From NCBI GenBank assembly GCA_028710615.1, contig JAQTTT010000001.1, positions 1 to 36,723 on the forward strand: a stretch of 36,723 bases of DNA. The letters are read 5' to 3'. The stretch is from Candidatus Nanoarchaeia archaeon (lineage in GTDB: Archaea > Nanobdellota > Nanobdellia > Tiddalikarchaeales > Tiddalikarchaeaceae). This document shows, piece after piece, positions 1 to 36,723 of this stretch (position 1 is its first letter; the number at the start of each line of letters is the position of its first letter). The notes below the pieces were generated by a model, which saw only the letters and a list, made by a program, of their open reading frames with translations, did not search any database and was not told the DNA's origin. The position numbers and the translations under genes are program-made.

Positions 1-532
1 TCCAATGGTCAATTATTATGTGGGTTGCATAGATTTTTGTGCCATACTCATCATATTTTAATTCTATCTCTATAAAAGCAATAGGGTCATTCATGTAATC
101 CGGAGCCCATTCTCCTGCATAATTAATTGCATAGTTCCTGATATCAAGCCTGTAATCCGTTCCCCCGTATAATTCATTTTCATATTCATAAGCGTCCATT
201 GACAAGCCTTCAGCTTCAAAATATGCCTCATAAAATAAGTAGACTTCTTCAACACTATCAAGGGTTACATATGTATTGTAAAAGCTTTCCCCCACAATTT
301 CATCATTGTAATAAATATCCGCCTCTTGGTAATGGGCTAATTTTGAGTCCGGATATTCTGGTATTTGCTCAGGAATCGGGTTTGGAGAAACTATTTCTTC
401 AAGCTCTAAAATCATGAGCTCCCAATGCTCAGAAGGCATATCTTCAGGATTTTGAGTTGATTGATTGCTGGGAGAAGAGCATCCTAAAACAAGAATCAAA
501 AAAAATAATGCAAAGCACTGCCTTAAATTCAT
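1..532 (-). CDS. Hypothetical secreted protein or putative lipoprotein; partial, C-terminus runs off the window
   Basis: Hand translation of the minus strand from ATG (530-532) is open down to position 2. It is absent from the ORF track because there is no stop in the window. The N-terminus MNLRQCFALFFLILVLGCSSPSNQ is a signal peptide with a lipobox-like LGC. The mature part is acidic and Tyr/Glu-rich. The + ORF 199-417 is its antisense shadow. Confidence 0.5.
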   Translation of the reverse strand, partial: MNLRQCFALFFLILVLGCSSPSNQSTQNPEDMPSEHWELMILELEEIVSPNPIPEQIPEYPDSKLAHYQEADIYYNDEIVGESFYNTYVTLDSVEEVYLFYEAYFEAEGLSMDAYEYENELYGGTDYRLDIRNYAINYAGEWAPDYMNDPIAFIEIELKYDEYGTKIYATHIIIDHW

Positions 533-646
533 AATAATTTAAAACATTTAATATTTTAAAAAAATTTGTTTATTGCTGTTTTTTTTGAAATGCTGAGTTA
601 AATAAACCAAAAAAGCTGATTAAGAGTGGAGGGGGTATAAAATATT

Positions 647-719
647 TAGCCCTGCCAGGATTCGAACCTGGGTTGGCTGGTTCAAAGCCAGCTGTCCTTG
701 ACCGCTAGACTACAGGGCT
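647..719 (-). tRNA. tRNA-Gln (anticodon UUG), no intron, no encoded CCA
   Basis: The reverse complement folds by hand into a cloverleaf. Acceptor stem AGCCCTG/CAGGGCT with discriminator A. D arm GTCT..GGAC. Anticodon stem GCTGG/CCAGC with loop CTTTGAA. T arm CCAGG-TTCGAAT-CCTGG. Total 73 nt. Confidence 0.85.
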
Positions 720-763
720 GAAATTAATAAATATTAAAGAAAAGAGTTTGATTTAAAAACTTT

Positions 764-1867
764 TTATTTTCTTACTTTGTTTTTCAGTAAAGTGTTGGCT
801 TTGTCAATGCATTCCATTAATGTCAATATTATGTCATAATCCGTTTTTTGGATGAGCAAATCATTTTTTCCTTCCCGCACTATTGTAAGCCTCACATCAA
901 CTTTTCCCAAATTCTTGTCGTCATGAACTCTTTTGACAAAAACTTTTATACCTTTTATTGAAGATTCAAAAGAAGGCAAAAGCTTTAACTGGGTTTTTAT
1001 CAATCTTTTAATTTCAGATATTGCTTTGTCATGGACTTGCCCCACGATTTCAATTTTTATTTCGCTGTCAGTGTTGATTTCCCTTAATAATTTCAGGATG
1101 CTGCACCTGTCAACTGCCCCAACTGGTTCATTGCTGGAATTGACAATTATTAATCCAAGCAATTGGTTTTTTAGCATTGTTTCAGCTGTGTCATAAAGGT
1201 TGGAGTCATAAGTTATTTTCACTCCCCGCCTAATCATGTCAATTATTGGAGTGTTTAGCACATTGCTTTTCTCGCTAATAATATTTTTCTTTGATTTGCT
1301 TGAATCGCTTTTATGTATCCTTCTCAATATGTCTATGAAAAGTATTGTTCCCACAAATTCGCCTTTTTTATTTATCACTGGAAGCCTGTCCCTTTTATTG
1401 AAAGTCAGCAAATTCTTGGCTTCGCTTAATGTTGCGTTCTCTTTAACTGAAGGAACTTTTTTAAGGTTGGCTTCAGTTAATGCGTATTGTTTAAGCCCTT
1501 CTTTATAATGGTTAAGCAAATCATAATCGCTTACAAAACCAACCAATACTTCATTTTTGTCAACTATTGGCAATCCCATCAGCCCTGAATCAATCATTAG
1601 GCTGAGAACATATTGTTTTGAGTCTGTTTCATGGATTATTGGCACTCCTTCAATGAAATTAATTACTTTTGCGTTGCCGTTGAATTTTACAACCTCAAGT
1701 ATGTTTGAGTACGTCACTACTCCGAGCAATTTATTCTTTCCATCAATAACCGGCAATTCTTTGTAATTATGCGCATCCATTAAATTAAGCGCAGTGTTAA
1801 TCGTGTCATCAGGCGTTAAAGTTGCTAATTTAGTGGACATTATGGACTTAATCATAACATATACCAT
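764..1867 (-). CDS. CBS-domain protein (four CBS motifs, two Bateman modules) with an HPF/RaiA-like C-terminal domain of about 100 aa
   Basis: Four repeats show the CBS pattern, for example LPVIDGKNKLLGVVT, LPIVDKNEVLVGFVS, LPVINKKGEFVGTI and LIIVNSSNEPVGAVD. For the C-terminal part see the finding at 767-1066. Confidence 0.8.
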   Translation of the reverse strand: MVYVMIKSIMSTKLATLTPDDTINTALNLMDAHNYKELPVIDGKNKLLGVVTYSNILEVVKFNGNAKVINFIEGVPIIHETDSKQYVLSLMIDSGLMGLPIVDKNEVLVGFVSDYDLLNHYKEGLKQYALTEANLKKVPSVKENATLSEAKNLLTFNKRDRLPVINKKGEFVGTILFIDILRRIHKSDSSKSKKNIISEKSNVLNTPIIDMIRRGVKITYDSNLYDTAETMLKNQLLGLIIVNSSNEPVGAVDRCSILKLLREINTDSEIKIEIVGQVHDKAISEIKRLIKTQLKLLPSFESSIKGIKVFVKRVHDDKNLGKVDVRLTIVREGKNDLLIQKTDYDIILTLMECIDKANTLLKNKVRK

Positions 1868-1897
1868 AAACCATTATTTTATAACTTTTTTGATGGT

Positions 1898-3412
1898 TTA
1901 TGCGCTGATTCTTTTAGCCATGTAAAAATTTTTAAGAAAATATCCTTGCTTTTCATAATATTTTCTCACTCCCACTCCGCTGATTACAAGCACTTCTTTT
2001 ACTGAATTTTTTTTTGCAATTTCTTCAGCGCGCCTTAAAAGCTCTTTTCCTATGCCTTTGTGCTGAACGCTGCCCTCATTGCCTATGATTGCCTGCTCGC
2101 CGTAAACGTGCAATTCCCTTATGAATAATTTTTTGCCTTCAATTCTTGCCCTTATGAACCCGAATAAGAAATTATTGCTGTCAATTGCCTGGATGAAATA
2201 TTCTTCAGAGCCGCTTGCAACATATTTAAGGGTTTTATATCTGAGATTATTAATGTTGCCTTTGTTTCTTCCTGCTTCCCTGCACCTAATGCATTTGCAG
2301 CTCCAAGATTTTTCTTTCATGAATTCTTTCACTATTTGCCTTAAATTGCTGTTCTTTAAATCCTGCTCTATTTTTTGGCTTGGAATATCCCTTTGAATCC
2401 TCATAACCCTGACATATTCAGGGATTATTCTTTTCATTCTTGCTATTAATTCAATTGTTTTTTCTTTTGAATACGGCTTCCATTGCTTTTTTTCAAACAT
2501 TTCATAAAGCTTGGTTTCCTTTATTAAAAGCGTGGGATAAATCTTTATCATGTCAGGCTTGAAATCTTCATTGCTGAATATTTTTTTGAATGATTCATAG
2601 TCTTTTTTTGGAGTGCTTAAAGGCATGTTTGTCATTAAATGATAATTGATTTTAAATCCCGCATTTTTCAAAAGCCGGGTTGCTCTTATTATATCCTTAG
2701 AATTGTGCCCCCTTTTGCTTGCCTTTAAAACATTATCATGAATGCTTTGAACTCCGAGCTCAACTCTTGTTGCTCCAAGCTCAAGCATTTTTTCAATGGA
2801 TTTATTGCTTATCTGGTCAGGCCGGGTTTCAATAGTTATTCCAATGCATCTGTATTTCGCGGTTTCATTGATTTTTTGCATTTGCTTTAATGAGCCGTCT
2901 TTTGAATCATTAAGAGCTCTGAAGCATTCTTTTATGAAGTTTTTTTGGTATTTCCAAAGCCTGTTCGTGAATGTTCCTCCCATGACTATTAATTCAACTT
3001 TGCTTGGAATTTGGCCTATTGCCAAATACTGGGAAATCCTGTTTTTTACCTGCAAATAAGGATTGTAATTATTGCTTATTGCCCTTAATGCTGCAGGCTC
3101 AAGCCCTGTATAGCTTTGCGGAGTGCTGTGCTCAACCCCTCCTGGGCAGAAAACGCATTTTCCATGCGGGCACTTAGCAGGGCTTGTCATTACTGCTATC
3201 ACGCTCACTCCGCTTAATTTCCTGCTGGGCTTTCTTTTAAAAATGCTTAGCTTGCTTTTAAGGTATAAATCTGAATCCTTCATTATTATTGAAATTTTGT
3301 GCTTTTTCATTATTTTTCTTTTAATCTTTAACGCTTCTTCTTTTGTTTTCGCGTCTTTTGAAAGATTTATTATTTCTTTGATTGCTTTTTCGGAAACTTT
3401 ATTAGTGCTCAT
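1898..3412 (-). CDS. elp3: Elp3-type tRNA uridine(34) modification enzyme (radical SAM plus GNAT acetyltransferase)
   Basis: Radical-SAM Cys cluster region CPHGKCVFCPGG. TIM-barrel region with ELGVQS. C-terminal GNAT segment HKGIGKELLRRAEEIA. The 504-aa length is typical of archaeal Elp3. Confidence 0.93.
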   Translation of the reverse strand: MSTNKVSEKAIKEIINLSKDAKTKEEALKIKRKIMKKHKISIIMKDSDLYLKSKLSIFKRKPSRKLSGVSVIAVMTSPAKCPHGKCVFCPGGVEHSTPQSYTGLEPAALRAISNNYNPYLQVKNRISQYLAIGQIPSKVELIVMGGTFTNRLWKYQKNFIKECFRALNDSKDGSLKQMQKINETAKYRCIGITIETRPDQISNKSIEKMLELGATRVELGVQSIHDNVLKASKRGHNSKDIIRATRLLKNAGFKINYHLMTNMPLSTPKKDYESFKKIFSNEDFKPDMIKIYPTLLIKETKLYEMFEKKQWKPYSKEKTIELIARMKRIIPEYVRVMRIQRDIPSQKIEQDLKNSNLRQIVKEFMKEKSWSCKCIRCREAGRNKGNINNLRYKTLKYVASGSEEYFIQAIDSNNFLFGFIRARIEGKKLFIRELHVYGEQAIIGNEGSVQHKGIGKELLRRAEEIAKKNSVKEVLVISGVGVRKYYEKQGYFLKNFYMAKRISA

Positions 3413-3429
3413 TAAGTCATTAATTAATT

Positions 3430-3948
3430 ATGCCTGATTTATTAGCTTTGCCTGCAGAGAACATTAAAGTGATTGCTGACATTAATTCAAGGGCTTTGGC
3501 TTACTTGATTGATGTATTGTTTTTTTTCTTCATGATACTCATGCCTTTCAGCTCAGTTTATTACGAGTTTGCTGGATTGAAGATTGAAAATTTGACTTTA
3601 GAAGAATCAATGGAGAATCCGCAGATTTTCAGCCTTTTAATGATTGGTTACTCCTCATGCCTGTTAATTTTTTTTTTCTATTTTGCATGTTTTGAGTATT
3701 TATTGAACGGCAGTTTGGGCAAAAAAATGCTTGGATTGTCAGTTGCAAGCAAAGGGAAAAAAAGGGGCTTAAGCCAGTTCATTGTCAGGAATCTTTCAAA
3801 AACGATTTTTTTTAATTTCTTGGCTTTTGACTGCTTTTTAATGCTTTTTGATGCCCAGAAAAGAAGGGTTAGCGATTTCATTTCAAACACTTTGGTTGTG
3901 AGGAATAGGAAAATTATAAAAAAGTTCAGGGCGATTAATGAGTTATGA
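3430..3948 (+). CDS. RDD-family integral membrane protein
   Basis: The N-terminal RALAYLIDVLFFFF motif is RDD-like. Three hydrophobic helices are present. The 4-nt ATGA overlap with the next gene suggests translational coupling. Confidence 0.55.
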   Translation: MPDLLALPAENIKVIADINSRALAYLIDVLFFFFMILMPFSSVYYEFAGLKIENLTLEESMENPQIFSLLMIGYSSCLLIFFFYFACFEYLLNGSLGKKMLGLSVASKGKKRGLSQFIVRNLSKTIFFNFLAFDCFLMLFDAQKRRVSDFISNTLVVRNRKIIKKFRAINEL

Positions 3949-4787
3949 ATGAATTGATTAAGGTTTTTTATTTGTTTGGATTGGTTTTTTTGCTTATTCT
4001 TTTAAGCTCTTATGTTCTTTCAGGCATTTACGGGATTAATGAAGGAAATGTTGCGCTTATAATGATTCATTCAGAAATTGGAATAAGCAGCTCTTTTTTG
4101 GGAGGGGGAATGAGCAGTGATTCAATAATTGAGTCTTTGAAGATTGCTGAGAATAATCCAAATGTTGAAGCAGTTATATTGTCTATTAACAGCCCGGGAG
4201 GCTCAGTTGTTGCTTGCAAAGAAGTTGCTGAATACATTTTGGGAATGGATAAGCCTGTTGTTGCCTGGATAAGGGATTTGGGCACTAGCGGAGCTTACCT
4301 TATTTCAAGTGCAAGCAATTACATTGTAAGCGATGAATTATCTCTTATTGGAAATATTGGCTCTAAAATCAGCTTTTTAAGCTTTAATGGAACCCTTGAA
4401 AAATACGGCGCAAAGTTCAACGAAGTTTCAAGCGGCTCATTAAAAGAGATGGGCTCTCCTTACAAAGATTTAAGCAATGAGGAATACTTGATTCTTTCCG
4501 GATTAGTCAATGACTCTTTTGAATATTTCATAAATTTTATTTCCAATAACAGGAATTTAAGCAATGAATCAATAATCCTTGTCAGCGATGGCAGGATTAT
4601 TTCAGGAAAGCAGGGATTTGATATTGGGTTGGTTGATGCTCTTGGCTCAAGAAATGAGGTTATTGATTATATTGAATCAATCAACATTACTGATGTAATT
4701 GTTTATGAGATTAATGTTAAATCCGGATTGGATTTTTTGAGCTTTTTTGATTTTAATTCTAATTTAGCTTTTCCCACATATGATTAA
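3945..4787 (+). CDS. sppA: Signal peptide peptidase SppA (S49 family, 36K type)
   Basis: N-terminal TM anchor. The motifs INSPGGSVVA and GTSGAYLISSASNYIV match the S49 catalytic-region pattern. Confidence 0.85.
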   Translation: MNELIKVFYLFGLVFLLILLSSYVLSGIYGINEGNVALIMIHSEIGISSSFLGGGMSSDSIIESLKIAENNPNVEAVILSINSPGGSVVACKEVAEYILGMDKPVVAWIRDLGTSGAYLISSASNYIVSDELSLIGNIGSKISFLSFNGTLEKYGAKFNEVSSGSLKEMGSPYKDLSNEEYLILSGLVNDSFEYFINFISNNRNLSNESIILVSDGRIISGKQGFDIGLVDALGSRNEVIDYIESINITDVIVYEINVKSGLDFLSFFDFNSNLAFPTYD

Positions 4788-5535
4788 ACATTGCATTCAT
4801 GTTTTTTGCGAATGGAGCGCTTTTAACCCATAATCCAACATCATGTTTTGGATGAATCTCTGAATCATTTGTTAAAAAGAATAAAATGTTTGAGCTGTCA
4901 ATTATCAAGAATCTTGAAAAATCGCTTTCAAAATTTTTAATTCCTTCAATATCCGCATTAAGGAATTTTAAATCAGTTTTGGGCGCAAGCATTTTAACTT
5001 CAACCCCTCTTTTTTGGGCTTTTATTAATTCAGTTTTGAATTGGCTTAAGTTATTCATGTCATTAAGGCTTGCGCTGAAAACTATTGAAGTGCCTGAATC
5101 CTTTATCATATTATTCATGTGATTGTAAATATTGTTTTTTCCTTTTACCACTCCGCTTAAATCTGCGGGCTCAACCATTTTTATGCCTTTTTTGTACAAT
5201 TGGCTTAATTCATTGAAGGATTCTGATTTTTTGAATTCTTCAAGCTTTATCATTTGGTTTTTTGAATTTTCTTCTGCCTTTTTTTTAAGATTTTCAATTA
5301 TGTCTTCAGGCTTTACTGCCAAATATTTTATTGGCTTTGACATTTTAAGAAGTATAAATCCTTTTTTTTCAAGGGATTCCATTACATCATACGCCCTGCT
5401 TCTTGGAACATTTGATTCAGCGCTGATTTCTCCTGCGCTGCTAACTCCTTTAGCAAGCAAAGAAAGCCATATTTTAACCTCATACTGGTTAAGTTCAAAC
5501 TTGCTTTTTATGTCTTCAACAAAATCTTCATCCAT
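4759..5535 (-). CDS. TrmB-family transcriptional regulator
   Basis: N-terminal winged HTH: LNQYEVKIWLSLLAKGVSSAGEISAESNVPRSRAYDVMESLEKKGFI. It is followed by a coiled coil and a C-terminal effector-like domain. The 3' ends converge on and overlap sppA by 29 nt. Confidence 0.75.
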   Translation of the reverse strand: MDEDFVEDIKSKFELNQYEVKIWLSLLAKGVSSAGEISAESNVPRSRAYDVMESLEKKGFILLKMSKPIKYLAVKPEDIIENLKKKAEENSKNQMIKLEEFKKSESFNELSQLYKKGIKMVEPADLSGVVKGKNNIYNHMNNMIKDSGTSIVFSASLNDMNNLSQFKTELIKAQKRGVEVKMLAPKTDLKFLNADIEGIKNFESDFSRFLIIDSSNILFFLTNDSEIHPKHDVGLWVKSAPFAKNMNAMFNHMWEKLN

Positions 5536-5587
5536 TGCAAAAAATCACTACTTTATAATGGCAAAAATCTCTTTAAAAATCTTTTTA

Positions 5588-5980
5588 TTATTTTACTTTG
5601 CAATACTTTGTAGAATCAAAAATAACGCAAGCTGGAGCTTCTCTTTCAATAGTATTTCCTTTTGAATCTTTTGTAATTAAGTATCCCATTATTGTTTCTT
5701 CTGGAATATAAACTATTTTTTTCTTTGTTTTTAAATGCAATAAATAAACTAAAATATTTGATTTTATAATTTTTTGAGGAATATAAACTATTTTTTTATT
5801 TGCGTTTAAGCGGGCATATCCGCAAAAATATTTTTGATTTCCAAGTTCATGCAATTCAAGTTCAAAAGATTCGATTATTTCATCAATTGTTAGGGGTGTT
5901 TTAATTGCGTTAAGAATCATTTTTTCTGCTTTTTTGCTGTTTTTCTTAAAAAAAAGCGTTGCAATTTGATATGGATTCAT
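5588..5980 (-). CDS. Hypothetical small protein, possible N-terminal winged-helix
   Basis: ATG-started 130-aa ORF. MILNAIKTPLTIDEIIESFE resembles a wHTH recognition segment. It carries an internal duplicated heptapeptide KKIVYIP. Confidence 0.4.
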   Translation of the reverse strand: MNPYQIATLFFKKNSKKAEKMILNAIKTPLTIDEIIESFELELHELGNQKYFCGYARLNANKKIVYIPQKIIKSNILVYLLHLKTKKKIVYIPEETIMGYLITKDSKGNTIEREAPACVIFDSTKYCKVK

Positions 5981-6028
5981 TGCAAAAAAAATATGTATTA
6001 TAAAATTAAATAGTTTTCGAGGATTGTT

Positions 6029-7678
6029 TCATCCTTTTAATTCTTTTATCATTTCCAAGTCGCTTGCTTCTTTTGGCGTTTTGTCATGCCTTATCCTTAA
6101 AAGCCTTGGAAATCTAAGGGCGTATCCGCTTTTGTATGTCGGGCTTTTTTGAATCTCTTCATACTCAACTTCAACAACTATCTTTGGTTTTAGAATAACT
6201 TTATCGCTTTCTTCTTTGATGATTGCTTTTTTCACTAATTCATTCATTTCTTTTAATTGCTCATCGCTGAATCCTGTTCCTAATTTGCCTATTGTCAAAA
6301 ATTCTTCATTATCAAGATTAATGCATGATAAAGTGTAGCTTCCAAACCAGTCTTTTCTTCTTCCTTTTCCGAAAAAAGCTTCAGTAATGACTAAATCCAA
6401 TTCTTTCATATGGGTTTTCAGCTTAACTCCATAGCCCACTCTTGAGCCTGCTTTGTAATTCGCAATAAGGCTTTTGAACATGACTCCTTCCTGCTCTTTT
6501 ATCCCTTCATTGAATAATTTTTCCGCGTCTGATTCATTGCTTGTTGTTATGCCTTTTGCAAGCATTACTGCTTCGTTTTCATTTATTGATTTTTTCAATG
6601 CTTCATGCCTGTCAATGAATTTTTCGTTCAAATATTCTTTTGATTCAAGAAGCAATAAATCAAAGCAGAAAAGCTTTACTGGAATTTCTTTGGCTGATTT
6701 TTCTATGTCATATTTTCTTTTTATCCTTTTGCTTAAATACTGGAAAGGCAGCGGCTTATTCATGCCTGGGCTGAATCCTACGATTTCGCATTCAAAAATT
6801 ATTTTTGTTGCATTAACTGATTTTTTTATTGCGCTTACCGCGTCAGGGAATTGCGCAGTAATGCTGTCAAGGTTTCTTGTGAAAATCATGATTTTTTCTC
6901 CGTCTTTATGAACCTGCGCCCTTAATCCATCATATTTTATTTCAATTCTTGCAGGCTTTCCAACCCTTTCAAAAGCTTTGCCAATGCTGTCTGCTTTTAA
7001 AAAAAGCATCATGTTTATTGGATTAAAAATGCTTATTTTTGGATTCTTGATTAATTCAGGATTCTCGCACAAATTTTTTGCAACCTTTGAGTAATCCGCG
7101 CACAAATTATACGCTGTTTCAATATTGCTTGGCTCTGCATTAAAGGATTTTGCCAATGCATCCCTTACAACTCCCTGCCCAACCCCTGTTCTCATGCTTC
7201 CAATAAGTATTCTTGTTAAATACATTGCTCCTAGCGGCGTTGTCATGGAAAGCAATTTGCTTACAAGCTTTAATTTTATTGCTGAGCTTCCTTTTCCTGA
7301 AGTGCCGGGAATTTTTTGCAAAACATTTTTTAATTCATTTATTGACAGCTCTTCATTTACAAGGGAAGACTGCTTTTTGCTTTTCATGAATTTCTTTGCT
7401 GTTTCCCCTATGTCTCCATAAATGTTCCATTGCTTTTTCACGGTTTCTTTTGTTGAACCGCTTGCAAGGGCTATTGCTTCAGCCATTAAATTGTTTGCAA
7501 TGCCCATTTCTTTTTCTGAATTGTGCGGGAATATTTTTCCCATGCACAATAACACTATGAATCCTAATTCATCGCAAGGAAGTTTTTTAAAAAAAGCGCT
7601 TAAAATATTCGCCATTTCAATCCTCTTTGACGTTTTTGATAATTCATCAAAAACGCGGACTAATTCATTGAATAGCAT
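6029..7678 (-). CDS. lig: ATP-dependent DNA ligase (archaeal Lig1 type)
   Basis: Adenylation motif I EIKYDGLRAQVH (KxDG). An OB-fold follows, with a C-terminal LRFPRLLRIRHDK motif VI. The track ORF begins at a TTG (7699). I prefer the ATG at 7678 (MLFNELVRVF...), which matches the usual ligase N-terminus. Confidence 0.93.
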   Translation of the reverse strand: MLFNELVRVFDELSKTSKRIEMANILSAFFKKLPCDELGFIVLLCMGKIFPHNSEKEMGIANNLMAEAIALASGSTKETVKKQWNIYGDIGETAKKFMKSKKQSSLVNEELSINELKNVLQKIPGTSGKGSSAIKLKLVSKLLSMTTPLGAMYLTRILIGSMRTGVGQGVVRDALAKSFNAEPSNIETAYNLCADYSKVAKNLCENPELIKNPKISIFNPINMMLFLKADSIGKAFERVGKPARIEIKYDGLRAQVHKDGEKIMIFTRNLDSITAQFPDAVSAIKKSVNATKIIFECEIVGFSPGMNKPLPFQYLSKRIKRKYDIEKSAKEIPVKLFCFDLLLLESKEYLNEKFIDRHEALKKSINENEAVMLAKGITTSNESDAEKLFNEGIKEQEGVMFKSLIANYKAGSRVGYGVKLKTHMKELDLVITEAFFGKGRRKDWFGSYTLSCINLDNEEFLTIGKLGTGFSDEQLKEMNELVKKAIIKEESDKVILKPKIVVEVEYEEIQKSPTYKSGYALRFPRLLRIRHDKTPKEASDLEMIKELKG

Positions 7679-7713
7679 AAATATTTTAAAACGCGGCAAC
7701 TAATTAAAACCTT

Positions 7714-8253
7714 ATGGATGTGCTTGAATTAATACGCAAAAGAAGAAGCGTGAGGGATTATTCTGATAAAAAAATTGAAAATGACAAGCTTTTTCGCATA
7801 TTGGAAGCTGGACGATGGAGCCCGAGCAGCGGGAATGTGCAGAATTGGAGATTCCTGGTTGTTTCTGACGAGAAAATTAAATCAAAAATAGCTGAAGCTT
7901 GCCTGGGGCAGTATTGGATAATGAATGCCCCCATAATCATAGTTGTTTTAAGCGATGACAGCAAATTAAGGATGCTTTTCGGCCAAAGGGGAGAAATGGA
8001 ATACTCTATACAAAATTGCAGCGTTGCAATGCAGAGCATGATGCTTGAAGCTGAAAGCCTGGGATTGTCAACAAGCTGGATTGGCGCTTATGATAATGAA
8101 AAAATCTTAAGGATTTTAAAGGTGAATGACCCTAATGTTTCTTTAAGGGGAGTCTTTTCTTTGGGTTATGCAAAAAGCATTCCTTCAGCTCCTGTGAGGC
8201 TTGAGCTTGATAAAATAGTTTATTTTAATTCATGGGGAAACAAGAAATTATGA
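7714..8253 (+). CDS. Nitroreductase-family FMN oxidoreductase
   Basis: RRSVRDYSDKKI...ILEAGRWSPSSGNVQNWRFLVV is the classic nitroreductase N-terminal signature. The 179-aa length fits. Confidence 0.85.
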   Translation: MDVLELIRKRRSVRDYSDKKIENDKLFRILEAGRWSPSSGNVQNWRFLVVSDEKIKSKIAEACLGQYWIMNAPIIIVVLSDDSKLRMLFGQRGEMEYSIQNCSVAMQSMMLEAESLGLSTSWIGAYDNEKILRILKVNDPNVSLRGVFSLGYAKSIPSAPVRLELDKIVYFNSWGNKKL

Positions 8254-8256
8254 TTT

Positions 8257-9048
8257 TTACTGCCTGAATATTTTTGCTGTTCCAAAAGAGTTTATTATTA
8301 TTATTTTTATCCTGTTCTCTGCTGAGGAGTAATCTTTGCTTAAAAGCCCGACATTATTCTCTATTGTTCCAAAAGAATTGCTTGATTCTATCATGTAATC
8401 CGCTTCCTTGTCTATGAAAATTATTATTTCTCCAAAAGAATTGATTACCCTCATTTCTTTGTCTCCAAAAACTCTTCCAGTTGTTGCAAAAGTTTTTCCA
8501 AAAGCATTTGTTATTTCTGCAGAATCAAAGAAAGCAGCATTAATTATTGTTGATTCTCCGAAAGCGTTTTCAAAATCAAGGGCGTTGCCGTAAAATTCTG
8601 TTAAATCATAGTAAGAATTTGAAAACTTGGTGGAAATTGAATAATTCTCTGAATAATCTGCTGATTGAATAAATGTTTCATTATCCAGTTCGTAATTAAC
8701 AACCGCTTTTTCAAGGATTATTGAAAAATTAAGTGATGCGAATTCTGAAAGCATTCCTGAATCTGATAGTTCAATTATTGGCTGGGCGCTGGAGGGAATC
8801 ATGAAAGATGAGAAATTAAAAATATTCATTATTATTGAAATAAACAATAATATTCCTAATATTGTTGATGCAAACTCCCCTAAGTCTCCAAGGTTAAAAG
8901 CTGTTTTTATTATGCTGAAAAGCCCTAAAAGTATTAGCATTAAAGGAAGAGCCAAAGGCTTTGAAAGTAGGGATAAGCTGATTACTCCGTAATTAAATCC
9001 CAGCAGAACTGCGCCGATTAATATTAAATAGTATCCTGTTTTAGTCAT
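8257..9048 (-). CDS. Membrane protein with a beta-rich C-terminal repeat domain, LiaF-C / toast-rack-like
   Basis: Three N-terminal TM helices. The C-terminal half carries five spaced N[AS]FG repeats: NAFGES, NAFGKT, NSFGEI, NSFGTI, NSFGTA. ATGA overlap with the upstream membrane gene. Confidence 0.55.
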   Translation of the reverse strand: MTKTGYYLILIGAVLLGFNYGVISLSLLSKPLALPLMLILLGLFSIIKTAFNLGDLGEFASTILGILLFISIIMNIFNFSSFMIPSSAQPIIELSDSGMLSEFASLNFSIILEKAVVNYELDNETFIQSADYSENYSISTKFSNSYYDLTEFYGNALDFENAFGESTIINAAFFDSAEITNAFGKTFATTGRVFGDKEMRVINSFGEIIIFIDKEADYMIESSNSFGTIENNVGLLSKDYSSAENRIKIIIINSFGTAKIFRQ

Positions 9049-9524
9049 TTTTTTGCACCATGATTTTTTATAATCAAATATGCTCCAAAAATGATTAATA
9101 TTATTGGAAAAGGGCTTATGCTTGTGTAATGATTTATGAATGATAAAGCGCTTATTGCCAAAAATATTGCTCCTAAAATCAATGCCAATGAATTTTCTTT
9201 TTTCTTTTCAGCGCTTAATGCAAAGAATGAAATAGATATGATTAATGTCCAAAAGTAAGGCAAGCTTCCAAGATTAAATAACAGTATTGCAGAGAAAAGT
9301 GTTAGCATGATTCCTAAAAATAGCATTCCAGAATTTTTTGAGGAAGCATATGAAGCAAGAAGTATTAATCCTGCTGCAAGCATAAAGTAATCAATGCTTA
9401 GATTAATAATGCTCAATGCGTCGAGCAAAAGCAATAATCCTATGAGAATTAATATTATTCCGGGGACAAAGCTTTTTTTCTTTAAGTCCTTCTTGCTTTT
9501 TATTATTTTTTTCTTTGACCCCAT
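9045..9524 (-). CDS. Polytopic membrane protein (about 5 TM), middle gene of the PspC cluster
   Basis: Highly hydrophobic ORF. I prefer the ATG at 9524 (MGSKKKIIKSKK...) because AGGTG lies about 12 nt upstream. The track start at 9575 would overlap the PspC gene by 73 nt. Confidence 0.5.
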   Translation of the reverse strand: MGSKKKIIKSKKDLKKKSFVPGIILILIGLLLLLDALSIINLSIDYFMLAAGLILLASYASSKNSGMLFLGIMLTLFSAILLFNLGSLPYFWTLIISISFFALSAEKKKENSLALILGAIFLAISALSFINHYTSISPFPIILIIFGAYLIIKNHGAKK

Positions 9525-9868
9525 ATCATTAATGCACCTATTATTATTAATAACGCAGGCCACGTGTTTTTCCATGAAATTATTCCATAATAATCAAGAA
9601 GAATGAATGCTCCTGCAATTATTAATCCTGCGCCAAGAAATTGAGAATTGTTGCTTTTTTTTAAGGGAAAAACTTTTTCAGACGGATTAATTGGCAAAAT
9701 TATTGCTAATATGACATATAAAGGTATTATAAATCCTGGAGCCATTATAAGTAATAATGCCGCAAGTATTCTTGCAATTGATGAATCTATTTTGAAATAT
9801 TGCGCTATTCCCCCGCACACTCCAAAGATTATTTTGTCGCTTTTGCTTTTGAAAATTTTTTCCTGCAT
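9503..9868 (-). CDS. PspC-domain membrane protein
   Basis: KIIFGVCGGIAQYFKIDSSIARILAALLLI is the PspC N-terminal domain signature. It is followed by TM helices. Confidence 0.8.
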   Translation of the reverse strand: MQEKIFKSKSDKIIFGVCGGIAQYFKIDSSIARILAALLLIMAPGFIIPLYVILAIILPINPSEKVFPLKKSNNSQFLGAGLIIAGAFILLDYYGIISWKNTWPALLIIIGALMIWGQRKK

Positions 9869-10044
9869 TAAAATATTTTAATGAGGAGAGCATTAATAAA
9901 TCTTTTTATAAAAAAAAAATGTGAAAAAAGATAAAAGGCTAAAAAAGGATTAATCAAACTTTGAGGGGGAGTGATTAAGCAATTTTAATTTTTTTTTTCA
10001 AACCTTTTATCTTTTTTACACAAAAAGCATGAAATGATTTTTGC

Positions 10045-11142
10045 TTAAATCATTTTTATTCCCAATGATTCGCTTTTGGCTCCTGCTGGATTGCTTTGCA
10101 TTTGGGATGTTCTTTGGGGGCCCATTATGTACGGGCTTTTGACTCCTGTAATAATGCTCATTATTCTCATTTTTCCAGCCATTCCTTCTTCTATTCTTGC
10201 GCCCCATATGACATTTGCATCAGCATTCAATGATGATGTTATGATTTCAGCTGCTTTATTTGCCTCTTCAAGAGTCATGTCTGCTCCGCCAGTTATGTGA
10301 ATCAGCGCGCCTTCAGCTCCTGAGTAATCAACCTCAAGCAATGGATTATTAAGGGCTTTTCTTACAGCTTCTTCTGCTTTTTTATCGCTGTTTGATTCGC
10401 CTATTCCCATGATGCATAATCCGCCCATTTTCATTATTGCTTTTACATCAGCAAAATCAAGGTTTATTAAGCTTGGAAGCGCTATTGTTTCAACAATTCC
10501 TTTAATCATTGTTGATATAAGCTCATTTGCAACTGCGAATGACTGGCTTATTGGAAGATTTCCTGCAATTTTAATCAGCCTATTATTGTCTATTACGATT
10601 ACGCTGTCGCAGTATTCCCTTAATAATTGAAGCCCGTATTCTGCTTTGTCAACTCTTGCCCTTTCAACATCAAAAGGCATTGTGACTACTCCTATAACTA
10701 TGCTTCCAATTTCTTTTGCAAGCTTTGCAACAACTGGAGCAGAGCCTGTTCCTGTTCCTCCGCCCATTCCAGCGCATATAAACAATAAGTCAGTTCCTTT
10801 AAGCATTTGCTTTACTTCATACTGGCTTTCTTCAACTGCTTGCGCTCCTATCTGCGGATGGCCTCCTGCGCCCAAACCCCTTGTTAATTCTTTTCCAACC
10901 AAAATTTTTTGGTCAGCATTGCTTATATTTAAGTGCTGCAAATCTGTGTTTAGCACTATTGTTTCAGCGCCTTCAACGCCTTTATTGTAAAGCCACGCAA
11001 CAGTATTGTTTCCTGCTCCGCCGCACCCTATTACTTTAATATTTGCTTGTCCAGCATTATTGCTGGATGAAAATTTAAACTGCTCCTGATTTCTCAAGGC
11101 ATTCTCCATTAAAAAGTCCATTTTTTTAACCACACTCCCCAT
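10045..11142 (-). CDS. ftsZ: Cell division GTPase FtsZ
   Basis: GCGGAGNN and the tubulin signature GMGGGTGTGSAPV. The T7-loop region and a C-terminal tail are present. Confidence 0.95.
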   Translation of the reverse strand: MGSVVKKMDFLMENALRNQEQFKFSSSNNAGQANIKVIGCGGAGNNTVAWLYNKGVEGAETIVLNTDLQHLNISNADQKILVGKELTRGLGAGGHPQIGAQAVEESQYEVKQMLKGTDLLFICAGMGGGTGTGSAPVVAKLAKEIGSIVIGVVTMPFDVERARVDKAEYGLQLLREYCDSVIVIDNNRLIKIAGNLPISQSFAVANELISTMIKGIVETIALPSLINLDFADVKAIMKMGGLCIMGIGESNSDKKAEEAVRKALNNPLLEVDYSGAEGALIHITGGADMTLEEANKAAEIITSSLNADANVIWGARIEEGMAGKMRIMSIITGVKSPYIMGPQRTSQMQSNPAGAKSESLGIKMI

Positions 11143-11170
11143 TAATTTTTTTTGACAGTGGCATCTACCG

Positions 11171-11332
11171 AAAACTATTTAAATCTGCGGATACTTACCA
11201 CTACTTAGAATGTTCAATACGTGATTCACTTCGCCAAAAGTGAGTTTCGATCTGTAAGTTAAACTGCATTCGCCAAAATGTTGGTTAACTTTTATTAAAT
11301 TTATTAGTGTATCTGATTATTTAAATAGTTTT
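11171..11332. repeat. Perfect 14-bp inverted repeat (aaaactatttaaat / atttaaatagtttt) bracketing a 134-nt non-coding segment
   Basis: Arms at 11171-11184 and 11319-11332 were checked base by base. Each arm contains the palindromic TATA-like core atttaaat. The interior carries a 10-nt direct repeat ttcgccaaaa (11230-11239 and 11269-11278) and a 6-bp hairpin tcactt/aagtga (11226-11243). Confidence 0.6.
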
Positions 11333-11391
11333 GTGTCTGATATTAATATATATCGGCAAAAATATTTTAATTGCCAATAATTAATATTGCT

Positions 11392-11832
11392 ATGAATCAT
11401 GATTTTTTTATGAAAGAAGCTGTTAAAGAAGCAAAAAAGGGTTTGAAGAAAGGGGGAATTCCTATTGGCGCAGTGCTTGTCAGGGATGGTAAAATTATTG
11501 GGAAAGGGCATAATAAGCGGGTGCAGAAAAAGTCTGCCATTCTTCATGCTGAAATGGATTGCTTGGAAAATGCCGGCAGGCTGAAAGCAAGGGATTATGA
11601 AAAGTGCGTGATGTATTCAACGCTTTCTCCCTGCAGCATGTGTTCAGGAGCAATAATTCTGTATAAAATACCCCTTGTTGTTATTGGAGAAAATGAAACT
11701 TTCAAAGGGCCTGAAGAATATTTAAAGAAGTTTGCAAAAGTGATTAATCTTAATAATGAAGAATGCAAATCTTTGATGAAGGAATTCATAAAAAAAAGCC
11801 CGGAATTATGGAATGAGGACATTGGGGTTTAA
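11392..11832 (+). CDS. Cytosine deaminase of the CDA fold (yeast FCY1-like)
   Basis: As far as I recall the FCY1 sequence, the similarity runs along the whole length: GGIPIGAVL, GKGHN, HAEMDCLENAGRL, YSTLSPCSMCSGAI, VVIGEN and the C-terminal LWNEDIGV. The track start at 11371 is a TTG. An ATG lies at 11392, with a TATA-like aaatatttta about 27 nt upstream. Confidence 0.8.
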   Translation: MNHDFFMKEAVKEAKKGLKKGGIPIGAVLVRDGKIIGKGHNKRVQKKSAILHAEMDCLENAGRLKARDYEKCVMYSTLSPCSMCSGAIILYKIPLVVIGENETFKGPEEYLKKFAKVINLNNEECKSLMKEFIKKSPELWNEDIGV

Positions 11833-11844
11833 TTTTCATAACTT

Positions 11845-11852
11845 TTTTATAT
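11845..11852 (+). promoter_or_regulatory. Candidate TATA box for gltX-gatDE transcription
   Basis: ttttatat is centred about 32 nt upstream of the gltX ATG (11881). This is consistent with an archaeal leaderless or short-leader promoter. Confidence 0.3.
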
Positions 11853-11880
11853 GCTCCCCTGATTTTATTTATTCATAGAC

Positions 11881-13503
11881 ATGAATATTAAATTGTTTGC
11901 TTTAAAAAATGCTGTAATGCATAAAGGCAAAGCTGTTGCTGGAGCAATTGTTCCAAAAGCTTTGGGAGAAAAGCCTTCTTTGAAAAAAGACATGAAAAAA
12001 TTAATGATTGAAATAAATAATGCTGTTAATGAAGTCAATAAAATGAGTTTTGAGGAGCAGAAAAAAGAATTGCTTAAATTGGACAAAAGCGCTTTAGATA
12101 AAAAGGAAGAGATAAGAGAATTGCCTGAAATTCCTGGAATCAAGAAAGGCAAGTGCAGTTTCAGATTGCCTCCTGGCCCTGAAAAAGAATTGCATATAGG
12201 GCATGCTTTGTCTTTTTTGCTGAATGATTATTATGCAAGAAAGTATAATGGCAAATTGATTTTGAGGTTTGAGGACACTAATCCTGAAAAGTGCGAGCTA
12301 AAATATGTTAATGGAATAAGGGATGATTTAAAAGCTTTGGAGATAAAATGGGGCGAGGAATATTTTTTGTCGGACAATATGCCCAAGTATTATGAATTGG
12401 CTGAAAAATTAATTAAAAAAAATAATGCTTATGCCTGCGTTTGCCCCAAAAAAAGCGATGATGATTCAGGATTTGATAAAAAAAGATGCGCTTGCGCGGA
12501 TAATGATGTTAACTGGAGCTTGAGGCATTGGAATAAGATGAAGTATGGAACTTACAGGGAAGGCGAATGCGTAATAAGGCTTAAAGGGGATATGAAAAGC
12601 AAAAACACTGCAATGTGGGACCCCGTAATTTTCAGGATAATAAAGGCAAAGCATTACAGGCAGGGAAGCAAGTATAATGCTTGGCCCACATATGATTTCA
12701 CTGCTTCAATTGAGGATAAAGAAGTCACCCATGTTTTAAGGGATTCGAATTGGACGCAAAGGATTGAGCTTCAGGATTATGTTAGGAGATTGTGCGGAAT
12801 AAAAAATAATCCTGTGAATGTTTTATATTCAAGATATCAGATTGAAGGCGGCGTGACTCAGGGGAGAGTTATACGCGAAGCTGTTGAAAAAGGGATTGCC
12901 AATGGCTATGATGACATTAGATTAAGCACTGTGAAAGCGATTCTCAGAAAAGGAATACAAACTGAGACTTTAAGGGAATTATTGATTGAATTGGGCATCA
13001 CTAAATCCAAGAGAACTATTCCTTTGGACAAGATTAATGCCATTAATAGAAAAATTTTGGAAAAGAAAGCGAATCATTATTTGGCTGTTAAATTAATTGA
13101 TTCCATGAAATTGCGCGTTGAAAATTGCCCTGGAAAAATAAGCAAAGATTTTGTTATTAATGGAATTTCAAAGCAGGACAAAATGATTCGGCTTAAAAAC
13201 AGCTTTAATGCGAAAATCAAATCCTTTGATTCTAATGGCATTTTAAGTGAATATGCTGGTGGAGAATTAAGCAAAGGCATTAAAATAGTGGATTGGGTCA
13301 GCGAAAATAATGCGAAAATAAAGGTTTTAGAGGGAAAGCCTTTGTTTAATGAAAAAGGGGAAGTAATTCCTGATTCTTTGGTAACCCATGAATTATTGGT
13401 TGAAAAAAATGTTGATGAGCTTTCAGTTGGAACAATTGCTTATTTTGAGAAATTCGGTTATTGCAAAAAAGAAGAAAATCAGTGGATATTCATCCATGAA
13501 TAG
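11881..13503 (+). CDS. gltX: Glutamyl-tRNA synthetase (archaeal, presumably non-discriminating)
   Basis: HIGH motif region ELHIGHALSF, then LRFEDTNPEK. The N-terminal extension of about 95 aa (LKNAVMHKGKAVAGAIVPKALG) is typical of archaeal GluRS. GatD and GatE lie immediately downstream. Confidence 0.92.
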   Translation: MNIKLFALKNAVMHKGKAVAGAIVPKALGEKPSLKKDMKKLMIEINNAVNEVNKMSFEEQKKELLKLDKSALDKKEEIRELPEIPGIKKGKCSFRLPPGPEKELHIGHALSFLLNDYYARKYNGKLILRFEDTNPEKCELKYVNGIRDDLKALEIKWGEEYFLSDNMPKYYELAEKLIKKNNAYACVCPKKSDDDSGFDKKRCACADNDVNWSLRHWNKMKYGTYREGECVIRLKGDMKSKNTAMWDPVIFRIIKAKHYRQGSKYNAWPTYDFTASIEDKEVTHVLRDSNWTQRIELQDYVRRLCGIKNNPVNVLYSRYQIEGGVTQGRVIREAVEKGIANGYDDIRLSTVKAILRKGIQTETLRELLIELGITKSKRTIPLDKINAINRKILEKKANHYLAVKLIDSMKLRVENCPGKISKDFVINGISKQDKMIRLKNSFNAKIKSFDSNGILSEYAGGELSKGIKIVDWVSENNAKIKVLEGKPLFNEKGEVIPDSLVTHELLVEKNVDELSVGTIAYFEKFGYCKKEENQWIFIHE

Positions 13504-13539
13504 AAAAAATATTAAAATGCTCCGCATTAACTATTAATC

Positions 13540-14865
13540 ATGTATTCCAAAAAAATCATTGCTTTTTTAAAAAAGAATAATGCAAGCGTTAATGATTTTG
13601 TAAGAATAAAAAAAGGCGGGCAAATTTTTAATGGAACCCTTCTTAATCGCCCTGATTATTTAAAGCAGGAAACATTGATTTTAAAGCTTGAAAGCGGTTA
13701 CAATATTGGCGTTAATCTTAGGAATGTTGATGAGATAATTGTTGTGAAAAAAGCGGGAAAAATAAAAGAAAAGCCTGCTAAAAAACTGAAATTAAAAAAA
13801 GGGTTTATCAGCGTGCTTCATACTGGGGGAACAATTGCAAGCAAGGTTGATTACAGGACTGGGGGCGTGGTTTCAAGGTTCAGCCCTGAGGAATTGATTG
13901 GAATGTTTCCAAAACTGCAAAAATACGGGCCCATTAACAGCGTTTTCATGGGCAACATGTTCAGCGATGACATGCGCTTTGAGCATTACAGGAAAATGGC
14001 TGAGTTCATAAAAAAAGAAATTAATAATGGAAGCAGGGGAATAATAATAACCCATGGCACAGATACTTTGGCGTATTCAAGCGCTGCTTTATCATTTATT
14101 CTTGAAAATGTTCCTGTTCCAGTAATATTGGCGGGAGCTCAGAGAAGCAGCGACAGGCCAAGCAGTGATGCTGAAATGAATTTAGTGTGCGCTGCTAAAT
14201 TCATAAGGAACAGCGAATTCAGGGGCGTGTGCGTTTGCATGCATGATTCAATGAATGATGATGCTTGCGCAATATTTCAAGGAGTTAATGTTAAAAAATT
14301 GCATTCAAGCAGGCGCGATGCGTTTAAGCAAATAAATGATGATTTAATTGCAATTGTTGAATACATGGATGATGATATAACTTTTTTCAAAGAATATGAA
14401 AAGAAAAAAGAAGCAAAAGGAAAATTTGAAGTCTTGCCTAAAATGGAGCCAAAAGTTGCAATATTAAAGATTCATACAAACATGTTTGCTGAGCAGTTCG
14501 CTTTTTATAGGGAAAAAAAATACAAGGGATTGATAATTGAAGGAACTGGGTTAGGGCATTGCCCAATAACAAGAATGGATTCAACAACAGCTGAGCATGC
14601 AAAAATTCGCCTGGAAATTGAGGCATTAATTCTTGGCGGGTGCACGGTTGCAATGTGCTCCCAAACAATTAATGGAAGGGTTAATATGAATGTTTACAGC
14701 CCTGGAAGGGATTTGATTAATATGGGTGTTATAAGCGCTGAAACAATGACTTCTGAGACTGCTTTTGCTAAATTGGCTTGGCTGATTGCGAATTATCCTA
14801 AAAATGTTGAAGAATTAATGGCTAAGGATTTAAGGGGAGAGATTAAAAAGAGGGTTATAAAATGA
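13540..14865 (+). CDS. gatD: Glu-tRNA(Gln) amidotransferase subunit D
   Basis: Asparaginase-type motifs VLHTGGTIAS and ITHGTDTLAYS. 441 aa. ATGA overlap with gatE. Confidence 0.95.
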   Translation: MYSKKIIAFLKKNNASVNDFVRIKKGGQIFNGTLLNRPDYLKQETLILKLESGYNIGVNLRNVDEIIVVKKAGKIKEKPAKKLKLKKGFISVLHTGGTIASKVDYRTGGVVSRFSPEELIGMFPKLQKYGPINSVFMGNMFSDDMRFEHYRKMAEFIKKEINNGSRGIIITHGTDTLAYSSAALSFILENVPVPVILAGAQRSSDRPSSDAEMNLVCAAKFIRNSEFRGVCVCMHDSMNDDACAIFQGVNVKKLHSSRRDAFKQINDDLIAIVEYMDDDITFFKEYEKKKEAKGKFEVLPKMEPKVAILKIHTNMFAEQFAFYREKKYKGLIIEGTGLGHCPITRMDSTTAEHAKIRLEIEALILGGCTVAMCSQTINGRVNMNVYSPGRDLINMGVISAETMTSETAFAKLAWLIANYPKNVEELMAKDLRGEIKKRVIK

Positions 14866-16658
14866 AATGCGGATTAGAGCTTCATGTGCAGGTTAACGGC
14901 TCCAAGCTTTTTTGCAGATGCCCAAGCATTGAAGATGTTAAAAGCGAGCCTGATTACGTGATAAAAAGAAAGCTTCATGCAGTTAAAGGAGAATCAGGCA
15001 AAACTGATTATGCTGCAAAAAAAGAGGCTGAGAAAAACAGGATAATAAAATATAATTGCTATAATGAAAATACTTGCTTGGTTGATATTGATGAAGAGCC
15101 TCCAAGAGAGATTGATGAATACTCTTTGAAAACAGGGATAGAAATCGCGATATTGCTTAACATGAAGCCTGTTGATGAATTGCAGATTATGAGAAAAGTG
15201 ATTATTGACGGAAGCGCTGTTTCAGGATTTCAAAGAACCGGATTATTGGCAACTAATGGCTGGATAGACACTTCGCAAGGAAGAGTCAAAATTGCAACCT
15301 TGTGCATTGAAGAGGATAGCGCGAAGCGAATTGATGACAACACTTTTTCTTTGGAAAGATTGGGAATACCTTTGATTGAAATAGCAACTGAGCCTGACAT
15401 TAAAAGCGCTTTTCATGCAAGAGAAGTTGCTGAAAAAATAGGCATGCTTTGCAAATTCACCGGAAAAATAGCCAAAGGAATTGGAAGCATAAGGCAGGAT
15501 GTCAATGTTTCTGTTCCTAACGGCGCAAGAGTGGAAATTAAGGGGGTTCAGGATTTGGCAATGATGCCTAAATTCGTTGAATGCGAGGTTATGCGCCAGG
15601 AAAATCTGCTGAAAATAAAGGATGAATTGAATAAAAAAAAAGTGTCTCTTGGGAATTGGAAAGATGTAAGCATTGCTTTTTTAGGCACTAAATGCGATTT
15701 TTTGAAAAACCAGAAAATTTACGGATTTAAATTAATCAATGCAAAAGGAATTCTTGGATATAAGATTCAGAAAGAAAAAAGCTTTGGAAAAGAAATAGCT
15801 GAGCACTTGAAAGCTGAATTAAGCATTAATGGAATCCTTCACAAAGATGAATTGCCAAATTACGGCATTAGCATTGAAGAAACAAGAAAAGCTGAAAAAT
15901 TGCTGGGATGCTTGGAAAAAGATAATTTCATATTAATAGCCTGCAATGATGAAAAAATAGTTTCTGCCCAGAAATTATTAAATGAAGTTCTCAATAAATC
16001 AAAAAAAGGGATTATTGAGGAAGTCAGGGCTCCTAATCACTCTGATGGCACGAATTCTTATATGAGGCCTTTGCCTTCAAGCAAAAGAATGTATCCTGAA
16101 ACTGATGTTCCTGCAATAAGGATTTTGGGGGAAATGATTAGCAATATTATAAGCAATTTGAGCAAGACTCCTGAAGAAAAATATGCGTGGCTCAAAAGCA
16201 CTGGATTAAATGATGAATTATGCTCGCAATTGATTAAAAGCAATAAGCTAAGGATTTATGAATTAATACTTGAAAAGACTAATGCGAATAATTCCACTGT
16301 TGCCTCAATTTTAATGATGAATCCTGCTGAGAAATTAAGCGATGATTATTTAGTGCTGTTATTTAAATTGCTTGAAGAGAATGAATTATGCAAGGAATCA
16401 ATCCCTTTAATAATTGAAGGGGTTATAAAAAAAGAGAACATTAATGATTTAATAAAGAAATACAGGCAATTAAGCCAAAAAGAGTTAAAGTTAAAAATAA
16501 GAGATATTATAAATAATAGCAAAGGCCTTGAGGAATTTAATGCTTTTGGCATAATAATGAAAAAAGCATTGGATGAATTAAGGGGGAAAGCTGATGCAGG
16601 GCTTATAAGCAAAATTGCCAAGGAGTTGATGGATAATGATAAAAGTAAGCGGGAATGA
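14862..16658 (+). CDS. gatE: Glu-tRNA(Gln) amidotransferase subunit E
   Basis: N-terminus MKCGLELHVQ...KLFCRCPS. GatB/E core motifs GVQDL and MRPLPSSKRMYPETD. The length and the insertion are typical of GatE. Adjacent to gatD. Confidence 0.95.
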   Translation: MKCGLELHVQVNGSKLFCRCPSIEDVKSEPDYVIKRKLHAVKGESGKTDYAAKKEAEKNRIIKYNCYNENTCLVDIDEEPPREIDEYSLKTGIEIAILLNMKPVDELQIMRKVIIDGSAVSGFQRTGLLATNGWIDTSQGRVKIATLCIEEDSAKRIDDNTFSLERLGIPLIEIATEPDIKSAFHAREVAEKIGMLCKFTGKIAKGIGSIRQDVNVSVPNGARVEIKGVQDLAMMPKFVECEVMRQENLLKIKDELNKKKVSLGNWKDVSIAFLGTKCDFLKNQKIYGFKLINAKGILGYKIQKEKSFGKEIAEHLKAELSINGILHKDELPNYGISIEETRKAEKLLGCLEKDNFILIACNDEKIVSAQKLLNEVLNKSKKGIIEEVRAPNHSDGTNSYMRPLPSSKRMYPETDVPAIRILGEMISNIISNLSKTPEEKYAWLKSTGLNDELCSQLIKSNKLRIYELILEKTNANNSTVASILMMNPAEKLSDDYLVLLFKLLEENELCKESIPLIIEGVIKKENINDLIKKYRQLSQKELKLKIRDIINNSKGLEEFNAFGIIMKKALDELRGKADAGLISKIAKELMDNDKSKRE

Positions 16659-17088
16659 CGTAATAATAGAGGCTGATTCTGAAAAAGAATACAGCAAATT
16701 CTTGTGGGAAGTTCTTGATTTAATGTCAAACAGGTTTACAATTCTTGCGTTTGCAAAAAAAAAAGCAAGAATTAACTATGACAAAATGGAGAAATTAAAA
16801 ATAAAAAGCGATGAAATCATATTAATGCAGTGCGATTCGCAAAATGATTTCATTAAAGCAATAAGCGAATTAAGCGGGAATTTAATGCATGATTTTTACA
16901 TAACTGTGAATTCATCAATAAAAACAATTAAATCAATGATTGAAGAAAACGAAAATTTCACAATTGAATGGTATTTATCCAATTTTCCTAAAACTATTCA
17001 TGTGCAGGAAGAAGGGTTTAAAATAAGCTTGGACACTTTCAGCAACTATGATTTCCAGATTGAAAGAATAGTCAAAAGGTTCAATTAA
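16636..17088 (+). CDS. Hypothetical protein, translationally coupled to gatE
   Basis: ATG at 16636 is preceded by AGGAG (16621-16625). It overlaps the gatE 3' end by 23 nt. Its stop directly abuts the next ATG (17089). I recognise no motif. Confidence 0.5.
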   Translation: MIKVSGNDVIIEADSEKEYSKFLWEVLDLMSNRFTILAFAKKKARINYDKMEKLKIKSDEIILMQCDSQNDFIKAISELSGNLMHDFYITVNSSIKTIKSMIEENENFTIEWYLSNFPKTIHVQEEGFKISLDTFSNYDFQIERIVKRFN

Positions 17089-17679
17089 ATGAACAAAAAA
17101 GAATTGGAAATAATATTGTCTAAATTAAAGGATTATTCTGACAAAAAGCCTTCGCTTGAGCAATACATTACTCCCTCAAAGAATGCTGCTGATTTATTGT
17201 GGAGCGCTTATATGAATGCTGACATTCAAGGCAAAACAATTATTGATGCTGGCTGCGGAAACGGCATTTTAGGGATTGGCGCTTTATTATTGGGAGCAAA
17301 GAAAGTGATATTCATTGATATTGACAAGAAAGCAATAATGACTGCTGAAGAAAATCTTAAAGCCCTGAAATTAAAAAATTTTGAGCTTATTAATTCTGAT
17401 ATTTTTGATTTGGATTTAAAAGCTGATGTCTTGATTACTAATCCTCCGTTCGGAGTGCAAAATGCTGGCAGGGATGTTGATTTCTTGATGAAATGCTCGC
17501 AATTATCTGACAAGATTTATTTGATATATAAGGGCGATGGCTTGAAAATACTGAAAAAGAATTTTCCTGACAAGAATGTTGAAGTAATTAAAATTGATGA
17601 ATTATTATTAAAAAAGCAGTTCACTTTTCACACTAAAGACAAGGCTAAAACTAAAATACTCTTGGCAAGGATTTCATGA
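17089..17679 (+). CDS. METTL5-like class I SAM-dependent N6-adenine RNA methyltransferase
   Basis: [11 protein letters not shown]-binding [15 protein letters not shown], and the catalytic NPPFG motif ([10 protein letters not shown]). About 196 aa, as in COG2263/METTL5 orthologues. Confidence 0.75.
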
Positions 17680-20463
17680 GCAGCTTCCAGCAGTGAATAC
17701 TCCGCTGCAGCAGGAATGCGTTGAATTCCAAAAATAATCCAATGCATCATTATTTCCGCAGCACCAATAATTAGCCATGTCTGTCCATGAAGCAGTTATG
17801 TTGTCAATCAAAAATTCAGCCACTTCTGACGGAGTTCCTATGGAATCAGTCCCTAATAATAATGCTCCAATCACTTCATTTCCCCAGTATCTTCCATTAT
17901 ATCCCTCATAATATCCTTCTTGGGATGGATACCAATTATCATTGATTTTCACTCTCCATTTTCCGGGGTCGGAATCAGGGTCTTCTTCAGGATCATAAGG
18001 AACTGAATGAATTTCAATATTATCCCAGTTCCCGCTGGCTTCAAGAGATATTGGAGTCAAACTATCCACTGCAAAATAATTGCCCCCGAGTAAGGCAAAA
18101 ACCAAAACAACGTTTCCAGTATTGTCCATTAATCCAATATATGTTGCCGCTGTTCCTGATGTTGTGACTTTTAAATCAAAAGAAACATAATCCCCAAGGT
18201 CTCCATAGAATTCAAAATTCCTGAAAACAAGAAGCGACGCATCTGTTGATTCATCATAGAATTTTCCTAAAACGTTTTCATTCTCTTCAATTGCAATGAA
18301 TCCCATGCCTGATTCTGGAGCGAATATGAAATGAGTCCAATCATCATCTTCAAGTATGCTGCTTCCATTGCTGAATCTTTCAAAAGTTTCAGAATAATAA
18401 ATATCCATTCCCTCCCCGTTAATCCAGTCATGCCCATAATAATTGCATAATTCGCTGTTATTATTTAATTCACTGTTAATGTATTCTCCTTCAATGCAGA
18501 AATGCGTTGTTGTTTCAAGAGTTCCATTATAAAAAGTGTCTGATGCGCCGTCATCTCCGCAGCAAGCAGCAGAGCCTTGCATAAAACCAATTGGGCTATT
18601 AATCCATGATGCTCTGATGTCCGTGATGTCAAACGTGCCGTTCCCGCTGTCCAGTTCCACATTCGAAACTGTGCCCATTGCCAATGAGACTGGGTTCGCT
18701 GTGCTTGGCACGCCATCAAGGAAAAAATTGACTGATGACGCATTAATTGCTTGCACTTTCAACTCCCCATCAGTGCTGTTGAACAGTTCAATATTGGCGT
18801 CAGCTTCAATCCATGACACTGTTAAATTTTTGATGTGTATTTGATCTAAAGTTGCAGTGCTTGAACTAACTGACAAGTGATCTATATTACCAGAACCAAT
18901 TGCTTGATAACACATTGGATCATTTCCATTGCTCGCAATCTTCACAGGAACGCCATTAATCCAGAGTTTGAACGTTGAGCTGGCATCAAATTCCATCTTA
19001 TAATGGTACCATGTATTTTCAGACATTCCAGTGTAATCCGTGCCAACATATGCAGCGCCATTATATACGCGCATCGCGCCAGTTGAATTAACTGCCATTA
19101 CAATATATGAATACCTGTACCACGGCGGCGAGGAACTATAGCTACCTACAGTGAAACCGCCTGAAGCAGCGTGACTTGGAATGCGTGCGTCAAACTCTAT
19201 ATACTTGCCTGCTTCATAATTAATAGAATTGCCAGTCCACTCGAATTGCACGCCAGCAGAACCATCTGTTCTTATATCCTTAAATTCAATATAATGCGCA
19301 TCGCCACTAATGCGTTTATATAGCGTTCCATATGTGGGAAAATTTACATATCCGCGTAATGTGATGTGTTCAAATTGCGTGCCAGCAGTGTATAGATTAG
19401 TTCCATCCGCCACAACGTTGCTGTTGTTATCATTCTCAAAAGACTCAATGTAAGTGGATGGAGGGTTGAGTAGATAAATCCCTGCGCTTGAATATTCAAG
19501 TGTGGCTGCTGCGCCGATTGAGATGCGCGCTGCATCGAGAACCGCGTGCGAGGTTTCAAGCGAGAACCAATCCCCTGCCACCCAATCCCTTGATGCGGAA
19601 AATGTGAAAACTGGATTGATGTTCGCTGTTGCGTTGGCATCCGCGAATCGCCCCCACGAACGCCCTCCCCCATCAATGTATCTTGTGAACGAGCAATCTG
19701 CTGCCTCAGTCCAAGCATCCCAACCATTCTTGTTTCTTATTGTTTCATTTTCTTCAAAAGTTATGAAATCTTCAACCACTCCATGATTAATCCAGGAATA
19801 ACCCTGAGCTTCGCATAAATTCTTGTTATAATCTATTGGCTGAAAAACATAAACCCCTTGGTAGCAGAAATGCTGGGTTGAGCCTATTGAGCTATTGTAA
19901 AAATTATCCAATAATCCTCCGTATCCGCAGCATGCGCCCCCAGTTCCTGACACGATCCCATTAAACCACACATAAGACGCGTTATACTCATAGCAATCGC
20001 TTTCAATAAGATTGGGCTTGCTGTTTAAAGAAACAGGGTTTGCGACAAATCTTCTTTCAACAGTGTTTCTTTCTGCAGGGCTGAAAGTTTCAACCTGCTT
20101 GCCTGTTCCATAAACAACTTTTACTGTGAAATCTTCCCCTGCTTTTCTTGGAAAAAAAGTTACTTCAACGCCTTCTCCTGGAAAAAGAGGCTCTTCAAGC
20201 TCATAATCCAAAAGCTCGTCATTAATGAAAATAAGCAATTCATAGGCTGGTCCTGAGCCTTCGTTTAAAAGGATTACGCTGTCTCCCAAGGCAGACACTA
20301 TTTTAATATTTGAATGGTCTGATAAAGGATTTAATGAAGTATCAAATCCTGACTGCGAATCTTCCATTATTGCTGTAATGAAAAAAAAGGCTGAAACAGC
20401 AGAAACAATGGTGAGTATTAGCAATAAAGTCATGCTCACTATTGGAGAAATGGATTTATGCAT
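17674..20463 (-). CDS. Large surface protein with an archaeal type IV pilin-like (class III) signal peptide, jelly-roll/LamG-like domains and three Cys-rich modules
   Basis: N-terminus [28 protein letters not shown] matches the archaeal pilin/flagellin-type [KR][GAS]-ISPIV pattern. [23 protein letters not shown] is LamG-like. The Cys modules are described in the findings. Confidence 0.7.
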
Positions 20464-20485
20464 AAATTAAGCAGAGTCCTTTAAT

Positions 20486-20493
20486 ATTTAAAT
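20486..20493 (-). promoter_or_regulatory. Candidate TATA box for the 929-aa surface protein gene
   Basis: atttaaat is centred about 27 nt upstream of the ATG at 20463, a leaderless-type spacing. It has the same core as the ftsZ-proximal repeat arm. Confidence 0.3.
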
Positions 20494-20502
20494 AAGTTAT
20501 TG

Positions 20503-20991
20503 TTAAAAATTTATTTTCAATTCTTTTAAATCAGTCTTGAATTGCGTGCATTTAACTTTGGCCAAATCAAGCATTTTCTTGCTTGCTTTTACTGAATCAG
20601 TGTCAGCGTATTTGTCTGACAAGTAAATGATTTCCTTAATGCCTGACTGGATTATTACTTTAGTGCACTCATTGCAAGGAAACAAGGCAACAAAGATTTT
20701 AGCATTTTTTAAATTTTTATTGGAATTAAGTATTGCGTTCACTTCAGCGTGAACAACGTAAGGGTACTTGGTGTCATTAGGGCTTGCTGCAACGTTGCAC
20801 CAGGGCAATTCATCATCACTGCAACCAATGGGAAAGCCATTGTAGCCAATCCCCACAATCTTGTTATTCTCATCAATTATGCACGCACCCACCTGCGTAT
20901 TAGGGTCTTTGCTTCTCATAGCTGAAAGCAAGGCTATGCCCATGAAATACTCATTCCAAGAGATATAATTGCTTCTTTTGTCACTCTTCAT
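20503..20991 (-). CDS. dCMP deaminase (ComEB-type)
   Basis: NWNEYFMGIA-type N-terminus (ISWNEYFMGIALLSAMRSKDP). Zinc motifs HAEVNAI and PCNECTKVIIQSGI. Confidence 0.9.
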   Translation of the reverse strand: MKSDKRSNYISWNEYFMGIALLSAMRSKDPNTQVGACIIDENNKIVGIGYNGFPIGCSDDELPWCNVAASPNDTKYPYVVHAEVNAILNSNKNLKNAKIFVALFPCNECTKVIIQSGIKEIIYLSDKYADTDSVKASKKMLDLAKVKCTQFKTDLKELKINF

Positions 20992-21104
20992 TGAAATAAT
21001 TGATATTTTCTTGATATTAAAAGATTTATTGTTTAAATTAATGCATTAAGAAACTCCTGCATATAAAAATTTATAAACACATCTTATTCTTTTATTAATT
21101 ACTA

Positions 21105-21482
21105 ATGGGCGATAAAATCATGGTGGAAGAAAAAATAGTAATAAAATTTGAAGAAAAAATGTATCTATGTGGAAAGATAATACATGTAGAACCAAAAAGC
21201 CCTGAAGAAATGCTTATAAGAAAGATTATGCGAAGTGTGAACAACAGTATTGAAAAAGCTGAAAGTTATGCTCGTAAAGGATATTGTTATAATACGGACG
21301 CATACCTTTCATCTGCAAAAGTAGAAGCTGAAATTCTGGGAATAGATATAAAAGTCAGAGTTCAAAACATTGAAAATATCTTAAAAGAAGCTAAAATTCA
21401 CTTTGAAAAAGAATGTATAGAAGCTAAGATTCAACGTTTCATGGAAGATGTTTTTAATAAATACAATAATTCTTTTTTTTAA
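21105..21482 (+). CDS. Hypothetical protein
   Basis: 125-aa ATG ORF. A TATA-like aaatttataaa lies about 30 nt upstream. Helical and K/E-rich. No motif recognised. Confidence 0.4.
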   Translation: MGDKIMVEEKIVIKFEEKMYLCGKIIHVEPKSPEEMLIRKIMRSVNNSIEKAESYARKGYCYNTDAYLSSAKVEAEILGIDIKVRVQNIENILKEAKIHFEKECIEAKIQRFMEDVFNKYNNSFF

Positions 21483-21528
21483 TTAAAAAATGTCGGGCAA
21501 ATAACTGCCTGGCAAATATTTTATTATT

Positions 21529-22293
21529 TTATCCCAAGTCAAAGATTGCGTAAACCAAGTAGTGGTCTGACAAAGATTTAGTGATGTTTTCAGAGTAAAC
21601 TGATGAAATTATGTGGCATTTGCCAAATTCTTGATTTATAAGTATTTGGTCATAAACGCAATCATTTGAGGACACAGTGGTGTCTTTTGTTATTGCCCAA
21701 TCCCAATCCTTAAAATCATTGCCTTTACTGTAATACGAGCAGTCAGCATTCAAATCCCCCAATATTAAAACGTTGCCTTGGTTGATGATTAAATCCTCCA
21801 AATTATTAATCTCTTCAAATGCTTTATCTGGGCTTACATGAATGCCATAAAGAGTGAAATTAATGTTATTGTAATTAAATGCTGCTTTAATCGGGGGCCT
21901 TGCAAAACCTGTGGTGTTAAGCAGGTTGTAGTCTATGAATTCCATTAATTCAAATTTTTTGTCATAAATTAATAAATACTGCTCCTTATAATTTGACTCT
22001 CCTGCCCTGCTTGAATTAACGCATTCATGTGTGGCGCTGAATCTTTGGCATAAATTAATTATTGCTGAGCCGTCAATATCCCTTATCTCCTGCAGAAAAA
22101 TTATGTCAAACTGCGAAATGATTAAGTGATACTGCATTAGCAAGGATTCATTATTGGCTTTAGCATCCCCGAAAACATTCAAGTTCCATGCCGCTATGCT
22201 TACTGGGTCTTTGGGGGAGAAATCTATGAATGAAAAGCTTGCAGAAAAAATTATTAAAAAAATTATTGCCATTAATGCTTTGTCTGATTTCAT
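21529..22293 (-). CDS. Secreted endonuclease/exonuclease/phosphatase-family nuclease (DNase I-like)
   Basis: Signal peptide MKSDKALMAIIFLIIFSASFS. EEP motifs IAAWNLNVFG, IIFLQEIRD, ILGDLNADCSY and SDHYLVYAIF. Confidence 0.8.
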   Translation of the reverse strand: MKSDKALMAIIFLIIFSASFSFIDFSPKDPVSIAAWNLNVFGDAKANNESLLMQYHLIISQFDIIFLQEIRDIDGSAIINLCQRFSATHECVNSSRAGESNYKEQYLLIYDKKFELMEFIDYNLLNTTGFARPPIKAAFNYNNINFTLYGIHVSPDKAFEEINNLEDLIINQGNVLILGDLNADCSYYSKGNDFKDWDWAITKDTTVSSNDCVYDQILINQEFGKCHIISSVYSENITKSLSDHYLVYAIFDLG

Positions 22294-22299
22294 TTTTTT

Positions 22300-23115
22300 T
22301 TAATCCTTGAATGTTCCTGGCAAAGGGTAAGGGCTTTTGGGAAGCCAGCAAAGCCCCCTGTTCTGGGAGCCTGCTGAAGTGTATTTAAAATCCTCATACT
22401 TTTTTGCTAAATCATTGATTGATTTTTTTTCATCAATTGATAATTCCCCTAAGTGGTGTTTTGGGCTGAAAGATTCAATGATTTTTTCCAATAATTCAGT
22501 TAATTTGGCGTTTGAATACTTGGCGAAGTATCCCACATTTTTTTTAAGGATTTCAGCGTCTTTTTCATCATACCCTTTTATTAATTTAATGGCTAAATCA
22601 TAATCCGGCTTTGAGTAATAAAATGCTCCGTGAATCAACAAGCAATCATTCAGGCTGTGCTGAGCCAAGCCCATTAAAATCTGGTTATTGACATAGATGT
22701 CAAAGCCGTATTTCCTGTCATCCTTTAATTCAGCTTTTAAGCCGAACCCGTTAAACGCGTTAATGAATTTGCAAGCAACGTATTCGTAATTCTTTTTCAA
22801 TGAAAAATTATCCTTTAAACCCGGAATAATCAGCAAGAATGATACATCATTGTTGTGAATATACGCCCTTCCTCCCCCAAGCATCCTGACAACAGAGTAA
22901 TTGTTCTTTTTAGCCAATTCCAAGTCAACATCATCAATGGACTGGTTGTAGCTTAATGTTATTGAAGGCTCCCATTGAAAAAAAGCAAGAGTGGCTTCCT
23001 TGGATTTTGAGTGAAGAGCTTCAGTAACCGCAGCTATTTTTGGCGCTTTAAAATTTTGCAGAGAAAGAACTCTTAAATTCGAATTTTTCAGCTTATCTTC
23101 AATACCCATAATCAT
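22300..23115 (-). CDS. Lipoate-protein ligase A-like protein (BPL/LplA/LipB fold), atypical active site
   Basis: VVRMLGGGRAYIHNNDVSFLLI matches the LplA RRxSGGGAVYHD region. A downstream ..MGLAQH.. segment sits where the K-containing GxKxxGxA motif is expected, but it has no Lys. Confidence 0.65.
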   Translation of the reverse strand: MIMGIEDKLKNSNLRVLSLQNFKAPKIAAVTEALHSKSKEATLAFFQWEPSITLSYNQSIDDVDLELAKKNNYSVVRMLGGGRAYIHNNDVSFLLIIPGLKDNFSLKKNYEYVACKFINAFNGFGLKAELKDDRKYGFDIYVNNQILMGLAQHSLNDCLLIHGAFYYSKPDYDLAIKLIKGYDEKDAEILKKNVGYFAKYSNAKLTELLEKIIESFSPKHHLGELSIDEKKSINDLAKKYEDFKYTSAGSQNRGLCWLPKSPYPLPGTFKD

Positions 23116-23142
23116 TAATTTTTTTTAGTGATTGCATTATTT

Positions 23143-24426
23143 TTAAAGCTTTTTTTGCATTTTTTTCAGGCAAGCATGGCACGCAACGCTTATTGGGTCA
23201 AATAATCGGGAAAGCATTGGATTATAGCAATTATTCATGCCAATCAAATCTTTAAGCTTAAGCCTTTTTTTTATTGCAAGCGATAATAAATTAATTGAGG
23301 AGGAAATGTTTGCTGTGCTTATTGCTTCGCACCCGATTATTTCAGATTCGCTGTTGGCAATTATTTTTACCATAATCCAGTCTTTTGAAATGCATTCCTT
23401 TAAAATGCTTGATTTGTATGCTGCTGAAAAATCTTTTTCTCCCCGCTTTTTTCCTGCTGAGCCAAAAACAAGATTCCCTATTTTTGAAATTCCTGAATTG
23501 ACTGAAGCAAACGCTTCCTCGCTTGATTGCATGTTGTTTGCCAAAGCTTTTGCCATTTTGTGCGCAGTGCTTGCCAATCCGCAAACCCTCGGTTCATTGA
23601 AAAAGTCTTGAAACTCCGCGCAATCGCCTATTGCATAGATGTCTTTTTCGCTTGTCTGCAAATAATCATCAACAATTATTCCTTTATTAGTTTTTATTCC
23701 TGCCTGCTTTGCCAAATCAATATTAGGGGCTGTTCCTGCGCAAACAACTATTAAATCGCAGGATATTTTTTCATGCGACAACATTATTTCATTGCTGTGC
23801 GCTGATTTTATTTGCGCATTCATAATCACTCTTGCACCGTTTTTTTCAAGCTCTTCTTTTAATATGATTGAAAATTGCGGGCTTATGCTGTAATTTAAAA
23901 TGTTTTCAGCCCTGTCAATAAGGAAGACTTGGTGCCCTGATTTTGACAGTGAATCGGATAATTCGCATCCAATGTATCCTGCGCCAATTATTGCTATTTT
24001 TGCTTTTTTTCCTTTTATTTTTTCTTTCAGCATTTTCGCGTCATTTATTGACGAAAAAGTCAGGGGATTCTTTAGCCCTTCAATTTTTGGAATAAAATGC
24101 TTTGCTCCAAGAGCAAGGATTAATTTATCATAATTTATTGAATGAGTTTCTCCGTCTTTTTCATAAACCGCTTTTTTTGAGTGAGAATCAATCTTAACTG
24201 CTTTTGCTGGATTGATTAATTCTATGTTGCTGAATTTCAAATCAGCTTCATTAAACAGGCATTCATAGGAGATTTCATTGCTTAAGTAATAAGGCAATGA
24301 GCATGGAGAATAGTTGAATTCTTTTGATTCTTCAATCAAAATTATTTTTGAGCTCTTGTCAATTTTTCTTAATTCCTGCGCAAAAAGAGTGCCGCTTGTT
24401 CCTGCTCCGAGTATAACTATATTCAT
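23143..24426 (-). CDS. FAD-dependent pyridine nucleotide-disulfide oxidoreductase, NADH oxidase / CoA-disulfide reductase family
   Basis: FAD fold IVILGAGTSGT. Single redox Cys motif YSPCSLPYY. NAD fold IAIIGAGYIGCE. Also IYAIGDCAEF. Confidence 0.85.
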   Translation of the reverse strand: MNIVILGAGTSGTLFAQELRKIDKSSKIILIEESKEFNYSPCSLPYYLSNEISYECLFNEADLKFSNIELINPAKAVKIDSHSKKAVYEKDGETHSINYDKLILALGAKHFIPKIEGLKNPLTFSSINDAKMLKEKIKGKKAKIAIIGAGYIGCELSDSLSKSGHQVFLIDRAENILNYSISPQFSIILKEELEKNGARVIMNAQIKSAHSNEIMLSHEKISCDLIVVCAGTAPNIDLAKQAGIKTNKGIIVDDYLQTSEKDIYAIGDCAEFQDFFNEPRVCGLASTAHKMAKALANNMQSSEEAFASVNSGISKIGNLVFGSAGKKRGEKDFSAAYKSSILKECISKDWIMVKIIANSESEIIGCEAISTANISSSINLLSLAIKKRLKLKDLIGMNNCYNPMLSRLFDPISVACHACLKKMQKKL

Positions 24427-24713
24427 TTTTGTTTCCTTAATTTTTTCAATTCATTCTGGGCTTTCATCAAGTAAGCCAGGCTTGGCCCTCCGCCCATCAT
24501 TACTGCAACCCACATTGCCTCATTTATTTCTTCATCAGTTGCTTTTAATTTTATTAATTCAGCCAAATGGTGCGTTATGCAGTCATCGCATTGGGCTTTA
24601 ACTGATAATGAAATGGCTATTAATTCCTTGAATTTCTCGCTTAAAGCGCCTGATTTTTTTATTTTTTCAGCCATTTGCATGAAAGCTTTTGCGTTTTCTC
24701 CGGTTAAATCCAT
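24423..24713 (-). CDS. Carboxymuconolactone decarboxylase-family (AhpD-like) CxxC protein
   Basis: 96 aa, with the CMD/AhpD signature SVKAQCDDCITHH. 4-nt overlap with the downstream flavoprotein gene. Confidence 0.8.
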   Translation of the reverse strand: MDLTGENAKAFMQMAEKIKKSGALSEKFKELIAISLSVKAQCDDCITHHLAELIKLKATDEEINEAMWVAVMMGGGPSLAYLMKAQNELKKLRKQK

Positions 24714-24734
24714 ACAATCACCTCCAAAATACTA

Positions 24735-25121
24735 TTATTTAAATTCTTTTTCATAATGCTTTAATGCTTCTTGGCTGTTCATTAATTCCTTTAATTCTTT
24801 TTCATTGCTGATTTTCATCTTTACCAGCCAAGCACTATACGGAGAATCATTGATTATTGACGGCTCATCATACGCTTTCATGTTTATTTCAATGATTTCT
24901 CCTGAAAGCGGGCTTTTAATATTGCCTGCCCATTTAACTGCTTCTAATGACGCGTAAGTTTGCCCTTTTTTTATTTTTTCCCCTTTTTTAGGAAGATTAA
25001 TAAAAATGAATTCTTTTGTTTTCTTGGCAGACGGCTCAATCATTCCAATAATTGCTTGCCCATTTTTTTCATCAATCCAATTATGCTCTTTGTCGTACTT
25101 AAGGTTTTTAGGAAAATTCAT
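24735..25121 (-). CDS. gcvH: Glycine-cleavage H-type lipoyl carrier protein (stand-alone in this window)
   Basis: KYDKEHNWIDEKNG...IGMI and the lipoyl-lysine region ASLEAVKWAGNIKSPLSGEIIEIN. The C-terminal SAWLVKMKI is typical of GcvH. Confidence 0.88.
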   Translation of the reverse strand: MNFPKNLKYDKEHNWIDEKNGQAIIGMIEPSAKKTKEFIFINLPKKGEKIKKGQTYASLEAVKWAGNIKSPLSGEIIEINMKAYDEPSIINDSPYSAWLVKMKISNEKELKELMNSQEALKHYEKEFK

Positions 25122-26761
25122 TTTTTCTTCTTACTCTTTTTAACTTTTTTATTTTTCGCAGGCACTTCTTTTTTTTCTTCAATTTCAATTTCCGCCTCTT
25201 TTTTGACTATTTTAAAATTAGTGTAAGCATAATTTATTGCCCATGTGATTATTCCTGCTGCTAAAAATATTTTTATCATGCTGAAAAAATCATCCATTAA
25301 TTCAGGCATGAAAATCATTGAGAATCCCAATGCGAACATGAATAATCCTCCGAATAATTTCAGGATTCTTCCATGCTTTTCCTCAAACTTTGACATCCTT
25401 AAAGTGCATGCTGCTGCAAAAACTATGGCTGCTTCATCAAGCATGTAAATTCCCAAATAAATTGCTAAATGCATTAAAAATTCAATTCCAATTATTGAAT
25501 TCCTTGCCATTATTGATGTCCATAATACTGGCAAGCCTGCAGTGCATGGAAGCTCAACCAATGTAACGCTTAAAGCCAAAAGGATTGTGCCTAAAACCAT
25601 TGCTCTTAAAGAATTCTCAGGATTCATCAGTTTCCTGATTTTTTTGAATAATCCCGGCTTATGCTCATCAGATATTGTAAAAGACAATCCTTTTTTATAC
25701 CAAAAATAGTCCTTAATATTTACTGATGCAAACAATAATGCCAATAGCCCTATGAATAATCTTATCCAAAAAACAAAACCCACATAATAAAGGATGTTTA
25801 ATAATCCAACCATGAATATTCCATAAACCACTGTTGTTGTGATTAAGAAAGTCAATCCAATCAATAATATTTTTTTTCTTGAGCCAGTGTAAAGAACTAT
25901 TCCCAATAAAAACATTATCATCCATAAAGAGCATGGATTGACTCCATCCATTATTGCTATTATTAAAGTGACTAAGTATAAAGACATGCTTGACAAATCA
26001 ACATCTCCCATAAAAGGAATTGTGAGGATGAAATCTTCCTCTGAAACCATTGAGTCAGACACTGGAACATTTGAAGTGTATGCATTAATGTTTTCAACAG
26101 GGCAAGAGCATGAATCATTCAGGCATTTGACAATCAGTGATTCAAGATTATTTATTATTGCGCTGTCTCCTGCCAAATAATAATCCCCCAGGAAAACTAT
26201 TGGGAATCCTGCGCTTACAATGCCGTAAGTTTTTTTGAACTCATTGTATAATTCTTTTTGCTCAGGATAATCATGGATTACTATTTCAACGCCGTATTTT
26301 TCCTTTAATTCTGAAAAGGTTTGGTTGGCAACTCCGCATTGCTCGCAGTCCCAGGTTAAAAAAGCGTGAAGGCACAACGGCTCTGCGTCATTAATTATTT
26401 TTTCTCCGCAACCCCCGTAAGCAATGCAATTCTCTATTTGGGAAATGATTGCCGGATTAAGGCTTGAATGGTAACCTTCCCAATATTTGTCTCCTATAAC
26501 TGTGAATGGAACGCCTCTTGGCGAAACTCCAACTTCATTGGCTTTTTGAACCCACAAATTAGCATTTTGCGGCGAGCTTGAAACATCATATAATTTTAGG
26601 TTTATTTGAGGATAAGAATCTATTATTGATTCAAAAAAAGCTTTTTGATTCAGGCAATAAGGGCATCCTGAACTCCAGAAAAAATATATGTCAACCTCGT
26701 ATTGCGCATAAGCGCTTGAAAGCATTAAAGCCAGCATTGACAATAATATTAATTTTTTCAT
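25118..26761 (-). CDS. Secreted tandem thioredoxin/glutaredoxin-like domains fused to a CcdA/DsbD-like transmembrane thiol-disulfide transporter
   Basis: Signal peptide MKKLILLSMLALMLSSAYA. Two CxxC folds: WSSGCPYC and TWDCEQC. A multi-TM domain follows, with the paired Cys motifs DGVNPCSLW and VELPCTAGLP. Lys-rich cytoplasmic tail. Confidence 0.7.
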   Translation of the reverse strand: MKKLILLSMLALMLSSAYAQYEVDIYFFWSSGCPYCLNQKAFFESIIDSYPQINLKLYDVSSSPQNANLWVQKANEVGVSPRGVPFTVIGDKYWEGYHSSLNPAIISQIENCIAYGGCGEKIINDAEPLCLHAFLTWDCEQCGVANQTFSELKEKYGVEIVIHDYPEQKELYNEFKKTYGIVSAGFPIVFLGDYYLAGDSAIINNLESLIVKCLNDSCSCPVENINAYTSNVPVSDSMVSEEDFILTIPFMGDVDLSSMSLYLVTLIIAIMDGVNPCSLWMIMFLLGIVLYTGSRKKILLIGLTFLITTTVVYGIFMVGLLNILYYVGFVFWIRLFIGLLALLFASVNIKDYFWYKKGLSFTISDEHKPGLFKKIRKLMNPENSLRAMVLGTILLALSVTLVELPCTAGLPVLWTSIMARNSIIGIEFLMHLAIYLGIYMLDEAAIVFAAACTLRMSKFEEKHGRILKLFGGLFMFALGFSMIFMPELMDDFFSMIKIFLAAGIITWAINYAYTNFKIVKKEAEIEIEEKKEVPAKNKKVKKSKKKK

Positions 26762-26857
26762 GATTAATTATTTAAACCTCTTATTTTTAAGTTTTTTGCG
26801 GGAAAAAAAATACGGCAATTTCAAAGCCACTTTCCCAATTCTGAGCTCTCTTAAAAG

Positions 26858-26880
26858 AAGGGGAAAAAAAAAATTCCCTT
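26858..26880 (-). terminator. Candidate archaeal oligo-T terminator (T10) with a short stem
   Basis: On the minus strand the RNA reads UAA-GGGAA-U10-CCCCUUCUUUU immediately after the micro-ORF stop. The A10 run on the + strand is at 26864-26873. The aaggg/ccctt arms can pair. Confidence 0.45.
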
Positions 26881-27007
26881 ATTTTTGCTGGCATAAAGCG
26901 CATACTTCTTTTTGCTTGTCTCCGCAATTCAGGCAAAACTTTGAACCGCATTTGCTGCACTTAAAAACTTTTTTGCTTTTCATGTTATTGCATATATCGC
27001 ATTTCAT
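26879..27007 (-). CDS. 42-aa eight-cysteine zinc-finger microprotein (not in the ORF track)
   Basis: Hand translation: MKCDICNNMKSKKVFKCSKCGSKFCLNCGDKQKEVCALCQQK. This gives four CxxC pairs. GAGGTG lies upstream (27021-27026). A T10 terminator follows. The + ORF 26760-27014 is its shadow. Confidence 0.45.
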   Translation of the reverse strand: MKCDICNNMKSKKVFKCSKCGSKFCLNCGDKQKEVCALCQQK

Positions 27008-27067
27008 TAATTAAACTATTCACCTCTCAATTTATTAAAGAAAAAAATTTGGAAAGCCAATAAGCAA

Positions 27068-27205
27068 TTAATCCTTTTTTTTCATAATCTTCGCCCTTTC
27101 TTTGTAGCACTTTGGGCAAATGCTATTATAAGCATTCTGTTTAGTCTTGGGGTTAAAGCCCTTCTTGCAAACTTTGCACCGTATATTATAATTATATGTT
27201 TTCAA
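27068..27205 (-). CDS. 45-aa zinc-ribbon microprotein, probable TTG start (not in the ORF track)
   Basis: Hand translation: (L/M)KTYNYNIRCKVCKKGFNPKTKQNAYNSICPKCYKERAKIMKKKD. It has two CxxC knuckles. AAGGAG lies 11 nt upstream of the TTG. There is no in-frame ATG before the first Cys. Confidence 0.4.
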   Translation of the reverse strand: MKTYNYNIRCKVCKKGFNPKTKQNAYNSICPKCYKERAKIMKKKD

Positions 27206-27260
27206 TTTAATAAAACTCCTTAGCATTGATTAATAATTCGCCATTTATAAACCCTGATAT

Positions 27261-29231
27261 TTATTTCAGCCTTTGAGCCCTTTTTTGAGTGATTGAATGG
27301 CTTATTTTATGCTCAATTGACACATTGCTTTTCAAATCCCTCACCATTATTTCAAAAGGAGCGCTTTTTATTTTAAAATAAAAATGATGCCCTTTGTATT
27401 GCTCTATTCTTAATATTTTTTTTTCAAAGCAATGCCCTTTTTCTTTCAAAATTTCCGACACTGTTTTTATGATTCTTCTTAAATCTTTTGAAGAGTGGAG
27501 CATTTGAATGCTGAAAATATCATCTATTTCATTTAATGGAATATTTTTCATTAGGCTGTGCTGCCACAGCCCTGCAGGCTGCCTGATTCTCATCCTTGCC
27601 CCAAGAATTAACGGATTGCGCTTTAATTCTTTTGTTAAATCTTTTTCAAAAAGAATTGCTTTTTTTTCTCCGCCAATCATAGAAAAAAGATTATTAAGCA
27701 CTTTCAGTGCTTTTTTATGCTCATTAGGGAACATTTCTTCAAACAATGATTCATGCGCGCTGTAAAAATTTGAGCGCTTCTTGCAAAATTTCTCTGAAAC
27801 ATCCATTAAAGCTGCTGCGAGAAGGATTTTTTCTTTTTTTTTCAAAGAAAGATTTAGCGCTTCTTTTTTAAAATCAGCCATGTTTTTTTCAAATAATTCC
27901 ATGAGCTCAGGGCTTATCTCATCTTGAATCCTTTTTACTGCTTTAAAATATTCTGCAACTTTTTTTTTCATGGTGTTTTTTTTATTTTTTAAAGGAGCTC
28001 CAAGATAAAAAGCGATTAAATTGCCCTGATTCCAAAAATTTTTGCTTTTTTCAATTAATGGAAGAGCTAATTCCCCGTAAAGCTTAATCAAGAATCCGTT
28101 AATTAAAAAATGATTTTGGTTTTTTTTTAAAAGATTTAAATAATAAGACAAAAGCCCTTTTTTTCTTTTGTTTTTCATTTCTTTTATGGGCGTATATGAT
28201 ATTTCCAAAATCCTTAATGCAGTTTTTTTTTCGCTTAATCTTGGATTTTGCGCTTTTATTATTCCCATGCTCTTGAGTGTGCATAAGTCTTTAATTTTAA
28301 GCAATTCTTTTTTTAGCTCTTTATTTTTGCTTAATATTATTTTTCCCGTATGCAATGCTTCGGGAATCAATCCCCTGCAGGGCTTGTAAATCTTCCTGGA
28401 TTTAATCATTGGATAAACGGGCAAAGAGTTTTTTTTCAAAAAAAGCGATTGTTTGTTGTCAAAATCAGGTATTATGAATCTTCCATGATTTGATTCTTTC
28501 AGGCATTGCGCGCAGAAATTGTTTGCTGAATAATGAAGCGCTTTTAATGAAATGATTTTAAAATTCGCAAATATTCCATTTTTTAGCAAGCCGCAGCGCG
28601 CCACGCCCTTATTGCTTGCAAACCATTCAAGCTCTTTTTTTGTTGGAAGATTGTAATGAATTGCTTTGAGCTCTTTGAATATCTTTTTAAGAAAATTTTT
28701 CATTTTATTCGGCTTCATCAGGGAATCATCGTTCACTAAAAGCACGCAATCAATATCTGAAAATAAATTAATGCTTTCTTTTCTTAAAAAAAAGCTTCCC
28801 CACCCCATTAAAGCAACATTTTTTTTCTGGTTAAGAACGGATTTTTTAAGCTTTTTAACAAAAGATTTTTTTAAAACAGCGTGTTTTTTTTTAAAAAAAA
28901 AATTTAGCTCAAATCCTTCTTGCCATTGCAAATAACTGCAAACAAGAAATCCGAAAATTTTTTGAAAAAGCGCAAAATCCTGGTTGCATAATGTTTTTGC
29001 AATTTCTTCGCAATCTTTGCATGCCAAAACCTCATTTTTCAGATGAATAATGCTTTTTTCTTTTTTTTGCTTTGAAAAAAAATCCAATTTTTTTTTAAAA
29101 AAATCTGCAAAATCCTGTTCAATGATTAGCTCAGCAGTTAATTTTTTCATGAATTTTTTAATGGTTTTATCGGCAACTGCTTTTCCAAAACCCCTCACTT
29201 TTCTAACTTGAAACTCTTGAAGATTTTCCAT
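27261..29231 (-). CDS. Large Lys-rich protein with a Pol-beta-superfamily nucleotidyltransferase motif and a RelA/SpoT-like C-terminal region
   Basis: Possible HhH at VRGFGKAVADKTIKKF. NTase motif GWGSFFLRKESINLFSDIDCVLLV (28734-28805). The C-terminal 116 aa (27264-27611) carry RMRIRQ, IDDIFSIQM, YKGHHFYF and FEIMVRD, which parallel RelA/SpoT synthetase motifs. The gene is full of A/T homopolymers. Confidence 0.55.
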   Translation of the reverse strand: MENLQEFQVRKVRGFGKAVADKTIKKFMKKLTAELIIEQDFADFFKKKLDFFSKQKKEKSIIHLKNEVLACKDCEEIAKTLCNQDFALFQKIFGFLVCSYLQWQEGFELNFFFKKKHAVLKKSFVKKLKKSVLNQKKNVALMGWGSFFLRKESINLFSDIDCVLLVNDDSLMKPNKMKNFLKKIFKELKAIHYNLPTKKELEWFASNKGVARCGLLKNGIFANFKIISLKALHYSANNFCAQCLKESNHGRFIIPDFDNKQSLFLKKNSLPVYPMIKSRKIYKPCRGLIPEALHTGKIILSKNKELKKELLKIKDLCTLKSMGIIKAQNPRLSEKKTALRILEISYTPIKEMKNKRKKGLLSYYLNLLKKNQNHFLINGFLIKLYGELALPLIEKSKNFWNQGNLIAFYLGAPLKNKKNTMKKKVAEYFKAVKRIQDEISPELMELFEKNMADFKKEALNLSLKKKEKILLAAALMDVSEKFCKKRSNFYSAHESLFEEMFPNEHKKALKVLNNLFSMIGGEKKAILFEKDLTKELKRNPLILGARMRIRQPAGLWQHSLMKNIPLNEIDDIFSIQMLHSSKDLRRIIKTVSEILKEKGHCFEKKILRIEQYKGHHFYFKIKSAPFEIMVRDLKSNVSIEHKISHSITQKRAQRLK

Positions 29232-29344
29232 AAAGAAAGGTATAAATAAAAATATTAATAAATGTTGTTATTCAATTATTGTTAAAGCTTTTTATTCGGC
29301 AACAACAAGAAGTTTTTTATATATTGACTCCTTAGATATGGGCA

Positions 29345-29612
29345 ATGGCTTTGAATAATTTTTTGCTAAAATCAGGGACTGAAATTGAATTGGAAAAACT
29401 AAGGGAAAAAAAAAGAAAAAACTGATTTTGAAACAAGCGTGGAATCTGTGCTTAAAAAAAGGGTTGAAGAAGAAAAACGACTTGATTATTTTAAAAGACA
29501 TCACGGCGCTGGAGGCATTGTTCCTTCTGAAAACTATTCTAACAAACGGCGCGAGGATGAAGCTTTGCTGGAAAAATATTTTATGCAAAAAAGAATAAAA
29601 ATAACTTTATAA
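29345..29612 (+). pseudogene. K/E-rich small ORF (about 88 aa) interrupted by a frameshift in an A9 run
   Basis: Frame 1 reads MALNNFLLKSGTEIELEKLREKKRKN-stop (29345-29425). Frame 2 (29424-29612) reads DFETSVESVLKKRVEEEKRLDYFKRHHGAGGIVPSENYSNKRREDEALLEKYFMQKRIKITL. Frame 2 has no start codon and opens right after a stop at 29400-29402. Removing one A from the A9 run (29406-29414) joins the two frames. Confidence 0.3.
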
Positions 29613-29613
29613 A
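29606..29613 (+). promoter_or_regulatory. Candidate TATA box of the tfb gene
   Basis: tttataaa is centred about 29 nt upstream of the ATG at 29639, with an A-rich BRE-like stretch upstream. Confidence 0.35.
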
Positions 29614-29638
29614 TAGAGAAATTTAGAAATTATTTTCA

Positions 29639-30574
29639 ATGATTTGCAAAAAAAACAATGCTGTTATGGAAGAAATTATCGGATTGAATGATAATTCTTA
29701 TTTATGCGAATGCGGAAACAAATCATTGTTTTCAACCAATAAAGACGGATATTTGACTTGCATGGAGTGCGGATTGGTTTATGATGATTCAAAATCTTTT
29801 GAATTCAGGGATGCTCAGACTTACACTTTTGAAGAATTTTTATCAAATAAAAGAACTGAAGTTTTCAGGAGCGTTGGAATGAGAACAGTTGTAAGGGGAG
29901 GGAAAGATTATTTTCATAAACACTTGGGGCTTGAAAAAACAAAAAAATTCAGAAGGCTTTCAAAAATACATAACACTTCAATAAATAATGCTGAAAGGAA
30001 TTACATAATAGCAAAGCCTTGCCTTGAGAATCTTGCAAAAAACCTTAAAATTAATATTCCTGATTTTGTCCAAAAAACTGCTTGGAAAATTTATAAGCAG
30101 TCTTTTCATCAAAAATTGCTGAGAGGCAGGACTATTGAAAGCTTTTGCGCGGCATCGCTTTATTCTGCAATAAGAATGCATGATATTCCCCTGACTCTTG
30201 ATGACATAATATCTGTTTTTAAAATTAATAAATTTTCTGTCAAAAAAACTTTTTCAATTGTTGTTCAAGAAGTCCTTCCGAAATTAAATTATTTTTATAT
30301 TCCTCTCAGCCCAACATCAATTATACAAAGATTTTCAAGCTCTTTAGGTTTAAGCGGGGAAGCTGAAAAAAAAGCCATTGATATATTGAAAAATGCTAAA
30401 GATTCCGGGCTTAATTTTTTGGGAAAAGACCCTAAAGGATACGCTGCATCAGCAATTTATTTGGCTGGAAAAATAATGGATTGCAAGGCAACTCAGGAAA
30501 AAATATCAAGCGCTATTGGCACAACTGAGCTGACAATAAGAAATAGGAACAATGATTTGAAAAAATTTTGCTGA
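29639..30574 (+). CDS. tfb: Transcription initiation factor IIB (TFB)
   Basis: N-terminal zinc ribbon LCECGNKS...LTCMECGLVYDD. Two cyclin-like repeats follow (RGRTIESFCAASLYSAIRMHDIPLTLDDI and GKDPKGYAASAIYLAGKIMDCKATQEKIS), with a C-terminal HTH TTELTIRNR. Confidence 0.88.
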   Translation: MICKKNNAVMEEIIGLNDNSYLCECGNKSLFSTNKDGYLTCMECGLVYDDSKSFEFRDAQTYTFEEFLSNKRTEVFRSVGMRTVVRGGKDYFHKHLGLEKTKKFRRLSKIHNTSINNAERNYIIAKPCLENLAKNLKINIPDFVQKTAWKIYKQSFHQKLLRGRTIESFCAASLYSAIRMHDIPLTLDDIISVFKINKFSVKKTFSIVVQEVLPKLNYFYIPLSPTSIIQRFSSSLGLSGEAEKKAIDILKNAKDSGLNFLGKDPKGYAASAIYLAGKIMDCKATQEKISSAIGTTELTIRNRNNDLKKFC

Positions 30575-30635
30575 AGTTTTCATTGTTAATAATAAAAAAG
30601 TTTAAAAAGTTCGTTTTGTTTTTTTAACTAAAGTA

Positions 30636-30977
30636 ATGGGATTAAAAAAAATGGAAATTAATGTTGGGGAGTTGGAATTTAAATTAATTGAAGGCATTCC
30701 TTTGTGGGCTGCGTTTAAGCCAGAGGTTGCAGAAAAAGAGGGAATTCTGTATGTGCGGAATAAAGATTCTGGGGTTGTTTACAGGCATTTAAATAACGGC
30801 GATCTTGAATGCGTGAGCTGCGGCTCTGAAATTTTGGGAGCAAGAGTTGCTCATCCAGTGCATAATGGCCCTTTTCCTTTATCTGGTTCAGGGCAATGCA
30901 GGTATGAAGATGTGCCTTATTGCCCTAAGTGCGAAAAAAAACCTAATGGGCATGGCTCATTCATAAAGCGCGGATAA
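30636..30977 (+). CDS. Hypothetical protein with a CxxC...CxxC zinc-ribbon-like pair
   Basis: 113-aa ORF with CVSCGSE and CPKCEKK separated by about 40 aa. No family recognised. Confidence 0.45.
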   Translation: MGLKKMEINVGELEFKLIEGIPLWAAFKPEVAEKEGILYVRNKDSGVVYRHLNNGDLECVSCGSEILGARVAHPVHNGPFPLSGSGQCRYEDVPYCPKCEKKPNGHGSFIKRG

Positions 30978-31019
30978 AAAGATTTATTATTTATATTAAA
31001 TTATAAATATAAGGATTTT

Positions 31020-31235
31020 ATGGGCGGATTTATTGAAAAATTAATGGATAACGCGGAAGATATTGGGAAATTGCTTAATGGCAGGGATTGGGATTCAATC
31101 CGTGATAATGAGAAAAGAATGATTTGGGGCATTTTTTTGGAGGTTGATTATGAAAGCGCAGTCAGCATTTTAGAGCGCTATGAGATTTATAAATGCAAGA
31201 TTAAACGATATGAAGATTATAAAAAGCGAAATTAA
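31020..31235 (+). CDS. Hypothetical small protein
   Basis: 71-aa ATG ORF. No motif recognised. Confidence 0.35.
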   Translation: MGGFIEKLMDNAEDIGKLLNGRDWDSIRDNEKRMIWGIFLEVDYESAVSILERYEIYKCKIKRYEDYKKRN

Positions 31236-31321
31236 AAATTATTTAATAATTCTTTTCAATGCATTAAATTGCATTATTTTTTGTCCAAAAAATAATTTGG
31301 TTGCTTATTAATTAATAGGAC

Positions 31322-31405
31322 CGCTAAGAGCAGGATTTGAACCTGCGCCCCCTTTCGGAGATCAGCTCTCAAGGCTGACGCGTTAGACCGCTCCGCCATC
31401 TTAGC
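31322..31405 (-). tRNA. tRNA-Ser (anticodon UGA), class II with a long variable arm, no encoded CCA
   Basis: Reverse complement: acceptor GCTAAGA/TCTTAGC plus discriminator G. Anticodon stem TCAGC/GCTGA with loop CTTGAGA. Variable arm CTCC-GAAA-GGGG. T arm GCAGG-TTCAAAT-CCTGC. 84 nt. Confidence 0.85.
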
Positions 31406-31459
31406 AATTATTTATTATTAGAATTTCTTTGGTTTTTAAAAGTTGCGAGTGAAACTAAA

Positions 31460-33799
31460 TTATTTTATTTTTTTGAATAAGAATAGGGTTGGCGCTCCCA
31501 CTATTATTGCAATGAATGCGATTATTGCTAAATAATTATTTTCCTGCTCCTTTAACACATTGTATGCTGACAAGGCTTGGGGAACGCTTGATTGGGTGAG
31601 GGATGCTTGGGCTGTGAATTCATAAGGAGAAAGCGTGGCAAAAGCGTAAGTTATTTCATGGGTTTCCTTGGGGCTTAATGAATTTATTGGGCTTAAATAT
31701 TCATCGCCGTCCAATATAATTGCATCTTCTGGCAAGGGAATGGAAAGCTGGATATTTTTCAATGCTTTATCATCCAAAGGGTTTAGCGCAGTTATTGTTA
31801 ATTCATAATGGTAATAAGTCTTGCCATTTGCTTTTAGAATTGATTCAATTATTTTTGATGAAATGTTCAAAGAATTAATTATTATTTCTTCTGTTTTAGA
31901 GCTTGCTTCTTTTTGATAATCTTTTAAATAAATGCTTAAAGAGTATTCTGCCTGCTGTTTTGCGGATTTTAATTGGTTTAAATCCATTGACTCATGGTTT
32001 GCAAGCAATGCTTTTGCATTGTTTATTGCTTCAATTTCAAATAAGGACAAAAATCCTGCGAATCTGCTTAAAAATTCTATGTCTTGATTAATTATGCTTA
32101 TTTCTGCAAATGCTTGATTTTTTTCTTTCAATTCATTTTCTGCAATAAGGGATTCATTTTTGAAAGCATCAAGCTCTGAGCTTAAATCAATTATTTCTTT
32201 TTTGTAGTCAGCATTGCTTATAATATAAACTGCTGAGCTGTGCTGCATTGCCCCTTCATTTCCCGCATTATCAATGGCAGTTATTGCATAATAATATGTT
32301 TGATATCTTTGCGCGTTCAAGTCCTGCGAATGGGTTGATTCTGAGGAGACATTCATAATCATTGAAAATATTAATCCTCCTTGCCCTGCTTGCGCCCTGT
32401 AAACATGGTATCTTGAAGCGTTTTGAACCGGATTCCATGTTAGAATAACGCTTCCTAAGTCTGTTATTCTTGCCGAGAAATAATCAGTTCTTGGTGGCGG
32501 AGTGATTTTTGCATTGAATGAAACATTTTTTGAGGATATTATTCCGTAATTGTCAATGCATGAAAAAATTGCTGTGTTGTTTTCATTTTCTTTTATCACT
32601 GGCAAGCCATGAAGCTTTGAATCATTTATTGCATAATATATGTGATTTGTTGAGGTGATGTTTTCCATTCTTGCATAATGCATGCTTGCTCCATTTGAAG
32701 AGTTTGTTATGTTAAACCAGCAATAATTGACAGGAATATTTGTTGTAATGTTGAATATTGAATTTCTTGAAAAAAGGGAGCTATTTAGCGGGAAATTTAT
32801 TTCCATGTTTGCTCCGTCTATCCTGAAATCATAAATTGCTGTTTTTGGAAGAATTTCTGTTGATAATGAAGTGTTGCACAAAACATGGTAATTGCGAATC
32901 CCTGATTCATTTATTGAAATGTCTGCAATAAATATTTTAGCGGCTAAATTGCTTTCATTGAAATTCATCATTTCGCTATTATTCAATGAATATTGGCATG
33001 AATAAATTTCGTGGCTGTATTTTGAGGCATTGTATATAAAATGCGTTATGTTCCCGTATATTCCGGGAGCATTGGGGAAGAATTCTCCGTTAACTCTTGC
33101 CAAGAACGGGTATGTTGCGTTTTTTGTTTCAGAAACATTAATTGTGCCTCCGCTGCTTCCTTGCGGGTTTATGTAAAAATTTGTGTAAATGCCTGAATTG
33201 CTTATGTTGCATAATATGTCGCATCCGTCGCTTCTGTCTTCATTGCAGGAATAGCTCCATGATGTTATTGGGCCTTCATAAAATCCGTTATTGTTTGTAA
33301 TCATTGTCTCTTGATTTCCTGGGCATATGAGGGTGATATTTTGATTCTTGATTAATTCATTGTCTAATGATTTTAAATGCCCGTTTAAGCCAGTGAAATT
33401 AAAAATCGCTGTTCCCGTGTTATTGTATGTGAAATTAACTTGTGCTCCCCTGTTTGGTCCGCTGTCTCCCTGGGTGATTGCAAATGTGAAGCTGTTTATT
33501 CCATCAGGAGACACTCCTTGTTTGCTTGAATTTATAATGCATGTCGCGCTTGAAGCTGACGAGTTATAAACATCGCTTATTCCAGCAAATGAATAAAATC
33601 CTGAACTATTTGTAAGAGTGTGATGGAAAAAATTGTTAATGCTTGATGAGCAGTTAAGGGTGATGTTTATTCCAATTGCTGGAGCATTATTTGCCAAAAA
33701 AACGTATCCATCAGCATTATTATATCCATATGTTGCCGTGCTGAATCCGTGATTAATGGACAGCAAGAATACAAGCAATATTATGAAATTTTTAGCCAT
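31460..33799 (-). CDS. Large membrane-anchored surface glycoprotein (S-layer-like or adhesin) with an FN3-like domain
   Basis: Signal peptide MAKNFIILLVFLLSINHG. The C-terminal TM anchor YLAIIAFIAIIVGAPTLFLF is followed by KKIK. FN3-like segment ILTWNPVQNASRYHVYRA...YYYAITAIDNAGNEG. A coiled-coil stretch is present. I counted 30 N-x-S/T sequons. Confidence 0.7.
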   Translation of the reverse strand: MAKNFIILLVFLLSINHGFSTATYGYNNADGYVFLANNAPAIGINITLNCSSSINNFFHHTLTNSSGFYSFAGISDVYNSSASSATCIINSSKQGVSPDGINSFTFAITQGDSGPNRGAQVNFTYNNTGTAIFNFTGLNGHLKSLDNELIKNQNITLICPGNQETMITNNNGFYEGPITSWSYSCNEDRSDGCDILCNISNSGIYTNFYINPQGSSGGTINVSETKNATYPFLARVNGEFFPNAPGIYGNITHFIYNASKYSHEIYSCQYSLNNSEMMNFNESNLAAKIFIADISINESGIRNYHVLCNTSLSTEILPKTAIYDFRIDGANMEINFPLNSSLFSRNSIFNITTNIPVNYCWFNITNSSNGASMHYARMENITSTNHIYYAINDSKLHGLPVIKENENNTAIFSCIDNYGIISSKNVSFNAKITPPPRTDYFSARITDLGSVILTWNPVQNASRYHVYRAQAGQGGLIFSMIMNVSSESTHSQDLNAQRYQTYYYAITAIDNAGNEGAMQHSSAVYIISNADYKKEIIDLSSELDAFKNESLIAENELKEKNQAFAEISIINQDIEFLSRFAGFLSLFEIEAINNAKALLANHESMDLNQLKSAKQQAEYSLSIYLKDYQKEASSKTEEIIINSLNISSKIIESILKANGKTYYHYELTITALNPLDDKALKNIQLSIPLPEDAIILDGDEYLSPINSLSPKETHEITYAFATLSPYEFTAQASLTQSSVPQALSAYNVLKEQENNYLAIIAFIAIIVGAPTLFLFKKIK

Positions 33800-33837
33800 T
33801 TTAGTGAGTAATTAGGCATATGTTTTTATTTATAAAA

Positions 33838-33999
33838 TTATTGATTGCCTAATGTAAGAATGGGTATTCCCTGCTTTATTTTGTATTCTTTTTTGCATTT
33901 TTTGCATTTTAATGCATTTTTTTCAAGGGTTAATTCTTCTTTGCATTTTGGGCAGGCAAGGATTTTCAATAATTCGGCGTTAAATTTTCGTGCTGGCAT
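33838..33999 (-). CDS. trm112: Trm112-like zinc-ribbon methyltransferase activator (53 aa)
   Basis: MPARKFNAELLKILACPKCKEELTLEKNALKCKKCKKEYKIKQGIPILT matches the Trm112/UPF0434 pattern. The ATG at 33999 is preceded by GGAGG (34011-34015). The track start at 34098 would overlap the methyltransferase gene by 119 nt. Confidence 0.7.
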   Translation of the reverse strand: MPARKFNAELLKILACPKCKEELTLEKNALKCKKCKKEYKIKQGIPILTLGNQ

Positions 34000-34564
34000 A
34001 AACCTTAAACCCTCCTTTTTTAGCAAGTACTTTGGAATTTTTAAACTCTTCTTGCATGAATTTTTCAAGCCTGCTTCCCCCTTTATTGTGCCTTGCAACT
34101 ATTTGAAGAATCCCGTTTTTTTTTAAATGATTGAATGATTCTTTTATTAACTCTTGGCAAAGCTTCATTCCTGCGCTTATCGGCGGGTTGAGGCAGATGT
34201 TGTCAAATAAATTATTTATGCTTTCAAATCCGTTGCTGTCAATGATTTCAGCTTTAACCTTGTTTTCTTTAATGTTTTTTTTCATAAGCATTAATGCCCT
34301 TAAATTAATCTCGCTCATTGAAACATTTGCTCCCATTTTAAAAGCAACTATCCCTATCACTCCGTATCCGCTGCCCAAATCAAGGAATGCTTCGTTTTTT
34401 TTTATTATCATATTCTCTGCCAATAATTTTGTTGCTGTATCTATTTTTTTGGGGCTGAAAACTCCTGTGCTTGTGTGAAATGTTAAATCAAATCCCCTTA
34501 CCTTTTTTTTTATTAAATAAAATTTTAAGGGGCTTAAAGGGTTTCTTGTGTAGTAATGCTCCAT
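33980..34564 (-). CDS. MJ0882/RsmC-like small-domain class I SAM-dependent methyltransferase
   Basis: TSTGVFSPKKIDTATKLL, LDLGSGYGVIGI, CLNPPISAG and a C-terminal KKGGFKVY. As far as I recall the MJ0882 family, it is collinear with it. Confidence 0.8.
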   Translation of the reverse strand: MEHYYTRNPLSPLKFYLIKKKVRGFDLTFHTSTGVFSPKKIDTATKLLAENMIIKKNEAFLDLGSGYGVIGIVAFKMGANVSMSEINLRALMLMKKNIKENKVKAEIIDSNGFESINNLFDNICLNPPISAGMKLCQELIKESFNHLKKNGILQIVARHNKGGSRLEKFMQEEFKNSKVLAKKGGFKVYASTKI

Positions 34565-34567
34565 TAT

Positions 34568-35548
34568 TTATTCATCCTTCTCATTGTTTAAGGGAATTAT
34601 TATTTTTTTTAATTTAACGCATATTCCTTTGCTTCCTTTTATCATCTCTTCGCTGTTCATTAGCGCTGTTCCAAGCCCCATTAATTCATCTGCCAATGTG
34701 AATATTGCGATTATTTCGTTTTTTTTTATTCCTTTTGAAAGCTTCACTAATCCTGGAAGCATTAATGGGGAGCCGTTAAGCAGGGGAAGCACTGCGCCGT
34801 CGCTTACTATTACTTTTTTTAAGTGATTCACTGCGGATTCAACTGGAAGCACAATTTTTCTTAAAAGGGATTCATCCTTTTTTTCGTCATAAAGGGTTTT
34901 GGCTTCCTGCAATTCATGCAATGAATGGCTGTTTTTTTCATAAAAGCAGCTTGCTTTTGTCCTCCTTAAATCCTGCATATGCGCTTTTGTTTTTAAGTAT
35001 TCGCCAATATCTGTGCATAGTTTTCTTATGTATGTTCCTGCTTCGCATCCAACCTTGAAAAGCGCTTTTCTTGGATAAATTTCAATGGGCTCAATGTAGT
35101 AAATCTCTCTTTCTCTCCATTGCCTTTTTACATTGCTTTTAATTGGAGGCAATTGCCTGATTTTTCCTGTAAATGCCTTGAAAGCTGACAGCAAATCTTT
35201 TTTTGATACTTCTTTGTGAATGCTCATTTCGCAAACGTATTCTTTTCCTCCGAGCAAAAAAACTTCAAGAATTCGCGTGGCTTTGTTTAATCCTATTGGC
35301 AATACTCCGCTGACTCTTGGGTCAAGAGTGCCTCCATGCCCTGCTGTTTTTGCATTAAGTATTTTTTTTGCAAAATCCGCTGTTTCATGGCTCGTGGGCC
35401 CTGAAGGCTTGTCCAAGTTTATGAATCCGTATTCAAGCAATTCAGTTATGCTTCTTTTTTTCGGCTCTTTTCCTTTTCTTTTTGAAGGCTCAGATTCGTA
35501 TCTTTCAATTATTTCATTCTCTTGCTTTTCAAAAGGCAGCTTATTCAT
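34568..35548 (-). CDS. cbf5: H/ACA RNP pseudouridine synthase Cbf5 (TruB family with PUA domain)
   Basis: GFINLDKPSGPTSHE, the catalytic Asp motif GHGGTLDPRVSGVLPI, and a C-terminal PUA region VIVSDGAV...GSPLMLPG. Confidence 0.93.
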   Translation of the reverse strand: MNKLPFEKQENEIIERYESEPSKRKGKEPKKRSITELLEYGFINLDKPSGPTSHETADFAKKILNAKTAGHGGTLDPRVSGVLPIGLNKATRILEVFLLGGKEYVCEMSIHKEVSKKDLLSAFKAFTGKIRQLPPIKSNVKRQWREREIYYIEPIEIYPRKALFKVGCEAGTYIRKLCTDIGEYLKTKAHMQDLRRTKASCFYEKNSHSLHELQEAKTLYDEKKDESLLRKIVLPVESAVNHLKKVIVSDGAVLPLLNGSPLMLPGLVKLSKGIKKNEIIAIFTLADELMGLGTALMNSEEMIKGSKGICVKLKKIIIPLNNEKDE

Positions 35549-35573
35549 AATGATAATAATTAAGCTTATTGTT

Positions 35574-36215
35574 TTAAAGCTTTATTTTAGCCAAATCCCT
35601 TGAAAGAACAAATTCTTTTAAGTATGTCCACGCGCTCATATTTTTTTCATTTCCAAAGAGTTCATCTTCAAGGGTTGCGCTGTTTAAATCTGTTTTGCTT
35701 AAAAAATGCTCTGGAGCAGTGCTTGTGACTATCACTTGTTCATGCCTTATTTTATTAAATTCTTCTATTGAAATTAAAGATTCTTCTTTGTCAATAAAGG
35801 GGGCGATGTTGCTTATTGCTTCAATTATTTTCGCATCCTGTTCCGGATTATGAGAAAAAATAAGGTAATCAAGCTGCATCTTGTTTTTCGTGAATGCTAT
35901 TTTTTTTGCAATCCTTTCAATGCTGGATTCATTTATTCCTGCTAAAAGAATTATTTTTTTGTCAAGGCTATCAAATTTTTTGCAATAATGCGTTCTGCAG
36001 CCCATTGGCCTGTATTCATAGGCAAGGCAGGAATTATTATGGTAAGCCAGGCAATGGCTTTTCGCGTTTCTTTTTTCAATTAATCCGTATTTTATTTTTT
36101 CATTCTTTTCTAGGAATATTTCTTCTATTTTGGGGTCCATCCCGTAATCGCAGCAGGTTTCTTTGCATTTTTTGCATATTTTTTTCAATATTTTTTGATA
36201 AGCCTTCATTTGCAT
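35574..36215 (-). CDS. YkgJ/UPF0153-like cysteine-cluster (Zn or Fe-S) protein with an extra C-terminal domain
   Basis: CKKCKETCCDYG (CxxCx3CC) plus CLAYEYRPMGCRTHYC. About 110 further residues have no motif that I recognise. Confidence 0.6.
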   Translation of the reverse strand: MQMKAYQKILKKICKKCKETCCDYGMDPKIEEIFLEKNEKIKYGLIEKRNAKSHCLAYHNNSCLAYEYRPMGCRTHYCKKFDSLDKKIILLAGINESSIERIAKKIAFTKNKMQLDYLIFSHNPEQDAKIIEAISNIAPFIDKEESLISIEEFNKIRHEQVIVTSTAPEHFLSKTDLNSATLEDELFGNEKNMSAWTYLKEFVLSRDLAKIKL

Positions 36216-36299
36216 TTAAATTATTGGAATATTTCTTTTTATAAACATTTATCAATTTTTTAGTTAAGTTTATAAAAAGAATGTTTTTTAGTCAAAGCA

Positions 36300-36723
36300 A
36301 TGGATGCTGCTGAAAAATTTTTTAAAAAAGCGGGCTCTTATGTGGGGAGCATTTATGTTGCTGGAACTGAAATTGACAGTTTTGTTAATAAGGATGTTCT
36401 GTCAAGAAAGAAGTATCATTCTTACAGGCATTCTGCTTATGAAAATTTGGAAGTAATGAAAAAATTGCAGAATTTAAATATGAGCATAAGCGAATTTCCT
36501 GTTTATATCCTTGAAAAAGGAACTGTGTTTGAAATTCATGATTTTTTGGAAAAAGAAAAAATAAGTGATTTTTTTTTGGTGAAAATTCCGGCAAATAATC
36601 AGCAAATCGTTTTTAAGGATTGGCAGGTTGGCGCTTTTTTTGCAAAAAAAACCTATGTAATTGCCCGAGAGAGTTATGTTAACGGGCAGGGAAAAATTAT
36701 TGATGTTGAAAAAGATGTTATTT
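36300..36723 (+). CDS. Hypothetical protein; partial, runs off the window
   Basis: Hand translation from ATG 36300 (MDAAEKFFKKAGSYVGSIYVAGTEIDSF...) is open to the window end. The minus ORF 36385-36594 is its shadow. Confidence 0.45.
   Translation, partial: MDAAEKFFKKAGSYVGSIYVAGTEIDSFVNKDVLSRKKYHSYRHSAYENLEVMKKLQNLNMSISEFPVYILEKGTVFEIHDFLEKEKISDFFLVKIPANNQQIVFKDWQVGAFFAKKTYVIARESYVNGQGKIIDVEKDVI

Follow-up and report, generated by a model that had tools for sequence, protein, structure and literature searches.

Known thiol relays and the operon under study

Among the natural reductants described for thioredoxins and peroxidases is protein-bound lipoate (PMC12440151). In Mycobacterium tuberculosis, a redox link joins the lipoyl groups carried by E2 subunits to AhpD, which resembles thioredoxin, and to the peroxiredoxin AhpC (PMC12440151). 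Membrane electron transporters of the DsbD/ScsB type feed thioredoxin-fold proteins of the periplasm (PMC3322552). No published description of a membrane thiol relay linked to lipoyl-GcvH was found in the literature.

The window analysed here, a stretch of 36,723 nucleotides from a Candidatus Nanoarchaeia archaeon, carries six minus-strand genes, all co-directional, at 21529-26761, which include genes for a GcvH-family lipoyl carrier and for a membrane thiol-disulfide protein hereafter called P1 (Table 1).

Table 1. Position of the operon features in the window.
Feature	Position	Strand	Basis
P1, membrane thiol-disulfide protein, 547 aa	25118-26761	minus	ORF, Trx-fold matches, models, conservation
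Cys277 codon, first membrane Pro-Cys motif	25931-25933	minus	invariant column
Cys406 codon, second membrane Pro-Cys motif	25544-25546	minus	invariant in homologues
GcvH-family lipoyl carrier, 128 aa	24735-25121	minus	PF01597, 3.9e-35
AhpD/CMD-family CxxC protein, 96 aa	24423-24713	minus	PF02627, 3.8e-19
FAD/NAD(P)H disulfide-reductase-family flavoprotein, 427 aa	23143-24426	minus	PF07992 (Pyr_redox_2), 9.9e-58
LplA-fold protein without catalytic lysine, 271 aa	22300-23115	minus	PF21948 (LplA-B_cat), 8.8e-17
DNase I-like nuclease, secreted or membrane-anchored, 254 aa	21529-22293	minus	PF03372 (Exo_endo_phos), 1.6e-9
T10 run, likely archaeal oligo-T terminator isolating the operon from upstream transcription	26864-26873	minus	sequence
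Putative promoter region	26762-26800	minus	inferred from sequence reading

Operon layout

From P1 onwards, the P1 stop and the GcvH start overlap by 4 nt (ATGA), which couples the two genes in translation; GcvH and the AhpD-like (CMD) gene are 21 nt apart; the CMD stop and the flavoprotein start share a second 4-nt overlap (ATGA); and gaps of 27 and 6 nt follow. Sequence inspection revealed no T run of at least 8 inside the operon. The T10 run comes immediately after the stop codon of a Cys-rich ORF of 34 aa (26879-26983) and is therefore most simply the terminator of that ORF. An A/T-rich TATA-like element, TTAAAAATAA, stands at about -29 to -20 relative to the P1 ATG, a position compatible with a leaderless transcript.

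The packing of the six genes, the junction lengths, the T10 coordinates and the EAVKW motif of GcvH given in the original prediction were each re-read correctly in the sequence. Its statement that the window is devoid of gcvT, gcvP and 2-oxoacid dehydrogenase genes agrees with a Pfam scan of 26 ORFs of the window, in which no gcvT, gcvP, 2-oxoacid dehydrogenase E2, thioredoxin or thioredoxin reductase gene was found, several ORFs near the 3' end being covered by the precomputed calls of locus L001 only.

The membrane protein P1

P1 starts with a signal peptide (residues 1-20), followed by module 1 of Trx/Grx fold (about residues 22-118, CPYC at 33-36), module 2 of Trx fold (about residues 128-222, CEQC at 139-142), a membrane domain of seven helices (about residues 258-531) and a Lys-rich cytoplasmic C-terminal tail. 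The analysis supports the thioredoxin folds of the two predicted modules, both of which lie outside the cell by topology. The family consensus of module 1 is CPHC, the window's P1 having CPYC. CPHC is the active-site motif of the oxidase DsbA; it would suit oxidation better than reduction and counts against the relay favoured below. Module 1 also weakly matches copper-resistance ScsC/DsbA-like proteins, and P1 has extra conserved Cys pairs on its external side.

The membrane domain contains two invariant cysteines, Cys277 (DGxNPCSLW), kept in 28/28 and 34/34 homologues, and Cys406 (ELPCTAGxP). Each lies in a broken helix of the model, made of helices 261-273 and 276-290 for the former, 385-407 and 409-420 for the latter. 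In local hhalign comparisons, their surroundings fall on the first (FTPCVLP, E=0.14-0.27) and second (LICSPCT, E=0.3) membrane PC-cysteine motifs of E. coli DsbD, neither match being significant. The label "CcdA" originally attached to P1 lacks support. By Pfam, HMM-HMM comparison and Foldseek, the membrane half matches no Pfam family and no solved structure and gives nothing significant against CcdA/DsbD, whereas true CcdA proteins encoded by neighbour genes reach scores of 1e-21 to 1e-30. The role of transporter proposed for P1 thus rests on its two invariant cysteines and its topology.

The other proteins of the operon

Apart from "CcdA", the assignments made for the operon were borne out, namely GcvH, AhpD/CMD, a CoADR/Nox flavoprotein, an LplA fold and a DNase I homologue. 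The lipoyl-lysine of GcvH is K63 (codon 24933-24935), in a subfamily motif LEAVKW(S/A/T)G, and the K-W motif is kept in 29/29 P1-adjacent GcvH homologues. The AhpD-like protein displays the pattern E30-x11-C42-D-D-C45-x3-H49, scores over the TIGR00778 cut-off (41.7 bits vs 27.8) and aligns with Pseudomonas AhpD 5DIK over 80 residues (3.9e-18), CxxC included. With a single Cys (Cys42 in YSPCSLPYY), the flavoprotein represents the CoADR/Nox/Npx type, and it falls under every NCBIfam equivalog cut-off; its best solved relatives are NoxA-3 6PFZ, the CoA-persulfide reductase 8A56 and CoADRs. Nearly all the orthologues linked to P1 in DPANN and Patescibacteria retain the motif YSPC(A/S)LPY. As no signal peptide was found on GcvH, CMD or flavoprotein, the external Trx modules would be reachable for them only via the membrane cysteines of P1.

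The LplA-fold protein carries NQILMGLAQ in place of the GKKISGNAQ of canonical ligases, as seen in an alignment with 14 canonical neighbour LplAs and E. coli LplA. It scores far under the TIGR00545 cut-off (44.7 bits vs 280) and its PDB LplA matches only reach about 1e-8. Neither a LipA gene nor an LplA C-domain gene occurs in the window's operon. The original label therefore holds for the fold, but in this Nanoarchaeia clade the invariant catalytic lysine is gone and charging of GcvH by this protein is doubtful. The nuclease has a hydrophobic N-terminus and matches the DNase I structures 9FJU, 1ATN and 1DNK (5.6e-21 to 7e-21), its Cys185 and Cys212 aligning with two DNase I cysteines, which form the C173-C209 disulfide pair.

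Comparative gene neighbourhoods

Neighbours were counted by unbiased clustering of the neighbourhood ORFs of 84 non-redundant P1 loci. GcvH is the commonest real neighbour (31/84 loci), with a median offset of 0 and always on the same strand. These 31 loci all come from the DPANN/Patescibacteria group and carry GcvH immediately downstream of P1, many of those beyond the window showing a stop-start overlap or a spacing below 30 nt. LplA follows with 18 loci, then the flavoprotein (17), a LipA-like protein (15) and LplA-C (13); as a rule, the P1-GcvH pair is accompanied by this flavoprotein family and by lipoyl-attachment genes. The order in Patescibacteria is P1, GcvH, a secreted Trx-like protein, (DUF169), flavoprotein, LipA-like radical SAM protein, LplA and LplA-C, and one Woesearchaeota genome has the same order. 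One Iainarchaeota genome carries P1-like, GcvH, CMD and canonical LplA genes, and one Nanoarchaeia relative P1, GcvH, CMD and LplA-fold genes. The P1-GcvH linkage is thus maintained across archaea and bacteria, and the archaeal framing given to the relay proves too narrow. The arrangement is common to many ultra-small archaea and bacteria, the host of the window being a tiny symbiotic archaeon.

Two other members of the operon are less widespread. GcvH is repeatedly paired with an AhpD-like gene, in three DPANN lineages, but the latter is missing from every Patescibacteria version, so that its predicted participation is retained as a non-core one. The nuclease linkage is confined to the window's clade and cannot be considered a general feature.

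Some loci depart from this pattern and, with the lysine-less LplA-fold protein, count against a relay. About 48 P1 homologues (Anaerolineae, Bipolaricaulota, others) have no GcvH gene next to them but retain the conserved cytoplasmic loops, the Anaerolineae homologues having no flavoprotein, LipA or LplA neighbour either. The flavoprotein is missing, within the fetched flanks, from some P1-GcvH loci such as L007, L016 and L026. At locus L094, GcvH, CMD and flavoprotein genes are clustered without P1.

A proposed lipoyl-centred relay and its alternatives

The central idea of the original prediction, a functional tie of a stand-alone lipoyl-GcvH, together with the flavoprotein and lipoylation genes, to a membrane thiol-disulfide protein bearing thioredoxin modules outside the cell, is strongly supported by the synteny maintained across archaea and bacteria. 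With a probability of roughly one half, the operon specifies a thiol relay centred on a lipoyl protein and running from NAD(P)H to flavoprotein, lipoyl-GcvH, P1 and the cell exterior, each electron-transfer step being inferred from gene linkage and motifs. NAD(P)H would reduce the flavoprotein, whose Cys42 would reduce the lipoyl disulfide of GcvH via a mixed disulfide. From the cytoplasm, the dihydrolipoyl arm would then reduce the paired P1 cysteines Cys277 and Cys406, and electrons would go on to the external modules, first module 2 and then module 1. Secreted clients would finally receive them, for reduction or isomerisation, the candidates being the DNase I-like nuclease in the window and the Trx-like secreted proteins in Patescibacteria operons. 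The AhpD-like CxxC protein would form a DPANN-specific branch fed by dihydrolipoyl-GcvH, not a core step, and may act in peroxide detoxification or as an adaptor.

It is conceivable, though unlikely, that the same parts work in the reverse direction. P1 would then form disulfides independently of quinones, functioning much as a fusion of DsbB or VKOR with DsbA would. Secreted proteins would be oxidised by its external CPHC/CPYC module and electrons would flow via Cys406/Cys277 to oxidised lipoyl-GcvH, while the flavoprotein would re-oxidise dihydrolipoyl-GcvH with NAD+ or O2. The DsbA-type consensus of module 1 speaks for this reversal, CPHC being also present in the secreted Trx-like paralogues of Patescibacteria. 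The nuclease cysteines aligned with those of DNase I and the external Cys pairs of P1 point the same way, as these cells appear to make extracytoplasmic disulfides. Lipoamide dehydrogenases normally oxidise dihydrolipoyl groups with NAD+, which is the direction required. The presence of canonical DsbD_TM/DsbD_2 genes beside P1 in 4 loci would be sensible if P1 were not itself the importer of reductant. Patescibacteria and DPANN are reported to be without electron transport chains (PMC7507113), so that quinone-dependent DsbB/VKOR chemistry would be unavailable. However, the known flavoproteins of CoADR/Nox type, to which this one belongs, take NAD(P)H as reductant, and a redox potential is not fixed by the CxxC dipeptide alone. 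Moreover, with a midpoint potential of about -290 mV, lipoamide accepts electrons poorly from a DsbA-like couple. AhpD-type partners accept electrons from dihydrolipoyl groups (PMC12440151), which implies a reduced lipoyl pool.

It is rather improbable that the genes are co-regulated without being coupled, GcvH, flavoprotein and AhpD-like protein forming a cytoplasmic lipoyl antioxidant system of the Lpd/DlaT/AhpD type and P1 being fed by thioredoxin, with an operon shared only because both parts answer oxidative or thiol stress. This reading would account for the P1-less cluster of L094, for the P1 homologue that stands alone in the same metagenome (L008) and for the Anaerolineae homologues that manage without an adjacent GcvH. 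It would also fit a thioredoxin gene 3 kb upstream of P1 in one Patescibacteria locus (L009) and the repeated occurrence, upstream of P1, of genes for ArsR, an ArsP_1 permease and Thioredoxin_3, a hint of a stress island. Nevertheless, it is GcvH, and not the flavoprotein or CMD, that stays fixed to P1 in two domains, often with overlapping genes, the presence of the others varying from locus to locus; Patescibacteria operons include no cytoplasmic CMD or peroxiredoxin partner, their "Redoxin" gene encoding a paralogue of P1 module 1 that carries a signal peptide, and no AhpC was found at any locus examined.

An ordinary GcvH, working in glycine cleavage or donating lipoate to E2 proteins encoded elsewhere as in Bacillus and Staphylococcus (10.1101/419234; PMC12440151), is very improbable: the GCV_H match is full-length and passes the NF002270 subfamily cut-off (121.1 bits vs 117), but the score is under the TIGR00527 gcvH equivalog cut-off (98.5 vs 115.85), the subfamily conserves a distinct K-W-S-G-H motif, neither the window nor any of about 35 P1-GcvH neighbourhoods contains gcvT, gcvP or E2 genes, and a P1 linkage in 31 species of two domains is not incidental. 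There is likewise very little to recommend metal(loid) or sulfur handling, in which a thiophilic species (arsenite, Hg, Cu or persulfide) would cross the membrane by way of the P1 cysteines and reach the lipoyl-GcvH dithiol, and the flavoprotein would be a persulfide or metal reductase: the upstream ArsR and ArsP_1 genes, the CoA-persulfide reductase among the flavoprotein's closest solved relatives and the weak ScsC/DsbA-like matches of module 1 would fit, but two Trx-fold CxxC modules indicate thiol-disulfide exchange, Pfam finds no rhodanese or MerA-type extension on the flavoprotein, and no ArsR/ArsP_1-type neighbours occur in the window.

Relation to known systems

In the reductive lipoyl-centred relay, CoADR, which reduces CoA disulfide, provides the model for flavoprotein Cys42 acting on the lipoyl disulfide of GcvH. 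The presence of GcvH and its helpers beside a membrane thiol protein hints at a previously undescribed way of powering cell-surface redox chemistry, and the lipoyl-GcvH/P1 arrangement is a variant of known thiol-relay systems.

Organization of the operon and its surroundings

The six minus-strand ORFs of the operon lie exactly where the original prediction had placed them, and the junctions are also as it described: a 4-nt ATGA overlap joins the 547-aa membrane protein P1 to GcvH, 21 nt separate GcvH from the AhpD-like CMD protein, a second 4-nt ATGA overlap links the latter to the flavoprotein, and gaps of 27 and 6 nt precede the LplA-fold protein and the nuclease, respectively. T-runs of 8 nt or more are absent from the interior of the block. 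The upstream T10 tract, formerly read as fitting a single transcription unit, is real. A 34-aa Cys-rich ORF ends 5 nt before it, so that it is most simply the terminator of that gene, insulating the operon. A TATA-like A/T-rich element stands about 20-29 nt 5' of the P1 ATG, a position that would fit a leaderless P1 transcript.

Features of the window, with positions and strands
Feature	Position	Strand	Description
P1	25118-26761	-	547-aa membrane protein
GcvH	24735-25121	-	lipoyl carrier
CMD protein	24423-24713	-	AhpD-like
Flavoprotein	23143-24426	-	Nox/CoADR-type
LplA-fold protein	22300-23115	-
Nuclease	21529-22293	-	DNase I-like
T10 tract	26864-26873
34-aa Cys-rich ORF	26879-26983	-	MKSKKVFKCSKCGSKFCLNCGDKQKEVCALCQQK; six Cys forming three CxxC pairs; upstream of operon
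52-aa Cys-rich ORF	27068-27226	-	two CxxC pairs; upstream of operon
656-aa protein	27261-29231	-	no significant Pfam match
779-aa protein	31460-33799	-	signal-peptide-like N-terminus; 10 Cys
929-aa protein	17674-20463	-	signal-peptide-like N-terminus; 16 Cys
Deaminase-family gene	11371-11832	+	cytidine/dCMP deaminase family
Deaminase-family gene	20503-20991	-	cytidine/dCMP deaminase family

Two NCBI MAGs, GCA_028716185.1 and GCA_028687195.1, have contigs that match the window. Its archaeal markers are TFIIB, Cbf5, GatD/GatE and an ATP-dependent DNA ligase, and close homologues bear the label Candidatus Nanoarchaeia. As anticipated, gcvT, gcvP and E2 genes are absent from the window ORFs scanned with Pfam, and no thioredoxin or thioredoxin reductase gene is found among them, the coverage of some ORFs toward the 3' end being that of the precomputed Pfam annotation of the window locus (L001) alone.

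Pfam gives no significant match for three large window proteins (929, 779 and 656 aa). Given their signal-peptide-like N-termini and numerous cysteines, the first two might be clients of a thiol-disulfide system outside the cytoplasm. One of the two deaminase-family genes lies directly downstream of the operon region, a position kept in the related locus L007.

Conservation of the P1-GcvH pair

Homologues of P1 number more than 1,500 in the protein collection, which derives from metagenomes, and come mostly from DPANN archaea and Patescibacteria; at least 534 P1 loci occur among GTDB species genomes. Eighty of these were sampled together with context loci, yielding 84 non-redundant loci whose neighbourhood ORFs were clustered without prior labels. 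The linkage first noticed in a single genome recurs in this sample: GcvH is the commonest real neighbour of P1 (31 of 84 loci), always immediately downstream and on the same strand, its start often overlapping the P1 stop and otherwise often lying less than 30 nt away. All 31 loci belong to the DPANN/Patescibacteria group. Some 48 homologues of greater divergence, found in Anaerolineae, Bipolaricaulota and other groups, are without any of the module neighbours.

The typical patescibacterial order is P1, GcvH, a secreted thioredoxin-like protein, (DUF169), the flavoprotein, a LipA-like radical SAM protein, LplA and LplA-C, and the same order is found in one Woesearchaeota genome. One Iainarchaeota genome displays a P1-like protein, GcvH, CMD and a canonical LplA, while a Nanoarchaeia relative of the window encodes P1, GcvH, CMD and the LplA-fold protein. 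Flavoproteins of both domains of life share the motif YSPC(A/S)LPY. The synteny thus delineates a module whose core is P1 plus GcvH, with the flavoprotein and lipoyl-attachment enzymes as frequent members, CMD as a DPANN-specific one and the nuclease as a gene specific to the window clade.

Two readings of neighbouring genes were rejected. The patescibacterial "Redoxin" is not the equivalent of the cytoplasmic CMD protein, as it carries an N-terminal signal peptide (of lipoprotein type in some cases) and is a paralogue of module 1, one of the two external thioredoxin-fold CxxC units of P1. The nuclease is not a conserved member either, being confined to the window clade and to loci L007 and L012, where it lies about 4 kb further downstream.

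Other genes recur around P1. In 19 loci (including L009, L010, L014, L018, L023, L024, L027-L032, L034, L038, L039, L041, L052 and L092), the gene that immediately precedes P1 in the same orientation codes for a secreted protein of about 217 aa that has a CTTC motif and matches no Pfam family; the window lacks it, and it could be either a client or an additional component of the module. Genes for an ArsR-type regulator (28 loci), for an ArsP_1 permease (25) and for a Thioredoxin_3 protein of 83 aa (22) are also found near P1, for example in L009 (1980-4259), L091 (1-1599) and L092 (12892-13749). Their recurrence in P1 loci with and without GcvH may be a sign of a broader island of thiol or metalloid stress genes. 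DUF169 occurs in or beside the P1-GcvH operon in L010 (9846-10604), L013 (690-1442), L016, L026 and L052; in the fetched stretches of the last three it follows GcvH, and no flavoprotein is detected there.

A woesearchaeotal locus (L094, 6001-9731) combines GcvH of the K-W type, a GH15 glycoside hydrolase, CMD and a CoADR-like flavoprotein in the absence of P1. Another contig of the same metagenome (L008) carries a P1 homologue without a GcvH neighbour. Several TPA_asm records with the patescibacterial type of operon have the title "uncultured Gammaproteobacteria", "Pseudomonadales" or "Bdellovibrionales" (L016, L018, L024-L028, L031, L032, L034 and others). These titles look unreliable, since gene content and P1 similarity group the records with Patescibacteria/DPANN.

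P1 as a distinct membrane family

P1 was originally described as a fusion of two thioredoxins with CcdA. Its soluble half does begin with a signal peptide, followed by two modules of thioredoxin/glutaredoxin fold that bear CPYC (33-36) and CEQC (139-142); the family consensus is CPHC in module 1 and CxQC in module 2. Both folds are backed by a PDB-sequence profile search and by Foldseek. The top structural matches of this half are protein disulfide oxidoreductases made of two thioredoxin units, the profile match being weak. Additional conserved external Cys pairs are present in P1.

Seven membrane helices are predicted in the C-terminal half, which is modelled with reasonable confidence (pLDDT 78, pTM 0.74). 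Cys277 (DGxNPCSLW) and Cys406 (ELPCTAGxP) are invariant across 28-34 diverse homologues; in the model they sit at breaks in the first and fourth membrane helices, each preceded by Pro. P1 therefore has a Pro-flanked Cys in both TM1 and TM4 as CcdA and DsbD do, and its layout is the one expected of a DsbD/CcdA-like thiol transporter. Two loop motifs, NIKDYFWYKKGxSFTISDxxKP and EEKHGR, are also invariant, and the predicted topology and the positive-inside rule place both in the cytoplasm. The Lys-rich C-terminus fits an N-out/C-in topology.

The CcdA label itself found no support. Neither DsbD_TM (PF02683) nor DsbD_2 (PF13386) matches the TM half, even at E ≤ 10, and DsbD_2 is touched by just 2 of 34 P1 homologues (E=0.39); true CcdA neighbours of P1, serving as a positive control, score 2.9e-30 and 3.3e-21 on Pfam. 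Foldseek of the TM model against the PDB gives nothing significant (best E 0.39, TM-scores about 0.15), and CcdA is not among the matches. Using hhalign, a small five-sequence CcdA profile yields E=0.012-0.03 with a probability below 4%; over this profile and E. coli DsbD-beta together the E-values run from about 0.01 to 0.3, and the best local alignments, likewise non-significant, land on both membrane PC-cysteine motifs of E. coli DsbD. No internal 3+3 repeat is detected by hhalign, which aligns only the "PC" dipeptide between the N- and C-halves of the membrane domain (E=0.32). As Pfam searches of P1 and 34 homologues, NCBIfam, the PDB-sequence profile search, Foldseek with full-length and TM-half AlphaFold models and hhalign all stay below significance, P1 is treated as a distinct unannotated family. 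By analogy, we treat it as probably working like DsbD/ScsB without classing it with them, and gene linkage points to GcvH as its likely reductant instead of a cytoplasmic thioredoxin.

Canonical CcdA is not a regular partner of P1. It is found just upstream, as a DsbD_TM or DsbD_2 protein, in only 4 of 84 loci (L043, 481-1155; L048, 7820-8734; L024, 7579-8286; L027, 2963-3676), which indicates that P1 and CcdA can coexist.

Cytoplasmic partners

Profile searches bear out the names first given to the three cytoplasmic proteins. GcvH matches PF01597 over its full length (3.9e-35); it passes the cut-off of the NF002270 subfamily (121.1 vs 117) and falls below that of the TIGR00527 equivalog (98.5 vs 115.85). 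Its lipoyl-lysine K63, in EAVKW, is kept in all 29 aligned homologues, which share the motif LEA(V/L)KW(S/T)G. Neither the window nor the P1-GcvH neighbourhoods contain gcvT or gcvP. The CMD protein is AhpD-like according to PF02627 (3.8e-19) and TIGR00778 (41.7 vs a cut-off of 27.8), displays the AhpD pattern E30-x11-C42-x-x-C45-x3-H49 and aligns with Pseudomonas AhpD (5DIK) over 80 residues (3.9e-18), CxxC included. An AhpC/Prx gene is absent from the window and from the vicinity of GcvH-CMD in L007, L094 and L095.

The flavoprotein is of the Nox/CoADR type (PF07992, 9.9e-58; PF00070, 1.2e-19), with a sole redox cysteine, Cys42, in YSPCSLPYY, matching the S-x-C-x-L-P-Y of single-Cys disulfide reductases. 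Its nearest solved relatives are NoxA-3, CoA-persulfide reductase, CoADRs and NADH peroxidase (Npx). It lies far under every NCBIfam equivalog cut-off, including those for CoADR (TIGR03385, 236 vs 578.8; NF007123, 212 vs 458). Identity as a lipoamide dehydrogenase is rejected (TIGR01350, 97 vs 408.8), the protein having one N-terminal Cys and no CxxxxC.

LplA-fold protein and nuclease

The LplA-like assignment stands for the fold of the catalytic domain (PF21948, 8.8e-17, 62.2 bits vs a cut-off of 27) and fails for the invariant lysine, which is missing. Where 14 canonical neighbour LplAs and E. coli LplA align with (K/R)K(I/V)SG(N/S)A, the window protein reads NQILMGLAQ; the contrast with the neighbour LplAs holds without the E. 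coli sequence. The lost residue is the lysine of the K-x-S-G motif, which we take to be E. coli K133. Nanoarchaeia orthologues also lack it at the same position (GKILLGLA in L011 and L013, FPIAGHA in L007), and this lysine-less protein is conserved among them at phmmer E-values of about 1e-84 to 1e-88. The window protein scores 44.7 on TIGR00545 against an equivalog cut-off of 280. The LplA-fold protein of this clade could be a relative of LplA that has no catalytic activity or uses another mechanism. In the window operon there is no gene for LipA or for the LplA C-domain (Lip_prot_lig_C); the latter is present in L009, L010 and L092.

The DNase I-like label of the nuclease is sound (PF03372, 1.6e-9; DNase I match, 5.6e-21). 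The protein is hydrophobic at its N-terminus, and alignment to DNase I pairs Cys185 and Cys212 with cysteines of that enzyme (ADCSY/ADCSY and NDCVYD/TNCAYD), presumably those of the C173-C209 disulfide.

Proposed mechanism and direction of electron flow

Signal peptides are missing from GcvH, CMD and the flavoprotein, and the thioredoxin modules of P1 are external, so that the membrane cysteine pair is the only physical route between them. We put the probability that P1 and GcvH are functionally coupled at about 0.75. For the full reductive scheme from NAD(P)H to secreted clients, the most economical reading, the odds are about even. The flavoprotein would be reduced by NAD(P)H and would in turn reduce lipoyl-GcvH, Cys42 forming a mixed disulfide on the model of CoADR. 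Dihydrolipoyl-GcvH would then reduce Cys277/Cys406 of P1, from which electrons would pass to module 2, to module 1 and finally to the secreted clients. Precedents exist: in mycobacteria, protein-bound lipoate is redox-linked to AhpD/AhpC, and it has been called a natural reductant of thioredoxins and peroxidases (PMC12440151), while external thioredoxin-fold proteins are fed by DsbD/ScsB transporters (PMC3322552).

The main rival runs the same parts in reverse, P1 and lipoyl-GcvH forming a quinone-independent disulfide-forming machine in the role of DsbB/VKOR fused to DsbA. Electron transport chains are reported absent in these lineages (PMC7507113), which favours such a machine. On the cytoplasmic side, the swinging lipoyl arm of a dedicated GcvH would take up electrons from the membrane cysteine pair, and the CoADR-like flavoprotein would unload them onto NAD+ or O2. 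We nevertheless consider this direction unlikely: the CoADR/Nox character of the flavoprotein and textbook redox potentials speak against it. In its favour are module 1, with a CPHC consensus like that of DsbA; the external disulfides apparently needed by the nuclease and by P1, which has conserved Cys pairs of its own; and the canonical CcdA that occasionally adjoins P1. Co-regulation with no direct P1-GcvH coupling is quite improbable, since it is specifically GcvH that stays attached to P1.

Significance of the module

In line with the original claim of novelty, the open-access literature searched yields no GcvH-linked membrane thiol transporter, and no description of lipoylation in CPR/DPANN in such a context was found there. 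What appears to be new is the wiring, the unrecognized membrane family and its distribution over two domains, the parts themselves being of known kinds. DPANN archaea and Patescibacteria have a minimal metabolism, yet many keep GcvH, a lipoyl synthase or ligase and a flavoprotein; the physical attachment of these genes to a membrane thiol-disulfide protein offers a testable reason for this "orphan" lipoylation. If the coupling of P1 to GcvH is real, protein-bound lipoate would stand beside thioredoxin as a currency for transmembrane redox transfer, and P1 would represent a new family of membrane thiol transporters unrecognized by current domain libraries. If electrons instead flow in reverse, lipoylation in minimal cells would mainly serve the folding of surface and secreted proteins. 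The life of these organisms on their hosts centres on surface proteins and secreted nucleases, which depend on external disulfide chemistry. The whole system is small, with four to six genes.

Comparison with known systems

As in DsbD, CcdA and ScsB, the polytopic membrane domain of P1 bears one Pro-preceded Cys in each of two helices. The two membrane cysteines of DsbD/CcdA-type transporters are essential. Like DsbD and ScsB, P1 is a fusion of its membrane domain to extracytoplasmic thioredoxin-fold CxxC domains (PMC3322552). In contrast to all three, its membrane domain has no significant sequence or structure similarity to DsbD_TM/DsbD_2 or to any solved structure, and P1 has seven predicted helices, its own invariant motifs, predicted to be cytoplasmic, and the order Trx-Trx-TM, and has a lipoyl carrier gene attached to it instead of a thioredoxin gene.

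In Mycobacterium tuberculosis, Lpd, lipoyl-DlaT, AhpD and AhpC constitute an NADH-dependent peroxidase relay (Bryk et al. 2002, as cited in PMC12440151). Judging from the genes, a protein-bound lipoyl group would here also stand between a flavoprotein and an AhpD-family CxxC protein. However, the lipoyl carrier of the window is a stand-alone GcvH and not an E2 subunit, the flavoprotein is of the single-Cys CoADR/Nox type and not a CxxxxC lipoamide dehydrogenase, and the conserved partner is a membrane protein, AhpC being absent from the module.

The GcvH-L/LplA2/SirTM/macrodomain operon of Staphylococcus and Streptococcus, tied to oxidative-stress resistance (PMC4518038, PMC12440151), likewise encodes a second GcvH, one not devoted to glycine cleavage, together with a dedicated LplA-family protein and a partner oxidoreductase. 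The window module has neither sirtuin nor macrodomain; its GcvH is accompanied by a membrane thiol protein, a CoADR-like flavoprotein and an AhpD-like protein, and the module occurs in DPANN and Patescibacteria. GcvH-like lipoate-binding proteins, dedicated ligases and radical-SAM lipoyl synthases also take part in LbpA/sLpl(AB)/sHdr sulfur oxidation (PMC6067878, PMC10332631), where, as probably here, a GcvH-like lipoyl protein is used outside 2-oxoacid and glycine metabolism. In contrast to that cytoplasmic pathway, the setting here is a proposed membrane thiol relay without Hdr-like, DsrE or TusA genes, and the patescibacterial lipoyl synthase looks LipA-like. Finally, the tandem thioredoxin-fold units of P1, with a CxxC in each, resemble the archaeal and Aquifex PDOs (1J08, 2YWM, 1A8L); whereas those proteins are cytoplasmic and soluble, the units of P1 are preceded by a signal peptide and anchored to a membrane domain.

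Follow-up and report, generated by a model that had tools for sequence, protein, structure and literature searches.

On the minus strand of a 36,723-nucleotide stretch of chromosomal DNA from Candidatus Nanoarchaeia archaeon (contig JAQTTT010000001.1, hereafter the window), a long lysine-rich open reading frame (ORF) is followed by two cysteine-rich micro-ORFs and a run of ten T residues. An original prediction from the sequence described the large ORF as a double nucleotidyltransferase-fold (NTase) protein, and proposed that the three ORFs together form a nucleotide-signalling, defence or toxin-antitoxin module. The locus raises the question of what kind of enzyme the large ORF encodes, and whether the micro-ORFs belong to it. 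All the features described, an intact 656-amino-acid ORF, two Cys-rich micro-ORFs and a T10 run, were found on the minus strand.

Integrity and domain composition of the large protein

The large ORF (positions 27261..29231, minus strand) is taken here as the founding member of a rare uncharacterised family, as judged from the ORF listing, collinearity with homologues and an AF2 model (pLDDT 92.4, pTM 0.87). The encoded protein contains 16.9% lysine and has a pI of 9.9 and a net charge of about +67. The gene holds 15 homopolymer runs of at least 8 nt, and a check of its integrity had been proposed. The protein aligns end to end with homologues of 654-670 aa (P0002, P0004-6, P0008 and P0009), and three independent assemblies code for an identical 656-aa protein. 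The gene is therefore intact despite its homopolymers.

From the N-terminus, the protein consists of a helical domain, a Pol-beta NTase, a second helical region and a RelA/SpoT-like domain. The predicted presence of two NTase-fold domains, the first of Pol-beta type and the second of RelA/SpoT type, is supported by sequence motifs, sub-threshold Pfam matches, hhalign and AF2/Foldseek. Profile searches gave no Pfam or NCBIfam family above threshold, and the family to which the protein belongs is not represented by any Pfam, NCBIfam or PADLOC model. The combination of a Pol-beta NTase with a RelA/SpoT-like domain is absent from every described family, as had been stated.

The N-terminal half

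Residues 1-134 (28830..29231, minus strand) form an all-alpha domain with a conserved N-terminal NLQ motif, seen in AF2 helices 4-134 and in the family alignment. Within it, the segment GFGKAVADKTI (residues 14-24) had been listed as a helix-hairpin-helix-like element. Of the family members, the window protein alone has GFGK in full; P0003 and P0004 have it in part, and the others show unrelated residues. The Pfam match for the segment was IMS_HHH at E = 0.13. A conserved helix-hairpin-helix motif is not supported.

The Pol-beta-superfamily NTase core comprises residues 135-302 (28326..28829, minus strand), with a beta-rich insertion at 243-285, and was delimited by motifs, sub-threshold Pfam matches and the order of strands and helices in the AF2 model. 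Its core residues are G145-S146, D159-x-D161, D168, E200, H192-Y-N194 and ARCG at 211-214. The predicted motif G-S-x12-S-D-I-D is present, but with a spacer of 11 and not 12 residues between G145-S146 and S158-D159-I-D161-C-VLLV166. W-G145-S146 and S-D159-I-D161 were retained in all ten members having the NTase region, and the same pattern was seen in P0019; the domain thus carries both the hG[GS] and the [DE]h[DE]h patterns of the Pol-beta superfamily, on beta-1/alpha-2 and beta-2. No acidic residue was found at the position of the canonical third carboxylate (h[DE]h) on beta-3, which reads H-Y-N (192-194) with N194 conserved, and the site could for this reason be non-canonical or inactive. 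Conserved D168 and E200 are, from the sequence, possible substitutes for the third carboxylate.

In various members the same stretch matched three Pfam models, all below threshold: MTPAP-like_central (E = 8.9e-5, 1.7e-3 and 0.053; at best 23 bits, threshold 27), Polbeta (E = 3.6e-4; 21.1 bits, threshold 26.9) and NTP_transf_7 (E = 4.5e-3; 16.7 bits, threshold 27). Foldseek with the whole protein returned Trf4, Cid1, GLD-2 and TUT4/7 with probabilities of 0.96-1.0 over 114-160 columns, in matches given without query ranges. The N-terminal half is a Pol-beta-superfamily nucleotidyltransferase with helical domains on both sides, and its nearest matches are the palms of non-canonical poly(A)/poly(U) polymerases.

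The protein could instead be a familiar housekeeping enzyme that has gone unrecognised, for instance a Pol X DNA polymerase or the CCA-adding enzyme of archaea. It does carry the GS...DxD motif, and Foldseek matched it weakly to Pol lambda/mu (probability 0.4-0.87, the aligned domain not being indicated in the output) and to 3wfo, an A-adding enzyme (0.25). However, CCA-adding, PolyA_pol and Pol X models were not matched at any level in Pfam or NCBIfam, and an enzyme common to all organisms would be much less rare than this family. The only relative in a collection of genomes from 185,579 species is on one 2.8-kb contig. This identity was rejected as extremely improbable.

The C-terminal half

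Residues 303-538 (27618..28325, minus strand) form an all-alpha region, defined by AF2 helices 304-536 and by invariant columns, with W400, FxxG411, D477, E480, R486, E494, F497 and F501 conserved. No HD or other Pfam signal was found in it. The second half of this region, from about residue 377, accompanies the C-terminal domain in short family members: P0014 corresponds to residues 377-654 and P0016 to 397-646, so that both consist of the helical and RelA/SpoT homologue (RSH)-like unit alone, the NTase being entirely absent.

Residues 539-656 (27264..27617, minus strand) were assigned to a divergent RSH synthetase fold from PF04607, hhalign, Foldseek and AF2. PF04607 (RelA_SpoT) was the best Pfam match of the window protein, with residues 548-651 covering model positions 2-110 (109 of 113), at 18.6 bits and E = 0.0023, below the gathering threshold of 27 bits. 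It was found in nine of 14 family members, always below threshold (best 21.4 bits, E = 3.1e-4), and at a constant position in each member inspected. Alignment by hhalign of the family C-terminus with verified RelQ/RelA/Rel sequences gave E = 4.7e-4 and a score of 28.3, about 7 standard deviations above 100 column-shuffled controls (12.0 +/- 2.2, maximum 18.2). The corresponding probability was 32%, a low value due to thin profiles and to secondary structure being left unused.

In the AF2 model the domain has the order b-a-b-a-b-b-b-a (b542-549, a552-562, b573-579, a584-597, b602-609, b612-621, b624-631, a639-655), a mixed sheet of five strands flanked by helices, which defines the synthetase fold and superposes on solved RSH structures. 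The best 11 Foldseek matches in the PDB were all Rel, RelA or SpoT (probability 0.92-1.0), and the best viral matches were a phage RelA/SpoT protein, Tas1 and YjbM-like proteins. Compact matches among these viral proteins had rmsd values of 3-6.7 A over 130-180 columns; rmsd was 12-17 A in the long alignments with the N-terminal regions of Rel. The C-terminal unit is thus a helical segment followed by a 118-residue alpha/beta domain of a highly divergent RSH synthetase fold.

The motifs of this domain are R548-I-R550, D570-D571-IFSIQ576, Y612-K-G614-H-H616 and F626-E627-IMV-R631-D, within which R548, R550, D571, Y612, G614, H616, E627 and R631 are conserved. Profile-profile alignment gave exactly the RelA/SpoT correspondences that had been proposed from the sequence. 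D571 and Y612, invariant in 13 sequences, are aligned to RelQ D72, a Mg2+ ligand, and Y116, which stacks on the acceptor; the further equivalences are H616 to H120, E627 to E139, R631 to R143 and R548/R550 to R46/K48. D90 and Y128 of FaRel2, the counterparts of RelQ D72 and Y116, are both essential (bioRxiv 10.1101/2021.04.30.441581). E627 is invariant, and R631 is conserved in most members and invariant in an eight-sequence alignment. Other positions of the canonical motifs are replaced. In E-x-Q-x-R-T, Gln is Met or Ile and Thr is Asp or Asn in the family (M629 and D632 in the window protein). D-x-x-G-x-R is unmatched, with S574 for Gly and Q576 for Arg in D571-I-F-S574-I-Q576, and R-x-K-x-x-x-S-x-x-x-K is likewise unmatched in R548-I-R550-Q-P-A-G554-L-W-Q-H558, where only the first Arg and the second basic residue are kept, as is the Asp of the former motif. 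Because of the replacements at S574, Q576, M629 and D632, the catalysis or substrate of the domain may differ from the canonical one.

These substitutions would also fit a protein in which the N-terminal NTase alone is catalytic, in RNA 3'-end tailing or repair of the Cid1/Trf4/CCA class, and the RSH-like domain is a degenerate RNA- or nucleotide-binding module comparable to the RNA-binding domains at the C-terminus of poly(A) polymerases. The order NTase, helical, alpha/beta resembles that of PAP and class I CCA enzymes, the GS and DxD residues are invariant, and TUT4/7, which pair an active with an inactive NTase module, are among the full-length Foldseek matches. However, D571, E627, Y612, H616 and R548, which are important for RSH catalysis, are invariant across the family alignment, including the distant P0019, which would not be expected of a dead domain. 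Moreover, the short P0014 and P0016 have kept precisely the RSH-like unit and not the NTase, whose third carboxylate is itself non-canonical. Catalysis by the NTase alone is considered quite unlikely.

Distribution of the family and genomic context

An exhaustive HMM search of 1.84 billion proteins found 18 cluster representatives, eight of them near full length; searches of plasmids, phages and viral contigs found no relatives. Seven of the eight other members longer than 600 aa, including the GC-rich P0012, are basic (pI 8.3-10.05), the exception being the distant, acidic P0019 (pI 5.4). Gene neighbours vary between all homologue loci. Of the short forms, P0014 is directly preceded by a His_Phos_1 phosphatase gene (E = 3e-50) and P0016 by a HAD-like one (E = 1.9e-5), and a gene of the CYTH triphosphatase family lies ahead of the full-length P0008. 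An adjacent phosphatase was thus seen in three of about 11 contexts and was absent from the window. Such neighbours would fit a synthetase and a phosphohydrolase paired around a phosphorylated product.

The extremely patchy spread and the differing neighbours could also be explained by a self-contained, horizontally mobile conflict gene, whose single polypeptide would be a toxin or defence enzyme resembling the fused toxin-antitoxin CapRel. Sensing or auto-inhibition would then fall to the NTase and helical part, and activation would lead the RSH-like domain to pyrophosphorylate tRNA or deplete ATP. Imperfect direct repeats of 60-80 nt bracket the gene in three homologue loci (L001, L010/L011 and L013) and have an attC-like look in L001, an IS4-like transposase ORF adjoins P0012, and FaRel2 and Tas1 are among the closest small structural matches. 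However, the window copy has no flanking repeats and lies in an archaeal chromosome segment of housekeeping and core genes with no defence island. PADLOC gave nothing for the large protein, P0009, P0012 or P0019, the toxicity of the protein is hypothetical, and the absence of relatives from plasmids and viruses also speaks against mobility of this kind. A conflict gene is therefore judged unlikely.

The micro-ORFs and the terminator

Micro-ORF A (27068..27226, minus strand) encodes 52 aa from its ATG, is of zinc-ribbon type (CxxC-x16-CxxC) and begins 34 nt after the stop of the large ORF. The gap had been given as 55 nt, which holds only for an alternative in-frame TTG start at 27205, preceded by AAGGAG and giving 45 aa. 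Pfam and NCBIfam searches showed a weak HypA zinc-ribbon similarity, and ORF-A was not found in the protein collection searched. Micro-ORF B (26879..27007, minus strand) encodes 42 aa with four CxxC pairs, and two Zn sites with B-box/RING-like spacing are predicted; it matched an ANCHR-like B-box at E = 0.0013. It lies 60 nt past ORF-A, as had been given, with GAGGTG 13 nt upstream of its ATG, is an annotated protein in the NCBI record, and forms a singleton cluster.

Just four ATG-initiated ORFs of 30-90 aa in the window carry at least two CxxC, and one of the four is a Trm112-like gene. Shuffling the window 200 times with a composition-matched first-order Markov model yielded on average 0.165 ORFs of this type per shuffled window, and not one with four CxxC. 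By their sequence the micro-ORFs look like real, non-random zinc proteins, in line with their description as Zn-finger ORFs. The T10 run (26864..26873, minus strand), found by sequence and terminator scan within GGGAA-T10-CCCC, 5 nt past the stop of ORF-B, is a probable transcription terminator, archaeal RNA polymerase being known to terminate at oligo-T tracts. A TATA-box-like element, TTTATAAA (27244..27251, minus strand), was read from the sequence 17 nt upstream of the ORF-A ATG and could supply the micro-ORFs with their own promoter. Together with a T7 run, it suggests that they may be transcribed independently.

The enzyme could, as first proposed, be a toxic small alarmone synthetase (SAS)-like or second-messenger enzyme with the microproteins as antitoxins or regulators, the whole being a defence or toxin-antitoxin operon that the T10 run terminates. 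The three ORFs lie on the same strand at close spacing (34 and 60 nt), the shuffles speak for genuine micro-ORFs, the C-terminus was confirmed to have an RSH fold, and toxSAS enzymes neutralised by small adjacent proteins offer a precedent. However, no Cys-rich micro-ORF was found beside the homologues with readable flanks (L002, L008, L010/L011 and L014), an absence that the original prediction had itself named as counting against the module, and tblastn with both peptides matched only three contigs of the same organism. PADLOC does not match the large protein, and its match of ORF-A to KwaA (E 0.021) is at chance level. The signs of separate transcription and the housekeeping surroundings add to this. 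The micro-ORFs and the T10 run are genuine neighbours here and not a conserved system with the large gene. A toxSAS toxin-antitoxin module was rejected, since a conserved adjacent antitoxin is missing from the homologue loci with readable flanks and no defence or toxin-antitoxin model matches; the operon model, largely refuted by synteny, is very improbable.

Proposed function

On balance, and with a confidence slightly above even, the protein is regarded as a stand-alone enzyme, strongly basic and having two active sites, a Pol-beta NTase and a divergent RSH-fold domain acting as a putative 3'-pyrophosphokinase, representing a very rare undescribed family. From sequence and model, the most likely function would be that of an ATP-dependent 3'-pyrophosphokinase on a nucleotide or RNA 3' end, coupled to the second NTase site. 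The RSH-like domain would bind ATP-Mg2+ through R548, R550, D571 and E627, and, with the base of the acceptor stacked on Y612, would pass the beta,gamma-pyrophosphate on to the 3'-OH of the acceptor's ribose. (p)ppGpp/(p)ppApp synthetases work by this kind of transfer, as do the toxSAS that pyrophosphorylate tRNA-CCA. As the protein is very basic and its partner domain resembles RNA 3'-end enzymes, the acceptor would most likely be a purine nucleotide or the 3' end of a nucleic acid. The N-terminal NTase might prepare or hold the substrate, or regulate the second site.

A bolder version, which we consider doubtful, is that the protein is the first example from an RSH-like pyrophosphokinase lineage native to DPANN-type archaea, with a few bacterial members, in which a TUTase/PAP-like NTase and an alarmone-synthetase-fold domain share an RNA 3' end or nucleotide. 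If true, the outcome could be an alarmone of archaea, or a novel RNA mark that is either tailed or 3'-pyrophosphorylated. The gene would have spread as a single-gene cassette, as the direct repeats at three homologue loci, one attC-like, would indicate, and its product would be counteracted by the neighbouring His_Phos_1, HAD and CYTH phosphohydrolases.

Comparison with known systems

The closest structural relatives are RelQ/RelP and the SYNTH domain of Rel, RelA and SpoT (PF04607), which share the fold, the order of secondary structure and the register of R-x-[KR], the Mg-binding Asp, Y-x-x-x-H and E-x-x-x-R. The large protein differs from them in falling below the Pfam threshold and in having S/Q for G/R of DxxGxR and M/D for Q/T of ExQxRT. 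It has no HD hydrolase signature, TGS or ACT domains, and its RSH-like domain is fused behind a Pol-beta NTase in an archaeon. In archaea, long RSHs are reported to be absent and SASs to be sporadic (PMC3153485).

The toxSAS enzymes (FaRel2, PhRel2, CapRel) and the (pp)pApp synthetase Tas1 have in common with the large protein the RSH fold with the Asp and Tyr that FaRel2 requires. FaRel2 (8pu4) and phage Tas1 are among its compact matches, and its basic character is as expected for an RNA substrate. However, it is three times larger than toxSAS, has no adjacent conserved antitoxin and is not matched by PADLOC. The N-terminal domain shares the G-S and D-x-D motifs with Trf4, Cid1, GLD-2, TUT4/7 and MTPAP. 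It differs from these non-canonical poly(A)/poly(U) polymerases in its sub-threshold matches, in H-Y-N at the third carboxylate and in the missing signal of a PAP-associated domain. TUT4/7 likewise hold two NTase modules, but here the second NTase-fold domain is of RSH type rather than a copy of a TUTase module.

RelZ (MS_RHII-RSD) of Mycobacterium smegmatis, an actRel with an N-terminal RNase HII-like DUF429, offers an earlier case of an RSH synthetase domain placed C-terminal to a nucleic-acid enzyme domain (PMC3153485). RelZ is bacterial and a bona fide PF04607 member with an RNase HII-like partner, whereas the partner in the archaeal protein is a Pol-beta NTase.

Integrity and motifs of the large gene

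The large gene was found on the minus strand, from 29231 to 27261, as an ORF encoding a protein of 656 aa with 16.9% Lys, a pI of 9.9 and a net charge of about +67. Despite its 15 homopolymer runs of at least 8 nt the gene is intact, because the protein was collinear over its full length with homologues of 654-670 aa and because an identical protein was encoded by the NCBI MAG GCA_028687195.1 and by two independent read-set assemblies. Such homopolymer-rich genes are prone to breaks, as seen for the homologue P0003 (contig L002, 2187-2218), where a frameshift beside an A8 run (ctttaaaaaaaataaatg) splits the gene into ORFs of 572 aa and 99 aa. Either the assembly is wrong at this point or the gene is a pseudogene. 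A 29-nt inverted repeat, 83% complementary with a 28-nt spacer (AAAAATTCACCCCCACACCTATCGGGGAT / ATCACCAATAGGTGTGGGGGTTTATCTTT), lies in GC-richer sequence downstream of P0003 (L002 2758-2843) and had no Rfam match. Three homologue contigs stop 134-141 nt 5' of the start codon; a conserved upstream element was rejected as an explanation, the alignment being without conservation there.

All sequence motifs named in the original prediction were found in the large protein. The nucleotidyltransferase (NTase) motif G145-S146...S158-D159-I-D161 is present, but with a spacer of 11 residues and not the 12 claimed. The HhH reading of the segment GFGKAVADKTI had to be abandoned, as the motif is not conserved in the family and the Pfam match had an E-value of 0.13.

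Predicted structure and the N-terminal domain

An AlphaFold2 (AF2) model made with three sequences was unusable (pLDDT 53); with a family alignment of 14 sequences, pLDDT rose to 92.4 and pTM was 0.87. In the model, residues 4-134 are helical. An NTase core of alpha/beta type (139-228) comes next, with a beta-rich insertion (243-285) and a strand (297-301) behind it, and then a second helical region (304-536) and a domain of b-a-b-a-b-b-b-a topology (542-655). Motifs, profiles and the AF2/Foldseek results together support the earlier claim of two NTase-fold domains, Pol-beta-type at the N-terminus and RelA/SpoT homologue (RSH)-type at the C-terminus, and these assignments are made with high confidence.

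As judged from its conserved motifs, the N-terminal domain belongs to the Pol-beta-type NTases. W-G145-S146 and S-D159-x-D161 are retained in all members having the region and are visible also in the distant member P0019. Different NTase Pfam families matched this one stretch in different members, namely MTPAP-like_central (E = 8.9e-5, 1.7e-3 and 0.053), Polbeta (3.6e-4), NTP_transf_7 (4.5e-3) and NTP_transf_2 (0.021). The position of the third carboxylate (beta-3, 192-194) is the non-canonical H-Y-N; the conserved residues D168 and E200 might act as substitutes. Foldseek listed Trf4, Cid1, GLD-2, TUT4/7 and Pol lambda/mu, matches in which the N- and C-terminal domains cannot be distinguished as the aligned part, since query ranges are not given. 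A housekeeping CCA or Pol X enzyme in disguise would share the Pol-beta-type motif and the Pol lambda/mu matches; no family member scored above threshold with any Pfam-A or NCBIfam model, and this reading is hardly credible.

The helical region 303-538 gave no Pfam or PDB sequence signal and has no conserved His-Asp pair. A degenerate HD hydrolase, to which Foldseek alignments of 330-400 columns with the N-terminal (HD plus SYNTH) regions of Rel had pointed, was dropped as unproven for this region, since these alignments had an rmsd of 12-17 A and neither an HD or other Pfam signal nor the His-Asp pair was found. Two short forms of the protein, P0014 and P0016, begin at about residue 377, and the later half of region 303-538 therefore forms one unit with the RSH-like domain.

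The C-terminal RelA/SpoT-like domain

Four independent lines agree in identifying the C-terminal domain, from sequence and model, as a divergent RelA/SpoT synthetase fold. RelA_SpoT was the top Pfam match of the large protein (E = 0.0023, residues 548-651, model positions 2-110 of 113). Nine of the 14 members were matched, always at the C-terminus and over nearly the full length of the model, with a best E-value of 3.1e-4, all of them under the gathering score of 27 bits. Alignment by hhalign of the family C-terminus with a PDB-verified RSH reference alignment (B. subtilis RelQ 5DED, 2BE3, 3L9D, E. coli RelA 5IQR and B. subtilis Rel 6YXA) gave E = 4.7e-4 and a score of 28.3, compared to 12.0 +/- 2.2 (maximum 18.2) for 100 column-shuffled controls and 15.1 for the reversed profile. 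In the Foldseek search of the PDB the top eleven matches were all catalytic regions of Rel, RelA or SpoT (probability 0.92-1.0), and FaRel2 was also matched. A phage RelA/SpoT protein, a Tas1 and a YjbM-like protein were among the best matches to viral models, where compact alignments of 130-180 columns had an rmsd of 3-6.7 A.

The register of the profile-profile alignment was the one guessed in the original prediction. R548 and R550 correspond to R46 and K48 of RelQ, the basic ATP-phosphate motif; D571 to the Mg2+ ligand D72; Y612 and H616 to Y116 and H120, involved in acceptor stacking; E627 to E139; and R631 to R143. D571, Y612, H616 and E627 are invariant in the family, and R631 is conserved in most members. 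By Pfam's criterion the domain is not PF04607; the aligned residues indicate a remote branch of the same fold with the catalytic core kept.

Family and distribution

When 1.84 billion cluster representatives were searched exhaustively with HMMER, 18 proteins were matched, several of which are fragments. Full-length or nearly full-length members are P0002, P0004-P0006, P0008, P0009 and P0012. P0007 (429 aa) is a long C-terminal form, and the short forms P0014 (318 aa) and P0016 (304 aa) cover only residues ~377-654. P0019 (916 aa) has residues 457-650 in common with the large protein (hhalign probability 97.5%). P0012 is GC-rich and bacterial-looking, so the family is not limited to low-GC archaea.

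Other searches had a low yield. A word-indexed homologue search returned three proteins with the large protein as query (only two relatives), three with the 14-sequence alignment and one with the C-terminal alignment, because the Lys-rich query swamps the index. In a genome collection of 185,579 species, one contig of 2.8 kb carried a family gene. A hand-made degenerate DNA pattern matched a single contig each among genomes and metagenomes, the encoded protein being the same in both, and no viral contig; the narrow family alignment search found nothing in genome and viral contigs. No relatives were found in plasmid and phage collections by tblastn. Searches of PDB sequences by phmmer and hmmsearch with the whole protein, the family, C-terminal and middle-region profiles and the P0008 N-terminal domain gave chance matches only. 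Rfam searches of the region and the homologue contigs gave nothing credible.

Such an architecture was not described in the full-text literature searched, and the earlier statement that no described family has it was borne out in the model libraries and literature searched. Neither the family nor its architecture nor its presence in a core region of an archaeon has been described there, while both folds are well known.

Genomic setting and the micro-ORFs

The window, with ~34% GC, represents a core segment of an archaeal chromosome. Besides TFIIB/TFB (29639-30574) it encodes Cbf5, a Trm112-like protein and a methyltransferase, GluRS, GatD/GatE, an ATP-dependent DNA ligase, FtsZ, an Elp3-like radical-SAM/GNAT protein and TrmB, with EF-2 just past its end. 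No integrase, transposase or known defence gene was found in the window. Between the large gene and TFB lie 407 nt that contain only AT-rich TATA-like elements apart from a basic 57-aa ORF (29439-29612, plus strand), which ends 26 nt upstream of TFB, is called in the NCBI record (L003) and had no Pfam match on record. A very acidic 929-aa protein (17674-20463, minus strand; pI 4.2), with weak SO2946-like_C as its sole Pfam signal, is probably a secreted or surface protein; with a GC content of 0.40-0.45 versus ~0.34, the region may have been acquired from elsewhere.

Two Cys-rich micro-ORFs follow the large gene on the minus strand. ORF-A (27226-27068; 52 aa, CxxC-x16-CxxC) begins 34 nt past the stop of the large ORF and has an alternative in-frame TTG start at 27205, preceded by AAGGAG. 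ORF-B (27007-26879; 42 aa, four CxxC pairs) has GAGGTG 13 nt 5' of its ATG and appears among the annotated proteins of the NCBI record. The 60 nt reported between the two ORFs was confirmed, but the 55 nt reported before ORF-A applies only to the TTG start. A T10 run (26873-26864, within GGGAA-T10-CCCC) lies 5 nt past the ORF-B stop. Directly downstream is a same-strand lipoylation and thiol-redox cluster (22300-26761, minus strand) encoding a 547-aa membrane protein, which combines N-terminal repeats resembling glutaredoxin/thioredoxin with a DsbD-like transmembrane part, as well as GcvH, a CMD/AhpD-like protein of 96 aa, a pyridine-nucleotide-disulphide oxidoreductase and a lipoate-protein ligase. 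The cluster resembles a lipoyl/thiol-redox module, here in an archaeon with a small genome.

Chance does not account for the micro-ORFs. In the 36.7-kb window, four ATG-ORFs of 30-90 aa with at least two CxxC were present, compared to a mean of 0.165 per window in 200 composition-matched, first-order Markov shuffles, none of which had an ORF with four CxxC. One of the four is the Trm112-like zinc-ribbon ORF (33838-33999, minus strand; 53 aa, CxxC...CxxC), which overlaps the end of the methyltransferase gene (33980-34564, minus strand). It is the one further CxxC micro-ORF of the window that is bona fide, and it served as an internal positive control. A TATA-like element (TTTATAAA) 17 nt 5' of the ORF-A ATG and a T7 run between ORF-A and ORF-B make separate transcription possible, and the micro-ORFs may be transcribed on their own. 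A sigma-70 promoter scan was at shuffle level, a model irrelevant for an archaeon.

The original prediction had joined the large protein and the micro-ORFs in a toxin-antitoxin (TA) module. Their adjacency and non-random composition are in line with such a pair. No Cys-rich micro-ORF was found in the homologue loci with readable downstream sequence, namely L002 (370 nt), L008 (kilobases), L010/L011 (a 125-nt gap, then a peptidase S51 gene) and L014 (a 300-nt gap, then an unrelated 148-aa gene). By tblastn, the ORF-A and ORF-B peptides matched only three contigs of the same organism, gene neighbours of family members differ at every locus, and PADLOC gave no model for the large protein and only a chance-level match for ORF-A. 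The TA reading is very unlikely. The module should be dropped, and the large gene does not amount to a new system that has been demonstrated; ORF-A and ORF-B are most readily taken for ordinary small zinc-ribbon and treble-clef proteins of archaea that happen to be encoded at this position. This negative result matters, as Cys-rich micro-ORFs alongside a gene do not constitute evidence for a TA pair.

Homologue loci and possible mobility

Imperfect direct repeats of ~60-80 nt, 71-95% identical and 2.15-3.9 kb apart, bracket the family gene at three homologue loci. In L001 (79-156 and 2230-2305) the copies start with ...TAAC and end with GTTATA, and the downstream copy folds as an R/L-box hairpin, so they resemble an integron attC site. 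In L010 (279-355, 2522-2618; the same as L011 1301-1362, 3544-3605) the repeats share 62 nt at 90% identity and 19 nt at 95%. In L013 (1-71, 3891-3961; 71 nt, 87% identity) a deaminase-like gene is enclosed too, and the second copy derives from the 3' end of the upstream gene, as a remnant lacking a start. A peptidase S51 gene (dipeptidase E/cyanophycinase family) directly follows the downstream repeat in both L011 (564-1253, minus strand) and L013 (4014-4634, plus strand), whose family proteins, a P0004-like protein and P0019, are only distantly related; this reflects either a conserved insertion site or a functional link. Since the repeats are imperfect, they are not circular-assembly overlaps. 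Single-gene contigs of 2.2-2.9 kb were also considered as mini-replicons, a reading rejected because the steep contig-length distribution explains them better.

The repeats suggest, without being decisive, a cassette-like insertion. Together with the IS4-like DDE transposase ORF (L012 208-1050) 500 nt upstream of P0012, they suggest, though not decisively, that in some lineages the gene is horizontally mobile. A self-contained mobile toxin or defence enzyme would agree with these features; the window copy has no such flanking repeats and lies among core genes, and this reading is considered rather unlikely.

Phosphohydrolase genes were found upstream in 3 of ~11 contexts and were not seen there in the window. 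A His_Phos_1 gene (L018 894-1532; E = 3e-50) lies 5 nt upstream of P0014, a HAD-like gene (L017 169-831; E = 1.9e-5) 30 nt upstream of P0016 and a CYTH gene (L009 124-723) 274 nt upstream of full-length P0008. L018 also holds guanylate kinase, phosphoribosyltransferase and HAD hydrolase genes nearby. These neighbours may fit a pairing of a hydrolase with a synthetase whose product is a phosphorylated nucleotide-type compound, a suggestive and not decisive pattern.

Proposed function and comparison with known RSH enzymes

Bacterial stringent-response signalling has RSH enzymes at its core, and these have more recently been shown to be tRNA-modifying toxins and anti-phage effectors. The large protein is established to have two NTase-fold domains, to conserve the RSH catalytic residues, to be strongly basic and to be encoded by a stand-alone gene. 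The combination of a C-terminal pyrophosphotransferase with an N-terminal NTase function is, on this basis, slightly favoured overall. The C-terminal unit would act as an ATP:3'-OH pyrophosphotransferase with a purine nucleotide or an RNA 3' end as acceptor. The RNA 3' end is preferred because of the charge and the PAP/TUTase-like partner domain, and as the specific acceptor it is a tentative choice. The N-terminal NTase would add a second nucleotidyl-transfer, a substrate-holding or a regulatory function. If so, the large protein is a concrete candidate for whether such archaea make pyrophosphorylated nucleotides or RNAs, testable and of interest to both RSH/alarmone and archaeal RNA biology.

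Compared to the RSH motif DxxGxR, the Gly and Arg are replaced by S574 and Q576 in the family, and in ExQxRT the Gln and Thr are replaced by Met and Asp. These substitutions would fit a dead RSH-like domain in the service of an RNA-tailing NTase. FaRel2 is inactivated by D90G and Y128A (bioRxiv 10.1101/2021.04.30.441581), and the Asp and Tyr needed for its activity are the equivalents of D571 and Y612, both kept in the family; a dead domain is judged unlikely and an active pyrophosphotransferase is preferred. Archaea are generally held to be without long RSHs, small RSHs being sporadic and horizontally acquired (PMC3153485). A divergent RSH-fold domain with its catalytic residues retained, fused to a second NTase and located in a core chromosomal region of a small-genome archaeon, would, if true, add to the architectures and the chemistry known for the superfamily.
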